Assembly (NCBI GenBank): GCA_036270475.1
Contig: DATBCN010000055.1
Location: 1-48,579 of the forward strand
Source: Candidatus Angelobacter sp.
Lineage (GTDB): Bacteria > Acidobacteriota > Terriglobia > Terriglobales > Acidobacteriaceae
Direction of reading: 5' to 3'
Length of the DNA: 48,579 nucleotides
Numbering within the stretch: position 1 is the first letter of the stretch; every line of letters begins with the position of its first letter. Positions 1 through 48,579 of this stretch are shown here, piece by piece. The notes under the pieces are model-generated. The model made no database searches, was not told the origin of the DNA, and was given only the letters and a program-made list of their open reading frames with translations. The translations under genes and the position numbers were made by a program.

Positions 1-108
1 CTGCAGTGGTTCGGAAGGTGGCAGAGCAACGGCATGCTGGAGCTCGAGACCCGCCAATTTGACACCATTGAATTGGATGCCGAGGAACTGGAAGCACTTT
101 TACAATAG
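1..108 (+). CDS. C-terminal fragment of an unidentified protein (gene enters from the left edge)
   Basis: Frame 1 is open from base 1 to TAG 106-108 (LQWFGRWQSNGMLELETRQFDTIELDAEELEALLQ*). Only 35 codons are present, so no family can be assigned. Confidence 0.3.
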   Translation: MQWFGRWQSNGMLELETRQFDTIELDAEELEALLQ

Positions 109-158
109 CTCACCCTGCGCGCCTAGTTGCGGCCTGCTGATGAATGGAGACCTAATCG

Positions 159-737
159 ATGACGAATGAAATTGCTGGATTACTCTCAAGGCATTTGCGG
201 CGGGCCTGGAGACTGGTGGAGTCATCCACGGCCGGAATGAGCGGAGACCAGATGACCTGGGCTCCGGAAGGAAAATGGTCCTCAGCCAATCTAATAGAAC
301 ATCTCTCGCTGGGTTTTTTGATTACAGCAAAGGGATGCAGGATGGTGCTGAGACAAGGCGGCCCGGGGCTGCCCAAACCCACGTTGTACCAGCGATGGCT
401 GGCTTTTCGTGTAATCGTGTTGGGCCATTTTCCCATGCGCGTGATTGCTCCCAAAATGGTATGCCCCAGAGGTATAAGCATGGAAGACGCCAAACGCAGC
501 CTTCTGGAGAACATGATAGAGATGGAGCGCATGATGTCGCAGTGCGAGGAAAAATTTGGCAGCAAGATCGAGATACTCTCTCATCCGTATCTTGGCCCGC
601 TTACAATCAGTCAGTGGCATAGGTTTCAGTTGTTCCATGTGCGGCGGCACATGAAACAACTGCATAAACTACGCCAACAGATGATCCAGGCCGCACGAGA
701 TAGCGCGAAAGCATCCGCTCGTCCGTCGCCGGCATGA
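159..737 (+). CDS. DinB-superfamily protein (DUF1569-like)
   Basis: 192-aa ORF. The C-terminal HPYLGPLTISQWHRFQLFHVRRHMKQL and the central SSANLIEHL resemble the DinB_2/DUF1569 four-helix-bundle family. Recognised by eye only. Confidence 0.55.
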   Translation: MTNEIAGLLSRHLRRAWRLVESSTAGMSGDQMTWAPEGKWSSANLIEHLSLGFLITAKGCRMVLRQGGPGLPKPTLYQRWLAFRVIVLGHFPMRVIAPKMVCPRGISMEDAKRSLLENMIEMERMMSQCEEKFGSKIEILSHPYLGPLTISQWHRFQLFHVRRHMKQLHKLRQQMIQAARDSAKASARPSPA

Positions 738-811
738 GTGCGCTGCTGACGCCAGATTCGCTCGTTGACCGAGCGGTTATTTGATTCCATCTTGAAGGTG
801 AGAGCTGCCTG

Positions 812-1765
812 ATGAGCGACTACGTCAGCCTGGATCGAATCAAAGCGGCCAGCACTGTCATTGATCCGGTATTTCGCGACACGCCCCTCGTTTGGCATGA
901 CGAGCTTGATGAACTGACAGGAGCGCGTGTTGTTGTAAAAGTGGAGACGGTAAATCCCATCCGCAGCTTTAAGGGTCGTGGAACTGACCTGTTTGTCCAG
1001 CGTCTGCCGTTCAATGGCCAACAGATGGTTGCAGCGTCCGCGGGTAACTTTGGCCAGGGCATGGCTTTTGCCGCGCGCAAAGCAGGCAGATCGCTAACCG
1101 TATTTGCGCCGGAGAATGGCAACCCCATGAAGATTACAGCCATGCGCCGTATGGGGGTTGACGTTCGTCTTGCCGGTTTTGATATGGATGAAGCCAAGGA
1201 AGTGGCTCGCAGCTACGCAAAAGAGACGAACGCGCTGTTTGTTGAAGATGGCGCTCACCCAGCTTTTGCCGAAGGCGCCGGAACAATTGCCAGGGAGTTA
1301 ACGGAAGCCGTCAGCCAGATTGATGCCATTGTTGTGCCCCTGGGCAATGGAGCTTTGCTCACGGGAATTGCCGTCTGGATGAAACACTGTGTTCCCCAAG
1401 CCAGCGTTTTAGGCGTGGTCGCACAGGGCGCTCCTGCAATGCAGCTCTCATTTGCCCACAAAAAGGTGGTAGAAACTGAACGCGTAAATACCGTTGCTGA
1501 CGGAATTGCCGTTCGTGTGCCAGTGCCTTTTTCCCTGGATGCAATGCACGGCGTAGTGGATGAAGTCCTGGCGGTGACTGACGAGCAAATGCTGCAAGCA
1601 ATGCGGCTAGCGCATCGCGTTTTGGGTCTGGTGGTAGAACCTGCCGGTATTGCCGGACTTGCAGCCATTCTGGCGGATAGATCGCGTTTCCGTGGCCAGA
1701 GAGTTGCCACAGTATTTGCCGGTGGAAATCTCTCGCCAACGCAGATGCGCAATTGGCTGTTTTGA
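812..1765 (+). CDS. PLP-dependent (fold type II) threonine/serine dehydratase family protein
   Basis: 317 aa. The PLP-lysine motif SFKGRG is in NPIRSFKGRGT. The ASAGNFGQG and glycine-rich GNGALLTG loops and the length are typical of catabolic threonine/serine dehydratases. Confidence 0.8.
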   Translation: MSDYVSLDRIKAASTVIDPVFRDTPLVWHDELDELTGARVVVKVETVNPIRSFKGRGTDLFVQRLPFNGQQMVAASAGNFGQGMAFAARKAGRSLTVFAPENGNPMKITAMRRMGVDVRLAGFDMDEAKEVARSYAKETNALFVEDGAHPAFAEGAGTIARELTEAVSQIDAIVVPLGNGALLTGIAVWMKHCVPQASVLGVVAQGAPAMQLSFAHKKVVETERVNTVADGIAVRVPVPFSLDAMHGVVDEVLAVTDEQMLQAMRLAHRVLGLVVEPAGIAGLAAILADRSRFRGQRVATVFAGGNLSPTQMRNWLF

Positions 1766-1784
1766 CGGAGTCGCGTTTGCTGAA

Positions 1785-1816
1785 AATCAATCCCTATATA
1801 AATCAATCCCTATATA
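1785..1816. repeat. Perfect 16-bp tandem duplication (AATCAATCCCTATATA x2)
   Basis: Bases 1785-1800 and 1801-1816 are identical. The repeat lies in the intergenic region 20 bp after the dehydratase stop. Confidence 0.9.
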
Positions 1817-1934
1817 TATTAAGGATGCTGCCGGTCGGCCACATGGGCACGTTTCCCGACGATGGAGTTTCTGGTTAGGTTAATCTTTTCAATCGGTTAA
1901 AGCACATAGCGTCTGGGAAATATTCTAAAACGAG

Positions 1935-1970
1935 GGTCCACGGGCGGACGCTCGAGTCCAGAAATGGATA
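1935..1970. promoter_or_regulatory. Dyad pair A: two TGTCCA-N4-TGGACA-like sites phased 20 bp apart (candidate enhancer/UAS)
   Basis: GGTCCAcgggCGGACG (1935-1950) and AGTCCAgaaaTGGATA (1955-1970). The half-site core, 4-nt spacer and 20-bp phasing match pairs B, C and D. The centre of the proximal site lies 83 bp upstream of the GG of the -24 element at 2045. Confidence 0.5.
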
Positions 1971-2042
1971 CTTAGCGATACCACGATAAGGTCTGCAAGC
2001 GGGTAAGTGTCCTTTTTTCAGCTACTTAATGACAGCCTAAAG

Positions 2043-2058
2043 CTGGCCAGAGAGATGC
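2043..2058 (+). promoter_or_regulatory. Candidate sigma-54 (-24/-12) promoter of ADOP permease 1
   Basis: CTGGCCAGAGAGATGC has GG at 2045-2046 and GC at 2057-2058. This is the canonical 12-nt GG-to-GC register of TGGCAC-N5-TTGC. It lies 44 nt upstream of the 2102 start. Confidence 0.5.
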
Positions 2059-2101
2059 TTCTTTTGAGGTATGCGAAAAGGCTTTATCAGGAGACCATAC
2101 A

Positions 2102-4561
2102 GTGCATACCCTGAAGCAAGACATCCAATATGCAGTCCGTCAGCTACTAAAAAATCCGTCGTTTGCCATTGTTGCCGTGCTGACATTGGCGCTTGGAATC
2201 GGAACGAACACTGCGATTTTTAGTGTTGTGAATGGCTGGCTGCGGCCGCTGCCGGTTCCCGATCCCAATCAAATCATGGTCCTGGCGGCCCAGCAAAAGG
2301 GCGACACACTGGGAATCTACTACTTCTCTTATGCGGACCTGGTTGACTTCCGCAAGCAAGCAGATTCTTTCTCGGATCTGTTTGGGTATCAGATTGGATT
2401 AGGTGGCTTCAGTGCTGGTGGCAGAGCTGAGCCACTGGTGTATAGCTATGTCACAGGAAATTTCTTTGCTGCTCTGGGAGTACAGCCTGCTGCCGGACGG
2501 CTTTTCCTGCCAAATGAGGGAGAGCAGCCAGGTGCAACGCCGATTGTTGTGCTGGGCTATTCCTATTGGCAAAAAAGGTTTGGCGGCGACGCTGGCGTGG
2601 TTGGCAAGCAAGTGCGGGTTGACGGAAATGCCGCCGTGGTCGTCGGCATCGCGCCAAAAGGGTTCCATGGCGTTGCTTCCAATGTAGACATGCAAGCCTA
2701 TCTGCCCTTGAGCATGATGGAGAGCGAGTCACGAGGAAAAGGTTTGTGGACGGACCGAAGTCAGAGAATTATTGCCGTATTGGGCAGGCTAAAACCTGGT
2801 TCAAGCCTGTTGCAGGCGCAAAGTGCCGTGAACTTGGTTGCCACTCGTCTGGCCAAGGAATACCCAAAGACAAATGATGGCGTCACGGTCAGCGTGGTGC
2901 CGGAAAAACTGGCGCGGCCCATACCGCGGCTTGCCAGCGCCATCCCTTTGATTGCGGGATTGTTTCTGGTTCTGGCCGGTGTGGTTTTGGTGCTGGCTTG
3001 TATGAATGTGGCAAACCTGATGCTGGTGCGGGCCACAACCCGGCAGCGTGAAATTTCCTTGCGCATGGCATTGGGCGCTACCCGGTCGCGAGTCGTGCGG
3101 CAATTACTCACGGAGAGCATTGTTCTGGCGCTGTTGAGCGCGTTCTCAGGCGTGTTTTTGGGAATGTGGGCGAGCGGCGCCATTGGCTCAATCAACCTTG
3201 GGACCAAGCTTCCGTTGGTGCTCGATTTCGGATTTGACTGGCGTGTTTTTGGTTATAGTCTGCTGGCTGCGCTGGTTACCGGAATGATTGTTGGTGCATG
3301 GCCGGCATTGCGCGCCGCGCGTGGCGGACTAAGTGCAGGACTGCAGGAAGGCGGGCGCGGAGGCTCCGCCAGCGCGGGCCGCCTGCGTGTACGCAGCTTG
3401 CTGGTAGTGGCGCAGGTGGCATGTTCTTTAATGCTGCTGATTGTTGCTGCCCGGTTTCTTCGCAGCCTGGATAAGGCCCAACACATGGCGCTCGGCTTTG
3501 AGCCAGACAACGTCATCAATGTAATGCTGGACCCTCATCAGGCTGGTTACGACCCAACGCGCGCGACTGAGTTCTATCGCGAGCTTGAACGTCGCGTGCG
3601 GGCCTTGCCCGGAGTGCAATCCACGAGCCAGGCTTTCAGCGTTCCCATGGGGAACTACAATGACGGCAGCCAGGTTTTTGTCGAGGGGCAGCCGTTACCT
3701 CCGGGCCAACAGCCGCCCCTGGTGTTTTTCAACCGGATAGGACCTGACTATTTTGAGACTGCCCGGACTCCGCTTCTGCGGGGACGCGCTTTCACTGAGG
3801 CGGACAATTTGTCTGTTCCACTGGTGGCGGTTGTGAATCAGTCCATGGCAGATCGATTCTGGCCCAATGAAGACGCATTGGGTAAACGCTTTAGCGCCAA
3901 GAGTTCGTCGGGGCCATTTCTCCAGGTAGTGGGAGTGGCCCATGACAGCAAACTCTTCGGCTATTTTTCCGGACCGCTACCTTACTATTATGTTCCCTTC
4001 AACCAAAACTTTACTTCCATGCGCATCTTGCAGGTGCGGTCTTCGGTCGTTCCAGAATCTTTGATCACGCAGGTAAAGCAGCAGATTCAGGGCCTTGATC
4101 CGGAAATGCCGGTTTCTGATCTGCAGACCATGAGAGAAGCGATGGCCGGAGGAAATGGTTTCCTCGTATTTCGGCTTGGAGCAGCTCTCACCGCAATCAT
4201 GGGAGTGCTGGGCTTTGTGATCGCGGTGGTGGGAGTTTATGGCGTTGTGTCTTTCGCGGCGGCCCAACGCACGCGGGAAATCGGTGTACGCATGGCGCTG
4301 GGAGCAAGTAAGGGCAACATTCTGACCCTGATTCTGGGACAGGGTGTGCGCCTAATCACTACGGGAGTGGTGCTGGGGCTGCTGGCTGCCTTTGCCCTGA
4401 CGCGCGCAATGACCAATTTATTAGTGGGCATTAGCGCGGCCGATCCAGGTACGTTTATACCGGTAACGTTGGTGTTGTTGATCGTCGCGGTTGGAGCGTG
4501 TTATTTGCCAGCGCGACGCGCCATGCGACTGGATCCTGTCGTGGCATTGCGATACGACTAG
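2102..4561 (+). CDS. MacB/FtsX-type ABC transporter permease, duplicated orphan (ADOP-like) family
   Basis: 819 aa. The N-terminal signature LKQDIQYAVRQLLKNPSFAIVAVLTLALGIGTNTAIFSVVNG is present. Two FtsX-like 4-TM blocks are each preceded by a large extracytoplasmic domain. There is no ATPase gene nearby. Confidence 0.85.
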   Translation: MHTLKQDIQYAVRQLLKNPSFAIVAVLTLALGIGTNTAIFSVVNGWLRPLPVPDPNQIMVLAAQQKGDTLGIYYFSYADLVDFRKQADSFSDLFGYQIGLGGFSAGGRAEPLVYSYVTGNFFAALGVQPAAGRLFLPNEGEQPGATPIVVLGYSYWQKRFGGDAGVVGKQVRVDGNAAVVVGIAPKGFHGVASNVDMQAYLPLSMMESESRGKGLWTDRSQRIIAVLGRLKPGSSLLQAQSAVNLVATRLAKEYPKTNDGVTVSVVPEKLARPIPRLASAIPLIAGLFLVLAGVVLVLACMNVANLMLVRATTRQREISLRMALGATRSRVVRQLLTESIVLALLSAFSGVFLGMWASGAIGSINLGTKLPLVLDFGFDWRVFGYSLLAALVTGMIVGAWPALRAARGGLSAGLQEGGRGGSASAGRLRVRSLLVVAQVACSLMLLIVAARFLRSLDKAQHMALGFEPDNVINVMLDPHQAGYDPTRATEFYRELERRVRALPGVQSTSQAFSVPMGNYNDGSQVFVEGQPLPPGQQPPLVFFNRIGPDYFETARTPLLRGRAFTEADNLSVPLVAVVNQSMADRFWPNEDALGKRFSAKSSSGPFLQVVGVAHDSKLFGYFSGPLPYYYVPFNQNFTSMRILQVRSSVVPESLITQVKQQIQGLDPEMPVSDLQTMREAMAGGNGFLVFRLGAALTAIMGVLGFVIAVVGVYGVVSFAAAQRTREIGVRMALGASKGNILTLILGQGVRLITTGVVLGLLAAFALTRAMTNLLVGISAADPGTFIPVTLVLLIVAVGACYLPARRAMRLDPVVALRYD

Positions 4562-4647
4562 TCCGGGAACTCTGCAATTCCGCCTTGCGATTTTTGTTGC
4601 GTATCACGGTCCAGACCAGTCGAACCTGGCTGCTCTGGGCCGTGTTT

Positions 4648-6117
4648 TTATTTTAACCGAGTGTATTTCAGATCAGCCTTGATGCCACTTTTGGGCTTCC
4701 CGCCGGCAGTAGTTTGCTGACCCAAAACCACGCACGCCGGAATCTTGATCTGTACTTCGCATCCTGCAGTGTCCGTTCTGTTCTGGATCGTCAATCTTCC
4801 GCCGTGCGCCTCAATGATCTGACGGCAAAGCACAAGGCCAATTCCGGTGCCGGTTTCCTTGGTGGTGTAGAAAGGCACAAAGAGATTTGAAGCGTCAAGC
4901 AGGCCCACGCCCCGGTCGCGCACCCAAAGCTCCAGATCATTCCCCGCGACACTCCAACTCATGCTGACGGCAGGCCCATCGTTAAAGGCGGGCATTCTCT
5001 CAATTGGATATTTTGTGATGACCGATTCAGTCCCATTCTTGGCGAGATTGATGAGCACCTGCTCAAGCTGGTCCGGGTCTACATTGATTGCGATATCAGG
5101 GCTGGGCAGCACCGTGACTGCGAGCCTTGCTTCCAGGCCGCTCACCCGCTCAGCCATATTTTTCAGGTCGATTGGGCGGCGCGTGGGTGGCGGCAGCTTG
5201 GATAGCTGGGCATAGCTTTGCAGAAAACGATTCAGCGCTTCCGCACGCGTGCCAATTACGTCGAGCCCAAGATCAAAGTCCTGATGGACCCTTTCCGGCA
5301 GCACGTTCTGTGACAGAATTCTACGCAGAGTGCGGGCCACCGATTTGATGGGAGCCAGAGAATTGTTGATCTCATGACTCAGCACGCGCACCATGCGCTG
5401 CCACGCCAGCCTCTCTTCCGCGCGCAACGCTTCTGACGCTTCAGAGAGCATTACCAGGTGGTGTGGGACGCCATTTTGGCGGAAGTGCGTGCGCCGCACG
5501 ATCCACCGCCTTTCAATGCCATTGGTGAGACGGGAAATCGTTTGCGACGTTGGACCGCCAAGAAGGTCGGCAATGCCTAATTCCCTGGCGTCCTGGTCTG
5601 CCAGCTCCTCTTCCCTCTTGCCGAGGAAGGCCGCAGCGGCGCGATTAAATAGTTTCAGCTTCCCATCGAGAGAAAAGGCCAGGATCACGCCTTCGGCTTC
5701 CGCAAGGACTTTGCGCAGAAGATTTTCCGCTTCCATCGTTCCCAGGCGCTCTGACTCCAGGGCCTGAGCCAGGTTGTTTATCTCGATTGCCAGGTCGCCC
5801 AGCGCGTCGCCAGAGACCGCGCGAGTGGCGCGAAAGGAGAAGTCGTCTTCCTTGAGAGATGCAACCACATTGGAAAGCACGCGGACGGAATTGACCACGC
5901 GATTACGCGCGGCAAATCCCAGGCCGAACCACAATAGTACGGAAAATACAGTGCCTTCAATCTTGTGGTCGAGCGAATAAGAGTTGCTCCAAAGCAGAAC
6001 GAAGCCCAAAATGGCGCAGGGAAGCCCCGTGCCAAGTACAGAAAGAAGCAATCGTCGTTCAAACGGCAGTGAAAACCGCCGCTTACTATTTTTCTTTCTT
6101 GACTGCGGAAGGAACAT
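4648..6117 (-). CDS. Sensor histidine kinase (2 TM, HAMP/PAS-like, HisKA, HATPase_c), NtrB/AtoS-like
   Basis: 489 aa. The H-box is LSHEINNSLAPI, the N-box NLAKNGTES, and the G-boxes DRGVGL and TGTGIGL. It overlaps the 3' end of the upstream response regulator gene by 32 nt. Confidence 0.85.
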   Translation of the reverse strand: MFLPQSRKKNSKRRFSLPFERRLLLSVLGTGLPCAILGFVLLWSNSYSLDHKIEGTVFSVLLWFGLGFAARNRVVNSVRVLSNVVASLKEDDFSFRATRAVSGDALGDLAIEINNLAQALESERLGTMEAENLLRKVLAEAEGVILAFSLDGKLKLFNRAAAAFLGKREEELADQDARELGIADLLGGPTSQTISRLTNGIERRWIVRRTHFRQNGVPHHLVMLSEASEALRAEERLAWQRMVRVLSHEINNSLAPIKSVARTLRRILSQNVLPERVHQDFDLGLDVIGTRAEALNRFLQSYAQLSKLPPPTRRPIDLKNMAERVSGLEARLAVTVLPSPDIAINVDPDQLEQVLINLAKNGTESVITKYPIERMPAFNDGPAVSMSWSVAGNDLELWVRDRGVGLLDASNLFVPFYTTKETGTGIGLVLCRQIIEAHGGRLTIQNRTDTAGCEVQIKIPACVVLGQQTTAGGKPKSGIKADLKYTRLK

Positions 6118-7588
6118 AGAGGCCGTGTTTTTCCATTCGCCGGTAGAATGTTCCCCGGCTCAGTCCCAGCACCTCGGCTGCCTGGCTCACGTTTCCGTTA
6201 TAGCGGGCCAGTGCCTTGCCGATCAACTGTGCTTCCACTTCTTCCAGGCTCAATTCAGCGAGATTGGCGGTTCGGGCATTGCTGGCAGAGGGAAGGCCCA
6301 AATGGTTCACGTCAATCTTCTCATCACGGCACATCAGGACGGCGCGTTCAATCGTGTGGTCCAGCTCCCTGACGTTTCCCGGCCAGTAATACTCCAGCAG
6401 TTTTTCCATTGCTTCCGGTGTGAAGCCATCAACCTGCTTGGTGTAGCGCTGGGTATATTTGTGGAGGAAATGTGAGGAGAGCGCGGGTATGTCTTCCCGC
6501 CTTTCGCGTAGAGGAGGTAAGGGAATTTCCACCGTATTCAGCCGGAACAACAAGTCTTCGCGGAAGCTTCCGTCGGCGCATGCGGCCTTAAGATTGGCAT
6601 TGGTGGCGGAAATTACACGCACGCTGACCTTCTGCGTCCGCGATGACCCCACGCGCTCCATTTCGCCGGTTTCAAGCACGCGCAAAAGCCTTGCTTGCTG
6701 CCGCATGGGAACGTTGGCAATTTCATCCAGGAACAATGTCCCGCCGTCGGCCATTTCAAAACGGCCAATGCGATCTGTGCGCGCGTCAGTAAAGGCGCCT
6801 CTTACATGGCCAAACAGCTCGCTTTCAAAAGTGCCTTCAGGCAGGCCGCCGGTATTCACTGTGATCAGCGGTTTATCCGCGCGGCGTGAAACCGCGTGCA
6901 ACATCTGTGCGACAACTTCCTTGCCGCTGCCATGTTCGCCGGTAATTAAGACGCTGGCATCAGACGGGCCAATTTGTGCAATCGCTTCGCTGACTGGCCG
7001 CATCGCGGGCGCCTGGGCCACAAAGGTGGTGCGGCCCTGGTTCCGCATCAACTGGTTTTCAGCCAACAGCCGCTGCCCTTGCCGCAAGGCCCTGTACAGC
7101 TCGGCATGGACCGTAATAGTGGAAACGAGCCGTTCGTCATCCCATGGTTTCTGGACGAAATCGCGGGCGCCGCGGCGCACTGCCGCAACGGCCAGATCAA
7201 TGGTGCCCCAGGCAGTCATGACGACAATGGGCAACTGGTTGTCAATTTCTCTCACCCGGTCAAGCAGTTCAATGCCCTCCCTGCCTGAAGTGGTGTCACG
7301 CGCGTAATTCAGATCAAGCAGCACGGCGTCATATTCCCGCAATGCCAGTGACTCCAGCACCACCTGGGGTGAGCGTACGGTGTCCACTTCAAAATGATGC
7401 GATCTGAACAACAATTTCAGCGCATCCAGCACGGCTGGCTGGTCGTCAGCTATCAGGACCCGGTAAGGCTGCTCATTGATACGCATAAGGGTATCGGTGT
7501 TGTCGGAGAGGAACGTTACACCAGGCCTTGAAAAGAAGCCGGTTGCGTCCACGAGCGATGGCAGGAAGCTCTCTCTGGTTTCCATCAC
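6086..7588 (-). CDS. Sigma-54-dependent response regulator (REC + AAA+ + Fis-type HTH), NtrC family
   Basis: The receiver is YRVLIADDQ...LLDLNY. Walker A is GEHGSGKE, the GAFTGA variant is GAFTDA, and Walker B is LFLDEI. The C-terminal HTH is GNVSQAAEVLGLSRGTFYRRM. The GTG at 7588 overlaps the permease stop (GTGA). An ATG at 7585 has a GAGGG SD 7 nt upstream, and M35 (7486) is a further possible start. Confidence 0.9.
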   Translation of the reverse strand: MMETRESFLPSLVDATGFFSRPGVTFLSDNTDTLMRINEQPYRVLIADDQPAVLDALKLLFRSHHFEVDTVRSPQVVLESLALREYDAVLLDLNYARDTTSGREGIELLDRVREIDNQLPIVVMTAWGTIDLAVAAVRRGARDFVQKPWDDERLVSTITVHAELYRALRQGQRLLAENQLMRNQGRTTFVAQAPAMRPVSEAIAQIGPSDASVLITGEHGSGKEVVAQMLHAVSRRADKPLITVNTGGLPEGTFESELFGHVRGAFTDARTDRIGRFEMADGGTLFLDEIANVPMRQQARLLRVLETGEMERVGSSRTQKVSVRVISATNANLKAACADGSFREDLLFRLNTVEIPLPPLRERREDIPALSSHFLHKYTQRYTKQVDGFTPEAMEKLLEYYWPGNVRELDHTIERAVLMCRDEKIDVNHLGLPSASNARTANLAELSLEEVEAQLIGKALARYNGNVSQAAEVLGLSRGTFYRRMEKHGLYVPSAVKKEK

Positions 7589-10074
7589 TCGGCCCTCAGC
7601 ACTACCATGGGTTCAATTGCTGTTGCGCGTGCAGCGATTACCAGGCTGGTCAAGAAAGCAATTGTTACAAGAAGCAGGGCTGCGGTTGCAAGAATTCCTA
7701 TGGTAGCGTCGGGCGTATTATAAATTAACGTACCAAGGAATTTAGCCAGAAAAATACTGGCTGCCGAGCCAAGCAGGATGCCAATGGCCACCAGCCCAAC
7801 CCCCTGTTTTACGATCAAACCTATTACCTGCGGCCTTTTGGCCCCTACAGCTACTCTCATGGCGATCTCCCTGGTACGCAAAATTAGCTGATAACTCAAT
7901 ATTCCATACAAACCCACCGCGGTCAGCAGCAGGGCAAAGGCCCCAAAAGCGCCAATCAATGACACATAAAAACGCGGCCGGGCCAAGGAAGTTGACACAA
8001 CCTGGGTCAGAGGCCGCAAGGACACTATCGCCAGATCGCGGTCAGCCCCGGTCAAGGCATGACGGAGCGATTCATAAACGTTGGCATATCTGTCAGAGCG
8101 GACAACAATCGAGGTTGGAAACAACCGGTTCATGAACGCCGTAATCTGGTCCGGCGCCTGTTTGGGATCAATAAAGACGGTGGGCGGTGGAAGTTTTTCC
8201 AGTCCTGTCTGCCGGACATCGGCAACCACCCCAATGACTTCACGCGGAACATCAGAAAACTGGCTGCCCAATTCGCTTCCCATCGCCACCATTTTTCCGA
8301 GTGGTGATTGATTGGGCCACCATTGCCGCGCCAGCCCCTCGCTCACGATTGCTACTGGCTTGTTGCCGCGATCATCGCGGTCTGAAAAAAATCTTCCGGC
8401 AAGGAGTGGTATACGAAGAGTGCGAAAATAATTGGCACTGACAACTCGAAACTGGGATTCTCCATACGGGCTGCTGTCCTGGACATCGGCGGGATACATG
8501 GGTATGCCCAGCCCCTGTTCCAGCGGCAAGCCGTTGATGCTGGCGACCGACTCCACTCCGGGAACATCTTTTAGCTGGGCGATCACTCTGTCCAGGAGCT
8601 GCGCCGTGGCTGCGGTTGTTGTATAGCGATCAGGCGCCAGGGAAATCTGCCCCACGGAAACGTTGTGCGGGTCAAAGCCTGGCTGGACCGATTGCAGCTT
8701 TAAAAAGTTTTGCAACAATGAAGCGGTCCCCGCCAGCAGGAGTAACGTCAGGGAAGTCTGGGCTGTAACGAGCATCCGGCCAAGCCGCGTCTGCTGGATA
8801 CTGTGACTGCCGGTTTGGGCGGATTGACGGATCATATCGTTCAAACTAACGCGGGACATCCTGATGGCCGGCGTGAGCCCGGATAAAACCGCCGTTGCCA
8901 CGGAGATAGTCAACACAAACAGGAGCACGTGCATGTCCATCCTGATCGTGCCGCTGAGCGGCAAGTCCGCCGGCACAAACCAACTGATGAAGGGAATCAG
9001 CTCCTTGCCGGCAATACTGCCAATTACTCCGCCAGTTATGCAGATTAGGATTCCATCCATCAGGAAAGTCCGGATCAACCGCCGCCTGCTGGATCCCAAA
9101 GCCGCCCTGATGGCAAACTCGTGGCCGCGGGCGGCGCCGCGAACAGTGAGGCATAGAGCCAGATTGGTGCATGTAATCAAAAGGACGAATATGACTGCGC
9201 CAAATAAGGAGAGAATACTTTTACGGACGCCCGAAACGATAAAATCCTGCAACTGATCTGGCGCCAGAGAAATGTCATCTGCTATGGAACGCACTGGATA
9301 AGTAAGGCGATAGTCTGCCGTCGAGGCCAATTCCTGCCGGGCATCCTGGAGGCTGATTCCGTCTCTCAAGCGCGCAATGACACGATACTCGTTTCCCGCA
9401 TCGAGAGTGGCCGAACTCAAAGGGAGCGGCAGCCACAGGTCCGCATCCGGATATGACTGAAACCCTTTTTGCATAATGCCCACGATGGAGTAGGGTTCCC
9501 CATTGATGTGAATTTCGCTTCCTACTGCGGACGCATCCTTGTTGTAATCCTGTTCCCACAAACCATAGCTCAGGATCACCACCCGTGGTCCGCCAGCCTG
9601 TTCTTCGTTTGGACTGAATTCTCTGCCCAGCACGGGGGAGGAGCCAAGGGTGCGAAAGAATTCCAGGGAAACCTGTTGCGCTTGCTTATATTGTGGCGAT
9701 CCCATGGCCGCCACGTTTACACCTGCATTCACACCCGCGTTTACGCCATGGACCGCGGCAATATCTCTAAAGGAACGCGAGCGTTCTTTCAGCATGAAAA
9801 ATGCTGGCGCCGAAATGTCTCTGGTTAGCCGTCCCTGGGAATTGTGCCAGGTGATAATCACCAGCCGGTCAGGGCTTATATAAGGTAGAGGGCGCAATAG
9901 GGAAGCGTTGACGATGCTGAAAACGATGGTGTTCGCGGCGATTCCCAGAGCGAGAGTAATGATTCCCATAGCGGCAAAACCGGGCGTCTTTTGGAGCGAA
10001 CGCATGGAATAGGATATGTCTTGAAGAAGCGTTCGCATTACCCTTACCGGCCCTCCTCTCTGCTTCACAAACAA
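7585..10074 (-). CDS. MacB/FtsX-type ABC transporter permease, duplicated orphan (ADOP-like) family
   Basis: 829 aa. It has the same N-terminal signature as the 2102 gene (LLQDISYSMRSLQKTPGFAAMGIITLALGIAANTIVFSIVNA) and two FtsX-like TM blocks. It is the first gene of a permease-RR-HK minus-strand operon. Confidence 0.85.
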   Translation of the reverse strand: MFVKQRGGPVRVMRTLLQDISYSMRSLQKTPGFAAMGIITLALGIAANTIVFSIVNASLLRPLPYISPDRLVIITWHNSQGRLTRDISAPAFFMLKERSRSFRDIAAVHGVNAGVNAGVNVAAMGSPQYKQAQQVSLEFFRTLGSSPVLGREFSPNEEQAGGPRVVILSYGLWEQDYNKDASAVGSEIHINGEPYSIVGIMQKGFQSYPDADLWLPLPLSSATLDAGNEYRVIARLRDGISLQDARQELASTADYRLTYPVRSIADDISLAPDQLQDFIVSGVRKSILSLFGAVIFVLLITCTNLALCLTVRGAARGHEFAIRAALGSSRRRLIRTFLMDGILICITGGVIGSIAGKELIPFISWFVPADLPLSGTIRMDMHVLLFVLTISVATAVLSGLTPAIRMSRVSLNDMIRQSAQTGSHSIQQTRLGRMLVTAQTSLTLLLLAGTASLLQNFLKLQSVQPGFDPHNVSVGQISLAPDRYTTTAATAQLLDRVIAQLKDVPGVESVASINGLPLEQGLGIPMYPADVQDSSPYGESQFRVVSANYFRTLRIPLLAGRFFSDRDDRGNKPVAIVSEGLARQWWPNQSPLGKMVAMGSELGSQFSDVPREVIGVVADVRQTGLEKLPPPTVFIDPKQAPDQITAFMNRLFPTSIVVRSDRYANVYESLRHALTGADRDLAIVSLRPLTQVVSTSLARPRFYVSLIGAFGAFALLLTAVGLYGILSYQLILRTREIAMRVAVGAKRPQVIGLIVKQGVGLVAIGILLGSAASIFLAKFLGTLIYNTPDATIGILATAALLLVTIAFLTSLVIAARATAIEPMVVLRAE

Positions 10075-10159
10075 CCTACGCGGCCTGCAATTACTCCAGG
10101 CCGGGACCTAATCATAAAAAATCCTGTGAACAGCGGAGCACGTTCATAGTTCTTCCAGC

Positions 10160-10175
10160 GCATCTTGAGGGCCTT
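10160..10175 (-). promoter_or_regulatory. Weak candidate sigma-54 promoter for the permease-RR-HK operon
   Basis: The minus strand reads AAGGCCCTCAAGATGC. GG and GC are in the 12-nt register, and the GGCC-N6-ATGC pattern matches the candidates at 2043 and 10726. The T of TGGC is missing. The nearest dyad centre (10254.5) lies 82 bp upstream, the same geometry as at ADOP-1. Confidence 0.35.
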
Positions 10176-10246
10176 CCCTTTAAAAATCTAACTCCATTCG
10201 GTTTCAATTATTTGCAAGTCTATCAAGCAGTAAGTAGTCCGCATAT

Positions 10247-10282
10247 TGTCCATCCTTGGACACTAGTGTTCATCCGTGGACA
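10247..10282. promoter_or_regulatory. Dyad pair B: TGTCCA-N4-TGGACA sites phased 20 bp apart
   Basis: TGTCCAtcctTGGACA (10247-10262) is a perfect palindrome. TGTTCAtccgTGGACA (10267-10282) has one mismatch. Confidence 0.6.
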
Positions 10283-10431
10283 CCGAGAGACGAGGGATTT
10301 AATTCGTTAGCGGAAAAATGCATGAAAAAGAAACGAAAACAGCTTTCAATTGCTCAAAGCATCAGGTGAACCAGAAGACAAGATTCTTGGATATTGAAGC
10401 GGCTGACGAACTTAGCCGGGCATCAGCAAAT

Positions 10432-10467
10432 TGTTCATCTCTGGACAACTCTTTCCAGCGCTGGACA
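10432..10467. promoter_or_regulatory. Dyad pair C: TGTCCA-N4-TGGACA sites phased 20 bp apart
   Basis: TGTTCAtctcTGGACA (10432-10447) and TTTCCAgcgcTGGACA (10452-10467) each carry one mismatch in the left half. Confidence 0.6.
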
Positions 10468-10632
10468 CTTTAGCGTGACGATCACCTTCCCATTTCCATA
10501 AGCACACACAGGCAAGGGCAGCCTGAAATCTTTTTTACCGGCGCTAAAACTGTAATATTTTCATGGTCCAAAGGGCTGTTTCATGGTGGATCTGGCCGAG
10601 ACTAAGACTTTCTAATACTTCCAGTTGCAAGG

Positions 10633-10648
10633 GTGGCCGTTCATACGC
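10633..10648 (+). promoter_or_regulatory. Distal candidate sigma-54 promoter upstream of the lanthipeptide precursor
   Basis: GTGGCCGTTCATACGC has GG at 10635-10636 and GC at 10647-10648 in the 12-nt register. It shares the 9-mer TGGCCGTTC with the proximal candidate. The -12 element is poor (ACGC). Confidence 0.3.
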
Positions 10649-10725
10649 GGCTACTCTCAGGAGGCCGACCCTCCAGTCTCGGTAATCCAAGCCGTTTGCG
10701 CCAGAAAGGAATCACGAATACAGTT

Positions 10726-10741
10726 TTGGCCGTTCTCATGC
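10726..10741 (+). promoter_or_regulatory. Proximal candidate sigma-54 promoter of the lanthipeptide operon
   Basis: TTGGCCGTTCTCATGC has GG at 10728-10729 and GC at 10740-10741 in the 12-nt register. The predicted start lies about 44 nt before the precursor ATG at 10797. Confidence 0.5.
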
Positions 10742-10796
10742 TATTTAGCATGGGCGGGAACCCCCAACAAAATCTAAAAAAAGAGGAGACAAAACC

Positions 10797-10922
10797 ATGT
10801 CGAACGTACTGATGCTTCAGAGACTGCACTCCAACACCAGTTCTTCAGAATTCATGAACCTGTTTGGCAGCGCGGTAAGCACCGTTTGCCCCATTGGCGA
10901 TAGTCCGTTTCAGATGGAGTAG
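10797..10922 (+). CDS. Class III-type lanthipeptide precursor peptide (41 aa), not in the ORF track
   Basis: ATG 10797 is preceded by the SD GAGGAG (10783-10788, 8-nt spacing), and the stop is TAG 10920-10922. The product is MSNVLMLQRLHSNTSSSEFMNLFGSAVSTVCPIGDSPFQME. The leader carries VLMLQ, like the (I/V)L(D/E)LQ box of class III leaders. The core carries Ser-x2-Ser-x2-Cys (SAVSTVC). It lies 90 nt upstream of the synthetase gene. Confidence 0.65.
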   Translation: MSNVLMLQRLHSNTSSSEFMNLFGSAVSTVCPIGDSPFQME

Positions 10923-11012
10923 TGCTGACGGGGCTCTCTGTTGCGAAATGGGCGATCTAGTTCTGGCCGATTCCAACAGAGGGCCCAGGCAATTTAGTTT
11001 GAGGATAAAGAT

Positions 11013-13703
11013 ATGCGGAGCCGACCCAATCCGTTGTATCGCTTGGTAGATAAGGATTACCACGAGAACTTTGACGCCTATGCGCCACAGAAAATGGATT
11101 TTTGTGACCTGGTTTTCGCAGGTCTTCCTGCAGGATGGGGCATTCAGCGAAGAGGCATTTGGTTTCATTGTGGTTCGCCTCAAAACGCCATGCCCCAGCA
11201 AGGCTGGAAGATTCACGTTTCCGCAACGCCGGCGAATGCGCGTGATCTGCTGCAACGTGTGAGCTCTGTACTTTTTGACAGACGAGATACCGATTTCAAG
11301 TTTGCTCTCGACATGTCAACCCTGTTCCTGCTCAACGGCAAAAATTGGTCTCGGGGCGGATCAGGAAAATTTATCACCGTATATCCCCATGACAATTATC
11401 ACTTTCTTGACCTGATGGAGCAACTCTATCGAGTCACTGAAGGGCAGCGTGGTCCATATATCCTTTCTGACCATCGTTATAAAGACAGCAACGTTCTGTT
11501 CTTTCGTTTTGGAGGTATGCGCCTCTATGACGTGCTCAATGTAAAAGGAGAGCGCACCCCCATGCTCGTGGCCCCGGATGGCACAGAAGTTCCGGACCAG
11601 AGAACAGCATATCCAGTAACGCCATCATGGGAAAATCCTCCTCTGCCCCTGGGAGACCCGGCCACGCAGCAGGAATCCCAGGGAATGAAAGGTGGGCGTT
11701 ATCAGATTCAGGATGTGCTCGATTTTTCTAATGCCGGAGGAGTGTACAGGGCGATTGACCAGCAAACTGGCAAGAAGGTTGTGATCAAAGAAGCCCGCCC
11801 GTGCATCAATTCCACGTTCGATGGCTATGACGCTGTTGAGCTGCTCAAGAAAGAGCATCGTCTGCTCACCGTCCTGAAAGACACTGGCATTGCGCCCCAG
11901 CCGGTGGATCTCTTTAAGGAATGGGAACATTGGTTTCTGGTTGAAGAATTCATCGAAGGCGATTCCATGGGCGCGCACTCCGCGCAGCACAATGTGCTGC
12001 TAAGGACCAGGCCCAGACCGGAACAGTATGAAGAGTGGTATGCAACTTTTCGTTCCGTCTGCGTCAGCCTGGCAAGGATCATGGACGTGCTGCATGCCCA
12101 CCAAATCGTCTTTGCGGATCTCTCCATCAATAATCTTATTGTGCTCGCCGGCAAGGCGGAGTTGACGCTGATTGATTTTGAAGGAGCAAGCCAGATTGGG
12201 GTTGACCGCCCAAGTACGGTTTTTACACCGGGTTTTGTTTCAGAAAACCGGCTCGCCGGATCTAACGCCGCGTATGCGGATGACTATTATTCGGTTGGTG
12301 CAGTCCTGCTCGCGTATCTGTTTCCCATCAACTCTCTTTTTCATCTCAAGCCAAAAGCGAAGCGGGAAATATTGGCCACGATTCAGAGAGATGCAAAGCT
12401 TCCCAAGGCAATCGCTGATTTGCTGCTGGATTTGATGGACCAGGATCCTGCGCGGCGGCCAGTGCCTGCCAAAATGCTGGAAGTGCTGGCTTCAGAGCCG
12501 GTAATTGAAAAGCAAATTGTTCCAGTTCCATCTGAGCGAAATTTTGAACCATTGTTGAATGGCATCGTGGCGCATATTGAACAGGCTGCAACCTATGCAC
12601 GCCAGGACCGGCTATTTCCGGCTGATCCAAAAGTGTTTGCTACCAACCCTCTTAGCCTTGCCTATGGCGCGGCTGGAGTTGGATATGCGCTCACCGAAAT
12701 CAAAGGGACCCGCTCAGATGAGCTATTAGACTGGGTCCTCCGCCACAAGATTGCACCCCAAACTTATGCCCCCGGCTTATACGTGGGTATGGCAGGGATC
12801 GCACAATGCCTGCTGGAAATGGGCGCTGTAAAGGAAGCGGAAGAACTCTTCCAGCAGACATTTCGGCATCGTTTGCTGCATGACGCTCCCGGCATTTTTT
12901 ATGGGACCGCCGGTTGGGGCATGGCGAATCTCCGGTTCTTTCTGCAAACGGGCAATCAACTTTATTTGGATGAAGCAACCAAAGCCGGCAACCATCTGCT
13001 TGAGACGTGCCTACTGGCGCCTGCCGGCTGCTTCTGGGGCACGCCCAATGAGACGCCTCTTGGATTAGCGCATGGGGCCAGCGGCATCGCGGTTTTTTTA
13101 CTGTATCTCTACCTGGCTACCCGCAATGAGGTTTTTTTAGAAGCCGGACGCCGGGGACTGGAATTTGATCTCAGCTTTGCGGTGACAACCAAAGACGGCG
13201 GTCTGTCCTGGCGTCAAGCCACGCAAGGGCAGTCGCCGCTCTTTCCATACTGGCGATTTGGCAGCGCCGGTATCGGCATGGCTGTGCTGCGCTATGCCCG
13301 GGTCCTGCGCACGGAAAACTATCAATCAATCCTGGAAAAAATCTTTATCGATACTGACCGCAAATACGTGGTCCTTCCGGGAAAGTTCATTGGTCTGGCG
13401 GGAATCGGCGATTTCATGCTCGATATGCATCAGTTTACCGGTGAGGCCAGATACCTTGAATCCGCCATAAAAGCGGCTGAAGGCATTCAGAAATTCCGCG
13501 TCGAGAGACAACAAGGCATAGCGTTTCCCGGAGATATGCTTTCCCGGCTCTGTTGTGACTACGGCACAGGCAGCGCGGGAATTGGACTCTTTCTGAACCG
13601 TCTTCTGCGCCGGCGAAAGAGTGACTTCATGTTGGATTGCCTGTTAGAACAATCCGGACTGCTGCCATCGTTGCAGCAAATACAAGTATCGCAATCGGCG
13701 TGA
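11013..13703 (+). CDS. Class III (possibly IV) lanthipeptide synthetase: N-terminal phospho-Ser/Thr lyase, central Ser/Thr kinase, C-terminal LanC-like cyclase domain
   Basis: 896 aa. Lyase-domain marks are QGWKIHVS and GKFITVYP. Kinase marks are VVIKEARP (Lys), the FADLSINN catalytic loop and LIDFEG. The cyclase repeats are GLAHGASGIA, then WRFGSAGIG where zinc-type LanC has WCxG, then LCCDYGTGSAGIG. At least one zinc-ligand Cys is therefore absent, which is class III-like. Confidence 0.85.
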   Translation: MRSRPNPLYRLVDKDYHENFDAYAPQKMDFCDLVFAGLPAGWGIQRRGIWFHCGSPQNAMPQQGWKIHVSATPANARDLLQRVSSVLFDRRDTDFKFALDMSTLFLLNGKNWSRGGSGKFITVYPHDNYHFLDLMEQLYRVTEGQRGPYILSDHRYKDSNVLFFRFGGMRLYDVLNVKGERTPMLVAPDGTEVPDQRTAYPVTPSWENPPLPLGDPATQQESQGMKGGRYQIQDVLDFSNAGGVYRAIDQQTGKKVVIKEARPCINSTFDGYDAVELLKKEHRLLTVLKDTGIAPQPVDLFKEWEHWFLVEEFIEGDSMGAHSAQHNVLLRTRPRPEQYEEWYATFRSVCVSLARIMDVLHAHQIVFADLSINNLIVLAGKAELTLIDFEGASQIGVDRPSTVFTPGFVSENRLAGSNAAYADDYYSVGAVLLAYLFPINSLFHLKPKAKREILATIQRDAKLPKAIADLLLDLMDQDPARRPVPAKMLEVLASEPVIEKQIVPVPSERNFEPLLNGIVAHIEQAATYARQDRLFPADPKVFATNPLSLAYGAAGVGYALTEIKGTRSDELLDWVLRHKIAPQTYAPGLYVGMAGIAQCLLEMGAVKEAEELFQQTFRHRLLHDAPGIFYGTAGWGMANLRFFLQTGNQLYLDEATKAGNHLLETCLLAPAGCFWGTPNETPLGLAHGASGIAVFLLYLYLATRNEVFLEAGRRGLEFDLSFAVTTKDGGLSWRQATQGQSPLFPYWRFGSAGIGMAVLRYARVLRTENYQSILEKIFIDTDRKYVVLPGKFIGLAGIGDFMLDMHQFTGEARYLESAIKAAEGIQKFRVERQQGIAFPGDMLSRLCCDYGTGSAGIGLFLNRLLRRRKSDFMLDCLLEQSGLLPSLQQIQVSQSA

Positions 13704-15016
13704 TGCTCAAAATCGGAGGACCATTGGCTGAGAACGGCAATGACGAGAGCAATGGCGCCGTTGAAGAACGAGACGAACTAACTGGAGCGCTTGCAGACAT
13801 TTTCCTTAGGGTGCGTAAGAGCCTAATCGCCAGTGAGCCTGGCGGCGCTGCAAGTTCTGATGTTTCAGTTCAGGGTGGGGAAAGAATTTATGTCCCGGAA
13901 GGCCCACAACTCTATGACGGGACCTCAGGAATCGCGCTATTTTTGGCCGCCTACCACTACGCCACAAATAATCAGGACGCTCGCGATCTGGCACTGCGTT
14001 CCGCGGCGCGTCTGCGTTTCGCAATCAAGCAAAGTGCTACAGCGGCAAGCCTCGCCCGCCAGTCCGGCAATGGAACTGGGGGGCTGGCTGGCGTGGGATC
14101 TCTTCCGTACGCCTTTGTGCATCTTGCGGCTTGGTTGAAAGTGCCTGAATTTATTGATGCTGCTCGCGAAGTGGCCACCAATATCATGCCGGAACAGATC
14201 ATGGCGGAAGAACGCCTTGATGTTATGCGCGGCTGTGCGGGTACATTGCTGGCCCTTCTGTCCTTTATTGAAGAAGTGACCGCAATGGGCATGGACTGTG
14301 GCATCGCGCCGGACCTTGCCCTACTCTGCGGGCGGCGATTACTGGAAAAACGCATCTCGTATAATTCCGGTCCGCGGGCATGGTCGGCTGGGGATTCGCT
14401 TCCACTCTCAGGATTTGCCCATGGCGCGGCAGGCATTGCTTATGCCCTGGTCCGGCTCTTTCAATACACTGGACAGGAAGAATTTCGCGATGCTGCCATC
14501 GAAGGATTCGCTTTCGAACGTACTCTTTATATTCCGGAACTTCAAACCTGGTTCGATCCTCGCTGCAATCTGCCATTGAGCAAAGCTTCGTGGTGCGAGG
14601 GTGCGCCCGGAGTGGCGCTGGGTATTTTGGGCAGCATGATCGCAATTGATTCACATGCCTTACGCCATGATCTTGAACAAGCGCTCAGCATTACCCGCAT
14701 GCTTCCTGAAGGGCCAGTCGACCATTTATGTTGCGGCAATTTTGGCAGAGTTGAGATCATGAATATTGCGGGCAGCGTCCTGGGCCGGTTGCAGCTTACC
14801 GCGCACGCCCGCCAACTGGCCACGCAACTCCTGGCTCGCGCGGCCACTTCCGGCTTCCGCTTTCAACCCATTGATCATCAGCCCTCCTTACCTGACATGT
14901 CTGAAAATAATCCATCTCTATTTCTTGGGCTGGCTGGAGTGGGTTATACCTTGCTGCGGCTGAATTACCCTGATCTTTTTCCCTCAGTCCTGCTGCTGGA
15001 CACAATCGTCCTATAG
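13703..15016 (+). CDS. Stand-alone LanC-like lanthionine cyclase with a full zinc-ligand set
   Basis: ATG 13703 overlaps the LanKC stop (TGATG). The ORF track extends it to 13637. Motifs are SGFAHGAAGIAYAL (GxAHG), SWCEGAPGVALG (WCxG) and HLCCGNFG, which has Cys-Cys where NisC has Cys-His, as in three-Cys LanM cyclase domains. There are seven GxxG-type repeats. Confidence 0.8.
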   Translation: MLKIGGPLAENGNDESNGAVEERDELTGALADIFLRVRKSLIASEPGGAASSDVSVQGGERIYVPEGPQLYDGTSGIALFLAAYHYATNNQDARDLALRSAARLRFAIKQSATAASLARQSGNGTGGLAGVGSLPYAFVHLAAWLKVPEFIDAAREVATNIMPEQIMAEERLDVMRGCAGTLLALLSFIEEVTAMGMDCGIAPDLALLCGRRLLEKRISYNSGPRAWSAGDSLPLSGFAHGAAGIAYALVRLFQYTGQEEFRDAAIEGFAFERTLYIPELQTWFDPRCNLPLSKASWCEGAPGVALGILGSMIAIDSHALRHDLEQALSITRMLPEGPVDHLCCGNFGRVEIMNIAGSVLGRLQLTAHARQLATQLLARAATSGFRFQPIDHQPSLPDMSENNPSLFLGLAGVGYTLLRLNYPDLFPSVLLLDTIVL

Positions 15017-15076
15017 AACACTCTTGAACTATTTCATTCAATCTCATTCCTCACTCGGGACAAATGGCGCTGTGAT

Positions 15077-15112
15077 TGTCCGTGACCGGAATGGAGCGTC
15101 CAACGCTGGACA
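15077..15112. promoter_or_regulatory. Dyad pair D: TGTCCA-N4-TGGACA-like sites phased 20 bp apart
   Basis: TGTCCGtgacCGGAAT (15077-15092) has a weak right half. CGTCCAacgcTGGACA (15097-15112) has one mismatch. The proximal centre lies 60 bp upstream of the GG of the sigma-54 promoter at 15164. Confidence 0.5.
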
Positions 15113-15161
15113 GAAATAGCTCATGGAATTCAATTAAAGCTTGTTAATTCAATAAAACTGA

Positions 15162-15177
15162 TTGGCAACATTCTTGC
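15162..15177 (+). promoter_or_regulatory. Sigma-54 (-24/-12) promoter of the enhancer-binding-protein gene
   Basis: TTGGCAACATTCTTGC(A) is a near-consensus match to TGGCAC-N5-TTGCA with the correct register (GG 15164-15165, GC 15176-15177). It lies 96 nt upstream of ATG 15273. Confidence 0.7.
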
Positions 15178-15272
15178 ACATTCAATAAGCGAAAGTGAGT
15201 ACCAGACGGCCACCTGAAAAGTAGCAAGAAGCAGCCATCAGGTTTGCGAAATGCCGGAAACCAATATTCGCG

Positions 15273-16976
15273 ATGACGAAAACAGATGACCTCTTTTTTG
15301 CAGCCAAGAGATTGAGAGGAACGGTTATGGGCGCCATATACTTTTCTTGCGATCAGGAATCATTGTTCATGGGATTGTCAATATTGCTGCGCGGGATCTC
15401 TTATCCCAGCCAGGCGGGAGAAACCATTGCCTCATCGTTCGAATCGGCAGCTAGGGGGCTTGGCGCCGCCCGCGGTGGATTGTTTTTGGTTCGGCACCAC
15501 CCGTCCGCAACTCGTTTGGAAACGCTGTGTCATTATCAAATGAACCCACAACATATCCGTGCCATTGAGTACGGTACTGATTCTGAAGATGCTGCCACTA
15601 GCCGGATCTGGAAAATTTTCAGCCAATGGGATGCAGGAACAAGCTCCTGGAAGGCTGGACCAATCGAGAAGGCAGCACCCAACTTGTACGTCATTTGCAT
15701 TCCGATCATAGACCCGGTACTTGATTCACCCGTTGCTGTTTTGCATTTTGAAAAAGAGACTGAGAACAACCCAGAGTTTGAGGCGGTGGCAAAAGAGTGG
15801 ATCACTCCATACGCGCTTGCACTGGGGCAAATCCTGAACCTTGGCTTCTCATCCACACAGGTCGAGATCGAAAGCGATGGAAAAGCAATCGATATCAAAA
15901 CGCCCGAGAATGCTCCGGAGTTGATTGGTGTTTCGGTGCAGACCCAGGCCTTGCGCCAGGAGCTGCACGATATTCACATTCCCGCGGCAAGCGCCCCAGA
16001 TCCTGACCCGATTCTGATCCTGGGTGAAAAGGGAACGGGCAAGGACCTGATTACGCGATATATCTATGCCTACAGCACGCGCCGCAATCGGCCCTATGTG
16101 GCGGTGAATTGTGCGGAGATCACGGATGAACTGGCAAGCGCGCGTTTCTTTGGGCATAAAAAAGGCTCTTTTACCGGATCGCTGGCCAACGAGCCTGGGC
16201 TATTCAGAGCGGCCGACCACGGCGTGCTCTTTCTTGATGAGATAGGCGATCTCTCACTCAAAGCGCAGGGAACTTTACTGCGCGTGCTGGAGAACCGCAC
16301 TGTCGTCCCGCTTGGGGAAACCAGAGAACAGCGAATTGATGTGCAGGTGATTCTGGGGACCAACTGTGATCCAGACCGCGCTGTTGCCGAGGGACGTATG
16401 CGTCCTGATCTTCTTGATCGTTTTCGCACTCAGGCAATCCGGCTGGCCCCGTTACGCGAACGGCCATGGGACATTCCCGCGCTGGTCCGTCATTTCATCG
16501 CTTACAACGAGAAGCGCACCCAGAAAAAAATCCTCAGCCTCCACGCCGATGTGCTGAAGATGCTGGTCGGGTATTCCTGGCCGGGCAACGTGCGGGAGTT
16601 GGCAAGGATATGTTCCTTGCTGGTTACGCATGTGAAGTCTGGCAGCCCAATTGATGCAGCGCTGTTCAGCCGGGTCATTCCTAATATCGGGAAGGAAGAA
16701 TGGAACCCTAAGGCTGGCGCAATGCTCGTGGGGAACGTTCCTATGCGGGAAGCCCTGGAAACCTTTGGACGTGAACTGATTCTTGCTCGTCTGCGGCAGC
16801 ACAACTGGAACATCAAGTCAGCGCGCGAAAGCCTTGGCCTTCCCAAAACAACGTTTCATCGTTATACACGCGCCCTGGGAATCGCCGGTTCCGTTCGCGA
16901 CGAACTAGCAGGAATAGAACAGTTCCCATATCCGACAAAACCGTTTGCTGGCGGAGGAATTCCCGCACTCAGTTGA
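15273..16976 (+). CDS. Sigma-54-dependent transcriptional activator (N-terminal sensory domain, AAA+, C-terminal HTH); no receiver domain
   Basis: 567 aa. Walker A is GEKGTGKD, the GAFTGA variant is GSFTGS, and Walker B is LFLDEIGDL. WPGNVREL and the HTH NIKSARESLGLPKTTFHRY are present. The ~230-aa N-terminal region looks GAF-like (tentative). Confidence 0.85.
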   Translation: MTKTDDLFFAAKRLRGTVMGAIYFSCDQESLFMGLSILLRGISYPSQAGETIASSFESAARGLGAARGGLFLVRHHPSATRLETLCHYQMNPQHIRAIEYGTDSEDAATSRIWKIFSQWDAGTSSWKAGPIEKAAPNLYVICIPIIDPVLDSPVAVLHFEKETENNPEFEAVAKEWITPYALALGQILNLGFSSTQVEIESDGKAIDIKTPENAPELIGVSVQTQALRQELHDIHIPAASAPDPDPILILGEKGTGKDLITRYIYAYSTRRNRPYVAVNCAEITDELASARFFGHKKGSFTGSLANEPGLFRAADHGVLFLDEIGDLSLKAQGTLLRVLENRTVVPLGETREQRIDVQVILGTNCDPDRAVAEGRMRPDLLDRFRTQAIRLAPLRERPWDIPALVRHFIAYNEKRTQKKILSLHADVLKMLVGYSWPGNVRELARICSLLVTHVKSGSPIDAALFSRVIPNIGKEEWNPKAGAMLVGNVPMREALETFGRELILARLRQHNWNIKSARESLGLPKTTFHRYTRALGIAGSVRDELAGIEQFPYPTKPFAGGGIPALS

Positions 16977-17084
16977 AGTTGGCCAATAAAAATGAATTGG
17001 ATACATCGTTCTGCTGTTTGCGATGTTAACAAAGCACAAATTCGTTCAGATATTTTCGTATTGCGGATAAAGGAGTAAAAATCA

Positions 17085-17405
17085 ATGATAGAACCATGGT
17101 TCGACCCAATTCGATATTCGTGGATTACAGGCGTTACGTTTGGTGCAATAGCACTGGCGCTGGGTGCGCTTGCAGCATGGCTCGTTCCTAAAGGCAAAGC
17201 CAAAGGGTTTATTGTTAGCTCATGGGTGGGCTTGTGGGCTGCGGCAATCATTCTTCTGATTACGGGAATCGTGGCCTTCCACGATCAGCAGCCCTGGGGC
17301 GTGTGGTATGGCCTGCTGCTGCCGGGCATTGTTGGTACCGCGGTAGTCGGAGGGAACCTGTTTGTCATCCTAAAGCGATACCATGAAGTGGAGCACCGCC
17401 AGTAG
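17085..17405 (+). CDS. Small integral membrane protein (3 predicted TM helices), unknown function
   Basis: 106 aa. The SD AAGGAG lies 9 nt upstream of the ATG. There are three hydrophobic stretches (ITGVTFGAIALALGALAAWLV, WVGLWAAAIILLITGIVAF, GLLLPGIVGTAVVGGNLFVIL). Confidence 0.55.
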   Translation: MIEPWFDPIRYSWITGVTFGAIALALGALAAWLVPKGKAKGFIVSSWVGLWAAAIILLITGIVAFHDQQPWGVWYGLLLPGIVGTAVVGGNLFVILKRYHEVEHRQ

Positions 17406-17418
17406 TTACAAAGCAAAT

Positions 17419-17456
17419 CAGAGCGAACTCAGAAGCGCTGTTTCGCTCTGTGTTTT
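17419..17456 (+). terminator. Rho-independent terminator candidate after the small membrane protein gene
   Basis: The 9-bp stem is CAGAGCGAA (17419-17427) / TTCGCTCTG (17442-17450), followed by TGTTTTG. Confidence 0.55.
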
Positions 17457-17459
17457 GCG

Positions 17460-17584
17460 AGGTTTGTCAATTGGCGGCTTCGATATCTGTAAGAGCGGCG
17501 GCATTACGTCTCCGCTCTTTTTATTAAAATATATTGCCCCTGACATAACCAGGGAACCGTTCGGTCTCCGCAGGTTTGTCAATT
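17460..17584 (+). repeat. 13-bp direct repeat AGGTTTGTCAATT (17460-17472 and 17572-17584)
   Basis: Two identical copies lie 112 bp apart in the intergenic region between the membrane protein gene and the amidase gene. Confidence 0.8.
17492..17524 (+). terminator. Second rho-independent terminator candidate
   Basis: The stem is AGAGCGG (17492-17498) / CCGCTCT (17512-17518), followed by TTTTATT. Confidence 0.55.
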
Positions 17585-17686
17585 CTTCCTTTCAATCTCT
17601 CCAAAAATTTTGACGCAAGCCATGGCTGTATGCGTGTCTAGTCTTTGTGGAAGTGTGAAAGCCTAACTTACCTCAAGGTTGATTTC

Positions 17687-19132
17687 ATGAAAGCCCCCCC
17701 CGCATTGTCTGCCGCGTCTCTTTGTGCTTTTTCTGCAGCGGAGATCGCGCAACTGGTTCGTTCGCGGGAAGTCTCCGCTGTCGAAGTGATGCAGCAGTAC
17801 GCCGAACGTATACAGAAGCTGAATCCAGTATTGAATGCTTTTGCGCATCTCGATTTGGATCGTGCTTTCGCGGAAGCAAAGCGCATCGATTCAGATGGGT
17901 GCCACGATTCCACGGAAAGCACTCTGTTGGGCGTGCCGGTCACCATAAAATCCTGTATTGACGTGAAAGGTTTGCGTTGCGCGGCGGGAAGCCGCTTAAG
18001 GTCAGATTACATAGCCGCAAGCGATGCTCCCGTGGTTGCCCGCCTTAAAAAGGCCGGAGCAATCGTGATTGGCAATACTACGACTCCTGAAATGTTGATG
18101 GCTTATCACACAAAAAATGACATCCACGGGCGGACTAACAATCCCTGGGACTTGAGCCGCACTCCAGGAGGCTCCAGCGGCGGCGAAGCTGCAGCCATTT
18201 CTTCCGGCATGTCTGCTGGTGGATTGGGCAGTGATGGCGGGGGATCCATTCGAGTTCCCGCGCATTTCACCGGAATCTGCGGACTCAAGCCGACGCCCGG
18301 CCTGGTTCCCTCTACGGGGCACTATCCTGCATGCGTTGGCCCTTTCTCCCTTATCGGCGTGGTAGGACCGATGGCGCGGACCGTAAAAGATTTGCAATTG
18401 CTTTTTGCGGCAGTCGTGGGCTATGGTCCCGCTGATCCCGCATCCCTACCCACGATGGTAAAAGTCCTGGATCGCAAGCACGTGAAGCAACTGCGCATTG
18501 GCTATTACGAAGATGATGGAGAAAGCTATCCGGGGGCCGAGACAACCGCTGCAGTTCGTGCCGCGGCTGGTGCTTTAAGGAGTGCCGGGTTCATTGTGGA
18601 AGCTTTTCGTCCGAAAGGTCTTGCAGATGCGCGGGAGCTATGGACTGTGATTTTTGTTGAGGCTGGCGCGTTGCTTCTGGCGACGTTGGTTCGAGGGCGT
18701 GAAGATGAGGTAAACCCCAATACACGGGAGTTTCTTGCTCTCGCTGCCGCTCGTCCCGCGCTGACGGGCGAGCGTTTGCTGGGCGCATTGATTGAACAAG
18801 ACCAGTTGCGCATGCGCGTAGAAGAGCAGATGCGCGACTATCCCATTTTGCTGGCGCCGGTCTGTTCCATGCCGGCATTTCCTCACCAGGATGCAGGGTG
18901 GGGACCGGAGCATGAGGCCGACTATCTGCGCACCATGACCTACTGCCAACATTACAACCTTCTGGGCAACCCTGCCGCTACTGTTCCGATTACTCAATCA
19001 CCAGAAGGTTTGCCGATAGGCGTGCAGATTATCGGACGCCCTTGTCACGACCATGAAGTCCTGGCTATCGCAGAAGCATTGAACGAACAATATAAGTGGA
19101 GAGAGCCCCCTCTGTGCAGGGCGATGGCATGA
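17687..19132 (+). CDS. Amidase-signature family amidase (GatA-like fold)
   Basis: The amidase signature is GGSSGGEAAAISSGMSAGGLGSDGGGSIRVPA. The catalytic Lys context is VPVTIKSCID. The ORF track starts at TTG 17645, but ATG 17687 (MKAPPALSAASL) is more likely. Confidence 0.85.
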   Translation: MKAPPALSAASLCAFSAAEIAQLVRSREVSAVEVMQQYAERIQKLNPVLNAFAHLDLDRAFAEAKRIDSDGCHDSTESTLLGVPVTIKSCIDVKGLRCAAGSRLRSDYIAASDAPVVARLKKAGAIVIGNTTTPEMLMAYHTKNDIHGRTNNPWDLSRTPGGSSGGEAAAISSGMSAGGLGSDGGGSIRVPAHFTGICGLKPTPGLVPSTGHYPACVGPFSLIGVVGPMARTVKDLQLLFAAVVGYGPADPASLPTMVKVLDRKHVKQLRIGYYEDDGESYPGAETTAAVRAAAGALRSAGFIVEAFRPKGLADARELWTVIFVEAGALLLATLVRGREDEVNPNTREFLALAAARPALTGERLLGALIEQDQLRMRVEEQMRDYPILLAPVCSMPAFPHQDAGWGPEHEADYLRTMTYCQHYNLLGNPAATVPITQSPEGLPIGVQIIGRPCHDHEVLAIAEALNEQYKWREPPLCRAMA

Positions 19133-20550
19133 AGAAGGCCGATTGTTTTAGCCGATCTTTCAACAAACGAACTGAAATACCCGATATGTCTCTAAAAGGA
19201 ACATCATCCGAGCGATCGCCCACGGTTGCTCTTATTTTGGGTCTGCTCGTCACTCTTGCAGCAGTGATGTCTTATTCTTGGTATATCACTGGGCAAATCT
19301 CTGGGCTGCGCACAATGCAGCGAGATATGGCCGACAGGAACCGTAGGGATTCGATTCAGTTATTGCGAATACAAGACGACTTGTATTCACTGGGTTTGGC
19401 CATGCGTGACATGCTCAATGCCGATCAGTCGAATCCTCTTACCGCATGGGAGGCGCAATTCCAGAGGATTCGAGGCGATCTGGAAGATGCTTTCCGGTTG
19501 GAGAGCAAGGTAGCTGTCGAGCATCGAAACGCGGCGCAGCAACAATACCTAGCAGCTTCCGTGACGCAGTTCTGGAATGCCCTGGACCGGGCTTTTGCGT
19601 TGGCAACAAAAGGAAATGAAGACGAAGCGCGCATACAAATCCGCGCTTGTTTGCCGCAACAGGCAGCAATTGGCAATTTGGTGGCAAGGTTACTGGTTGA
19701 AAATAATGAAAGCGAGGAACAAACAGCGCTCCAAATTGGACGCATTTACGATGGCGTGCAACGCCATGTCTATCTGTTTCTGGGCGGGGCCCTTGCCACC
19801 ATTCTCCTGAGCACTCTTTGTCTGATTGATTTGAGCCGCCGTCTGTTTGCTAAGGTATCTTTGCTTTCTCACCAACGCAGCGATCTTGCCCAAAAACTTA
19901 TTTCCACACAGGAGTCAGTCCTTCGGCACATCTCCAGAGATCTGCATGATGAGTTCGGACAAATATTAACGGCTATAGGAGCAATGCTGTCACGCATGCG
20001 CAATCAATCCTGGGAGAAGTCTTCCGTTCGCGATGGTTTACAAGAAATTTGCGAAATTACCCAGTCGGCACTCGACAATGTTCGCAGCCTTTCCCAGGCC
20101 CTGCACCCTGTGATACTGGAGGAGGAAGGGCTTGAGAGCGCGCTAGATTGGTACCTACCGAATGTTGAAAGACAGACCGCCATCTCCATTGCCTATGAAA
20201 AATCCGGCGTGGGATTCGTGCTTGAGAGCAGCGCTGCGGTTCATATCTACCGTGTTTTGCAGGAGGCCCTAAACAACGCCATACGCCATTCACGGACTCC
20301 TGAAGTCTGTGTGCGGCTTCATTACTTGAGCAATGCATTAGTGCTTGAAGTTGAGGACCATGGCACAGGCTTATGCCTTCAACAGGGAGCACCAGGAATT
20401 GGACTTGTGGGCATGCATGAGCGCGCGGAGATATTGGACGCAAAAATAGATTTTATGCCGGCAATTCCGGTGGGTACCCTAATGCGGCTGACTGTTCCCA
20501 GATGCCGCGTTGATTCGTTTGAGCAGCAACCCCTTGTGGCTTCTTCTTGA
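19129..20550 (+). CDS. Sensor histidine kinase, HisKA_3/NarX-DesK type (2 TM with extracytoplasmic helical sensor)
   Basis: ATG 19129 overlaps the amidase stop (ATGA). The ORF track extends it to 19096. The H-box is DLHDEFGQILTAI, with ALNNAIRHS, EDHGTGL and GIGLVGMHERA. TM helices are VALILGLLVTLAAVM and LFLGGALATILLSTLCLI. Confidence 0.8.
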   Translation: MKKADCFSRSFNKRTEIPDMSLKGTSSERSPTVALILGLLVTLAAVMSYSWYITGQISGLRTMQRDMADRNRRDSIQLLRIQDDLYSLGLAMRDMLNADQSNPLTAWEAQFQRIRGDLEDAFRLESKVAVEHRNAAQQQYLAASVTQFWNALDRAFALATKGNEDEARIQIRACLPQQAAIGNLVARLLVENNESEEQTALQIGRIYDGVQRHVYLFLGGALATILLSTLCLIDLSRRLFAKVSLLSHQRSDLAQKLISTQESVLRHISRDLHDEFGQILTAIGAMLSRMRNQSWEKSSVRDGLQEICEITQSALDNVRSLSQALHPVILEEEGLESALDWYLPNVERQTAISIAYEKSGVGFVLESSAAVHIYRVLQEALNNAIRHSRTPEVCVRLHYLSNALVLEVEDHGTGLCLQQGAPGIGLVGMHERAEILDAKIDFMPAIPVGTLMRLTVPRCRVDSFEQQPLVASS

Positions 20551-20868
20551 GCCTGATGTCTATAGTTTAGCGGCTCTACTGAATCAGTTTGAATCCAGAG
20601 AGGATTCGTGCCATGCGCTCACCTGAGCGTTGCCCATGATTTTGATCCGCAAATAACCCTGCAAGCTCTGTCTTAAAGCAGATGACAGGCAACTGCGCAC
20701 TATCGCACTGACTCTGCGATATGCCAGACAGTGAGTGGTTCGACCCAAAACTGAACCTTTAGCCGTTTGGAAGATATTAATGGCCCTAAAACTCCTCGCC
20801 GTGTGATCCATTGTTATTACTGCATTTGATAGCAAACGATGATATGAACCCTGCCCCGACCGATAAAA

Positions 20869-21561
20869 ATGTCGTCAGCTATGCGCGATGAACAGATGGC
20901 TAGCCAAAGGTCCTCTTCCGTCCCTCTCTGCCCGCAAGACCGCATTTCCGTTCTTCTTGTAGACGATCATGGTCTGGTGCGCCGGGGCTTTAGGCGCATC
21001 TTGGAAGATAGTAAGGACATTTGGGTTATTGGCGAAGCGAGCGATGGGGCCGCCGCGGTCAAGATGGTTCAGGAGCTAGCGCCTCACGTAGTCATCATGG
21101 ATTGCGCCCTTCCCGGAATGAGCGGCCTTACGGCGACAAATCGAATCGTGGAAATATCAACGGGGACGAACGTGCTGATGTTGAGCATGCATGCCGAAGA
21201 TACCTGGGTGCGCAAGGCACTCAGCGTTGGTGCGCGAGGTTACATTCTGAAGAATGCTGTTGATTTGGACCTGGTGACGGCGGTGAAGAAAGTGGCAGGG
21301 GGAGAAATAGTACTTGACCCGCAGCTTTCCCGCCGGTGCGTCTTGAAGGGCGAAAGGAACCATGGTCTTACCCACAGGGAGTTGCAAATTCTCCAACATA
21401 TAGTAGCAGGCAAATCAAACAAAGAGATCGCCGGGCAGCTCGATATCAGCGTGAATACGGTGGCGGTTCATCGCGCCAACATGATGCAGGCTCTGGGAAT
21501 CCACAATGCCGCGGGACTTGTCGCTTACGCAATTCGGAATGGCTTGATCAATGTTCTGTAG
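20869..21561 (+). CDS. Response regulator, NarL/LuxR family (REC + LuxR-type HTH)
   Basis: 230 aa. The receiver is ISVLLVDDH...VVIMDCALPGMSG. The HTH is LTHRELQILQHIVAGKSNKEIAGQLDISVNTVAVHRANMM. The exact start among M1, M5 and M10 is uncertain. Confidence 0.85.
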   Translation: MSSAMRDEQMASQRSSSVPLCPQDRISVLLVDDHGLVRRGFRRILEDSKDIWVIGEASDGAAAVKMVQELAPHVVIMDCALPGMSGLTATNRIVEISTGTNVLMLSMHAEDTWVRKALSVGARGYILKNAVDLDLVTAVKKVAGGEIVLDPQLSRRCVLKGERNHGLTHRELQILQHIVAGKSNKEIAGQLDISVNTVAVHRANMMQALGIHNAAGLVAYAIRNGLINVL

Positions 21562-21957
21562 TTGTCCGGCGCATGTTTCTCTGGAGCCAGGTTTTGCGGT
21601 ATGGTTAAAATTTCTCAAGTGCTCCAAATTTTTGCGTCTCCATATATCGCGGTGCTGATTGTGTGTCGCGCAAAGTTGATTGTCAATTTCATCGCGAGGT
21701 TCCATTTCGGGATTTGTTAGCCGGATATTGCCGCTAATGTCCATGCAGAATAGAGTTATGTACGAAACTTCCCGAATGTGGCTTCGGATTTCGCGCCAAC
21801 GAACTACGAATCGCAGTCTGAAAACCGCCGCTGAAGACAATGCATCGATCAGCAAAAACGCATCGGCGCAAATTATCAGGCTGTGAGTGTCTTTAGTAAT
21901 ATCAATCCGCTAGTTTTGTCAGCTAGTAAATATTAAGCTCTCCAGCTTCAAACATCG

Positions 21958-21978
21958 TAGCTTGGATTAGCCAAGCTA
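21958..21978. promoter_or_regulatory. Perfect 8-bp inverted repeat TAGCTTGG-attag-CCAAGCTA upstream of the ACP operon (operator candidate)
   Basis: The arms at 21958-21965 and 21971-21978 are exact reverse complements. It lies 36-50 bp upstream of the ACP start codons. Confidence 0.4.
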
Positions 21979-22028
21979 TTTAGCGTTGCAGTGCAAAAAT
22001 CAGAATTCAATTTGTGGAGCAGAAGACA

Positions 22029-22283
22029 ATGGATGTTGATGCCGTCAGGACCAAGATTAAACAAGCAATTCACCGTGTAGCTGGCATTGAAGTGGCCGCC
22101 ATTTCTGATACGGCCTCTTACGAAACTGACCTTGGATTAGACTCGCTTTCCATTCTTGAGATCTCCGTGGAGTTGGAAAACCAGTTCAAGTTCCATGCTT
22201 CTGACGAAGAATTGTCTTCAATCCATACCGTGCAAGATGCTGTGGATCTTGTGACAAAGAGAGTGGGCGTGGAAGTAGCATGA
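22029..22283 (+). CDS. Acyl carrier protein
   Basis: 84 aa from ATG 22029, with GGAG 9 nt upstream. The ORF track starts at GTG 22014. The phosphopantetheine attachment motif is DLGLDSLSILEI. The stop overlaps the next gene's start (ATGA). Confidence 0.8.
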   Translation: MDVDAVRTKIKQAIHRVAGIEVAAISDTASYETDLGLDSLSILEISVELENQFKFHASDEELSSIHTVQDAVDLVTKRVGVEVA

Positions 22284-23524
22284 TGGGACCTGCAGCAATT
22301 GCCGTTACCGGGCTTGGGGTTGTGACCTCAATCGGCGTGGGATGCGAACCATTCTGGGATTCACTTTTGGCGGGCCGAAACGGTTTTACCCGTGTAAAGA
22401 GCTTTGACACGGTTGGCTACTCAGTCCACATGGGCGCTGAAATCCAGGATTTTTGCCCTGAAGACTACGTTTTGGAAATAGATCCGGCCGCGATTGGACG
22501 CACGTCGCAGTTCGCAATCGCTGCCTCACGTCTTGCCCTGTTGGATGGCGGTCTAGATCTCTCAGAGATCGATAGAGCCCGTGTGGGCGTTTGTATAGGA
22601 ACTACGTCAGGAGAGCCCCACAGCATTGAGCGCTTTAACGATCAGTATGTGCAGGGCAGCATGAACAAGATTGGCAGCGAGTTTCTGCATGGATATCCTT
22701 GCCACGTAGTTCCGTTTCACGTGGCAAAGGAATTCGGCTTGGGCGGGGAAGTAATGATGATCCCGACCGCTTGCGCCGCCGGAAATTACGCGATTGCACA
22801 TGCGGGTGATCTTCTTTGTGCGGGCAAGACCGACTTTATGCTTGCTGGCGGGGCTGATTCATTTTCCCGTATCACTTACACCGGTTTTGCCAGACTCGGT
22901 GCCATCGCGCCTGAAGTTTGCCAGCCCTTCGATCTCAATCGTAAAGGGATGATTCCCGGCGAAGGTGCGGCCGTGCTTCTCCTTGAGCGCCGCGATCAAG
23001 CCCAGGCGCGTGGTGCCCGGATCTATTGTGAAGTTGCTGGTTACGGTCTCTCCTGCGACGCTCATCATATGACAGCGGCTCATCCGGAGGGGGAGGGAGC
23101 TGCCCGGGCTATTCGAATGGCGATGCAGCACAGCAACATTCGACCGGACGAAATCGACTACATAAGCGCCCATGGGACCGGAACGCCAACGAATGATCGC
23201 CTGGAAACCATCGCAGTCAAGAGAGCATTCGGCAAACGTGCATATGACATTCCAATGAGTTCCGTTAAATCAATGCTGGGACACACAATGGGAGCTGCCT
23301 CCGCGATTGAAGCCGCGGTTTGCGCGCTGGCCATCACCCATGGCTATATTCCACCCACCATGCATTGGCAGCAAAAAGACAGTGAATGTGATCTGGATTG
23401 CGTTCCAAATATCGCGCGCAAGCACAAGGTAACGGTAGCGATGAACAATGCGTATGCATTTGGCGGAAATAATTCCTCTTTGGTACTCGCCGCAAGTACC
23501 AATTCGAACCGTGAACGCGCATGA
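22280..23524 (+). CDS. Beta-ketoacyl-ACP synthase (FabF/KS-alpha type, catalytically complete)
   Basis: 414 aa. The Cys-His-His triad contexts are PTACAAGNYAI, SAHGTGTPTND and KSMLGHTMGAAS. The start overlaps the ACP stop, and the stop overlaps the next start. Confidence 0.9.
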   Translation: MMGPAAIAVTGLGVVTSIGVGCEPFWDSLLAGRNGFTRVKSFDTVGYSVHMGAEIQDFCPEDYVLEIDPAAIGRTSQFAIAASRLALLDGGLDLSEIDRARVGVCIGTTSGEPHSIERFNDQYVQGSMNKIGSEFLHGYPCHVVPFHVAKEFGLGGEVMMIPTACAAGNYAIAHAGDLLCAGKTDFMLAGGADSFSRITYTGFARLGAIAPEVCQPFDLNRKGMIPGEGAAVLLLERRDQAQARGARIYCEVAGYGLSCDAHHMTAAHPEGEGAARAIRMAMQHSNIRPDEIDYISAHGTGTPTNDRLETIAVKRAFGKRAYDIPMSSVKSMLGHTMGAASAIEAAVCALAITHGYIPPTMHWQQKDSECDLDCVPNIARKHKVTVAMNNAYAFGGNNSSLVLAASTNSNRERA

Positions 23525-24756
23525 ACAAACTAGTGGTCATCACGGGTGTCGGACTTATTTCCAGGCTGGGAGACTCGTCTGCTCTGCTTCATCGGGACTT
23601 ATGCGCCGGATCAAATCGTCTGGATGAAATTACAGAATATGAAACACATGGTTTCGGTTCCCAGCCGGGAGGGAGTATTTCTGCGTTCGCACCTGAAACG
23701 TATCTGAGTGGCCGGGCTCTGAGGCCCTTGGATAGAACTGGGAGGCTCTTTGCGTCCGCTGCCAAGCTCGCTCTGGAAAGCAGCGGCTGGAGCGCCGGGT
23801 ATTTAGCCACCAACGATGTGGGAGTGGTGTTGGGCACAATGTTCGGCAGTATGCATACAATTTCGCAATTTGACCGGCAAGCTCTCATCGATGGCCCATC
23901 GTGCGTTAGTCCCATGGATTTTTCCAACACGGTCATCAATTCCGCAGCCGCACAAACTGCAATCTGGCACAAACTACGGGGGATCAATTCCACAATTGCT
24001 TCGGGCGCGACTTCAGGGCTTATGGCGATTGGGTATGCGGCTGATCTCATCCAGAGCGGACGTCAGTCCGCGGTGCTGGCTGGTGGAGCTGATGAATTCT
24101 GTTTTGAATCTTTTTGCGGTATGGCGCGCGCCGGACTTTTGCGTGGTTCCTCCAGCCAACGCGGATGCGCGGTGCCTTTTGATGAGCGGCGTACTGGTAT
24201 GACGTTAAGTGAGGCTGGAGCGCTGCTCGCGCTCGAAGACTGGGAATCGGCGAAAGCGCGCGGCGCGAATGTGCTGGGTGAAATACGCGGGCATGCCAAC
24301 GCCTACAATCCAGCAGGAAACCAGAATGGGCGAGGCCCAGACGCGATTATTCGCGCCATGCAGGGAGCGCTGGAGTCTGCCCGAATGTCGACTGGAGACA
24401 TCGACTGCATAAGCGCGGCTGCGAATGGGAGTCCCGTGGATGACAAGAATGAGGCGATGGCGATCCATGCAGTTTTCAATAGCCATGCGAACAGCGTTCC
24501 GCTCACGGCGATCAAATCAGTGCTTGGCGAAACTCTTGGCGCGGCCGGCGCATTACAGGCGATTGATTTTGTAGAGTCAATGCGAACGTCTTTGCTTCCT
24601 GGGATCGCTGGATTAGGAGAGGTTGATGAGGAAGCGGCGTCTTTGAACCTTTGCCGCCAGCCGACCCTGCTGAATGTGCGTTCCGCATTGATTAACAGTG
24701 TCGGTTTTGATGGCCACGCCTGCTCGCTCATTATTACAGCACCGCCGCAAGGATAA
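23521..24756 (+). CDS. Ketosynthase-like partner lacking the catalytic triad (KS-beta / chain-length-factor-like)
   Basis: 411 aa with a thiolase fold. The segment equivalent to TACxxG reads TIASGATSG with no Cys. The two His motifs read SAAANGSPVDD and KSVLGETLGAAG (His to Asn/Ala and to Glu). The ATGA overlap with the KS gene fits a heterodimer. Confidence 0.8.
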   Translation: MNKLVVITGVGLISRLGDSSALLHRDLCAGSNRLDEITEYETHGFGSQPGGSISAFAPETYLSGRALRPLDRTGRLFASAAKLALESSGWSAGYLATNDVGVVLGTMFGSMHTISQFDRQALIDGPSCVSPMDFSNTVINSAAAQTAIWHKLRGINSTIASGATSGLMAIGYAADLIQSGRQSAVLAGGADEFCFESFCGMARAGLLRGSSSQRGCAVPFDERRTGMTLSEAGALLALEDWESAKARGANVLGEIRGHANAYNPAGNQNGRGPDAIIRAMQGALESARMSTGDIDCISAAANGSPVDDKNEAMAIHAVFNSHANSVPLTAIKSVLGETLGAAGALQAIDFVESMRTSLLPGIAGLGEVDEEAASLNLCRQPTLLNVRSALINSVGFDGHACSLIITAPPQG

Positions 24757-24760
24757 TTTC

Positions 24761-25996
24761 ATGGGAGGAACTTTGTTTACCGTAAACGAACTGGCTTGCT
24801 CGCTTCTCGACCGCCATGGCCTCACGCCCCAATTGGTGCCACGGCTGGGCGCGGAAGCTTACGGGAAACCTGCCATCACCAAACGGCGTGAATGGATTGA
24901 AAACAAAACCGGGGGAAACCTTACACATGTCGGGTCTTACTCCGTTCCCAGCGAGCAGATGCGCGGCAACATTGAAAATCCGATTGGCGCAGTCCAAGTT
25001 CCTCTTGGAATTGCCGGCCCCCTGGCTATTCGAGGCGCCTATGCCCAGGGCATCTTTTATGTTCCCATGGCCACCACTGAAGGCGCTCTCGTCCGTTCAT
25101 ATGAACGCGGCATGGTTACGCTTACCCGGGCGGGCGGCGCCATCACGCGTGTTTACCAGGATGAAAACCGCGTATCGCCGGTTTTTCTTTTTAGCGGCGT
25201 GGCCTCTGCCCATGATTTTGCCAATCAGATAACTCAAGAGTTCAACCGAATCAAAGAAGAGGCTGAGTCGACCACGGCCCATGGAAAATTGCTCCGTCTG
25301 GATTGTGATCCCATCGGAAAAGAAGTGATAGTTACTTTCTGCTATTCCACGGCGGACGCTCACGGCATGAACATGATCGTTAAGGCCACTGAAAGGGCCT
25401 GCTGCTGGATCCTGAAAAATATGCATGCGCAGGATTTCTATTTATTCAGTGGACTGAGCTCTGAAAAAAGAGGCAGTGGGGCATTACTAAGTGGAGGAAA
25501 AGGCAAGAAAGTAATCGCGGGAGCAACGCTCTCTGCTGACTTGTTAAAAAACTATCTGCATACCACACCGGCACAGTTAGTGGACCTTTGGCACCATACC
25601 GTACTGGGGCATTTGCAAGGGAACGCAATAGGATACAACGCTCATTATGCAAATGGATTAGCGGCCATATTCATCGCCTGCGGACAAGACGTGGCCAATA
25701 TCCTGAACTCAGCGGTGGGAATAACCAATTTTGAATTGATGGATGATGGGCAAGCCTATGTAAGCGTAACACTGCCATCATTGACGGTTGGGACCGTAGG
25801 CGGTGGCACGGGCTCTGGCACAAGCTACGAATGTTTGCGAATGTTGGGGGCTGCGGGTAACGGTGGTGCGCTGAAGTTGGCGGAAATTGTGGCTGCCACG
25901 CTGCTTGCTGGAGAGATATCCATGGCTGCGGCAATTGGCAGCCATGAATTCACGCAGGCCCACGATAAATACGGACGTAATAAACCCGAGCCTTAA
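24761..25996 (+). CDS. Class I HMG-CoA reductase homologue (catalytic domain only, soluble)
   Basis: ATG 24761 has AAGGA 7 nt upstream. The ORF track extends it to 24698. Motifs are ENPIGAVQVPLGIAGPL, MATTEGALVRS, DAHGMNM and LTVGTVGGGTG. It starts 5 nt after the KS-beta stop. Confidence 0.85.
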   Translation: MGGTLFTVNELACSLLDRHGLTPQLVPRLGAEAYGKPAITKRREWIENKTGGNLTHVGSYSVPSEQMRGNIENPIGAVQVPLGIAGPLAIRGAYAQGIFYVPMATTEGALVRSYERGMVTLTRAGGAITRVYQDENRVSPVFLFSGVASAHDFANQITQEFNRIKEEAESTTAHGKLLRLDCDPIGKEVIVTFCYSTADAHGMNMIVKATERACCWILKNMHAQDFYLFSGLSSEKRGSGALLSGGKGKKVIAGATLSADLLKNYLHTTPAQLVDLWHHTVLGHLQGNAIGYNAHYANGLAAIFIACGQDVANILNSAVGITNFELMDDGQAYVSVTLPSLTVGTVGGGTGSGTSYECLRMLGAAGNGGALKLAEIVAATLLAGEISMAAAIGSHEFTQAHDKYGRNKPEP

Positions 25997-26071
25997 GTCT
26001 CGGCGAATTTCGCCTGCAATCTTATTTTCTGATCTCCTAGTTACATAGACTCACTCCAAAGGCAGAAATCT

Positions 26072-27109
26072 ATGTCACCTAATTCAGAGTTAGAGCCGAT
26101 CATCGCCAGCGGATACTCTGAAGGTCGCGCGCGATTTGGCGATTTAGGCTTGGATCCTGAGGTGTTCGCTAAACGCATTGAGGCCATCATCCAAAAACAT
26201 CTGGGGGCCAACCCACCCATGGAAGCATCTGTCAGCTTTGCGAAGAGCTTACACAGCCGAGATTTGTATCTGGCCACGGCATGCGCTCAACACAGCCTTT
26301 ATCCCGCTACAGATCCCGCGACTGGTGTTCCTTCAGAGCATGCCGGGCGGGCCTGGAAAATGCTGGAGTCAACGTATAGAGGATTTATCCGTGATCTTGC
26401 CCGCTATTTCTTTCGCAAAGGTTTTATTTCCCAGGATCTTGCTGACAACATTCTCGCTGATCTTTTTCTTCCTGATCGTTCCGGGACCAGCCGCATTGTG
26501 TCCTATGATGGCCGGAGCTCGTTAAGCACCTGGCTGAGAGTGGTGATTTCAAACCGTGCGATCAATGCCAAGCGTTGTAGCGCAACAATGCAAACTGTTG
26601 AAATCCTGGCGGACATACCGGATGAGCCTGCTCTGGAAAGAATTGACTCCGGTTTGAGGACGAAACGGTATCAGGAACCACTCAAGGATTCTTTGACATT
26701 GGCATGTCGGCGTTTGACTCTGCGTGAACGCCTGATCTTGCTTTGGCGATATGAAGATGGTTTGCAATTAGGGCAAATAGCGCGTTTATTGGACATTCAT
26801 CAGTCGAATGTAACCCGGCAGCTTGACCGGCTGCAAGGTAAGCTTCGTGAACATGTCATTGAGATCCTGTCGACGCGCCACGGGCTCAGTCTCGATGCGA
26901 TTGAAGAATGCTTGAAAGATATTGTAGAGAATCCGCAAACAGTGGCTATTCTGGAGTTCATCAAAGGTAAACAAGGCCCTTCACAGGCATTGCAGGCAAC
27001 GCTGCCTGTTCCGGGCGCAAGGCAGGGCAATACTTTTGCGGCAAAGCCACCGGAATCAGATCCCGGACGGGCCGAGTGCAACAATGGGCGATGGGGAAAA
27101 TATAAGTAG
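26072..27109 (+). CDS. Sigma-70 family (ECF-like) RNA polymerase sigma factor with N- and C-terminal extensions
   Basis: 345 aa. Region 4 is LTLRERLILLWRYEDGLQLGQIARLLDIHQSNVTRQLDRLQGKLRE. The region 2-like segment is STWLRVVISNRAINAKR. Confidence 0.7.
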   Translation: MSPNSELEPIIASGYSEGRARFGDLGLDPEVFAKRIEAIIQKHLGANPPMEASVSFAKSLHSRDLYLATACAQHSLYPATDPATGVPSEHAGRAWKMLESTYRGFIRDLARYFFRKGFISQDLADNILADLFLPDRSGTSRIVSYDGRSSLSTWLRVVISNRAINAKRCSATMQTVEILADIPDEPALERIDSGLRTKRYQEPLKDSLTLACRRLTLRERLILLWRYEDGLQLGQIARLLDIHQSNVTRQLDRLQGKLREHVIEILSTRHGLSLDAIEECLKDIVENPQTVAILEFIKGKQGPSQALQATLPVPGARQGNTFAAKPPESDPGRAECNNGRWGKYK

Positions 27110-27507
27110 TTGTGGAATGTCAGAAATACCCGTTTGGAATATATCTGCGTCCGGTGAATACAGCGGACCACCTATACAGCTACAGGTGGCGGGTCGTACT
27201 TCTTCCGCATTGCATAAAAAACATTCATCGCGTTAGCCAAAGTCAATATGGGCACGTATCCCTATATGGCCCAAAACGGAACGCAAGTATTATAAAAGCC
27301 AAAGCGGCAACCAAAAAAAACGACACATATCCTCTAAAGATAACAAGCCGTGCTATACTAGTATCATTTTGTATGTGGATTTGTGATTGTGGACTGTGCC
27401 CGAAACTCACAAAGTTCTCCAAATTGTGCCCAAGAGTAGCGCGTCTTGCAAGAATGTATTTCAGGGTAAGTCCCCGCTGGGCCAAACGATGATTTTAATC
27501 TCCCTCA

Positions 27508-27786
27508 ATGTTGCTTCTGGCGGAGAGGTTCGTGTTTCCAATGGAAATATTCTCGGGAATTGCCGGAGATGTTGGACCGAAATCTGGGAAGGCCAGATAT
27601 GTAGAGGCCACTCAAGGTCCGCATTTAAGCGATGAGGATGTTGCAGCGTTTGTTGACAGTAACCTTCTTGCCTGGCAGACAAGGGCGATGCTTTTGCACC
27701 TTACGCACTGTCCAAGATGTAGAAAGATCCTTAGCGAAGTTGTACTAAGTCAATCTGCTGTTCATAACCCAGATCCCCAGAAGTAG
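27508..27786 (+). CDS. Short soluble anti-sigma factor candidate (zf-HC2 / ZAS motif)
   Basis: 92 aa, or 81 aa from ATG 27541. LSDEDVAAFVDSNLLAWQTRAMLLHLTHCPRCRKIL matches the anti-sigma N-terminal domain with H-x3-C-x2-C. There is no TM segment. Confidence 0.5.
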   Translation: MLLLAERFVFPMEIFSGIAGDVGPKSGKARYVEATQGPHLSDEDVAAFVDSNLLAWQTRAMLLHLTHCPRCRKILSEVVLSQSAVHNPDPQK

Positions 27787-27934
27787 TTTTATTTTGTCCC
27801 GCCTGAGAATCATCTGAGCAAATCCCATTTACCCAACTGTCTAAGTGCAATGTAGCTACTTTTCCGTTCCGGTGTGGGGATTGCTCTCAGCGTTTGTGTT
27901 GGCGATCTTCTGAACCAGCAGGAGTGATTGTCCC

Positions 27935-29482
27935 GTGTCCAGACGTTTCCGCGGGTTGCGTGAAGACCCAGAAAGACGGTACGACTGTGTCATCATCGGG
28001 GCCGGAGTTGGCGGACTGCTAACCGCCAATCTCCTGGGCCGTTCTGGGCTGAAAGTCCTTTTGGTTGAGCAGCACTTCATGGTGGGCGGCTATTGCAGCA
28101 CATTCCGGCGAGGTGGATATACCTTTGATGCGGCTACCCATTTTTATCCTCTGCTAGGTAACCCAGCCACCATGACCGGTGCTTTATTGGCCGAGTTGGA
28201 TGTTACAACAGAATGGGTCAAGATGGACCCGGTGGATTCATTCCACTTCCCAGATGGCTCACGCTTCACGGTACCGGCCAAGTTTGACATCTATCTGGCA
28301 AGGCTCAAAGAGGAATTCCCTGAAGAGTCCGCGAACATCGACCGCTTTTTTACGCTCGTCCGAAAAACATACCTTTTGGGACTCATGCACTATTTCCGGC
28401 AGGTAGACACAAAGCGGATTGCCCCCTACCAGCATCTTACGATCCGCGATGTGCTGAATAAATATTTCCGCAGTGAAAAACTTAAGCTGGTGCTTACCGG
28501 TGACATCGGCCATTGGGGATCACCGCCATCCAAAACTTCTTTTGTTTTTGATTCCATGCTGCGTCTAGCCTATTTTTTGGGCAACTATTATCCCCGCGGT
28601 GGATCGCAAGTGTTTGTCGATGAGTTAGCACAGCGCTTTGAAGAAGCGGGTGGCCACATTCTGATGAACTCAACGGTAAAGCGGATACTCGTCCGCAATA
28701 ACACCGCGGTTGGGGTTGAAATCGAGACGGGAAGCGCTCGCAAACGGCTCTTAAAGCAGGTGATGGCAGGCATAGTCATTTCCAATGCTGATCTTCGGTT
28801 GACGTTGGAAGGGATGATCGGTGCGGAGTTTATTGATCCTGTCTACTTGGCCACGGTCCGCGAGATGCGCCCTACCCATGCCTGTTTTCTCACCCATTTA
28901 GGACTGAAAAATATCTCCCTTGATGAATTACGAAGAGCTGAAGGATATCACTGGAGTTCTTGGGATTCGGAAAATGTTGCAACACATGCATTCAAGGTGT
29001 TTCTACCGACCGGGTACGATCCCAGCCTCGCCCCGCCTGGTGGCCAGATCATCATTGTGCAGAAACTTACAGAGATTGACTATGGCTCCATGCAGGATTG
29101 GGCGATGCACAAGGCCGGGGTGGAAGCTTACATTATGTCTTCTTTGGAGAAATGTTTGCCGGGGATCGGAGGCAAGGTCGCCGTCAGATTGAGTGCCACT
29201 GCTCAAACATCCCATCGCTACACGCTGAATCACCATGGCGCCATGCTGGGATGGGCGATGTCTCCTGATCAATTGGGTGAGAAGAGGCCAGATATACAAA
29301 GCCCTTTCCGCAATTTGTATTTCATTGGGCACTGGACGAGACCTGGCGGCGGAATTACACCGGTGATGATTTCCGCGATGCAAGCAGTCAAGTTAATTCT
29401 TGGCGGCGAACCACAAGCCGGCCTTCCGATTGAAGTGGATCACTTGGCGCCAGAAACAAAAGAGGTTTTGCCGAGATTGTGA
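27935..29482 (+). CDS. FAD-dependent oxidoreductase, phytoene desaturase (CrtI)-like family
   Basis: 515 aa. The dinucleotide fold is YDCVIIGAGVGGLLTANLLGRSGLKVLLVEQHFMVGG. The C-terminal FIGHWTRPGGGI is typical of the CrtI/amine-oxidase family. The GTG start has AGGAG 10 nt upstream. Confidence 0.8.
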   Translation: MSRRFRGLREDPERRYDCVIIGAGVGGLLTANLLGRSGLKVLLVEQHFMVGGYCSTFRRGGYTFDAATHFYPLLGNPATMTGALLAELDVTTEWVKMDPVDSFHFPDGSRFTVPAKFDIYLARLKEEFPEESANIDRFFTLVRKTYLLGLMHYFRQVDTKRIAPYQHLTIRDVLNKYFRSEKLKLVLTGDIGHWGSPPSKTSFVFDSMLRLAYFLGNYYPRGGSQVFVDELAQRFEEAGGHILMNSTVKRILVRNNTAVGVEIETGSARKRLLKQVMAGIVISNADLRLTLEGMIGAEFIDPVYLATVREMRPTHACFLTHLGLKNISLDELRRAEGYHWSSWDSENVATHAFKVFLPTGYDPSLAPPGGQIIIVQKLTEIDYGSMQDWAMHKAGVEAYIMSSLEKCLPGIGGKVAVRLSATAQTSHRYTLNHHGAMLGWAMSPDQLGEKRPDIQSPFRNLYFIGHWTRPGGGITPVMISAMQAVKLILGGEPQAGLPIEVDHLAPETKEVLPRL

Positions 29483-31150
29483 ATGGCGGAGTTGTTGCAA
29501 AAACCCTTAGCGAGCCTATCTAAAGTGCTGCGGATAACAATACTCAGTACCGAAGGCAATATACCGGCAAGCAGTCTGGCAAAGGAGCTGAAAGCTACCG
29601 ACGAGAGAGCCAGTGTCGTCCTGCTGGAAGATAGCCATTGCGCAATTCAAACAAATCAGTCTGGCAGTTATCTTTATATTCCATCCTTGATAGATGCGGA
29701 TGCGATGGTGCCCGACTTGCGGGAAGCGGAGCGGGTCTTCCGCAATCTGGCGCCAGGGGAAAGCAGAAAAATCATTGTGCTATCCAGTGCGCTGATCTAT
29801 GGAACTGGCGCGGGCCGGCAGGCCCTGGTGGACGAAGATTATAGCCCGCCGCGGCGTAACGAGCAGGTCATTAGTAGCACCTGGGCTGCTTTGGAAAAGC
29901 TGGCATGTCAATATCTAGGCCAACAAAATAAGGTTACAATTCTGCGCCCCGTAACACTGGTACCTTCACAAGCGTGGATAAGCAGGATATTAACAGGCCG
30001 CTTCGCTCCAACTTTGCTTGGCTACGATGCCACCCTGCAGTTGCTCAGTCCCAGTGATTTGGCGGGCGCGGTTCGTTGCGTGCTTCTTCACGATTCTCCC
30101 GGGACTTTCAATGTTGCGCCTGATTGCGCTGTGCCTACGCATGCCGCGATCCGGATTGCTGGAGCCTCGCGTATTTCCTTGCCACGGGCCTTGCGACGGC
30201 TGCACAAACAAGCTGAGGTCCTCGATTATCTGAGATATCCGTGGACGGTCTCCAATCAAAAGATCAAAAGTGTTCTGGGGTTTAAGCCTGCAAAGTCGAG
30301 TCTTGCTGCCCTGCTAGAAGCTTGCCACCGCCGTTGTGATGTTGTGCCGGAGCCGCGCTTTGATGAATTCGGAATGGACCCCGACTACATCAGATTTTAC
30401 GGAAAGACCCTGTTCAAGTTTCTTTCTGACGTTTACTGGCGCATTGAAGAACAAGGTGTGGAACACATACCTGCAAGCGGCCGCGGAGTGATGGTAGGGA
30501 TGCATCGCGGTTTTATGCCTTGGGATGGTGTGATGGCATTGTATCTGCTGGTGCAGAGAATCGGCCGCTTTCCTCGGTTCCTGATTCATCCCGGCCTATT
30601 AAAATTTCCATTTCTTGCGAATTTTATGACCAAGCTTGGCGGTGTCATTGCATGCCAGGCGAGCGCCGACCGCATTCTGGAAAGCGACGAACTGCTAGGC
30701 GTTTTTCCCGAGGGGATAGAAGGAGCATTTACTCCTTACCGTGACGCCTATAAGCTGCAGAGCTTTGGGCGTAACGCCTTCGTTAAAATGGCTCTTTTGC
30801 ACCGGGCGCCAATCATTCCCTTTGTGACAGTAGGCAGCGCAGAAATTTTCCCGATCCTGGGAAAGATTGAATCCAAATTCTGGCAGCGGTATGCCGAGTG
30901 GCCTTTTATTCCGCTCACGCCAACCTTTCCACTCTTACCATTGCCCTTGCCGGCTAAATGGCACACAGTCTTTCTTCCCCCTTTGCATGTAGAAAAAATT
31001 TATGCGCCTGAAGCTGCCCGAGACCGCGCGGTGGTGAAGGCCATCAGCCTTGAGGTGCGTACGCGCATGCAGCAGGCCATTGACGAGATGCTGGGCCGAC
31101 GGCGATCCATATTCTGGGGTTCGGTGTTCAAACCGGAGAGCTGCGCATGA
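29483..31150 (+). CDS. Fusion protein: degenerate extended-SDR (epimerase/dehydratase-like) domain + lysophospholipid/glycerol-phosphate acyltransferase (PlsC-type) domain
   Basis: 555 aa, starting immediately after the previous stop. The N-terminal half has the epimerase fold pattern (VLSSALIYG, FNVAPD, VLGFKP). It lacks GxxGxxG (ILSTEGNIPAS) and YxxxK (STWAALEKL). The C-terminal half carries the acyltransferase blocks GMHRGFMPWD and FPEGIEG. Confidence 0.7.
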   Translation: MAELLQKPLASLSKVLRITILSTEGNIPASSLAKELKATDERASVVLLEDSHCAIQTNQSGSYLYIPSLIDADAMVPDLREAERVFRNLAPGESRKIIVLSSALIYGTGAGRQALVDEDYSPPRRNEQVISSTWAALEKLACQYLGQQNKVTILRPVTLVPSQAWISRILTGRFAPTLLGYDATLQLLSPSDLAGAVRCVLLHDSPGTFNVAPDCAVPTHAAIRIAGASRISLPRALRRLHKQAEVLDYLRYPWTVSNQKIKSVLGFKPAKSSLAALLEACHRRCDVVPEPRFDEFGMDPDYIRFYGKTLFKFLSDVYWRIEEQGVEHIPASGRGVMVGMHRGFMPWDGVMALYLLVQRIGRFPRFLIHPGLLKFPFLANFMTKLGGVIACQASADRILESDELLGVFPEGIEGAFTPYRDAYKLQSFGRNAFVKMALLHRAPIIPFVTVGSAEIFPILGKIESKFWQRYAEWPFIPLTPTFPLLPLPLPAKWHTVFLPPLHVEKIYAPEAARDRAVVKAISLEVRTRMQQAIDEMLGRRRSIFWGSVFKPESCA

Positions 31151-32787
31151 GGGCGATTACGAGTGCGCGCCGATTGGTGCGTATTTTTAGAATCGTAGGC
31201 TGGCATGCGGTCAGCCATGCGTTGCACTCGCCTTTAAGGCATTGGCCAAAGCCGGCAGCAAAGGTCCTTGGTGAAGAAGTGTCTGGACCGGTCAGACTTC
31301 GGCTCGCGATCGAGGAGATTGGCGGAACGTTCATTAAGTTTGGCCAGATGCTTGCGATGCAATCTGATCTGTTGCCATTGGAATATTGCAGGGTCCTGTT
31401 CACATTGTTCGACCAGGTACCGCCATTTAGCTACCAGGAAGTGGAGCGAATGTTTGTAGAGGACTTAGGACAAAAGCCTGCACAGATATTTACCTCCTTT
31501 GATTTAACTCCAATCGCAACTGGTTCCATAGGCCAGGTACATATTGCGATGCTGGGAAAGCAGAAAGTCGCTGTGAAGGTGAGGCGTCCGACAATCGCCC
31601 GTGATTTCGCGGCTGACATTGTGTCGATGAAGATCGTCTCCGGGCTGGTGAAGCTGCTTCGCATCAAATGGCTCTATTGGGTCGTAGCTCCGATTGAGGA
31701 ATTCATTGCCTGGACCCAGGAGGAGCTCGATTTCAGGCGGGAAGCGCACTACATTGATGAATTAGGCCGCAATGCCAGGGACAACCGGTTTGAGAAAGTC
31801 CCAACCGTTTTTTGGAGCTGCACAACGGCGCGAATCCTGACAGCAGAATTTCTGGATGGGAGCACGATCTCTGAGTATTTACGTGATCGCGATTCTGGCA
31901 TAGTCCGTCTGCCGAAAGATTTTAACGCCGAGCTTTTTGCCGGCCGGCTTATTGACAATTTCCTGGGCGATGCTTTTCGCCATGGGATGTTCCACGCGGA
32001 CCTTCATCCTGGCAATTTGATGATCCTGGGGGGAAATGTTGTGGGATATGTCGATTTTGGAATTTCAGGCGTCCTTAGCCGTTATTCGCGTAGGCATTTG
32101 ATCGCGATGACCCTCGCCTATGCACAGGGAAACCTGGATGCCATGTGCGAATCGTTCTTTCGCATTTCCACATTCGCAAGTAATGCTAATCCCGCCGGCT
32201 TTCGGCAGGGAATCGTTGCTGCGTCCGCAGGGTGGTATGGAAGCGGCGCCGGTGAATCGAGGCTGCGTAAAAGCATTACTTCCATCATGCTTGATCTGCT
32301 GATCATTTCCAAAAATAACGGCGTATGGCCGCAGCGGGACGTGATCAAATACATCCGTTCCGCCATTGCCCTGGATGGCTTGATCAAGACTTTTGCTCCG
32401 GGCGTGGACGTAGGCCGCCATCTAGAACAGGCATGCGTACGGCACATCAAGTGGGATTCAGTCAGGAACATCACTTCCTCCAGTGTTGTGATTGGTTCGT
32501 TAGGTGGACTGACTCGTTTGGCCCGCGATGGCTTCCTTCGGGCGTTCGCGATGTTGGGGCAGTACGGTAAAAGACTGCCCAAAGTGCCTTTGCGCCTAAC
32601 CGGTGGTGTTACGAAACGGCGGCTACACGCTGCCCTGCAGTTTGCCTGGATAGTGTTTTGTCTTAGGTTGTCTGCCATGGCGGACAGGAAGGGGTTGGCG
32701 ATCTCTCACATTCATCTAGCCGGCCTGCTGTTGCCGTTCGCCATTTCAATCGTTATGCAGCGGGCGCTCCAACATGTGAGGGCTTAA
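31147..32787 (+). CDS. UbiB/ABC1 (AarF-domain) atypical kinase with C-terminal TM segments
   Basis: 546 aa with an ATGA overlap with the previous gene. Motifs are FIKFGQMLAMQSDLLPLEY, GSIGQVHIA, VAVKVRRP, FHADLHPGN and VDFG. Confidence 0.85.
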   Translation: MRAITSARRLVRIFRIVGWHAVSHALHSPLRHWPKPAAKVLGEEVSGPVRLRLAIEEIGGTFIKFGQMLAMQSDLLPLEYCRVLFTLFDQVPPFSYQEVERMFVEDLGQKPAQIFTSFDLTPIATGSIGQVHIAMLGKQKVAVKVRRPTIARDFAADIVSMKIVSGLVKLLRIKWLYWVVAPIEEFIAWTQEELDFRREAHYIDELGRNARDNRFEKVPTVFWSCTTARILTAEFLDGSTISEYLRDRDSGIVRLPKDFNAELFAGRLIDNFLGDAFRHGMFHADLHPGNLMILGGNVVGYVDFGISGVLSRYSRRHLIAMTLAYAQGNLDAMCESFFRISTFASNANPAGFRQGIVAASAGWYGSGAGESRLRKSITSIMLDLLIISKNNGVWPQRDVIKYIRSAIALDGLIKTFAPGVDVGRHLEQACVRHIKWDSVRNITSSSVVIGSLGGLTRLARDGFLRAFAMLGQYGKRLPKVPLRLTGGVTKRRLHAALQFAWIVFCLRLSAMADRKGLAISHIHLAGLLLPFAISIVMQRALQHVRA

Positions 32788-32798
32788 CCGTAGGCGAA

Positions 32799-34415
32799 AT
32801 GGCAGGCGCTGGTAGTCCGGTAAGCCAAATCGAGCGGAAAGGGAAACAGGCGCGAACACGAATGCTCCAAAGCAGGGAACAATACAGGCCGATTAACAGG
32901 CATAGTGGGATGGGCGTGTCTGGTCTTGCCCACCAAGCCAAAGAGGAAACGGTTGAGCAACGGGCAGCGGACCTCCGGCGGCTTCTGCAGGAAAGCGGCC
33001 CACTATTCTCAAGTTTCGCGCTTTATCTTTCTTCCAGGATTGATCTGTTACCCGCCGAGTATTGCCGCGAGTTAGCTTGTGTAGCTGACTCCTCGCCAGC
33101 GCGCTCTCTCTTGGATGTGGAGCGGGAGATGCTGGCTGGATTGGGTGGCATATTCCATGGGATCTTCAGAGCGTTTGAGCCAGTGCCATTCAGGGTAAGT
33201 TTATTGGACCAGACTCATGCTGCGATATTAGCCAACGGCGATAAAGTCACGGTCTGCTTCCTTCGTCCGGAGTACGCAGTTATTGGCAGCGCAAATCAGA
33301 TTGTTTCGCTCATCCGCGAGAAGCCATTTTGTGCTTTCGGCCCTGAGTTGGCGGATGACGCTATGCTCACGGACTTTGCTGCTGCATTGCAGAGGTCGGT
33401 CAACTTGCAAATCAGAGGGCAGGCGGTGGAAGGGCGTGCGAATCCGGGAGAGTTCTCAAACAGAAAACCGGTTTACAAGGTCTATCACGAACTTTCTGGA
33501 AAAAGGGTTTTAACTGCCGCAGCCGTTGGAGAAAACACCCTGTGTCAACTCATATGCGAACAACAAAGAAACTTGCCACTCTTAGCGCGCCACGTCTGCC
33601 GTGCATGGCTCAGGGAAGCGCTGTATGGCCGGTATGTCCCTGTGGATCCAAGGCCAGGAAACATCATTGTGTTGGGGCAGACAGATTTTATCTTCGCGGG
33701 CAATGAGTTTGCAGAGGTCCCATTGCGCGCAAGAGAGAACCTCCGTCATTACCTGTCTGCGACCCTTGAGGACGACCCTGACAGAGCGGCGCTACATTTG
33801 CTGCAAGAGATGCATCCGCCAAGAGGCGGTTTGAAAGACGCTGGTGAATTCCGAAGCCGGTTCAGGCAGGCAGCCTATTTTGGCGCGCTTGAGCCTGTCT
33901 TGGGGACAGACACAAATGCCCTGGCGCAACTTATCTTCCAACACTGGAAAACCGCTCTCAGTTTTGGGTACGCACCAACGCCGCATCTGCTGGTTTTCTA
34001 TAGAGGATTATTTTCCGTGGCACGAGTGGCCCGTGAATTAGCTCCAGCGGAAGACCCGTTGCGCGACGGCACGGAGGAACTGGATGCCGACATGATGTTT
34101 GAACAGCTCACCGACATTACTGGAACCACCTACTGGTCTGAGAGCGCGGACAAGTTCGCTACGGCAATGATCAACCTTCCGCAGACCCTGGATGAAGCGT
34201 TAAACCGCGGAAGTAGCCTAGAGCTTGACAACCATTTGGCGCCCGCTCCGGAGCATCCCGCGAGCAAACGCGCAAAGCCCATTGCGATGCTGGTGCTTTT
34301 TATCTCGGCAATCATCTTCATTTTTCAAACTGGTACAAATGGCTGGATGGAGCAAACCGTGGTGCTTGCGCTGATGCTCGCGGGGTTAGCCGGCTTACAA
34401 ATGTTGGTAGATTGA
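32799..34415 (+). CDS. Degenerate UbiB/ABC1-like paralogue (probable pseudokinase) with C-terminal TM segments
   Basis: 538 aa with the same domain order. The KxGQ box reads FSSFALYLSSRIDLLPAEY. The VAVKVxRP lysine is Cys (VTVCFLRP). HADLHPGN reads VPVDPRPGN. DFG reads FAGNEF. Confidence 0.7.
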   Translation: MAGAGSPVSQIERKGKQARTRMLQSREQYRPINRHSGMGVSGLAHQAKEETVEQRAADLRRLLQESGPLFSSFALYLSSRIDLLPAEYCRELACVADSSPARSLLDVEREMLAGLGGIFHGIFRAFEPVPFRVSLLDQTHAAILANGDKVTVCFLRPEYAVIGSANQIVSLIREKPFCAFGPELADDAMLTDFAAALQRSVNLQIRGQAVEGRANPGEFSNRKPVYKVYHELSGKRVLTAAAVGENTLCQLICEQQRNLPLLARHVCRAWLREALYGRYVPVDPRPGNIIVLGQTDFIFAGNEFAEVPLRARENLRHYLSATLEDDPDRAALHLLQEMHPPRGGLKDAGEFRSRFRQAAYFGALEPVLGTDTNALAQLIFQHWKTALSFGYAPTPHLLVFYRGLFSVARVARELAPAEDPLRDGTEELDADMMFEQLTDITGTTYWSESADKFATAMINLPQTLDEALNRGSSLELDNHLAPAPEHPASKRAKPIAMLVLFISAIIFIFQTGTNGWMEQTVVLALMLAGLAGLQMLVD

Positions 34416-34468
34416 AGCTGCATCGTTGCTGCCGAAGTTAGAACTTCAGCACCAAGGGAGGCGTAAGA

Positions 34469-35941
34469 ATGGATACGGGTAGGTTTTCCAAGGAAAATAA
34501 TGTGCCCCTGCAAACAGTCGTTGCCGACTGGGCTCCAGGAATTGAGATAGCGTTCCCCCGAGAATTTGGAGAAAGTGATCGCCCCGTACATTGCGTTCAA
34601 GGTGAAGTCCCAGATTTCGTGCGCGGAACGTATTACCTTAATGGTCCCGCAAAATTTGCAGTAGGTGATCTTGCTTATCAGAATTGGCTGGATGGCGACG
34701 GCATGGTCTGCGCTTTGAAGTTTGGCGGACAAGGCATACAGCTCAGCAATCGATACGTGCGGAGCACGAAATACAAGGCCGAAAAAGAACAGAGCGCTCC
34801 AGTATTTCGTGCGTTTGGGACCAATTTCCCTGGCAGCCGTTTGAATCTCCTGAACAATGGGCTTGAGTCGCCGGTGAACGTGAGCGTGTACAGGCTCGGA
34901 GCCGATCTGCTGGCATTTGGGGAGCAAGGTCTTCCTTGGATTCTTGATCCGCATACGCTGGAAACACGGGGCCAGTTCACAGCACAAGGACGTTTGAATG
35001 ATGCCAGCCCTTTTTCCGCTCATCCTAAATTCGATTCTGCTTCGCAAGAAATGTTTAATTTCGGGATCTTCTTCTCGGCGCAAACCCCGCGGCTCTATTT
35101 CTATTGCTTTGCGCCGGAGGGAATGCGATATCGCAAGGCCATACCACTGCCATATCCATGTTCCGTTCACGATTTTGCCTTGAGCACACGGTTCGCCGTC
35201 TTCTATTTGAGTCCGTATTTGTTTGACATTCAGGGATTTCTACAGCACGGCCATACTGTGCTTGAATCACTCCACTGGGCACCGGAGCAAGGGTCAATGT
35301 TGGTTGTGGCAGACCGCACGAATGGGGAAGTGGTTGCTTCAGTTCCGCTTGGCCAACGCTATTGCCTGCACCTAATGAATGCATTTGAGGAAGATGGTTC
35401 TCTTGTGGTGGATGTCTTGGAATTTGACGCGCCAGTCTATGGCGAGTATCAACCGCTTCATGGCATGTTTCCAAATGTCGCCAAGGGCGGCCCGGTGCGC
35501 TTTGTAATCGACTTGCAGAACAAGGCACTGGCGGACCGCAATCCCATGGAGTGTTTCTCTTCGCCTGACTTTCCGTGCATCGATCCATGCCGCATGATGC
35601 AACCCTATGAAGAGTTTTGGCTTTTGGGAATCTCGTCGTCGGGACGGACGGGGCGCAAATTCTTTGATCAGCTATTGCACGGCAACTGGAACCGCTCAAC
35701 CATGGAAGTTTATCAGTCCCCGCCGATGCGTTATCTGGGCGGCGAACCTGTTCTTATCAGCCCGCCGGGTTCTGAGGAATCTGTGGTGATCTGCCAGGAG
35801 GTGGATGTAGTGGAACGGACCAGTTACTTCCTGCTCTTTGATGCGAAATGCATCATGAACGGCCCAATCGCTCGCATTGCGACAGGACAGCTCATGTATT
35901 GTGGCTTTCACGCCATATTCCATCCTGAGAACAAAAAGTGA
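34469..35941 (+). CDS. Carotenoid cleavage oxygenase family (RPE65/CCD/lignostilbene dioxygenase-type) non-haem iron dioxygenase
   Basis: 490 aa. The SD GGGAGG is upstream. The N-terminal VPDFVRGTYYLNGP and four His contexts (AHPKFD, SVHDFA, LHLMNAFE, GFHAIF) fit the four-His iron site. Confidence 0.85.
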   Translation: MDTGRFSKENNVPLQTVVADWAPGIEIAFPREFGESDRPVHCVQGEVPDFVRGTYYLNGPAKFAVGDLAYQNWLDGDGMVCALKFGGQGIQLSNRYVRSTKYKAEKEQSAPVFRAFGTNFPGSRLNLLNNGLESPVNVSVYRLGADLLAFGEQGLPWILDPHTLETRGQFTAQGRLNDASPFSAHPKFDSASQEMFNFGIFFSAQTPRLYFYCFAPEGMRYRKAIPLPYPCSVHDFALSTRFAVFYLSPYLFDIQGFLQHGHTVLESLHWAPEQGSMLVVADRTNGEVVASVPLGQRYCLHLMNAFEEDGSLVVDVLEFDAPVYGEYQPLHGMFPNVAKGGPVRFVIDLQNKALADRNPMECFSSPDFPCIDPCRMMQPYEEFWLLGISSSGRTGRKFFDQLLHGNWNRSTMEVYQSPPMRYLGGEPVLISPPGSEESVVICQEVDVVERTSYFLLFDAKCIMNGPIARIATGQLMYCGFHAIFHPENKK

Positions 35942-35943
35942 GA

Positions 35944-35973
35944 GGGCCGGGGCAAGCGCAATGCTTGCCCGGC
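35944..35973 (+). terminator. GC-rich hairpin directly after the dioxygenase stop (terminator-like, no clear U-tract)
   Basis: GGCCGGGGCAAGC-gcaat-GCTTGCCCGGCC forms a 12-bp stem with one bulged G, 3 nt after TGA 35939-35941. Confidence 0.4.
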
Positions 35974-36103
35974 CTTGCTGCAAATCACGACCCACTTCTT
36001 GTCTATGAAAGCAGATATCGAATGCTTTCAGCGGTCTGCTCTGCAATGCAGGAGCAACCCGGAGCATGAGTGCTCCGGCCCGTCGATCGCTCAGGAGACG
36101 CAG

Positions 36104-36502
36104 ATGCCTATGCGACAACTTGCTAAATCTACATTGAGTCTGGGCTGGGCCCTTTCACTACTCGGGGCAAAACAGGCGTATGACCTTATGTCCGGTGAGC
36201 ATCAGGACACTGGAGATCCCATTGGGCGGGTCACGCAGACCGTGGTGGGCCAACTGGATGAATCGATGAAACGCATCCATCGCACCACCAGCACGGTGGA
36301 GTCGCGTATGGTCGACATGACATTTTCCTTTATGAATCCCGGCCAATGGTTGAGCCCAAAAGCGTGGAGCACATGGAATCCAATGGCAACGTGCGGCCGT
36401 GCCGCAGAGGGAAGCGGCGAGTCTGATGCAGGAACCGAACAGGACCCAAGTTCCGGCTCCGGAACATCTCAAGATGCAACCCAGAGTGCTGCTTCTGAAT
36501 GA
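36104..36502 (+). CDS. Hypothetical protein (132 aa) with an acidic Ser/Gly-rich tail
   Basis: ATG 36104 has the SD AGGAGA 5 nt upstream. The ORF track extends it to 35975. No recognisable family. Confidence 0.4.
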   Translation: MPMRQLAKSTLSLGWALSLLGAKQAYDLMSGEHQDTGDPIGRVTQTVVGQLDESMKRIHRTTSTVESRMVDMTFSFMNPGQWLSPKAWSTWNPMATCGRAAEGSGESDAGTEQDPSSGSGTSQDATQSAASE

Positions 36503-36789
36503 CGTTAATTGCTTTCAAAGCCTGAGAATCAACTCATACCAGCCGGCATGAAGCCAGAAGTGAATTGTGAGTTTGCGTAATGGCAGAGCTAGCAACTGGG
36601 GGCCAGTGGTGTTGATTTTCGCCTGGTGACGGATTCTTTATATCACCACAGTTAGGGCGGCCCCCTCTTGCTGTTCCATCCTGGATCCGGCATCCGCCAC
36701 CAAGGCTGGCAAAAGGCGAACCGTTGTACGAACTAACCCCTGAAAAACATGTAACTCAATCTGAAACAGAATTATGAATGAGGTGAGTT

Positions 36790-38034
36790 GTGCGAAAAGC
36801 GATTGTATATATCTTTGCGGTGACATTGGTCCTGGCTGGCGGTCTCAGTTTTGGCCAGACCAAGAGCAACCCCCGCCAGCCTTTACAGATAGACAGCAAT
36901 TTTTTTAACACGCTTGTCCGCGCACCAAGGTTTATGCGCCAGAATCGTCTCTCAGCGGCAACAAATAGCGCCACCCGGGATATGTCCGGCGCGCAGCCCC
37001 CACGGGTGCGAAGCGTCCAGACTTTCTCCAGCTCATTTGCATTCCAGGGGCAAACGTTCCCTTATACGATGGTGGGCCGTCCACCCCAAGCGGGCAATAC
37101 AACACGAATCGCTACTTCTTACATTCCCATGTCATTGATATTTGATGAATTCGTCGATGCAAACGGGAACAGCATTTTTCTGGATGCGAACGCCATCACT
37201 GATGAAATGCTCCATTCGCCTAATTTTGAGAGAGCGCAATATACCGTCGGCAACACTCAGTTTGGCGATGCAGTGCAGCGGGCTGAGTTCTTTAATGTGA
37301 TGAGGCGTTCCAACAGCGGGGATGACGATGAACTTGACGGTGGCTCATGGCACACTATCCTGCAACGTCCCCGGATACTGACACCGGTTGTAATTGAAGT
37401 GCCGGTCGGATCATCGGTTGTTTTTCAAATTCCAGGTGGTGGGTTTTTGGCGTTGATCGACATCAATTTTTTGGCTTCGCAACTCAACACGCTCCTTCAG
37501 ACAGAGGGCGTTCGGGTTGATGAGCTGCCGATCTTTACCACACGCAATGCGCTGTATGGAGATTTTTTCTTTGGTTTCCCGTTAAGCTGCTGCATTGCTG
37601 GTTTTCACACGGCTATAGAAGTTGGGCAAAGCGGGAACACTACGTTCGTTCAAACGTTTGCGTTTGCCAGCTCTCTTGATGCTGATATCGCCAACGGCGG
37701 TTTTGGGGATCCAACATTTTTTGCCGATGTACAGGCGCTTAGCCATGAAATTTCAGAATGGATGAACGACCCATTTACAAACAACATTGTGCCCGATTGG
37801 CAGTTTCCGGGACTGGGTGCAGGATCATGTTCCAATCTCCTGGAAACGGGCGACCCTGTTGAGAACCTGCCCAGCCCTGGGTTTCCAGTCATACTCCATG
37901 GCTTCACGTATCATCCACAAACAGAGGCCCTGCTGCAGTGGTTTTCCCGCGAGAACCCTTCAAGCGCTATTGGAGGAGCGTACTCATATCCGGGCAACAA
38001 CCTGACTTCACCTTCGCAAGCCTGTCCCAAATAA
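36790..38034 (+). CDS. Secreted hypothetical protein (signal peptide), unknown family
   Basis: 414 aa with a GTG start after GAGGTGA. The N-terminal signal is MRKAIVYIFAVTLVLAGGLSFGQ. It contains an HEISEW segment, which is not a canonical HExxH. A strong terminator follows. Confidence 0.6.
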   Translation: MRKAIVYIFAVTLVLAGGLSFGQTKSNPRQPLQIDSNFFNTLVRAPRFMRQNRLSAATNSATRDMSGAQPPRVRSVQTFSSSFAFQGQTFPYTMVGRPPQAGNTTRIATSYIPMSLIFDEFVDANGNSIFLDANAITDEMLHSPNFERAQYTVGNTQFGDAVQRAEFFNVMRRSNSGDDDELDGGSWHTILQRPRILTPVVIEVPVGSSVVFQIPGGGFLALIDINFLASQLNTLLQTEGVRVDELPIFTTRNALYGDFFFGFPLSCCIAGFHTAIEVGQSGNTTFVQTFAFASSLDADIANGGFGDPTFFADVQALSHEISEWMNDPFTNNIVPDWQFPGLGAGSCSNLLETGDPVENLPSPGFPVILHGFTYHPQTEALLQWFSRENPSSAIGGAYSYPGNNLTSPSQACPK

Positions 38035-38056
38035 ATCCTTTAGAAAGATGACTTAA

Positions 38057-38087
38057 GAGGCGCCGTAAATGGCGCCTCAATTTTTTT
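38057..38087 (+). terminator. Rho-independent terminator
   Basis: The perfect 8-bp stem GAGGCGCC-gtaaat-GGCGCCTC is followed by AATTTTTTT. Confidence 0.8.
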
Positions 38088-38275
38088 GCTTTCTGGATTT
38101 GTCATAATAGATACGCTTGACTGAGCGATGCCGCAGCCCTGCTTTTCTGCGAACGGTCATGTTTTTGTGTCGCCGACTGCAGTTAGCTATTGCCCCAGCA
38201 TTATCCTGTTTGCTATATACTCCTTTCTGCATAAGGCGCTCCAATCTTAATGCGTCTTATTTGCCAGGAACGAAA

Positions 38276-38824
38276 ATGAAAGAGCAAACAAATCACTCCC
38301 AGACTTCTTCTCAATTTTACTCACGCCGAAAAATGATTACGGGAAGCGCAATGGGCCTTGGTAGCCTGGCGTTTGCCGGCTTTGTTGGCAAGGCACAGGA
38401 TGCCGCTTCATCTCCACAGTCAAAGGCAATCCTTACGGTGAAGGCAATCCACCAGGAAGAGGATTTCGCTGCGTCCCCTCAGCGGATTTATGATGCCCTC
38501 CTCGATTCCAAGCAGTTCACTGCTTTGTCCGGCTTTCCTGGAGCGGAGATACACCGCGAAGTGGGCGGAACCTTCGTGCTCTTTGGCGGCCATGTGATTG
38601 GCCGAAATCTGGAATTGTCACCGAACCGTTTAATCGTACAAGCGTGGCGGGCCGCGGATTGGCCCGAGGGAATCCATTCGATTGCCAGATTTGAGCTGCT
38701 GCCGCAAGGTCCAGGTACGCGAGTCAAATTTGATCACACCGGTTTTCCACCCGAGAAAGCAGAAGCGCTGGAATCCGGCTGGCGCGACCACTATTGGACT
38801 ACTTTGCGGAAATACCTTGTCTAA
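38276..38824 (+). CDS. SRPBCC/AHSA1 (Aha1-like) domain protein with a twin-arginine signal peptide
   Basis: ATG 38276; the ORF track extends it to 38117. The Tat-like signal is SRRKMITGSAMGLGSLAFAGFVGKAQD. The C-terminal domain is a paralogue of the 48188..48577 product (shared RLIVQAWRA, ARFELL, DHTGFP). Confidence 0.7.
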   Translation: MKEQTNHSQTSSQFYSRRKMITGSAMGLGSLAFAGFVGKAQDAASSPQSKAILTVKAIHQEEDFAASPQRIYDALLDSKQFTALSGFPGAEIHREVGGTFVLFGGHVIGRNLELSPNRLIVQAWRAADWPEGIHSIARFELLPQGPGTRVKFDHTGFPPEKAEALESGWRDHYWTTLRKYLV

Positions 38825-38864
38825 CAATTGCCAAAGATGGTTTCTTGGAACTCTTGCGGAGAAG

Positions 38865-41096
38865 TCAGTCAATGTTCATTTGTGCCAGTAGCGCCCGATA
38901 ACGGGGATCTGAGCGATAAGGACCAAAATACGGTTCCGCGTCCATGCGCGTGAGATAAGAGTCCCGCTCTTTTGCGGCATCGTTTAGAGATGCAAACATT
39001 TTTTCGACGTCGCCAACGGCTGCATAATACACGCTAAAGCTGGCCGGCGAGACAAACCGCTTCGTGCCAGTTTCCCTGATTTCTGCTATCAGTTTTTCTG
39101 CCTGCTCGCGTTTGCCCGTCCGCGCATAAGCGGCCGCAAGAAAGCCGCCGGCCAACGTGAAAGCAGGCGCGAGCTTGACGGCGGTTTCCAGGCTGGCGAT
39201 GGATTGCTGCAACGATCCTTTTTGCGCCAGAGCCAGTCCCAGCGCAAAATGCACAAGCCAGTAGTCAGGATATATTTCCACGGACTTTGTGGCATGCCTG
39301 ATGGCGCTGTCAAATTTGTGCTGGCAATAGAGGGCAAATGCCAGGCCGAAGTGGACCATCATCGAGAGTGGATCAGTCTCCAGGGCGCGTCTGTATTCAT
39401 CTTCTGCTTCCTGAAAGCGCTTTAGAGGCGTAAGGAAGTAAAGTGCATAGCGTACGCGAACCAGTGGAGGAACGGGATTGACGGCCATAGCTGCTTGCAG
39501 GTGATGCTCCGCCGCTTTCCAGTCATAGTTAACGGCGCCAGAGATTACTCCCAGCACGCTGTGTGCCTCACTCAATGTCTGGTCAAGAGCCAGGGCCTTT
39601 TCCGCGGCGGCCCGCGCCAGCGGCGCCATCTCGACCATCCGTCTGATGCTGAGGGCGCCAATGCCATGATAAAAAACTGCCAAGCCGGCATGTGCGGGAG
39701 CATGATCCGGATCATGCTGCAGAGCTTGTTCAAAAGATTCCTTGGCTTTCGCCAGGCTTTCTGGCGTGTAGCGCTGATACCAATACAAACCTTTTAGGTA
39801 ACTCTGAAAAGCCTCAATGTTTTCCGGCCGGCGTTGAGGAGGGGCAAGCCGGACCTTTAGAACGGTGGCAATCGCCTGGGATATGTCGTCCTGCACGGCG
39901 AAAATATCCGTCATCTCGCGATCATATCGATCAGACCAGAGCTGCGATTCGTCAGCCACTCGAATGAGCTGAGCGGTAACGCGGACATGATTGCCAGATC
40001 TGCGGACGCTGCCTTCCAAAACAGTTCCCACTCTCAGCCGGTCACCAATGCTGCGCAAGTCCTGCTCCTGGCCGCGAAATGTAAATGCTGATGTGCGGGC
40101 GATTACCTTCAAATCCGATGCCTTGGCGAGAGCGTTGATGATCTCCTCAGCCAATCCATCGCTGAAATATTCATTTTCCTTGTCCGGGCTCAGGTTCACA
40201 AAGGGCAGCACGGCAATTGACCGGGGCTCGCCAGAGGCGGAGTTTGAGGAAGCCTCCACCAAGTCCTGCCTGACCTCGACCATGGTCTGAAACCTTTGAT
40301 CTGGGTCCTTGCGCAAGCAGCGTGCAATGTGCCGTTCCAATGAATATGGAATTGCTACCCTGAGATCACGCAATGAACGGGGTTCTTCCCGCAAAATGGA
40401 TGTCAGGACGGAAATCCATGACTCCCCACCGAAGGCGCGTTGCCCTGACAACATCTCATACAGCACCAATCCATAGGAAAAAATGTCAGACCGGGAGTCC
40501 TGTTTTCGTCCTTCTATCTGCTCGGGAGACATATAAGCAGGCGTTCCAGCAAATGTAGTTGTGCCTGTTGACTGGGTTGCGATCGCGATTGCTTTTGTGA
40601 GCGCTGGTTCTGTCAATTTTGCGAGACCAAAATCAAGCAGCTTTGCACGCCCATCTTCCGTCACCATGATATTTGCCGGTTTTAAGTCGCGATGAATAAT
40701 GCCTGCGGCATGGGCAGCGGAAAGCGCATCAACAATCTCAGCCGCGTACTTAACCGCGTCTTTCAAGGGCAGCCCATTGCCACTGTTCACCTTTTCCAGA
40801 GTCGCACCTGTCAGGAATTCCATGGCAATAAAGCAGGCGCCATCGTGCTCGGAAATATCATGGATGGTAACGATGTTGGGATGGTTCAGCCTGGATGCCG
40901 CCTGGGCTTCCACCAGAAACATGCGCTTTCTTTCAGCGTCAGCAACTTTGTCTGGCGGAAGCGTCTTGAGTGCGATGACACGCTGAAGCCTGGTGTCACG
41001 TGCCTTGTAGACTTCTCCCATTCCTCCCGCTCCAAGAAAGGAAAGGATTTCATACTGACCGATTCGAGTCCCCGCGGCAAAGGCCATGAGCTTCAC
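38865..41096 (-). CDS. Ser/Thr protein kinase with C-terminal TPR-repeat region
   Basis: 743 aa. Kinase motifs are GAGGMGEVYKA, IALK, HRDLKPANIM, DFGLAK and GTPAYMSPE. A central region is followed by multiple TPR-like repeats. Confidence 0.9.
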   Translation of the reverse strand: MKLMAFAAGTRIGQYEILSFLGAGGMGEVYKARDTRLQRVIALKTLPPDKVADAERKRMFLVEAQAASRLNHPNIVTIHDISEHDGACFIAMEFLTGATLEKVNSGNGLPLKDAVKYAAEIVDALSAAHAAGIIHRDLKPANIMVTEDGRAKLLDFGLAKLTEPALTKAIAIATQSTGTTTFAGTPAYMSPEQIEGRKQDSRSDIFSYGLVLYEMLSGQRAFGGESWISVLTSILREEPRSLRDLRVAIPYSLERHIARCLRKDPDQRFQTMVEVRQDLVEASSNSASGEPRSIAVLPFVNLSPDKENEYFSDGLAEEIINALAKASDLKVIARTSAFTFRGQEQDLRSIGDRLRVGTVLEGSVRRSGNHVRVTAQLIRVADESQLWSDRYDREMTDIFAVQDDISQAIATVLKVRLAPPQRRPENIEAFQSYLKGLYWYQRYTPESLAKAKESFEQALQHDPDHAPAHAGLAVFYHGIGALSIRRMVEMAPLARAAAEKALALDQTLSEAHSVLGVISGAVNYDWKAAEHHLQAAMAVNPVPPLVRVRYALYFLTPLKRFQEAEDEYRRALETDPLSMMVHFGLAFALYCQHKFDSAIRHATKSVEIYPDYWLVHFALGLALAQKGSLQQSIASLETAVKLAPAFTLAGGFLAAAYARTGKREQAEKLIAEIRETGTKRFVSPASFSVYYAAVGDVEKMFASLNDAAKERDSYLTRMDAEPYFGPYRSDPRYRALLAQMNID

Positions 41097-41419
41097 CGAT
41101 TTTCAGCCCAGTCAAATTGAAGCGGGAACCTGCCTAAATCGAAAGCCCGCAAATAATGAACGCCAGCAGTGACTTCATGCTCAGAGTTGAATTCCGGCAC
41201 GAAGTCCTGACGGCGCAGATTGCCCGCTGGGTGGATGCTGGGTTGCATTTACGCCGGATGGAGGCTTCAGATTCAAAGGTGTGGAAGTGCTTGAATCCCA
41301 GCACCGGCTGTGCCAATGTCCAATTGGGAACGAGACACCTTGCCCGTTGCCCTGGCGCAAAACAAGAGCGGCTCAACTGCTATTCCCATTGCAATTGAGT
41401 TCGAACAAATACGGAAGCC

Positions 41420-43423
41420 CTATTTTCCCTGCATTGCAGCCGTCATCTTGTCGGCGGTCCGCTGGGCAAGGGCCATAATCGTGACCATTGGATTCGCCCC
41501 CAAAGCCGTGGGACAAGCGCTGCCGTCGCCAATCCACACACCCTTCACGTCATATAACTCACCGTCAGTATTGGCGACGCTGGTTGCCGGGTCCTTGCCC
41601 ATTCGGCAGGTACACAACTGGTGTGCGCTAATCATGGGCTGCGCTCCGTTCAGAACCGGCAGCTTCATTACGGATTGGATAAATTCCTCAAGATTTGCGC
41701 CCCGTTTCCATGAGACATGACCGTGGGCCAGGCTGATGATAATTTCCTGTGCTCCAGCGGCATCGTGAATGCGAATGGCTTCAGCGGCGGCTCGCCGGAA
41801 ATTCTTTTGGTCAGTTTCATCATCGAGCGAATAAAACGGAACTGCGTTTCCAGCTTCATCGAGCGTGACCTGGCCAGCGCCCTTGTCCCGAAGGAACCAG
41901 ATGAACGTGCTGATGAACGGTACTTTGCTCATCAATTCCTTATGTCCTTCACCGGAATCCCAGGGAATTACCGAGGCCACAAAACCCGGTCCGAATGCCG
42001 GAATCTCCATGTAAAAGCCAAAACCCTCACCCGTATTGACGAAGTGTTCGCAGTTGGTGGTCATGGGCGATCCCCACCAGCCTCTCTGTTTTTCCTTGTA
42101 GACGCCGTAGACGGCGCCGCCCGGTTGCACACGAAGGTTTTTCCCGACGGCGGGCCCACCGATGCCGGTCCGAAGCAACAGTGCCGGAGACTCAAGAGAT
42201 CCACAAGCAACTACTACCTGGGGAGCGTTGACAGTCACTTTCGTTGCCCGCCCTTGGTCAGAGTAGATTGCTTCCACGCCGGTGGCGCGTCCATCCTCCA
42301 CGAGGATGCGGCTGGCATGGCAGTGAATTAAGAACTGAGTTCCATTGCGGAAAGCATCCAGGAGAAATGTTCGCCTCGCGGTTTGCTTTCCGCCGGTTTG
42401 ATCCCCAAACCCTGTGTATCCCGCCATGAGAGGATTGAAGATGTTTGGGTCCCAGTTGATGTGGGTCTGTTTGTGCAGATAATTGAGTTTGTCGCACCCT
42501 TCCCTCATGCGCAAGTTTTGTGAATTGTAGAAGGAAGTTTCAGTGGAGGACATGATGCGCCGCTCCACATCATCGAGATAGTGATCAAACTCATCCTTAT
42601 CTAAGCCCTCAAGTCCGTATTGTTCTGCCCAGTCTTCACGCACCAGGGGCGGCGTGCGGACGCAATTCATCCAGTTAATTTCTGTTCCCCCACCCAGCGA
42701 GCCGCCGGCGAGTAGCGCCACGGTGCCATTCACTGTGGGCGTGGCTCCGCCTCGGTACCACAAATGCCTGTATCCCCACAGCTCAAGTTGGTGAAAGTCT
42801 GATGAGTTGTAATGACCGCCTGCTTCCAAAACAACAACACGCTGCCCGCGGGCTGAAAGTTTGGCTGCAATGGCCGCGCCGCCTGCGCCGGACCCCACGA
42901 TGCACACGTCGGCTTCCATCGTCATGCTGCAGCCTTGCGGCGTTACAGTGTGGATTTGTTTTGGTTTAGCATGAGGCACACTGATTGGGCCTGGATATCC
43001 CATGGCTTCCCAATTTGGATTTTGTCCCCGAGGCGATCCATAGGTGACCGCATTCGGGGCGTCCCCAGGTTCCTCAGGAAGTCCATACGTGAGTAGCAGT
43101 GTCTGTTTTTGATAATACGTGACCACTTGGCCCGAGAGCGGTGATGAACTGGCTATCTGCACCAGCATCTTTTCCTGTTGTTCCAGCGATGCTTTAATGA
43201 AATCGCGGGCGGAGAGGTCGTCAAGAAATTGAACCAGGACCCTGCGCAGCTTCTCAGGAACGTCATTCAGTATTGCTTTTGCAAGTACCTTGTCCGCGCC
43301 GATGTCAGAAGCTGTGCGTGCCCAAAAGCCGAGAGGGTCTTCCGCAACTTTGATGGACGGAACAAAGGTATTGCACAGGGACCGCAGGACCAATTTCTGA
43401 GTTTCGGTTAGATCGAGGCTCAT
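41420..43423 (-). CDS. GMC-family FAD oxidoreductase with a ~190-aa N-terminal extension
   Basis: FAD binding is DVCIVGSGAGGAAIAAKLSARGQRVVVLEAGG, with a C-terminal GMC His/Asn region. The ORF track starts at GTG 43510 with no SD. ATG 43423 (MSLDLTETQK) is preferred. Confidence 0.8.
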   Translation of the reverse strand: MSLDLTETQKLVLRSLCNTFVPSIKVAEDPLGFWARTASDIGADKVLAKAILNDVPEKLRRVLVQFLDDLSARDFIKASLEQQEKMLVQIASSSPLSGQVVTYYQKQTLLLTYGLPEEPGDAPNAVTYGSPRGQNPNWEAMGYPGPISVPHAKPKQIHTVTPQGCSMTMEADVCIVGSGAGGAAIAAKLSARGQRVVVLEAGGHYNSSDFHQLELWGYRHLWYRGGATPTVNGTVALLAGGSLGGGTEINWMNCVRTPPLVREDWAEQYGLEGLDKDEFDHYLDDVERRIMSSTETSFYNSQNLRMREGCDKLNYLHKQTHINWDPNIFNPLMAGYTGFGDQTGGKQTARRTFLLDAFRNGTQFLIHCHASRILVEDGRATGVEAIYSDQGRATKVTVNAPQVVVACGSLESPALLLRTGIGGPAVGKNLRVQPGGAVYGVYKEKQRGWWGSPMTTNCEHFVNTGEGFGFYMEIPAFGPGFVASVIPWDSGEGHKELMSKVPFISTFIWFLRDKGAGQVTLDEAGNAVPFYSLDDETDQKNFRRAAAEAIRIHDAAGAQEIIISLAHGHVSWKRGANLEEFIQSVMKLPVLNGAQPMISAHQLCTCRMGKDPATSVANTDGELYDVKGVWIGDGSACPTALGANPMVTIMALAQRTADKMTAAMQGK

Positions 43424-43570
43424 TGATATGAACTCTTTCTCAAGCGGTTTGTACGGGCCATGGATGTTACCCATCCAGGGATGGCAGCAAGGAAACATTG
43501 CACCATCCACTGGAGGAAAACTGACACCACTTGCATCGGCATTGTCTGCCCCATTTTTCGGCGCGCTGGA

Positions 43571-44251
43571 TCAACTAGCGCGCTGCGACTTGGGGACTAG
43601 CTTGAAATAAGTTGTGACCAGAGCAACAAACCCGGCTGCCAGGATCTTGATTTGTTCATCGATCTTGTCCGACCAGATTGGCAAGTAGCCGCTGCCCAGA
43701 TACACTGAAGCTCCGCGCACTCCTTCATATCTGCCGGTAGCCTGCGTAACCATCGCCCCGCTGCAGACCCAGAACTGGGCGCCCCCATTTTTAAGCGGAG
43801 CAATCTTCGGAGTTGAAGGACCGACCGTGATTAAAGATGTGGCGTCCGAATCAAAAAAATAAGCTTGTTTGGAATAGCCCTGGTTGGTGGAATGGAGTTT
43901 GTCGACCGGAGGCTGGTCGAAAGGCTCCACCTGGACAGGGGGCCACTGAAATGATTCATCCAGACTGGTCGGGTCAATAGGAAATGTTGTTGCCACGCGC
44001 GTGCCTGGTATGACTTTGTGATTGAGATCAGTCAGCGGACCGTGCGAGGAAAAATAGGGATGTCCCGTGGGGTCCTTCAGGACAATAAACTCATTGTTAT
44101 TGAAAGCCAGCACCTCTTCGACAGGGCCATTTGCCAACTGCGGAAACTCTATGCCGCTCGCGAAAGACGCGATCATGTCGCGTATTCCATCCAGGGCATT
44201 CACAATGCTCCTCTTGTCCGGCTCCTGGCATGGTTTGGATTGATCAGCCAT
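43571..44251 (-). CDS. Hypothetical protein (226 aa), possibly with a C-terminal dirigent/allene-oxide-cyclase-like beta-barrel (weak guess)
   Basis: ATG 44251 has the strong SD AAGAGGAG 8 nt upstream. The ORF track extends it to 44308. The C-terminal TQATGRYEGVRGASVY resembles the GxxGxFxGxxG signature of dirigent/AOC-type barrels. There is no signal peptide. Confidence 0.5.
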   Translation of the reverse strand: MADQSKPCQEPDKRSIVNALDGIRDMIASFASGIEFPQLANGPVEEVLAFNNNEFIVLKDPTGHPYFSSHGPLTDLNHKVIPGTRVATTFPIDPTSLDESFQWPPVQVEPFDQPPVDKLHSTNQGYSKQAYFFDSDATSLITVGPSTPKIAPLKNGGAQFWVCSGAMVTQATGRYEGVRGASVYLGSGYLPIWSDKIDEQIKILAAGFVALVTTYFKLVPKSQRAS

Positions 44252-44399
44252 TTTGTCCACTCCTCTTTCAGATGTAATGCGCAACGTGAAATCAACTCCA
44301 CAGTGCAATAGACGAAAAAAAAGAAATAATTTGCAAATTGAAAAGCAGTGAAATGACCGTTAGTTCAGAGTAAATTGGCGCGGCAAAAAGTACTCAAAA

Positions 44400-47300
44400 T
44401 CAGACCTTCTCGTTAGAAGCCCGAATGCGATCATTGGTGGAGGCCACGACAATAAATTCATAGGCCTCCGGCTTCGCGCTTAGGAAGGGCGCCGTAATCG
44501 CGCTGACCTCCTTAAATCCATTCTGGAAGAATTGGTCCCCGCTTTCCTTTGACGTCCAGAAGCTAATGGCGCTGACATGCCCAGGGTCGGTAGCGGAAAC
44601 CAGAACAATCTGGTCAACAAACCCTGCCGCGTGCTGAATAACTTCCGGTATGGCCCGGTTGTGAATCGCGGCAACCAGCAATTCGGCTTGTCCTGGCTTG
44701 GCGGTTAGTTCGATGATATGACTGACCATTGACGTAGGCTCCTTTTTTATCTGTGTGTCAGCACTCTGCTGGTTTGCGGGGATTGTTGCGTTTTCTTGTT
44801 TGATACTGGATGCCGCTCCCAGCCCAGAGCCTATGGCCGCCTTGAGAGGAACAGGGAAACTGCCTGCGGGAGAAATAGCGTTTGCATTGGAAATCTCGCC
44901 GCCTGGTCCTACCTGTATGCCGATGTAAGACACAGAACGGGATGTGGAGATTTGCGCCGCAACTTGGGCCGTCCATTCGAAGCCGTTTTTTTTCCACACT
45001 CCAAAGCCCGAGAACGTGTAGGAGCTAAACAGCTCATCCCCCACCATGGACTTGCCAGCATCGATCCATGCCAGGCTGTGCATCTTGAACTTACCTTGCT
45101 GGGAGTGGTTCTCATACTCAAAGCGCACTTGATTTTCGCTGTCTCCGCCCGTCTTGGCAAAGTTGAAGGAGAAGACCTCACCGCGCGATGAAAGCAGTTG
45201 TTTGGCGTCGATGACCGTATCAGTGGCCGGACCATCGCCGTGCCGAATGGCCCAGAGCCACAAATAAGGATCGAGCGCGCCGCCATCGACCACGGCGTAT
45301 CCGGTGGCCATGTTTTGATCAGGGAAGAGAAATCCCTTGGGGTATGGAATATGTACCTCGCCAAAATATTCGAAAACCATCTCACCGTAAGTTCCGGAGC
45401 TGATCTCTCCCTGTCCCTTGAAGAAGAAAGAGCTAGTTGGCGTGCGCGGTTCAACGCGAAGCAGAGCAAAAATCAGATCCTGGTTGATAAATGCGCGGTG
45501 CAAAAGCGGATGGACTAACTTTCCTGTCCGCAAATCAAACGCGCCTACAGAAAGATCGAAAGGATCGTCCAGGATGGCCAGGTCGTTCAATGGATAAGTT
45601 TGCAAAGGGAAACGCAGGTTTTCGTAAAATCCTTCTGGACCGGGTGTAAGTTGTCCTGGGAACAACTGTGCTATCGGCGTCCTTGATAACGGAGCCAGCA
45701 TACCGCCCGCAGTGCTTGTCGAGACCGCTATGGGAACAGTGTTACCAGTGCGCGGTCCAAACTGGATCTGCACCCGGCCCAGCAAACGTGAGCGCCCTAA
45801 TGCCGGTCCTCCGGTTTCCGGCGTGTTTAGGGTAAATAAGTCTCCGAAAGAGCTGACTGCGGTGAACAAAGTAAACTCCTGCAGGGTATTGAGCGGCACC
45901 GGAGGGATTTGCCTAACCGGCTGCGCAGGCTGCGAAGCTCTTGTGGTGATTGTTATATGCGGATGGAGCGCGGTTCCGTTCGATGGAATCGAACCGTATT
46001 CCCTGTTAGGGCCGCAGAAATTTAGCGGAAAGCAAGTGTCATTTCCAAGAGGGACAAAGGTGCTTCCCTGAAACGTAAGGTCAAGATTGCCATCAGTGCG
46101 CTGCGTGAACTCAATGCTGGCCGATCCGTATTGTCCAGGAAACGAAAGCGGTGTTTGAGGAAAATTCGGATTCACCCTTACCAACGCGAATAGCGCGCTG
46201 TTAAAAAAGTTAGCATAAATATTCAAACTGCCTGGGGTTGGATCGACCTGGCCAGTACGCAGGTCGAGCCTTCCAGTAGAAATATGTCCCGGCACGTCCG
46301 CGATGCACTGCTGTTTTCCCGGCAGTTTGTAAAACGTGGGAGCGGTCAAGACCCCGTCACTGCCTGTGAGTCCTTGGGGGAATGAGATCTGAAATGTGGT
46401 CCAGCCATCGACGGGGGGCGTGAATTTGACGAGAATGTCTCCGGACAAATGGCTATTCATCATGGCCAATCCGCCGAAGAGTAAATTATTGCCGCTGCTC
46501 CATTGAATGGTTTGAGGTGTCCGGCAATTTTGCGCGCTGATGGCGTCGCCGAAATAGCTGGCGTCAGTGTTCAAGGGCAACACTTGCTGAAGTCCCGGAG
46601 GCAACCGCAAGACGAAAGTTTTATCGTCGTAGGTCTGCGCTTCAGCGGCGGAAGGAGACATGCCGGGACTGTTGCGCGAAGGCGCTGGAACGGGTGGGCC
46701 AGGTACGGGCAAGAGTCGCGGTGCAACAAAATCCGCGCGTGTCCAATTTGGCCCCTCGGCTCCTTTGTATCTGGCAACAGGATCACCCGCGAGAACATCG
46801 TTCACGTTGATGAACGGAAACCTTGTGCCAAATTTCTGGTTTAGGCACAATAAGAGTTCATTCGCGAGAAGCGCCTGACCGGTAGCGCCAGGGTAGTGTC
46901 CGTTCAATGAGTAAAAGCCGCCAAGATACTGGCCGGTAATATTTCGATCGCCAACGAGTATGCCTGTATTGCTGACTTTCTCAAAGAATGAGTAGAGATC
47001 AAAGACAACGGCGCCTTGAGCACGCGCAATTTGTCCAATAATCTCATTCAGGGCCTTAATTTTGTCCCGCAAAGCATTGGCCGATGCTGCCGAAAGGACC
47101 CAACTCTCCGGGAGTGGAACAAACTTGCTAACCGCAGTCGGTCCAACCGACGCCGCATTGAGTTGGAACGCCATTTCATTCAGGCCGTTGGCGGAAATGA
47201 GATCACTGGGGCCAAGCCGCCAAAACTCCAACAGCATGGATTGTTCAAGCTTGAGAAGTGATGAGGCAGACGCAAGGGTGGAGAAATGCGCAGTGTCAGT

Positions 47301-47903
47301 GGGGTCGGGAACGTTCAGCAGCATCACCGTTGCACCGGCAGTCACTAGTTCGCTGACAATTTTCAAATAGTCAGATCTGAACTGGTGAGGCTCCGGCAAA
47401 TGGTCCGGCTTGCCAGCCACGGCTGCGGCAAGGGCCTCGGCATAGCCAAGTTCCACAATCACAAAACCAGGCTTGCTCTGTACTGCCATCTCCAATTGGG
47501 TCGGATATGGCTCAGGCTTTCCGTTGATGATGCCCCCTAGCCCAAGCACTAGATTAACTGCTGTTTGTTGGCTGTTGCTCCTATTAACCAAAGGCTGCTT
47601 CGGACGCGTGCGAATGGCGTCTGCAACCGTAAAGTTCGGAACAGAAAGGTTTGATATTGGTTCCGGTGAGACCTTCTGAAGCACTGTGGATTGCAAGGGT
47701 GACGGTACAATGCTTGCACATGGCGCAAATCCAATTACGCTGCCAATTCCAGGTGGCTGGAATAGAGGTTGGACCATCTCTGTTCTCATTTGCACGGCCA
47801 TTTGGGCAGGGAAGCTGAATTGCTGCGCATCCTGGGACAATGAAAAGTCGCCCATGCCGGCGGCGAGTCCTTCCCCCATAACAACAAAAGGTGATGTTTT
47901 CAA
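44400..47903 (-). CDS. Large orphan multidomain protein (1167 aa): N-terminal SGNH-like domain with substituted catalytic residues, two copies of a ~230-aa module, C-terminal ABM/Dabb-like domain
   Basis: The TTG start has GGAG 6 nt upstream. N-terminal blocks resemble GDSL/SGNH (VVMGEGLAAGMG for GDS; VIVELGYAEAL; LNGHYPGATGQALLA for DxxHP). The internal repeat is LDLRTGQV..FFNSALFALVRVNP..FPGQ (aa 545-591) against FDLRTGKL..FINQDLIFALLRVEP..FKGQ (aa 789-831). The last 109 aa look like an antibiotic-biosynthesis-monooxygenase fold. Confidence 0.7.
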   Translation of the reverse strand: MKTSPFVVMGEGLAAGMGDFSLSQDAQQFSFPAQMAVQMRTEMVQPLFQPPGIGSVIGFAPCASIVPSPLQSTVLQKVSPEPISNLSVPNFTVADAIRTRPKQPLVNRSNSQQTAVNLVLGLGGIINGKPEPYPTQLEMAVQSKPGFVIVELGYAEALAAAVAGKPDHLPEPHQFRSDYLKIVSELVTAGATVMLLNVPDPTDTAHFSTLASASSLLKLEQSMLLEFWRLGPSDLISANGLNEMAFQLNAASVGPTAVSKFVPLPESWVLSAASANALRDKIKALNEIIGQIARAQGAVVFDLYSFFEKVSNTGILVGDRNITGQYLGGFYSLNGHYPGATGQALLANELLLCLNQKFGTRFPFINVNDVLAGDPVARYKGAEGPNWTRADFVAPRLLPVPGPPVPAPSRNSPGMSPSAAEAQTYDDKTFVLRLPPGLQQVLPLNTDASYFGDAISAQNCRTPQTIQWSSGNNLLFGGLAMMNSHLSGDILVKFTPPVDGWTTFQISFPQGLTGSDGVLTAPTFYKLPGKQQCIADVPGHISTGRLDLRTGQVDPTPGSLNIYANFFNSALFALVRVNPNFPQTPLSFPGQYGSASIEFTQRTDGNLDLTFQGSTFVPLGNDTCFPLNFCGPNREYGSIPSNGTALHPHITITTRASQPAQPVRQIPPVPLNTLQEFTLFTAVSSFGDLFTLNTPETGGPALGRSRLLGRVQIQFGPRTGNTVPIAVSTSTAGGMLAPLSRTPIAQLFPGQLTPGPEGFYENLRFPLQTYPLNDLAILDDPFDLSVGAFDLRTGKLVHPLLHRAFINQDLIFALLRVEPRTPTSSFFFKGQGEISSGTYGEMVFEYFGEVHIPYPKGFLFPDQNMATGYAVVDGGALDPYLWLWAIRHGDGPATDTVIDAKQLLSSRGEVFSFNFAKTGGDSENQVRFEYENHSQQGKFKMHSLAWIDAGKSMVGDELFSSYTFSGFGVWKKNGFEWTAQVAAQISTSRSVSYIGIQVGPGGEISNANAISPAGSFPVPLKAAIGSGLGAASSIKQENATIPANQQSADTQIKKEPTSMVSHIIELTAKPGQAELLVAAIHNRAIPEVIQHAAGFVDQIVLVSATDPGHVSAISFWTSKESGDQFFQNGFKEVSAITAPFLSAKPEAYEFIVVASTNDRIRASNEKV

Positions 47904-48145
47904 GAGTTACTCCGAGACACCAGACGCAGAGATGCGGCGAAATCGTGTTTCTTGGGTCGCGTAACATGAGACACCCAGCACAACCAGAACTTGCGGACAG
48001 GGCAATTATTTGTTCTTGCGGGGGTTGCAGAGGTAGTTAGGCTTCTGTTATCCGGGGGTTACAAGAGTTTGCGCGAGCAACTTCCCATGAATAAATAAAA
48101 GGGTGACTGCTCAGAAAGATATTCAGAAGAGATCGGAAAAGGGCG

Positions 48146-48179
48146 GGAAAAAGGCGCAGCGGAAAAACATGCCGCGCCT
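48146..48179 (-). terminator. Rho-independent terminator candidate after the SRPBCC gene
   Basis: The minus strand reads AGGCGCGGC-auguuuuucc-GCUGCGCCU, a 9-bp stem with one G-U pair, followed by UUUUCCC. It begins 9 nt after the stop at 48188. Confidence 0.5.
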
Positions 48180-48187
48180 CTCCGCAC

Positions 48188-48577
48188 TCAGGCCAGATAT
48201 TTTTCCAGCGGTTCGAAGTAATTTGCCTTCCAACCGGCTTCCAGGTGATCTGCGGCTCCCTCTGGAAAGCCTACATGGTCAAGAAGCAGCTTGGTGCCGG
48301 AGCCCTGCTCTCTTAGCTCAAATCTAACAATTGAATAAAGGCCGGCCTCCCAATTACCAGCCCGCCAGGCCTGAACAATTCTCTGGTTGGGCACCAGTTC
48401 AATTTGCCGGCCTGTAATCATGCCCCCAAAACAGGAGAAGACGCCACCTGCATCACTGCTGATTTCTGTTGGAGCTCCGCCGGTGATCTTGCTGAATTGT
48501 TTGGCATCTACCAGCGCTGCATAAATTTGTGTTGGAGTTGCTTTCAGGACCACTTCCTGATGAATAGCTGTGGACAT
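48188..48577 (-). CDS. SRPBCC/AHSA1 (Aha1-like) domain protein, cytoplasmic paralogue
   Basis: 129 aa. MSTAIHQEVVLKATPTQIYAALVDAKQFSKITG...RIVQAWRAGNW...VRFEL...DHVGFPEG is collinear with the C-terminal domain of the 38276..38824 product. Confidence 0.8.
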   Translation of the reverse strand: MSTAIHQEVVLKATPTQIYAALVDAKQFSKITGGAPTEISSDAGGVFSCFGGMITGRQIELVPNQRIVQAWRAGNWEAGLYSIVRFELREQGSGTKLLLDHVGFPEGAADHLEAGWKANYFEPLEKYLA

Positions 48578-48579
48578 GG

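Follow-up and report, generated by a model that had tools for sequence, protein, structure and literature searches.

The closest described relatives of the ketosynthase (KS) pair discussed here belong to the 'ladderane Cluster I' of anammox bacteria, whose amxFabF2/amxFabFmut heterodimer primes by decarboxylating malonyl-ACP and takes its shape from both subunits (bioRxiv 10.64898/2026.05.19.726425). Ladderanes have been reported from anammox Planctomycetes only. In HMG-CoA reductase (HMGR), the HMG moiety receives polar contacts from Arg590, Asp690 and Lys692, and Lys735 forms a salt bridge to the HMG carboxylate (PMC9500038). Homologues of both systems lie side by side in the 48.6-kb stretch of DNA analysed here, which we refer to as the window. 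The best explanation of its gene content is a biosynthetic cluster, conserved in Terriglobia and co-regulated, whose product would be a specialised lipid or a polyketide-like metabolite.

Organization of the ACP-KS-CLF-HMGR operon

The core of the cluster consists of four genes on the forward strand. They encode a dedicated acyl carrier protein (ACP) of 84 aa with a DSL motif at Ser39 (22029..22283; Pfam PP-binding, 8.5e-12), an active ketosynthase, orthologue-like to amxFabF2, with the complete triad Cys165, His298 and His335 (22280..23524; Pfam ketoacyl-synt N/C, 4e-40 and 2.5e-38), a catalytically dead, chain-length-factor-like (CLF-like) and amxFabFmut-like KS-fold partner (23521..24756; Pfam ketoacyl-synt, 2.8e-24 and 1.2e-19) and a divergent soluble class I HMGR-fold enzyme (24761..25996; Pfam PF00368), which is the proposed acyl-thioester reductase. 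All three triad positions of the partner are replaced, namely Cys by Ala163 in TIASGATSG, His by Ala300 in SAAANGSP and His by Glu337 in LGETLG. The window ACP scores below every NCBIfam AcpP equivalog cut-off. A Pfam scan of the whole window detects no KR, DH or ER, and it is equally negative for HMG-CoA synthase, thiolase, GHMP kinase and the remaining genes of the mevalonate pathway. A MaoC dehydratase adjoins the cluster in some relatives only (loci L010 and L007).

An earlier note on this DNA had described the same four genes, with the same catalytic positions, the hallmark residues of the HMGR homologue intact and no ketoreductase, dehydratase or mevalonate-pathway gene, and our analysis bears it out on all of these points. 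The four genes are translationally coupled. ATGA overlaps form the ACP/KS junction (GCATGATG) and the KS/CLF junction (GCATGAAC), as the note had it, but the gap between CLF and HMGR measures 4 nt and not 5 nt, the stop codon TAA being followed by the spacer TTTC and ATG 24761. Two start codons also had to be moved. The ACP gene most likely begins at ATG 22029 and not at GTG 22014, given a GGAG ribosome-binding site 8 nt upstream of the former and homologues of 84 aa, and the HMGR gene begins at ATG 24761 instead of GTG 24698, giving a protein of 411 aa where homologues have 404-412 aa.

The HMGR homologue

The HMGR homologue matches Pfam HMG-CoA_red (PF00368) over profile positions 2-368 of 368 (2.4e-105, 353 bits) and the archaeal class I enzyme 6hr7 with 305 bits, while its 326 bits against the NCBI HMGR profile TIGR00533 lie below the cut-off of 441.8. 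In public annotations it is named HMG-CoA reductase (NADPH). The catalytic residues Glu107, Lys236, Asn298, Asp310 and His401, equivalent to Glu559, Lys691, Asn755, Asp767 and His866, are invariant among 118 family members. At the position of Arg590, 111 of the 118 have Val or Ile (Val138 in the window protein); the Lys735 position is occupied by His in 116 (His279) and the Asp690 position by Glu in all of them (Glu235). This residue pattern predicts an enzyme that is competent for catalysis and has a changed substrate pocket. With His at the Lys735 position and an Arg at 589, adjoining 590, the pocket might still accommodate a carboxylate, and the substrate could then be dicarboxylic or HMG-like.

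In a midpoint-rooted neighbour-joining tree of the 145 nearest representatives plus references, limited to the 150 best representatives and drawn without support values, the window protein sits in a clade of 38 representatives that lack Arg590, apart from the human, Arabidopsis, Methanothermococcus and Flavobacterium enzymes. A comparison with ordinary HMG-CoA reductases had been proposed in the earlier note, and the window protein is set apart from them by this clade, by its score below the TIGR00533 cut-off and by the three replaced HMG contacts. Within the clade, HMGR follows ACP in L009 (49% identity) and follows KS and then ACP in L012/L013 (44% identity), and P0267 is a fusion of a 4HBT hotdog domain with HMGR. 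Among the 83 nearest HMGR representatives, AMP-binding domains occur in seven, PP-binding domains in four and an ACBP domain in one, all outside the window's clade; a GHMP kinase fusion is found in only one of the 83. The A-T-HMGR fusions placed in the tree, P0284 (Lys590) and P0297 (Arg590), are both among the Arg590-bearing sequences, and one A-T-HMGR fusion, in L095, is encoded amid GpsA, PlsC-like, GPAT-like and DAG-kinase-like genes. Because the A-T-HMGR relatives lie outside the Arg590-less clade, they show what the fold is capable of and not what the window's clade does.

Conservation of the cluster in relatives

The order ACP-KS-CLF-HMGR is not a chance arrangement, because it was found again in 86 independent loci. 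Terriglobia and soil metagenomes show strong conservation of the linkage of KS/CLF to HMGR, which the earlier note had left to be checked. Among the 86 related loci, CLF lies upstream of HMGR in 56/57, over an HMGR identity range of 60-90%, KS in 48/49 and ACP in 42/46. The order is likewise kept in L001-L003, L006, L007 and L010, and the cluster-bearing MAGs include JAIQGL01, CAWGMN01 and DATMMY01. Pfam annotation of the surroundings of L006, L007 and L010 shows no mevalonate-pathway gene within 10 kb on either side.

The genes further downstream are conserved as well. A gene for a phytoene-dehydrogenase homologue (PDH) is located no more than 3.7 kb downstream of HMGR in 38/40 loci, an acyltransferase gene within 9.5 kb in 23/24 and an ABC1 gene downstream in 20/24. 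The RPE65 gene, within 10 kb in 9/24 loci and adjoining in L010, is the least conserved partner. L057 retains the HMGR, acyltransferase, ABC1 and RPE65 genes, with no KS, CLF, ACP or PDH gene within 10 kb; HMGR can evidently function, or at any rate be retained, where no KS/CLF adjoins it.

The downstream operon and the promoter-like motif

The genes at 27935..35941, all on the forward strand, are part of the same conserved, co-regulated cluster, a point which the earlier note had missed. The first of them encodes a CrtI-family, PDH-like FAD oxidoreductase (27935..29482), a homologue of the anammox Cluster I PDH that matches CrtD and CrtI in the PDB with only 85 and 77 bits. It is followed by a protein in which a degenerate extended-SDR (epimerase-like) domain is joined to a PlsC/DGAT-like acyltransferase (29483..31150; Pfam Acyltransferase 3.3e-10, DAGAT 1.7e-4). 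The AF2 model of this protein has a pLDDT of 73.5, and its top Foldseek matches are all SDR epimerases with a probability of 1.0. Its SDR-like domain has conserved neither the Gly-rich motif nor the YxxxK motif, and apart from the HMGR homologue the cluster has no candidate reductase. Next come a UbiB/ABC1 atypical kinase (31147..32787; Pfam ABC1, 1.4e-54), a second, more divergent ABC1-family protein (32799..34415; Pfam ABC1, 4.5e-13) that is conserved in L001, L007, L015 and others, and an RPE65-family oxygenase of the carotenoid/apocarotenoid-cleavage type (34469..35941; Pfam RPE65, 2.8e-88), whose best PDB match is the Synechocystis apocarotenoid-15,15'-oxygenase (142 bits). A terminator-like hairpin, read directly from the sequence at about 35946-35977, lies 3' of this gene. 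Beyond it, a small ORF with a probable start at ATG 36104 and its end at 36502 is kept near the cluster in L015, L021, L022, L025 and L056.

The motif GCAAAT-N14-TGTC is matched exactly at four places in the window, where 0.17 would be expected, a count reached in none of 100 shuffles, and it lies upstream of four cluster transcription units, both operons included. The forward-strand copies precede the response-regulator gene by about 220 nt (20649..20672), the ACP start by 162 nt (21868..21891) and the PDH-like gene by 117 nt (27818..27841); the fourth (35980..36003) is upstream of the small conserved ORF. Of 44 related loci, 18 have a motif of this kind 122-162 nt upstream of ACP, the background rate being 0.019 per 400 nt, and in L001, L002, L003 and others it also precedes the PDH gene at the position seen in the window. 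The copy at 21868..21891 is likely to be the promoter of the ACP-KS-CLF-HMGR operon.

Between the two operons, on the forward strand, are genes for an ECF-like sigma factor of 345 aa (26072..27109; TIGR02937 ECF, 65.5 bits; Sigma70_r4_2) and a putative zf-HC2 anti-sigma factor (27508..27786; Pfam zf-HC2, 2.8e-4; weak NCBIfam anti-sigma matches). In 25/64 loci the sigma gene directly follows HMGR, whereas in L006, L031 and L033 it precedes ACP; the putative anti-sigma gene is kept after it in several loci. Upstream of ACP, also on the forward strand, is a gene for a LuxR-type response regulator (20869..21561; Pfam Response_reg and GerE). It occupies this place, with 64-85% identity, in L001, L007, L015, L019, L020 and L029, and its conservation beside the cluster belongs to one sub-lineage.

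Proposed function and alternatives

We favour, with a confidence only slightly better than even, the reading that the HMGR-fold protein is an acyl-thioester reductase, by which the chain made by KS/CLF would be set free as an aldehyde or an alcohol and enter a specialised lipid. The dedicated ACP and the presumed KS/CLF heterodimer would prime from malonyl-ACP and extend an acyl chain within a tunnel to which both subunits give shape, with ketoreduction and dehydration presumably taken from the housekeeping FAS. The HMGR-fold enzyme would stand outside the mevalonate pathway. It probably retains the machinery with which class I HMGR reduces thioesters at the expense of NAD(P)H, next to a remodelled acyl pocket, and would convert a phosphopantetheine-bound chain (acyl-ACP, possibly acyl-CoA) to an aldehyde and probably on to a primary alcohol, thereby releasing it. 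The second operon would tailor and deposit the product through its anammox-PDH-like flavoprotein, SDR-like/PlsC-like acyltransferase, two UbiB-type proteins and RPE65-type oxygenase, for which desaturation or isomerisation, esterification, membrane handling and oxidative C=C cleavage are plausible steps. Both operons are apparently driven by the ECF-type promoter motif, and its reader is probably the cluster's own sigma/anti-sigma pair. The suggestion of the earlier note that the HMGR homologue reduces the thioester of a chain and does not make mevalonate gains support, at the level of sequence, from the conserved linkage, the separate clade and the replaced HMG contacts. Such a role is also supported because clade relatives directly follow ACP (L009) or KS-ACP (L012/L013), and because some HMGR domains of the neighbouring group, which keeps Arg or Lys at position 590, are fused to AMP-binding and PP-binding didomains and, in one case, to ACBP.

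A route through acyl-CoA is possible but unlikely. The KS/CLF product would be transferred, or hydrolysed and re-activated, and the HMGR-like enzyme would act as a soluble fatty acyl-CoA reductase (an analogue of FAR), and the acyltransferase would use the alcohol so supplied for lipids of the wax-ester or ether type. CoA thioesters are among the natural ligands of HMGR, and the ACBP fusion, the DGAT-like features of the acyltransferase and the HMGR and acyltransferase of L057 without KS/CLF are consistent with such a route; the conserved cluster, however, has no thioesterase, acyl-CoA ligase or ACP:CoA transacylase, and HMGR relatives lie directly 3' of ACP or are fused to carrier domains. 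Adjacency to ACP fits loading of the carrier equally well, and HMGR chemistry is reversible, class II enzymes being oxidative in vivo. The enzyme could work in the manner of a degradative HMGR and, with holo-ACP or CoA, oxidise an aldehyde or an alcohol, such as one made by the RPE65-type oxygenase, to an acyl thioester. This would be an unusual starter unit for extension by KS/CLF. That the cluster has no obvious starter-loading enzyme and an aldehyde-generating RPE65-family oxygenase in the same regulon speaks for this direction, which we nevertheless regard as quite unlikely: RPE65 is the least conserved partner, the homologous anammox heterodimer primes itself, and the A-T-HMGR fusions, although outside the window's clade, make sense only reductively because their A domain already loads the carrier.

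The strong full-length PF00368 match with all catalytic residues, the similarity to 6hr7, the public annotation and the isoprenoid-flavoured neighbours (CrtI family, carotenoid oxygenase family, UbiB) would also suit a mevalonate-pathway or stand-alone mevalonate-forming enzyme embedded by chance in a lipid operon, which might supply isoprenoid precursors for a carotenoid-like product on which the CrtI-like and RPE65-like enzymes act. This is very unlikely in view of the family-wide replacement of Arg590, Lys735 and Asp690, the low TIGR00533 score, the separate clade, the tight translational coupling that joins it to ACP-KS-CLF in about 98% of loci and the near absence of GHMP kinase fusions; moreover, HMGS, thiolase, mevalonate kinase and other pathway genes are absent from the window and from the annotated relatives' flanks. 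A BGC caller keyed on anammox FabF-like genes might label the locus a true ladderane-lipid cluster, since the closest known homologues of the window KS, CLF and PDH are anammox Cluster I proteins. This we find scarcely credible, as the B12-radical-SAM enzyme and amxFabZ of anammox Cluster I (L008) have no counterpart in the window or related loci, the ACP similarity is marginal and ladderanes are confined, as far as reported, to anammox Planctomycetes.

Comparison with known systems

The earlier note had assigned the first three genes to a KS/CLF-type module, and homology to the anammox amxFabF2/amxFabFmut heterodimer (PDB 9S5H), the closest relative of the window pair, supports this. The window KS has amxFabF2 (9s5h_B) as its best PDB match with 484 bits, followed by Iga11 (6kxd) with 324 bits, and is 53% identical to Brocadia amxFabF2. 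The CLF matches 9s5h_C best (245 bits) and shares 36% identity with Brocadia amxFabFmut, including the same His to Glu replacement. Tunnel residues of the pair are largely conserved with respect to 9s5h, Ala164, Phe203, Met337 and Phe394 being kept in the KS and Phe135, Thr138 and Val139 of amxFabFmut in the CLF (PMDFSNTV). The CrtI-like flavoprotein is 34% identical to the Brocadia Cluster I PDH over its full length (286 bits), whereas the ACP shows only marginal similarity to its Cluster I counterpart.

The earlier note could not match the gene combination to described aryl-polyene, type II PKS, beta-branching or ether-lipid clusters. As KS/CLF and PDH are homologous to anammox Cluster I, that part of the combination is already described; for the pairing of KS/CLF with an HMGR-like enzyme our literature search found no paper, and it likewise found no biochemical evidence of an HMGR-fold enzyme acting on acyl-ACP. 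In soil Acidobacteria, a widely conserved cluster links a KS/CLF pair of the fatty-acid/polyketide type, together with its carrier protein, to a remodelled HMGR-like enzyme whose most probable task is to reduce the chain on the carrier and not to make mevalonate.

Architecture of the ACP-KS-CLF-HMGR operon

Four genes lying in one direction on the forward strand occupy positions 22014-25996 and all of them could be assigned by Pfam. The first encodes an acyl carrier protein (ACP, 22029-22283; PP-binding, 8.5e-12) with the DSL motif at Ser39. The GTG at 22014 is less likely to be its start than the ATG at 22029, which has GGAG 8 nt before it. The second is a complete beta-ketoacyl synthase (KS, 22280-23524; N and C domains, 4e-40 and 2.5e-38) with an intact triad of Cys165, His298 and His335. 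The third gene product (CLF, 23521-24756) is a second KS-fold protein (2.8e-24 and 1.2e-19), in which the motifs TIASGATSG, SAAANGSP and LGETLG place Ala163, Ala300 and Glu337 at the triad positions. The fourth (24761-25996) matches PF00368 with 353 bits over profile positions 2-368 of 368, covering the catalytic domain of HMG-CoA reductase (HMGR) end to end; read from 24761 it is 411 aa long, and its homologues are 404-412 aa.

The arrangement of the four genes with these motifs is as the earlier note had described it, apart from minor coordinate corrections. The ACP/KS and KS/CLF junctions are the ATGA overlaps that it reported, while the third junction, given there as 5 nt, is a 4-nt spacer (the CLF stop, then TTTC, then the ATG at 24761). 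Its statement that the module stands without ketoreductase, dehydratase, HMG-CoA synthase or other mevalonate-pathway genes also held, as no KR, DH, ER, HMG-CoA synthase or any other mevalonate gene was detectable across the 48.6-kb window.

Conservation of the linkage in relatives

The nearest homologues of the HMGR-like protein come from MAGs of Terriglobia (Acidobacteriota), namely Terriglobales, Candidatus Angelobacter, Candidatus Solibacter and Holophagales. In reference genomes and on long contigs the order ACP-KS-CLF-HMGR-(ECF-like sigma)-CrtI-like flavoprotein-acyltransferase-ABC1-ABC1-RPE65 is kept down to 60% HMGR identity, and a metagenome scan provided 80 more family loci of 62-76% identity among at least 374 confirmed matches. 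With the window proteins as tblastn queries 86 loci were scored, and only loci with sufficient flanking DNA entered each count. Upstream of the HMGR gene, CLF is present in 56 of 57 loci, KS in 48 of 49 and ACP in 42 of 46. Downstream of it, the CrtI-like (PDH-like) flavoprotein gene lies within 3.7 kb in 38/40 loci, the acyltransferase gene within 9.5 kb in 23/24 and an ABC1 gene is found in 20/24. Two layouts occur: a sigma gene stands between the HMGR and PDH genes in 25 of 64 loci and the PDH gene is directly 3' of HMGR in the other 39. These partner-gene counts decisively contradict the idea, raised in the earlier note as a way in which its reading could fall, that the KS/CLF linkage is not conserved in relatives. 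One clear exception (L057:7464-19007) has kept HMGR, two sigma-like genes, acyltransferase, ABC1 and RPE65, with no ACP, KS, CLF or PDH gene within 10 kb.

A MaoC-type dehydratase gene is located directly upstream of the ACP gene on the same strand in one related locus (L010:6726-7181) and near the cluster on the opposite strand in another (L007:2985-3455); none is present in the window. It may represent an optional dedicated dehydratase for the pathway.

Residues and class of the HMGR-like protein

The HMGR-like protein is a soluble class I-type catalytic domain whose best relative in the PDB is the Methanothermococcus thermolithotrophicus structure 6hr7 (305 bits, E 4.5e-90), and the motifs ENxIG, DAxGMN and GTVGGGT are common to it and class I HMGR. 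The family was aligned (118 members) with the enzymes of human, Arabidopsis and Methanothermococcus, their sequences taken from PDB alignments, and the catalytic residues Glu559, Lys691, Asn755, Asp767 and His866 (human HMGCR numbering; Glu107, Lys236, Asn298, Asp310 and His401 in the window protein) are invariant in the 118 members. Arg590 is replaced by Val or Ile in 111/118 (Val138 in the window protein), Lys735 by His in 116/118 (His279) and Asp690 by Glu in all 118 (Glu235). Family-wide, Lys692 is changed to Arg or His (Arg237), Asn567 to Glu and Met655 to His. In class I HMGR, Arg590, Asp690 and Lys692 are in polar contact with the HMG moiety and Lys735 forms a salt bridge to the HMG terminal carboxylate (PMC9500038). 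Against the curated NCBIfam model TIGR00533 (HMGR NADPH) the protein scores 326.3 bits, below the cut-off of 441.8. No mevalonate-pathway neighbours were found in the 48.6-kb window nor within 10 kb on either side in the related loci L006, L007 and L010. Matches of its residues 5-40 (window 24773-24880, DRHGLTPQLVPRLG) to TAL-effector repeats in the PDB (E ~1e-8) were judged probably spurious; they are repeat-boosted on 'HGLTPQLV' and no stretch is significant individually.

When 1.84 billion representative proteins were searched exhaustively, 3339 relatives of the HMGR-like protein were recovered. In a midpoint-rooted neighbour-joining tree, without support values, of the best 150 of the 3339 together with references, P0264 and P0265 are the representatives grouped with the window protein, and all three belong to a clade of 38 members, each with Val, Ile, Leu or Phe at position 590. 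The other 107 tree members fall outside this clade, and 99 of them have Arg590, including the human, plant, archaeal and Flavobacterium HMGRs. The HMGR-like protein is thereby placed in a separate Arg590-less clade of this tree and does not cluster with ordinary HMGRs, in keeping with the new role that had been suggested for it. Two clade members lie next to carrier protein genes: P0265 (49% identity) is encoded 6 nt downstream of an ACP gene in locus L009, and for P0293 (44%) the order is KS, then ACP, then HMGR in L012/L013.

Fusions within the HMGR-fold family

A Pfam scan of the 83 nearest representatives revealed added domains of several kinds. AMP-binding domains are found in seven representatives and PP-binding domains in four, the latter being A-T-HMGR fusions of ~1000 aa with a carboxylic-acid-reductase-like layout. 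An acyl-CoA-binding (ACBP) domain, a 4HBT hotdog, an AfsA hotdog and a GHMP (mevalonate-kinase-type) domain occur in one representative each. The A-T-HMGR fusions P0284 (Lys590) and P0297 (Arg590) lie outside the Arg590-less clade of the window protein and therefore provide no direct evidence for that clade. Their domain architecture would nevertheless show that the HMGR fold is able to act on a carrier-bound thioester. A further fusion of this type (AMP-binding-PP-binding-HMGR, 1043 aa, L095:8001-11132) has as neighbours a G3P dehydrogenase, PlsC-like and GPAT-like acyltransferases, a DAG-kinase-like gene and a Zn-ADH, on a contig with archaeal-type translation genes (aEF-1beta, S2), and may be part of a fatty-acid-reducing glycerolipid module in an archaeon.

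PilZ occurs in 15 and an APH-type kinase domain in 10 of the 83 representatives, and many PilZ (P0269, P0272, P0273) or REC (P0266) fusions to HMGR are found among the Arg590-less HMGR-like proteins. In two loci an HMGR-like gene is followed by a HisKA_7TM sensor (GAF-HD or histidine kinase; L012:9221-11299 and L096:9769-12006). These observations hint at a link of the Arg590-less family to c-di-GMP or lipid signalling.

The KS/CLF pair and anammox Cluster I

Both KS-fold proteins find their best PDB match in the same structure, 9s5h: KS matches chain B with 484 bits (next Iga11, 6KXD, 324 bits) and CLF matches chain C with 245 bits (next 183 bits). This structure is the Brocadia fulgida amxFabF2/amxFabFmut heterodimer (bioRxiv 10.64898/2026.05.19.726425, a 2026 preprint), in which the two homologues of FabF from the anammox 'Cluster I' pair as a KS/CLF-like heterodimer, malonyl-ACP decarboxylation primes synthesis and the substrate tunnel is formed by residues from both subunits. 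Cluster I is also represented by Kuenenia KustE3603-3608 and by PDB 9S5H/9S5I.

In the Brocadia Cluster I locus the gene order is ACP, FabZ, KS, CLF, PDH and B12-radical SAM. The CrtI-like protein of the window (27935-29482) is 34% identical to the Brocadia PDH over its full length (286 bits), as against only 85 and 77 bits to the CrtD and CrtI structures, while the match of the window ACP to amxACP is marginal (39% identity over 54 residues only, E 6e-4). The second histidine is replaced by Glu in both CLF proteins. Given 53% identity for KS and 36% for CLF to the Brocadia pair, and the preservation of several of the residues named for its tunnel (Ala164, Phe203, Met337 and Phe394 in KS; Phe135, Thr138 and Val139 in CLF), we infer a physical KS/CLF heterodimer with a chain-length-controlling tunnel. 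The cobalamin-dependent radical-SAM enzyme of the Brocadia locus is absent from the window and the related loci, no FabA/FabZ domain was found in the window and a MaoC dehydratase is seen only near some relatives. Because of the similarity of KS, CLF and PDH and the shared tunnel residues, the Terriglobia cluster is a relative of the putative ladderane cluster, without the radical-SAM enzyme and a dedicated FabZ.

The second operon and a shared promoter-like motif

The PDH-like gene is followed by genes for an acyltransferase (29483-31150), two ABC1 proteins (31147-32787 and 32799-34415) and an RPE65 protein (34469-35941) that is closest to the Synechocystis apocarotenoid oxygenase. The N-terminal domain of the acyltransferase adopts an extended-SDR epimerase fold in an AlphaFold model (pLDDT 73.5) compared by Foldseek, and its Pfam Epimerase match is only sub-threshold. 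Across 34 homologues neither a Gly-rich nor a YxxxK motif is conserved. The domain, probably no reductase at all, was rejected as the real thioester reductase, and the HMGR-like protein is then the sole candidate.

The window has four copies of the motif GCAAAT-N14-TGTC (0.17 expected; 0 of 100 shuffles reach four), all on the forward strand and in intergenic positions: upstream of a response regulator (20649-20672), of the ACP operon (21868-21891), of the PDH operon (27818-27841) and of a small conserved ORF after RPE65 (35980-36003). The spacer is 14 nt, and a search at 15-18 nt misses the sites. Many related loci have the motif too, in front of their ACP and PDH genes, and in the exceptional locus L057 it directly precedes HMGR. 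It has the look of a promoter of the ECF type that would be read by the sigma factor encoded in the cluster (26072-27109). Since an ECF-like sigma and a zf-HC2 anti-sigma gene (27508-27786) lie in the cluster and the motif is shared, the units look like one regulon. A scan for sigma-70 promoter and intrinsic-terminator consensus around the operon gave no enrichment over shuffles, and no Rfam families or tRNAs were found in the window.

A GC-rich hairpin (35946-35977) is located directly 3' of the RPE65 stop. The small ORF (36104-36502, forward strand; probable start ATG 36104 with AGGAG 7 nt upstream) is also present near the cluster in five related loci (L015, L021, L022, L025 and L056). Elsewhere in the window, a RamC_N-kinase-LanC protein (class III/IV lanthipeptide-synthetase-like, 896 aa) and a LanC-like protein (459 aa) are encoded on the forward strand at 11013-15016 and followed by a sigma-54 activator (15273-16976), and these genes represent a putative separate RiPP locus.

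Proposed function and alternatives

We lean towards the view that the HMGR-like protein is a thioester reductase outside the mevalonate pathway that is coupled in function to the ACP system. That the Terriglobia locus operates in the manner of a type II KS/CLF system whose chain is released by reduction, as first suggested in the earlier note, is on balance what we would expect. ACP and the KS/CLF heterodimer would prime themselves from malonyl-ACP and then elongate the chain, with reduction and dehydration supplied by the housekeeping FAS and a MaoC dehydratase added in some relatives. With NAD(P)H and the conserved Glu/Lys/Asp/His, the HMGR-fold enzyme, whose pocket would no longer fit HMG, would turn the phosphopantetheine thioester into the aldehyde and then, probably, the aldehyde into the alcohol. 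The PDH-like flavoprotein, acyltransferase, ABC1 proteins and oxygenase would tailor and deposit the product.

An acyl-CoA might serve as the substrate rather than an acyl-ACP; beside the single ACBP fusion stand the ACP genes next to HMGR in the clade, and we regard this variant as unlikely. Slightly less likely still is an enzyme running in the oxidative, acylating direction, by which an aldehyde would be loaded as starter; the A-domain fusions would fix catalysis as reductive in those fused proteins. That the protein is an ordinary HMG-CoA reductase, the name it carries in public annotations, seems improbable. It has the full-length fold and catalytic residues of class I HMGR (EC 1.1.1.34; 6HR7, human HMGCR 1DQ8), and His279 and Arg137 might still be able to accommodate an acidic substrate. 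However, it differs from class I HMGR in the replaced HMG contacts, the sub-cut-off score, the Arg590-less clade and the ACP-KS-CLF operon setting, and assignment to mevalonate-forming HMGR failed on the HMG-binding residues and the curated cut-off. A true ladderane cluster, for all the kinship of KS, CLF and PDH, was rejected for want of the radical-SAM enzyme and FabZ and is hardly conceivable.

On a release by the HMGR-fold enzyme a wider, tentative proposal can be built, about which we are rather more doubtful: among HMGR-fold proteins there could be a large class, so far unrecognised, of acyl-thioester reductases for carrier- or CoA-bound chains in at least three formats. The Terriglobia enzyme would end a KS/CLF/PDH pathway, common to this cluster and anammox Cluster I, that leads to a new alcohol- or aldehyde-derived lipid under ECF-sigma control. 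The three formats, proposed with the same reserve, would be genes after KS/CLF-ACP operons, genes after KS-ACP or ACP genes, and fusions to adenylation-carrier didomains (one in an archaeal-looking glycerolipid neighbourhood).

The novelty would lie in the type of enzyme that releases the chain of a KS/CLF pathway and in the function of a sub-family whose fold is well known. If true, HMGR would be the second fold among enzymes that release carrier-bound acyl chains reductively, many database entries named 'HMG-CoA reductase (NADPH)' would be mis-assigned, and reconstructions that read a mevalonate pathway from this gene would be in error, both in Acidobacteria and in other phyla. The product is probably a common acidobacterial lipid or metabolite, because the cluster is abundant in soil metagenomes, and is probably under envelope-, light- or stress-type (ECF) control. 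Occurrence of the KS/CLF/PDH trio without the radical-SAM enzyme constrains the role of the trio in anammox bacteria, whose Cluster I has long been suspected of ladderane synthesis. Unlike anammox bacteria, the Terriglobia cluster can be expressed and knocked out. Its hosts belong to an aerobic lineage with cultivable relatives among the Acidobacteria, and for this reason the cluster would, if the reading is true, also serve as a tractable stand-in for the opening steps ascribed to ladderane biosynthesis, which have so far been out of experimental reach.

Comparison with known systems

The Terriglobia cluster resembles Cluster I in having KS and a triad-less partner side by side, a dedicated ACP before them and a CrtI-like flavoprotein alongside. 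It differs in the HMGR-fold enzyme directly after CLF and in the addition of an SDR-like/PlsC-like acyltransferase, two ABC1 proteins, an RPE65 oxygenase and an ECF sigma/anti-sigma pair. The Cys position of CLF is Ala in the window and Val or Thr in the anammox partners, and the host is an aerobic soil acidobacterium instead of an anammox planctomycete. In the full texts of the literature searched, no HMGR homologue was found tied to KS/CLF/ACP, ladderane-type clusters or reductive release.

Iga11/Iga12 (ishigamide, highly reducing, 6KXD) and the actinorhodin KS/CLF (1TQY) likewise have a discrete ACP, KS and inactive partner that are translationally coupled. The Terriglobia cluster, however, conserves no cyclase/aromatase, KR or DH, and its proposed release enzyme has the HMGR fold. 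Gln at the catalytic-Cys position is typical of aromatic type II CLFs, whereas the window CLF has Ala163, and assignment to the aromatic type II PKSs failed on this residue. A PKS beta-branching (HMGS) cassette was also rejected, no HMGS or ECH domain being found in the window or related loci.

Reductive release is known from SDR-type thioester reductases, namely the terminal R domains of NRPS/PKS, the A-T-R carboxylic acid reductases, fatty acyl-CoA/ACP reductases and myxobacterial ElbD. They carry out an NAD(P)H-dependent two- or four-electron reduction of a phosphopantetheine thioester to aldehyde or alcohol, the same chemistry as is proposed here for the HMGR-like protein. In contrast to their Rossmann SDR fold the candidate enzyme has the HMGR fold, and the sole SDR-like domain of the cluster is without cofactor and catalytic motifs. 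The combination of a reductase with a PlsC-type acyltransferase echoes ElbD, and the A-T-HMGR fusions mirror the A-T-R architecture of the carboxylic acid reductases.

Follow-up and report, generated by a model that had tools for sequence, protein, structure and literature searches.

What do five closely packed acidobacterial genes, encoding a flavoprotein, an acyltransferase, two UbiB-type proteins and a dioxygenase, do together, and do they do it alone? They lie in a stretch of 48,579 nucleotides from Candidatus Angelobacter sp. (contig DATBCN010000055.1), which we call the window. Our best explanation, to which we would give an even chance, is that they belong to a single Acidobacteriota-wide cluster for a stress-regulated, non-isoprenoid acyl or alcohol lipid, of which they form the half concerned with tailoring, esterification and handling; in the window this cluster spans at least 22014-36502, plus the m245 and GMC genes at 41420-44308 (Table 1).

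Table 1. Features of the cluster and its putative regulators in the window
Feature	Position	Strand	Details
Sensor histidine kinase, putative cluster regulator	19096..20550	+	HisKA_3 + HATPase_c (Pfam)
GCAAAT-N15-GTCT motif	20649..20673	+	upstream of response regulator
LuxR-type response regulator	20869..21561	+	Response_reg + GerE (Pfam; synteny)
GCAAAT-N15-GTCT motif	21868..21892	+	122 nt 5' of ACP gene
Dedicated acyl carrier protein (ACP)	22014..22283	+	89 aa, DSL phosphopantetheine site
Ketosynthase (KS), FabF2-type	22280..23524	+	Cys-His-His intact, predicted active (Pfam, NCBIfam, PDB)
Chain-length-factor-like (CLF) partner	23521..24756	+	triad Cys/His/His to Ala/Ala/Glu (alignment)
Class I HMG-CoA-reductase-like (HMGR-like) NAD(P)H reductase	24698..25996	+	HMG pocket remodelled; Pfam 353 bits
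ECF-type sigma factor	26072..27109	+	345 aa; Pfam Sigma70_r4_2, TIGR02937
Small zinc-finger anti-sigma candidate	27508..27786	+	HxxxCxxC; zf-HC2 21.4 bits, cut-off 22.2
GCAAAT-N15-GTCT motif	27818..27842	+	93 nt 5' of gene 1 (PDH)
Gene 1, CrtI-superfamily FAD enzyme (anammox PDH subfamily)	27935-29482	+	515 aa, GTG start
Gene 2, predicted pseudo-SDR::acyltransferase	29483-31150	+	555 aa; pseudo-SDR ~residues 17-290, LPLAT/DGAT-like acyltransferase ~320-450, conserved Pro-rich C-terminal segment
Gene 3, canonical UbiB/ABC1 family	31147-32787	+	546 aa
Gene 4, predicted pseudo-UbiB paralogue	32799-34415	+	538 aa
Gene 5, RPE65-type four-His non-haem iron dioxygenase	34469-35941	+	490 aa
Stable hairpin	35944-35973	+	between dioxygenase stop codon and next promoter-like motif
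GCAAAT-N15-GTCT motif	35980..36004	+	upstream of o175
o175, small conserved protein	36104..36502	+	ORF listed from 35975
GMC-family FAD oxidoreductase, alcohol-oxidising type	41420..43510	-	downstream of m245; Pfam GMC_oxred_N/C
m245, 245-aa protein	43571..44308	-	
GCAAAT-N15-GTCT motif	44310-44334	-	directly upstream of m245

The outline of the unit is secure. The five same-strand reading frames of the initial annotation agree exactly with a mechanical ORF list, and the sequence at each start bears out its junctions of 0 (TGA followed at once by ATG), -4 (ATGA), 11 and 53 nt. GGAG-type ribosome-binding sites lie 5' of the first and last genes, and the GTG start of gene 1 keeps its position in 10 related loci. 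The hairpin said to close the unit does exist (dG -27.8 kcal/mol, z -3.2, 0/200 shuffles), but it is no functional end, o175 behind it being the next conserved cluster member with a motif of its own. This hairpin has no T-tract and is not among the terminator-scan calls; the two closest relatives (L001 and L002) carry a different hairpin at the equivalent place, and L005, L011 and L014 have none there. As for the domain calls, the folds were right, while the flavoenzyme subfamily, the SDR half and the second UbiB need the corrections given below.

The unit does not stand alone. Across 80 Acidobacteriota loci from five classes, the genes KS-CLF-HMGR-PDH-(ACP)-acyltransferase-UbiB-pseudoUbiB are syntenic, a block whose order and orientation are kept at 45-90% protein identity, although every locus was retrieved through its acyltransferase, whose own conservation is therefore not independent evidence. 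PDH, HMGR and CLF genes lie upstream of the acyltransferase in 45, 44 and 43 of the 57 loci with at least 8 kb of upstream DNA; UbiB and pseudo-UbiB each lie downstream in 33 of the 54 with at least 7 kb on that side, where the order acyltransferase-UbiB-pseudo-UbiB likewise recurs in 33, more than chance would give. As the earlier reading had it, the five genes behave as one unit. An ACP homologue occurs in 32/80 loci, and in Vicinamibacterales and related loci it sits between PDH and acyltransferase. Outside Terriglobia the HMGR and PDH genes abut, with a gap of 8-50 nt, so what had been described as two operons is one cluster, split in the window by an inserted pair of genes, for a Terriglobia-specific ECF sigma and a zinc-finger anti-sigma candidate. 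The initial annotation had staked its tie to the upstream ACP/KS/CLF/HMGR genes on synteny or co-expression in related genomes, and synteny is what we find, together with one promoter-like motif before both operons. Might the genes nevertheless be mere neighbours, their tight junctions a product of compact genome packing? Short intergenic gaps are common in bacteria, yet a block kept in order across five classes and a motif enriched more than tenfold lead us to disfavour this strongly, as an extremely improbable reading.

That motif, GCAAAT-N15-GTCT, has six matches in the window against 0.48 expected, and none of 100 shuffles reaches six. It holds the same position 5' of the ACP gene in L001, L003, L004, L005, L011 and L051, and 5' of o175 in L001, L005, L011 and L014, and before gene 1 its GCAAA and TGTCT are invariant in an alignment of 10 Terriglobia loci. 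We infer that it belongs to the window's ECF sigma factor, which is present only in Terriglobia loci (L001-L005, L010, L011, L014, L051); the anti-sigma candidate is kept in nine loci. In Terriglobia these two would control the whole set, which suggests induction by redox or envelope stress. An orthologous histidine kinase/response regulator pair (50-61% identity) adjoins the KS gene in the Terriglobia loci L001 and L002, and such a pair stands divergently beside it in L042, L048, L055, L060, L073 and L075 (Vicinamibacterales and other loci). Further out, o175, which has no Pfam match and probably starts at the ATG at 36104, is 30-40% identical to a 162-176 aa protein after UbiB in Blastocatellia and other loci; m245, which has paralogues of 40-56% identity behind pseudo-UbiB in L029 and L030, is a probable member of the same regulon; and the Blastocatellia locus L030 ends with a 67% identical homologue of the GMC oxidoreductase.

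What does the upstream half bring? The ACP matches ACPs in the PDB (7e42, 51 bits), the KS has 9s5h_B as its best solved match (484 bits), and the CLF scores 245 bits against 9s5h_C versus ~165 for FabF. The HMGR-like reductase, whose true start is probably downstream of 24756, reaches 326 bits with TIGR00533, under the 441.8 cut-off, and 305 bits, at about 50% identity, with the genuine HMG-CoA reductase of the archaeon Methanothermococcus thermolithotrophicus (PDB 6hr7). It may simply make mevalonate, and this counts against our best explanation, as does the classical association of UbiB proteins, HMGR and CCDs with isoprenoids. The corresponding alternative is a plastoglobule-like remodelling, in which a true mevalonate HMGR works beside enzymes that alter, cleave, esterify and transport carotenoids or prenyl-quinones supplied by genes elsewhere in the genome. 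The catalytic E559, K691, D767 and H866 of the HMGR-like reductase are indeed kept in all 36 orthologues, and UbiB proteins as a family are associated with prenyl-lipid homeostasis. However, the HMG-binding D690, K692 and 588-591 segment are changed in the 36-sequence alignment (D690E and STNRGC to SYERGM in 36/36, K692R in 34/36), DAMG to DA(Q/H)G is fixed in the family, and K735 is His in the window's HMMER alignment. No other mevalonate gene lies near; the window holds no crtB, crtE or cyclase gene, as had been noted before, and none of these, nor HMG-CoA synthase or mevalonate kinase, is among the conserved neighbour families of the 80 loci.

The flavoenzyme also argues against carotenoids. 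It matches Pfam Amino_oxidase/NAD_binding_8, and 'CrtI-like' describes its fold well enough, but crtI_fam (NCBIfam) gives 148.5, under a cut-off of 238.1, and the nearest relative of characterised context is the PDH of anammox Cluster I (L081; 34% identity over the full length, 286 bits), the true carotenoid desaturases CrtI and CrtD scoring 77-85 bits as structures. An anammox-type representative ranks 17 of 11794 for this protein, and the subfamily, with 885 representative clusters at E<1e-30, is a large one, so the link is close without being exclusive. In most classes the gene lies within the ACP/KS/CLF operon. The K. stuttgartiensis homologue kuste3607 did not replace CrtI in lycopene synthesis (PMC4790861), and the non-isoprenoid chain proposed earlier is thus the likelier substrate.

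The dioxygenase gives a more divided answer. It is an RPE65 protein (Pfam, 297 bits) whose best PDB match is the Synechocystis apocarotenoid oxygenase (141 bits); that its best solved relatives cleave apocarotenoids favours the isoprenoid alternative and counts against our own reading. All 17 orthologues compared keep the four iron-ligand His (H185, H234, H301, H481) and two Glu, so the four-His assignment holds, but the enzyme is not core: 17 of 54 loci have it downstream of the acyltransferase, 15 of the 44 loci covered on both flanks have it at any position, and in roughly two-thirds it is absent or elsewhere. It is an accessory, found in about one-third of loci, and its absence from most loci speaks against the isoprenoid alternative. 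On balance we consider isoprenoid remodelling unlikely.

Gene 2 carries a Pfam Acyltransferase domain (PF01553, 40 bits) with a weak, marginal DAGAT match, which invites likening to phytyl-ester synthases, themselves DAGAT-matching, and so lends the isoprenoid alternative something. It has more than 1400 homologues, and all matches bearing an organism name are Acidobacteriota. The SDR half falls below normal Pfam thresholds (Epimerase E=0.019), and its AlphaFold model folds as an extended SDR (Foldseek 3m2p, E 9e-12, TM 0.61). The earlier call of an SDR domain is therefore right as to fold. A working reductase we reject, since the Gly-rich motif is missing and an invariant W134...E138 stands in place of YxxxK. 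This matters for a second alternative, an ether-lipid route in which reductase-made fatty alcohol enters alkyl-glycerol lipids via the acyltransferase fusion. Acidobacteria subdivision 4 are known for ether lipids, on which such a route would bear, and the HMGR-like enzyme could supply the alcohol; in architecture the fusion resembles both MXAN_1675 and the C-terminal half of ElbD from Myxococcus xanthus (PMC9131029). Yet the route is left without this reductase domain, since neither the nucleotide-binding Gly motif nor the Tyr/Lys survives in it, and no alkyl-DHAP synthase (AGPS), PlsA/Ger or ElbD-type CoA-ligase-ACP module is among the annotated conserved neighbour families. No named cultured acidobacterium is among the carriers listed, which leaves no basis for correlating the cluster with producers of ether lipids. 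This route, which the initial annotation had offered as its alternative, we now think very unlikely.

The 'UbiB kinase pair' needs splitting too. Gene 3, of an atypical kinase or ATPase family, is canonical (Pfam ABC1, 185 bits; 251 bits, under the UbiB equivalog cut-off of 487): all 32 sequences compared keep KxGQ, the A-rich loop, Lys, HxDxHPxN and DFG unchanged, and a hydrophobic tail closes the protein. Gene 4 (ABC1, 49 bits) is different. Among 33 sequences of this paralogue, all have lost KxGQ, 32 lack the His of the catalytic loop and 30 the Asp of DFG, while only 13 retain the Lys, which is Cys in the window copy; judged by these motifs, the protein is a conserved pseudo-enzyme. In 14 loci a gene for an AhpC/TSA redoxin separates the two UbiB genes, a further hint of a link to stress.

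How might these parts work together as a non-isoprenoid lipid pathway? The KS/CLF heterodimer would prime by malonyl-ACP decarboxylation and elongate a chain on the dedicated ACP, with ketoreductase and dehydratase, we propose, borrowed from the housekeeping set, because the cluster holds no ketoreductase, dehydratase or enoyl reductase, a gap that counts against this reading. The PDH-like flavoenzyme would add or shift C=C bonds in this acyl chain rather than in a carotenoid, and the HMGR-like enzyme, its HMG carboxylate/hydroxyl pocket remodelled and its catalytic residues kept, would reduce a thioester to a primary alcohol. The acyltransferase could then join acyl and alcohol (or lyso-lipid) parts, the dead SDR domain serving as a binding or docking module; UbiB and pseudo-UbiB, both hydrophobic-tailed, may mobilise a hydrophobic product or its precursor within the membrane; the dioxygenase, where present, would split a conjugated C=C bond, giving aldehydes; and the GMC oxidoreductase might interconvert alcohol and aldehyde.

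As a sub-case, the product may be a lipid-anchored polyene pigment or antioxidant, comparable to aryl polyenes, flexirubin or ishigamide: KS/CLF with FabG and FabZ, without enoyl reduction, would yield a conjugated polyenoyl-ACP that the acyltransferase anchors and the dioxygenase turns over. The substrate of a four-His dioxygenase has to carry a conjugated C=C, the KS has as its next-best solved relative the ishigamide highly reducing type II PKS ketosynthase (6kxd, 324 bits), the CLF, like those of polyene systems, is without the catalytic triad, and the ECF/anti-sigma control and redoxin neighbour fit a role in oxidative stress. However, dedicated ketoreductase/dehydratase, aryl starter-unit genes, a LolA-like protein and an aryl-polyene-type exporter are all missing from the conserved neighbours, the anammox homologues prefer short saturated C6-C8 probes, and the HMGR-like reductase is left without an obvious role. 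We regard this narrower version as improbable.

How does the cluster compare with known systems? Its reductase resembles class I HMGR (6hr7) over the full domain and in the catalytic Glu, Lys, Asp and His, but differs in its fixed HMG-contact substitutions, its ACP/KS/CLF operon setting and its sub-cut-off equivalog score. Plant plastoglobules (ABC1K1/K3, CCD4, PES1/2, a flavin dehydrogenase) likewise combine ABC1/UbiB, CCD, DGAT/LPLAT-like acyltransferase and flavoenzyme, but here the second ABC1 is a predicted pseudo-enzyme, the flavoenzyme is a PDH-subfamily member and the cluster is tied to fatty-acid-type synthesis rather than prenyl lipids; the parallel drawn at the outset is one of domain types, with no orthology implied. 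Beside ElbD/MXAN_1675, a FAR-like fold fused to a glycerolipid acyltransferase, the acidobacterial fold is degenerate, without CoA-ligase/ACP module or AGPS, and its neighbours are wholly different. Iga11/Iga12 and ApeO/ApeC, of highly reducing type II PKS and aryl-polyene systems, share the stand-alone KS, inactive CLF and dedicated ACP, and the cluster's LPLAT-type acyltransferase could anchor a product; the acidobacterial set nevertheless has no dedicated ketoreductase/dehydratase, starter-unit enzymes or export genes, and its KS is nearer amxFabF2 than Iga11. The closest known relative is one that the initial annotation overlooked, the putative ladderane Cluster I of anammox bacteria (KustE3603-3608: amxACP, amxFabZ, amxFabF2, amxFabFmut, PDH and a B12 radical-SAM enzyme), whose heterodimer acts like a KS/CLF pair and decarboxylates malonyl-ACP (bioRxiv 10.64898/2026.05.19.726425). 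Homologues of amxFabZ and the B12 radical-SAM enzyme occur in 0/80 acidobacterial loci, the ACP is weakly similar, and the acidobacterial cluster adds the HMGR-like, pseudo-SDR::acyltransferase, UbiB/pseudo-UbiB and sometimes dioxygenase genes, so ladderane formation is not expected. The ACP-KS-CLF-...-PDH core is collinear with Cluster I and, by sequence comparison, homologous to it: KS 53% identical to amxFabF2, the triad-less CLF 36% to amxFabFmut (both in L081), PDH 34%, and the solved heterodimer 9s5h the top PDB match for KS and CLF alike. The five genes thus appear as the downstream half of a cluster conserved in soil Acidobacteriota, whose core is similar to the putative ladderane-lipid genes of anammox bacteria.

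The five-gene operon and the operon upstream of it, which encodes an ACP, a ketosynthase (KS), a CLF and an HMGR-like enzyme, are one cluster, not two. The initial annotation had made this link depend on synteny in related genomes, and synteny held when the window proteins were searched by tblastn against 80 Acidobacteriota loci fetched with the acyltransferase as bait. Fifty-seven loci extend 8 kb or more upstream of the acyltransferase; of these, 45 have the CrtI-like gene, 44 have HMGR and 43 have CLF, and KS frequently lies just outside the fetched upstream flank. On the downstream side, where 54 loci extend 7 kb or more, UbiB occurs in 33 and its paralogue, a pseudo-UbiB, also in 33. In classes other than Terriglobia the genes run KS-CLF-HMGR-flavoenzyme, spaced 8-50 nt apart, and an ACP gene is often found between flavoenzyme and acyltransferase. 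We consider it highly likely that these genes, at least ten in number, work together as a single cluster, and mere adjacency of genes, given how often the same neighbours recur, strikes us as extremely improbable. Within the five-gene operon, the same-strand genes were confirmed from the ORF list (see the table), as were the junctions seen in sequence at each start, namely TGA directly followed by ATG, an ATGA overlap, and gaps of 11 nt and 53 nt, and we infer that the five genes are co-transcribed. Pfam assigns to them, in order, a flavin amine-oxidase/CrtI-type fold, an acyltransferase (PF01553, plus a borderline hit to DAGAT), ABC1 domains of 185 bits and 49 bits, and an RPE65-type dioxygenase (297 bits). 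The hairpin said to close the unit is indeed strong (-27.8 kcal/mol, z -3.2), but it has no T-tract and the terminator scan does not call it; at this site 3' of the dioxygenase the hairpins of the two closest relatives differ from it, and more distant relatives have none. Consensus scans for sigma-70 promoters and terminators gave counts no higher than shuffle expectation, Rfam and tRNA scans gave no matches, and the locus was found in none of the RNA runs, the window sequence being matched only in soil metagenome DNA.

Coordinates of the cluster, its neighbours and the GCAAAT-N15-GTCT motif in the window
Feature	Position	Strand	Remark
Class III lanthipeptide-synthetase-like protein, then second LanC-like protein	11013-15016		RamC_N + kinase + LanC-like, 896 aa; second protein 459 aa
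HisKA_3 histidine kinase and LuxR-type regulator	19096-21561
Motif	20649-20673	+	upstream of response regulator
Motif	21868-21892	+	upstream of ACP
ACP	22014-22283	+	89-aa ORF
KS	22280-23524	+
CLF	23521-24756	+
HMGR-like enzyme	24698-25996	+
ECF-type sigma factor	26072-27109		345 aa, long
Zinc-finger protein	27508-27786		HxxxCxxC, 92 aa
Motif	27818-27842	+	upstream of flavoenzyme
Gene 1, flavoenzyme	27935-29482	+
Gene 2, pseudo-SDR::acyltransferase	29483-31150	+
Gene 3, UbiB	31147-32787	+
Gene 4, pseudo-UbiB	32799-34415	+
Gene 5, dioxygenase	34469-35941	+
Hairpin	35944-35973
Motif	35980-36004	+	upstream of o175
o175, small protein	36104-36502		start at 36104 probable (ATG)
Ser/Thr protein kinase with TPR repeats	38865-41096	-
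m245 and GMC oxidoreductase	41420-44308	-	m245, 245 aa, lies first
Motif	44310-44334	-	upstream of m245, then GMC oxidoreductase
1167-aa protein	44400-47903	-	weak ABM and GDSL-like matches
Motif, N18 spacing	44928-44955	-	within an ORF

The cluster is found across much of one phylum. The fusion acyltransferase has more than 1400 homologues, all organism-named matches being from Acidobacteriota, and a scan of one genome per species gave about 200 carrier genomes in five classes, with representatives of Terriglobia (Ca. Angelobacter, Ca. Sulfotelmatobacter), Blastocatellia/Pyrinomonadaceae, Vicinamibacterales, Thermoanaerobaculia and Holophagales. Two acyltransferase searches and the genome scan gave no cultured carrier, all organism-named matches there being MAGs. 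One of the two closest relatives is a Terriglobia soil MAG (L001), which is collinear with the window from the histidine kinase through the Ser/Thr kinase, at protein identities of mostly 74-92% (68% for the pseudo-UbiB and 59% for the small protein o175); the Ser/Thr kinase is also kept beside the cluster in L002. A few carrier bins in the one-genome-per-species scan are labelled as other phyla, and the carrier contigs with such labels are L057 (Nitrospinota), which has the complete KS-CLF-HMGR-PDH-acyltransferase-UbiB-pseudoUbiB set, L038 (Verrucomicrobiia), L017 (Rugosimonospora), and L035 and L045 (Clostridia); these labels reflect either mis-binning or genuine transfer. Further from the cluster in the window, the lanthipeptide-synthetase-like pair is flanked by MacB/FtsX permeases and sigma-54 activators.

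How might such a cluster be switched on? An alignment of ten Terriglobia loci revealed an invariant pair, GCAAA(T)...TGTCT(A), upstream of the flavoenzyme gene, and the window has six copies of the motif GCAAAT-N15-18-GTCT where 0.48 would be expected, a count reached in none of 100 shuffles. Five of the six sites lie upstream of transcription units, relatives have the motif at the corresponding positions, and the sixth, with the N18 spacing, may be a chance match. The layout resembles the -35/-10 elements of ECF-type promoters, the motif would be recognised by a sigma factor encoded in the cluster itself, and the five upstream copies probably define an ECF-sigma regulon. In Terriglobia loci only, an ECF-type sigma factor and a zinc-finger protein are encoded between HMGR and the flavoenzyme. 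The sigma gene lies 75 nt 3' of HMGR and has no motif copy of its own, so that it would be transcribed from the ACP promoter, and reading from a promoter of its own regulon is the usual form of ECF autoregulation. GC drops to 0.49 in the sigma/zinc-finger stretch, and an ORF at 27112-27492, considered as an anti-sigma gene, is probably spurious, having no homologue in the loci and no Pfam match. The zinc-finger protein is the anti-sigma candidate, and because it is small, a redox or thiol signal through it would be plausible. In 14 loci the two UbiB genes flank a gene for a thiol-peroxidase-type (AhpC/TSA-type) redoxin (e.g. L021 16078-16608, L023 16807-17544), accompanied there by an uncharacterised protein of 445-451 aa. 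In addition, the HisKA_3/LuxR pair is kept beside the cluster in Terriglobia and Vicinamibacterales at 50-61% identity, co-directional in the former and divergent in the latter (L042, L048, L055, L060, L073 and L075, at about 2300-4500), and may be the ancestral cluster regulator.

The HMGR-like enzyme matches archaeal class I HMG-CoA reductase at 305 bits (some 50% identity as estimated by eye from the alignment), and the catalytic Glu, Lys, Asp and His are kept in all 36 orthologues, yet it scores below the TIGR00533 equivalog cut-off (326.3 vs 441.8). The pocket has been remodelled throughout the family: with residue roles taken from human HMGR, D690 is Glu and STNRGC is SYERGM in 36 of 36, K692 is Arg in 34 of 36 (changes that cover the 588-591 segment, the cis-loop and neighbours), DAMG becomes DA(Q/H)G, and in the HMMER alignment of the window's protein a His occupies the position of K735, which we take to form the salt bridge with the HMG carboxylate. 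The enzyme of the window does not match the HMG-binding set of D690, K692, K735 and the 588-591 segment, a pattern that suggests an altered substrate.

The flavoenzyme had been called CrtI-like. The fold is right, Amino_oxidase spanning residues 26-489, and so is the FAD-binding Rossmann motif (GAGVGG, residues 22-27), but the protein falls below the TIGR02734 crtI_fam threshold (148.5 vs 238.1 bits), matches CrtI and CrtD structures at only 77-85 bits, and is not associated with crtB/crtE; crt genes were found neither in the window, for which the initial annotation had already noted the lack of phytoene synthase, GGPP synthase and cyclase, nor among the conserved neighbours. Its anammox relative kuste3607, the phytoene-dehydrogenase homologue (PDH) of K. 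stuttgartiensis, failed to stand in for CrtI in making lycopene (PMC4790861). These observations bear directly on the alternative that the cluster remodels isoprenoids with a genuine HMGR: the retained catalytic residues would suit it, the altered pocket and the missing crt genes would not, and on balance we think it unlikely.

The fusion acyltransferase presents a dead domain joined to what looks like a living one. The proposed SDR half of gene 2 does have an extended-SDR Rossmann fold, all best Foldseek matches being NDP-sugar epimerases/reductases (E down to 9e-12, TM 0.6, from a structural model of mean pLDDT 71.6), but GxxGxxG and the catalytic YxxxK are gone: the first beta-alpha turn has no conserved Gly, an SSALIYG stretch is retained, and an invariant W134...E138 replaces YxxxK in 17 of 17 sequences. 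The C-terminal half scores 40.3 bits for PF01553 (cut-off 23) and has invariant H341 and D348, spaced as HX6D rather than HX4D, together with F408-P-E-G411; the family profile found no match among PDB sequences, and NCBIfam gave none. Tandem duplicates of the fusion occur in some Blastocatellia and Holophagales loci (L023 10001-13327; L027, L046, L050), and some MAGs have a second acyltransferase copy on a separate contig without the cluster (L004 and L012, from one assembly). An ether-lipid-like route had been offered because a thioester reductase, an acyltransferase, a reductase-like domain and a flavoprotein occur together. What gene 2 shares with the myxobacterial Elb ether-lipid system (PMC9131029) is the fold-level 'reductase-like::acyltransferase' arrangement only. 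Membership of the Elb system was dropped on checking against that paper, the cluster contents being different, and the scanned ORFs of the window and the annotated families of conserved neighbours showed neither an ElbD-type AMP-binding domain nor AGPS. We find an ether-lipid route very doubtful.

The 'UbiB kinase pair' is a kinase-like protein and its degenerate partner. Gene 3 carries all UbiB motifs, with KxGQ, the Ala-rich loop, the catalytic Lys, HxDxHPxN and DFG invariant in 32 of 32 orthologues, although it too lies below its equivalog cut-off (251 vs 487.55). Gene 4 does not qualify: KxGQ is lost in 33 of 33, the catalytic-loop His in 32 and the DFG Asp in 30, the Lys surviving in 13, and by its sequence it retains the fold only. 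The four-His dioxygenase stands as described (RPE65, 297.5 bits vs a cut-off of 27), H185, H234, H301, H481, E152 and E426 being invariant in 17 of 17; it is below all NCBIfam equivalog cut-offs (best 142 vs 650) and roughly equidistant from apocarotenoid, carotenoid and lignostilbene enzymes. It is an accessory to the cluster, found downstream in 17 of 54 loci and anywhere in 15 of the 44 with both flanks, in varying positions. That the product is a lipid-anchored polyene, a sub-case of the lipid pathway that we favour, seems to us improbable. Other members recur across classes. The protein o175 is related to a small protein that follows UbiB elsewhere, and m245 and a GMC-family oxidoreductase, the latter extended by 200 aa at its N terminus, sit behind the motif some 5.5 kb downstream of the dioxygenase; in Blastocatellia, m245 homologues come directly after pseudo-UbiB in L029 and L030, as two or three tandem copies, with a GMC homologue also in L030. 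Blastocatellia loci (L021-L043, about 4600-9800; L023 4671-9734) have two or four FG-GAP/ASPIC-UnbV repeat proteins between flavoenzyme and acyltransferase, and several Terriglobia loci have an 878-aa relative of these upstream of the cluster (L010 10-2646). Other neighbours are a 616-aa protein resembling FAD monooxygenases/halogenases (14 loci) and an alpha/beta hydrolase (9 loci).

Our preferred reading, which we hold to be evenly poised between right and wrong, is a lipid pathway. By homology to the anammox enzymes, KS/CLF would prime and elongate a chain on the dedicated ACP. Beyond what this homology gives, we propose that the PDH-like flavoenzyme would alter the unsaturation of that chain, the HMGR-like enzyme would take a thioester to an alcohol, the acyltransferase would esterify the product, and the UbiB/pseudo-UbiB pair would handle this hydrophobic product in the membrane; where present, the dioxygenase and GMC oxidoreductase may trim or oxidise it. 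More tentatively, and possible rather than likely, this would be a phylum-wide, redox-regulated pathway that reuses a ladderane-cluster KS/CLF/PDH core, adds a neofunctionalised HMGR-like thioester reductase and UbiB/pseudo-UbiB, and makes membrane or storage lipids of a class not seen so far, such as unsaturated alkanol or diol esters, in uncultured Acidobacteriota.

Acidobacteriota are a dominant soil phylum whose unusual lipids underpin palaeoclimate proxies, and to our knowledge their lipid genes are mostly unassigned. A literature search on this cluster (Acidobacteria with HMGR, ketosynthase and phytoene desaturase; mevalonate; ladderane) found no description. The novelty lies in how the parts are combined, in the remodelled HMGR, in the dead SDR domain and in the pairing with a pseudo-UbiB; the parts are of known families, and the nearest known kind, the FAS-like lipid cluster of the anammox Cluster I type, is itself functionally unsolved. 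We know of no candidate gene set for ladderane biosynthesis other than Cluster I (KustE3603-3608), whose function has been hard to study, anammox bacteria being genetically intractable. If the novel lipid pathway is true, it offers a route to amxFabF and PDH function outside anammox bacteria, and the first HMGR homologue acting outside mevalonate synthesis. Three features, namely the HMGR pocket, the SDR domain and the pairing of UbiB with pseudo-UbiB, each lend themselves to tests of enzyme repurposing, and the common ECF-type motif is a simple handle with which to induce the pathway.

Chains B and C of PDB 9s5h match KS at 484 bits and CLF at 245 bits, ordinary FabF structures reaching about 300 and 165. 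The entries 9s5h and 9s5i are named only '3-oxoacyl-ACP synthase', and a literature search for '9S5H' gave no match; in the database, 9s5h_B has only Brocadiales proteins as its nearest relatives, with 95% identity to the top cluster representative. A recent preprint reports a crystal structure of the anammox FabF2/FabFmut heterodimer, which is KS/CLF-like and decarboxylates malonyl-ACP (bioRxiv 10.64898/2026.05.19.726425), and from the relatives and the preprint together we infer that 9s5h/9s5i are this amxFabF2/amxFabFmut heterodimer. For the flavoenzyme, the representative nearest the anammox PDH ranks 17th of 11794 in an exhaustive search, the higher matches being mostly orthologue fragments, within a large PDH subfamily (885 representative clusters at E<1e-30). 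'Ladderane' calls of the antiSMASH type in soil bacteria or outside anammox have been mentioned, without characterisation (PMC7298704). The anammox locus (L081) runs ACP, FabZ, FabF2, FabFmut, PDH, B12 radical-SAM, whereas the acidobacterial loci are without FabZ and the B12-dependent radical-SAM enzyme, homologues of which gave no match in the 80 loci (tblastn with the L081 proteins); because of that absence we rejected reading the carriers as ladderane producers, and ladderanes are not expected. A non-anammox relative of this kind can separate the role of the KS/CLF/PDH core from the ladderane-specific part. By BLASTP against L081 the window's KS is 53% identical, CLF 36% and the flavoenzyme 34% over 482 residues (286 bits, full length), the ACPs being weakly similar, and the CLF triad Cys/His/His has become Ala/Ala/Glu in the window (two orthologues in other loci have Ser or Pro at the Cys position). 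Clear homology thus ties the acidobacterial cluster to the candidate ladderane gene set: both have an active FabF2-type KS adjoining a triad-less FabFmut/CLF, and both have a CrtI-like PDH gene 3' of the KS pair.
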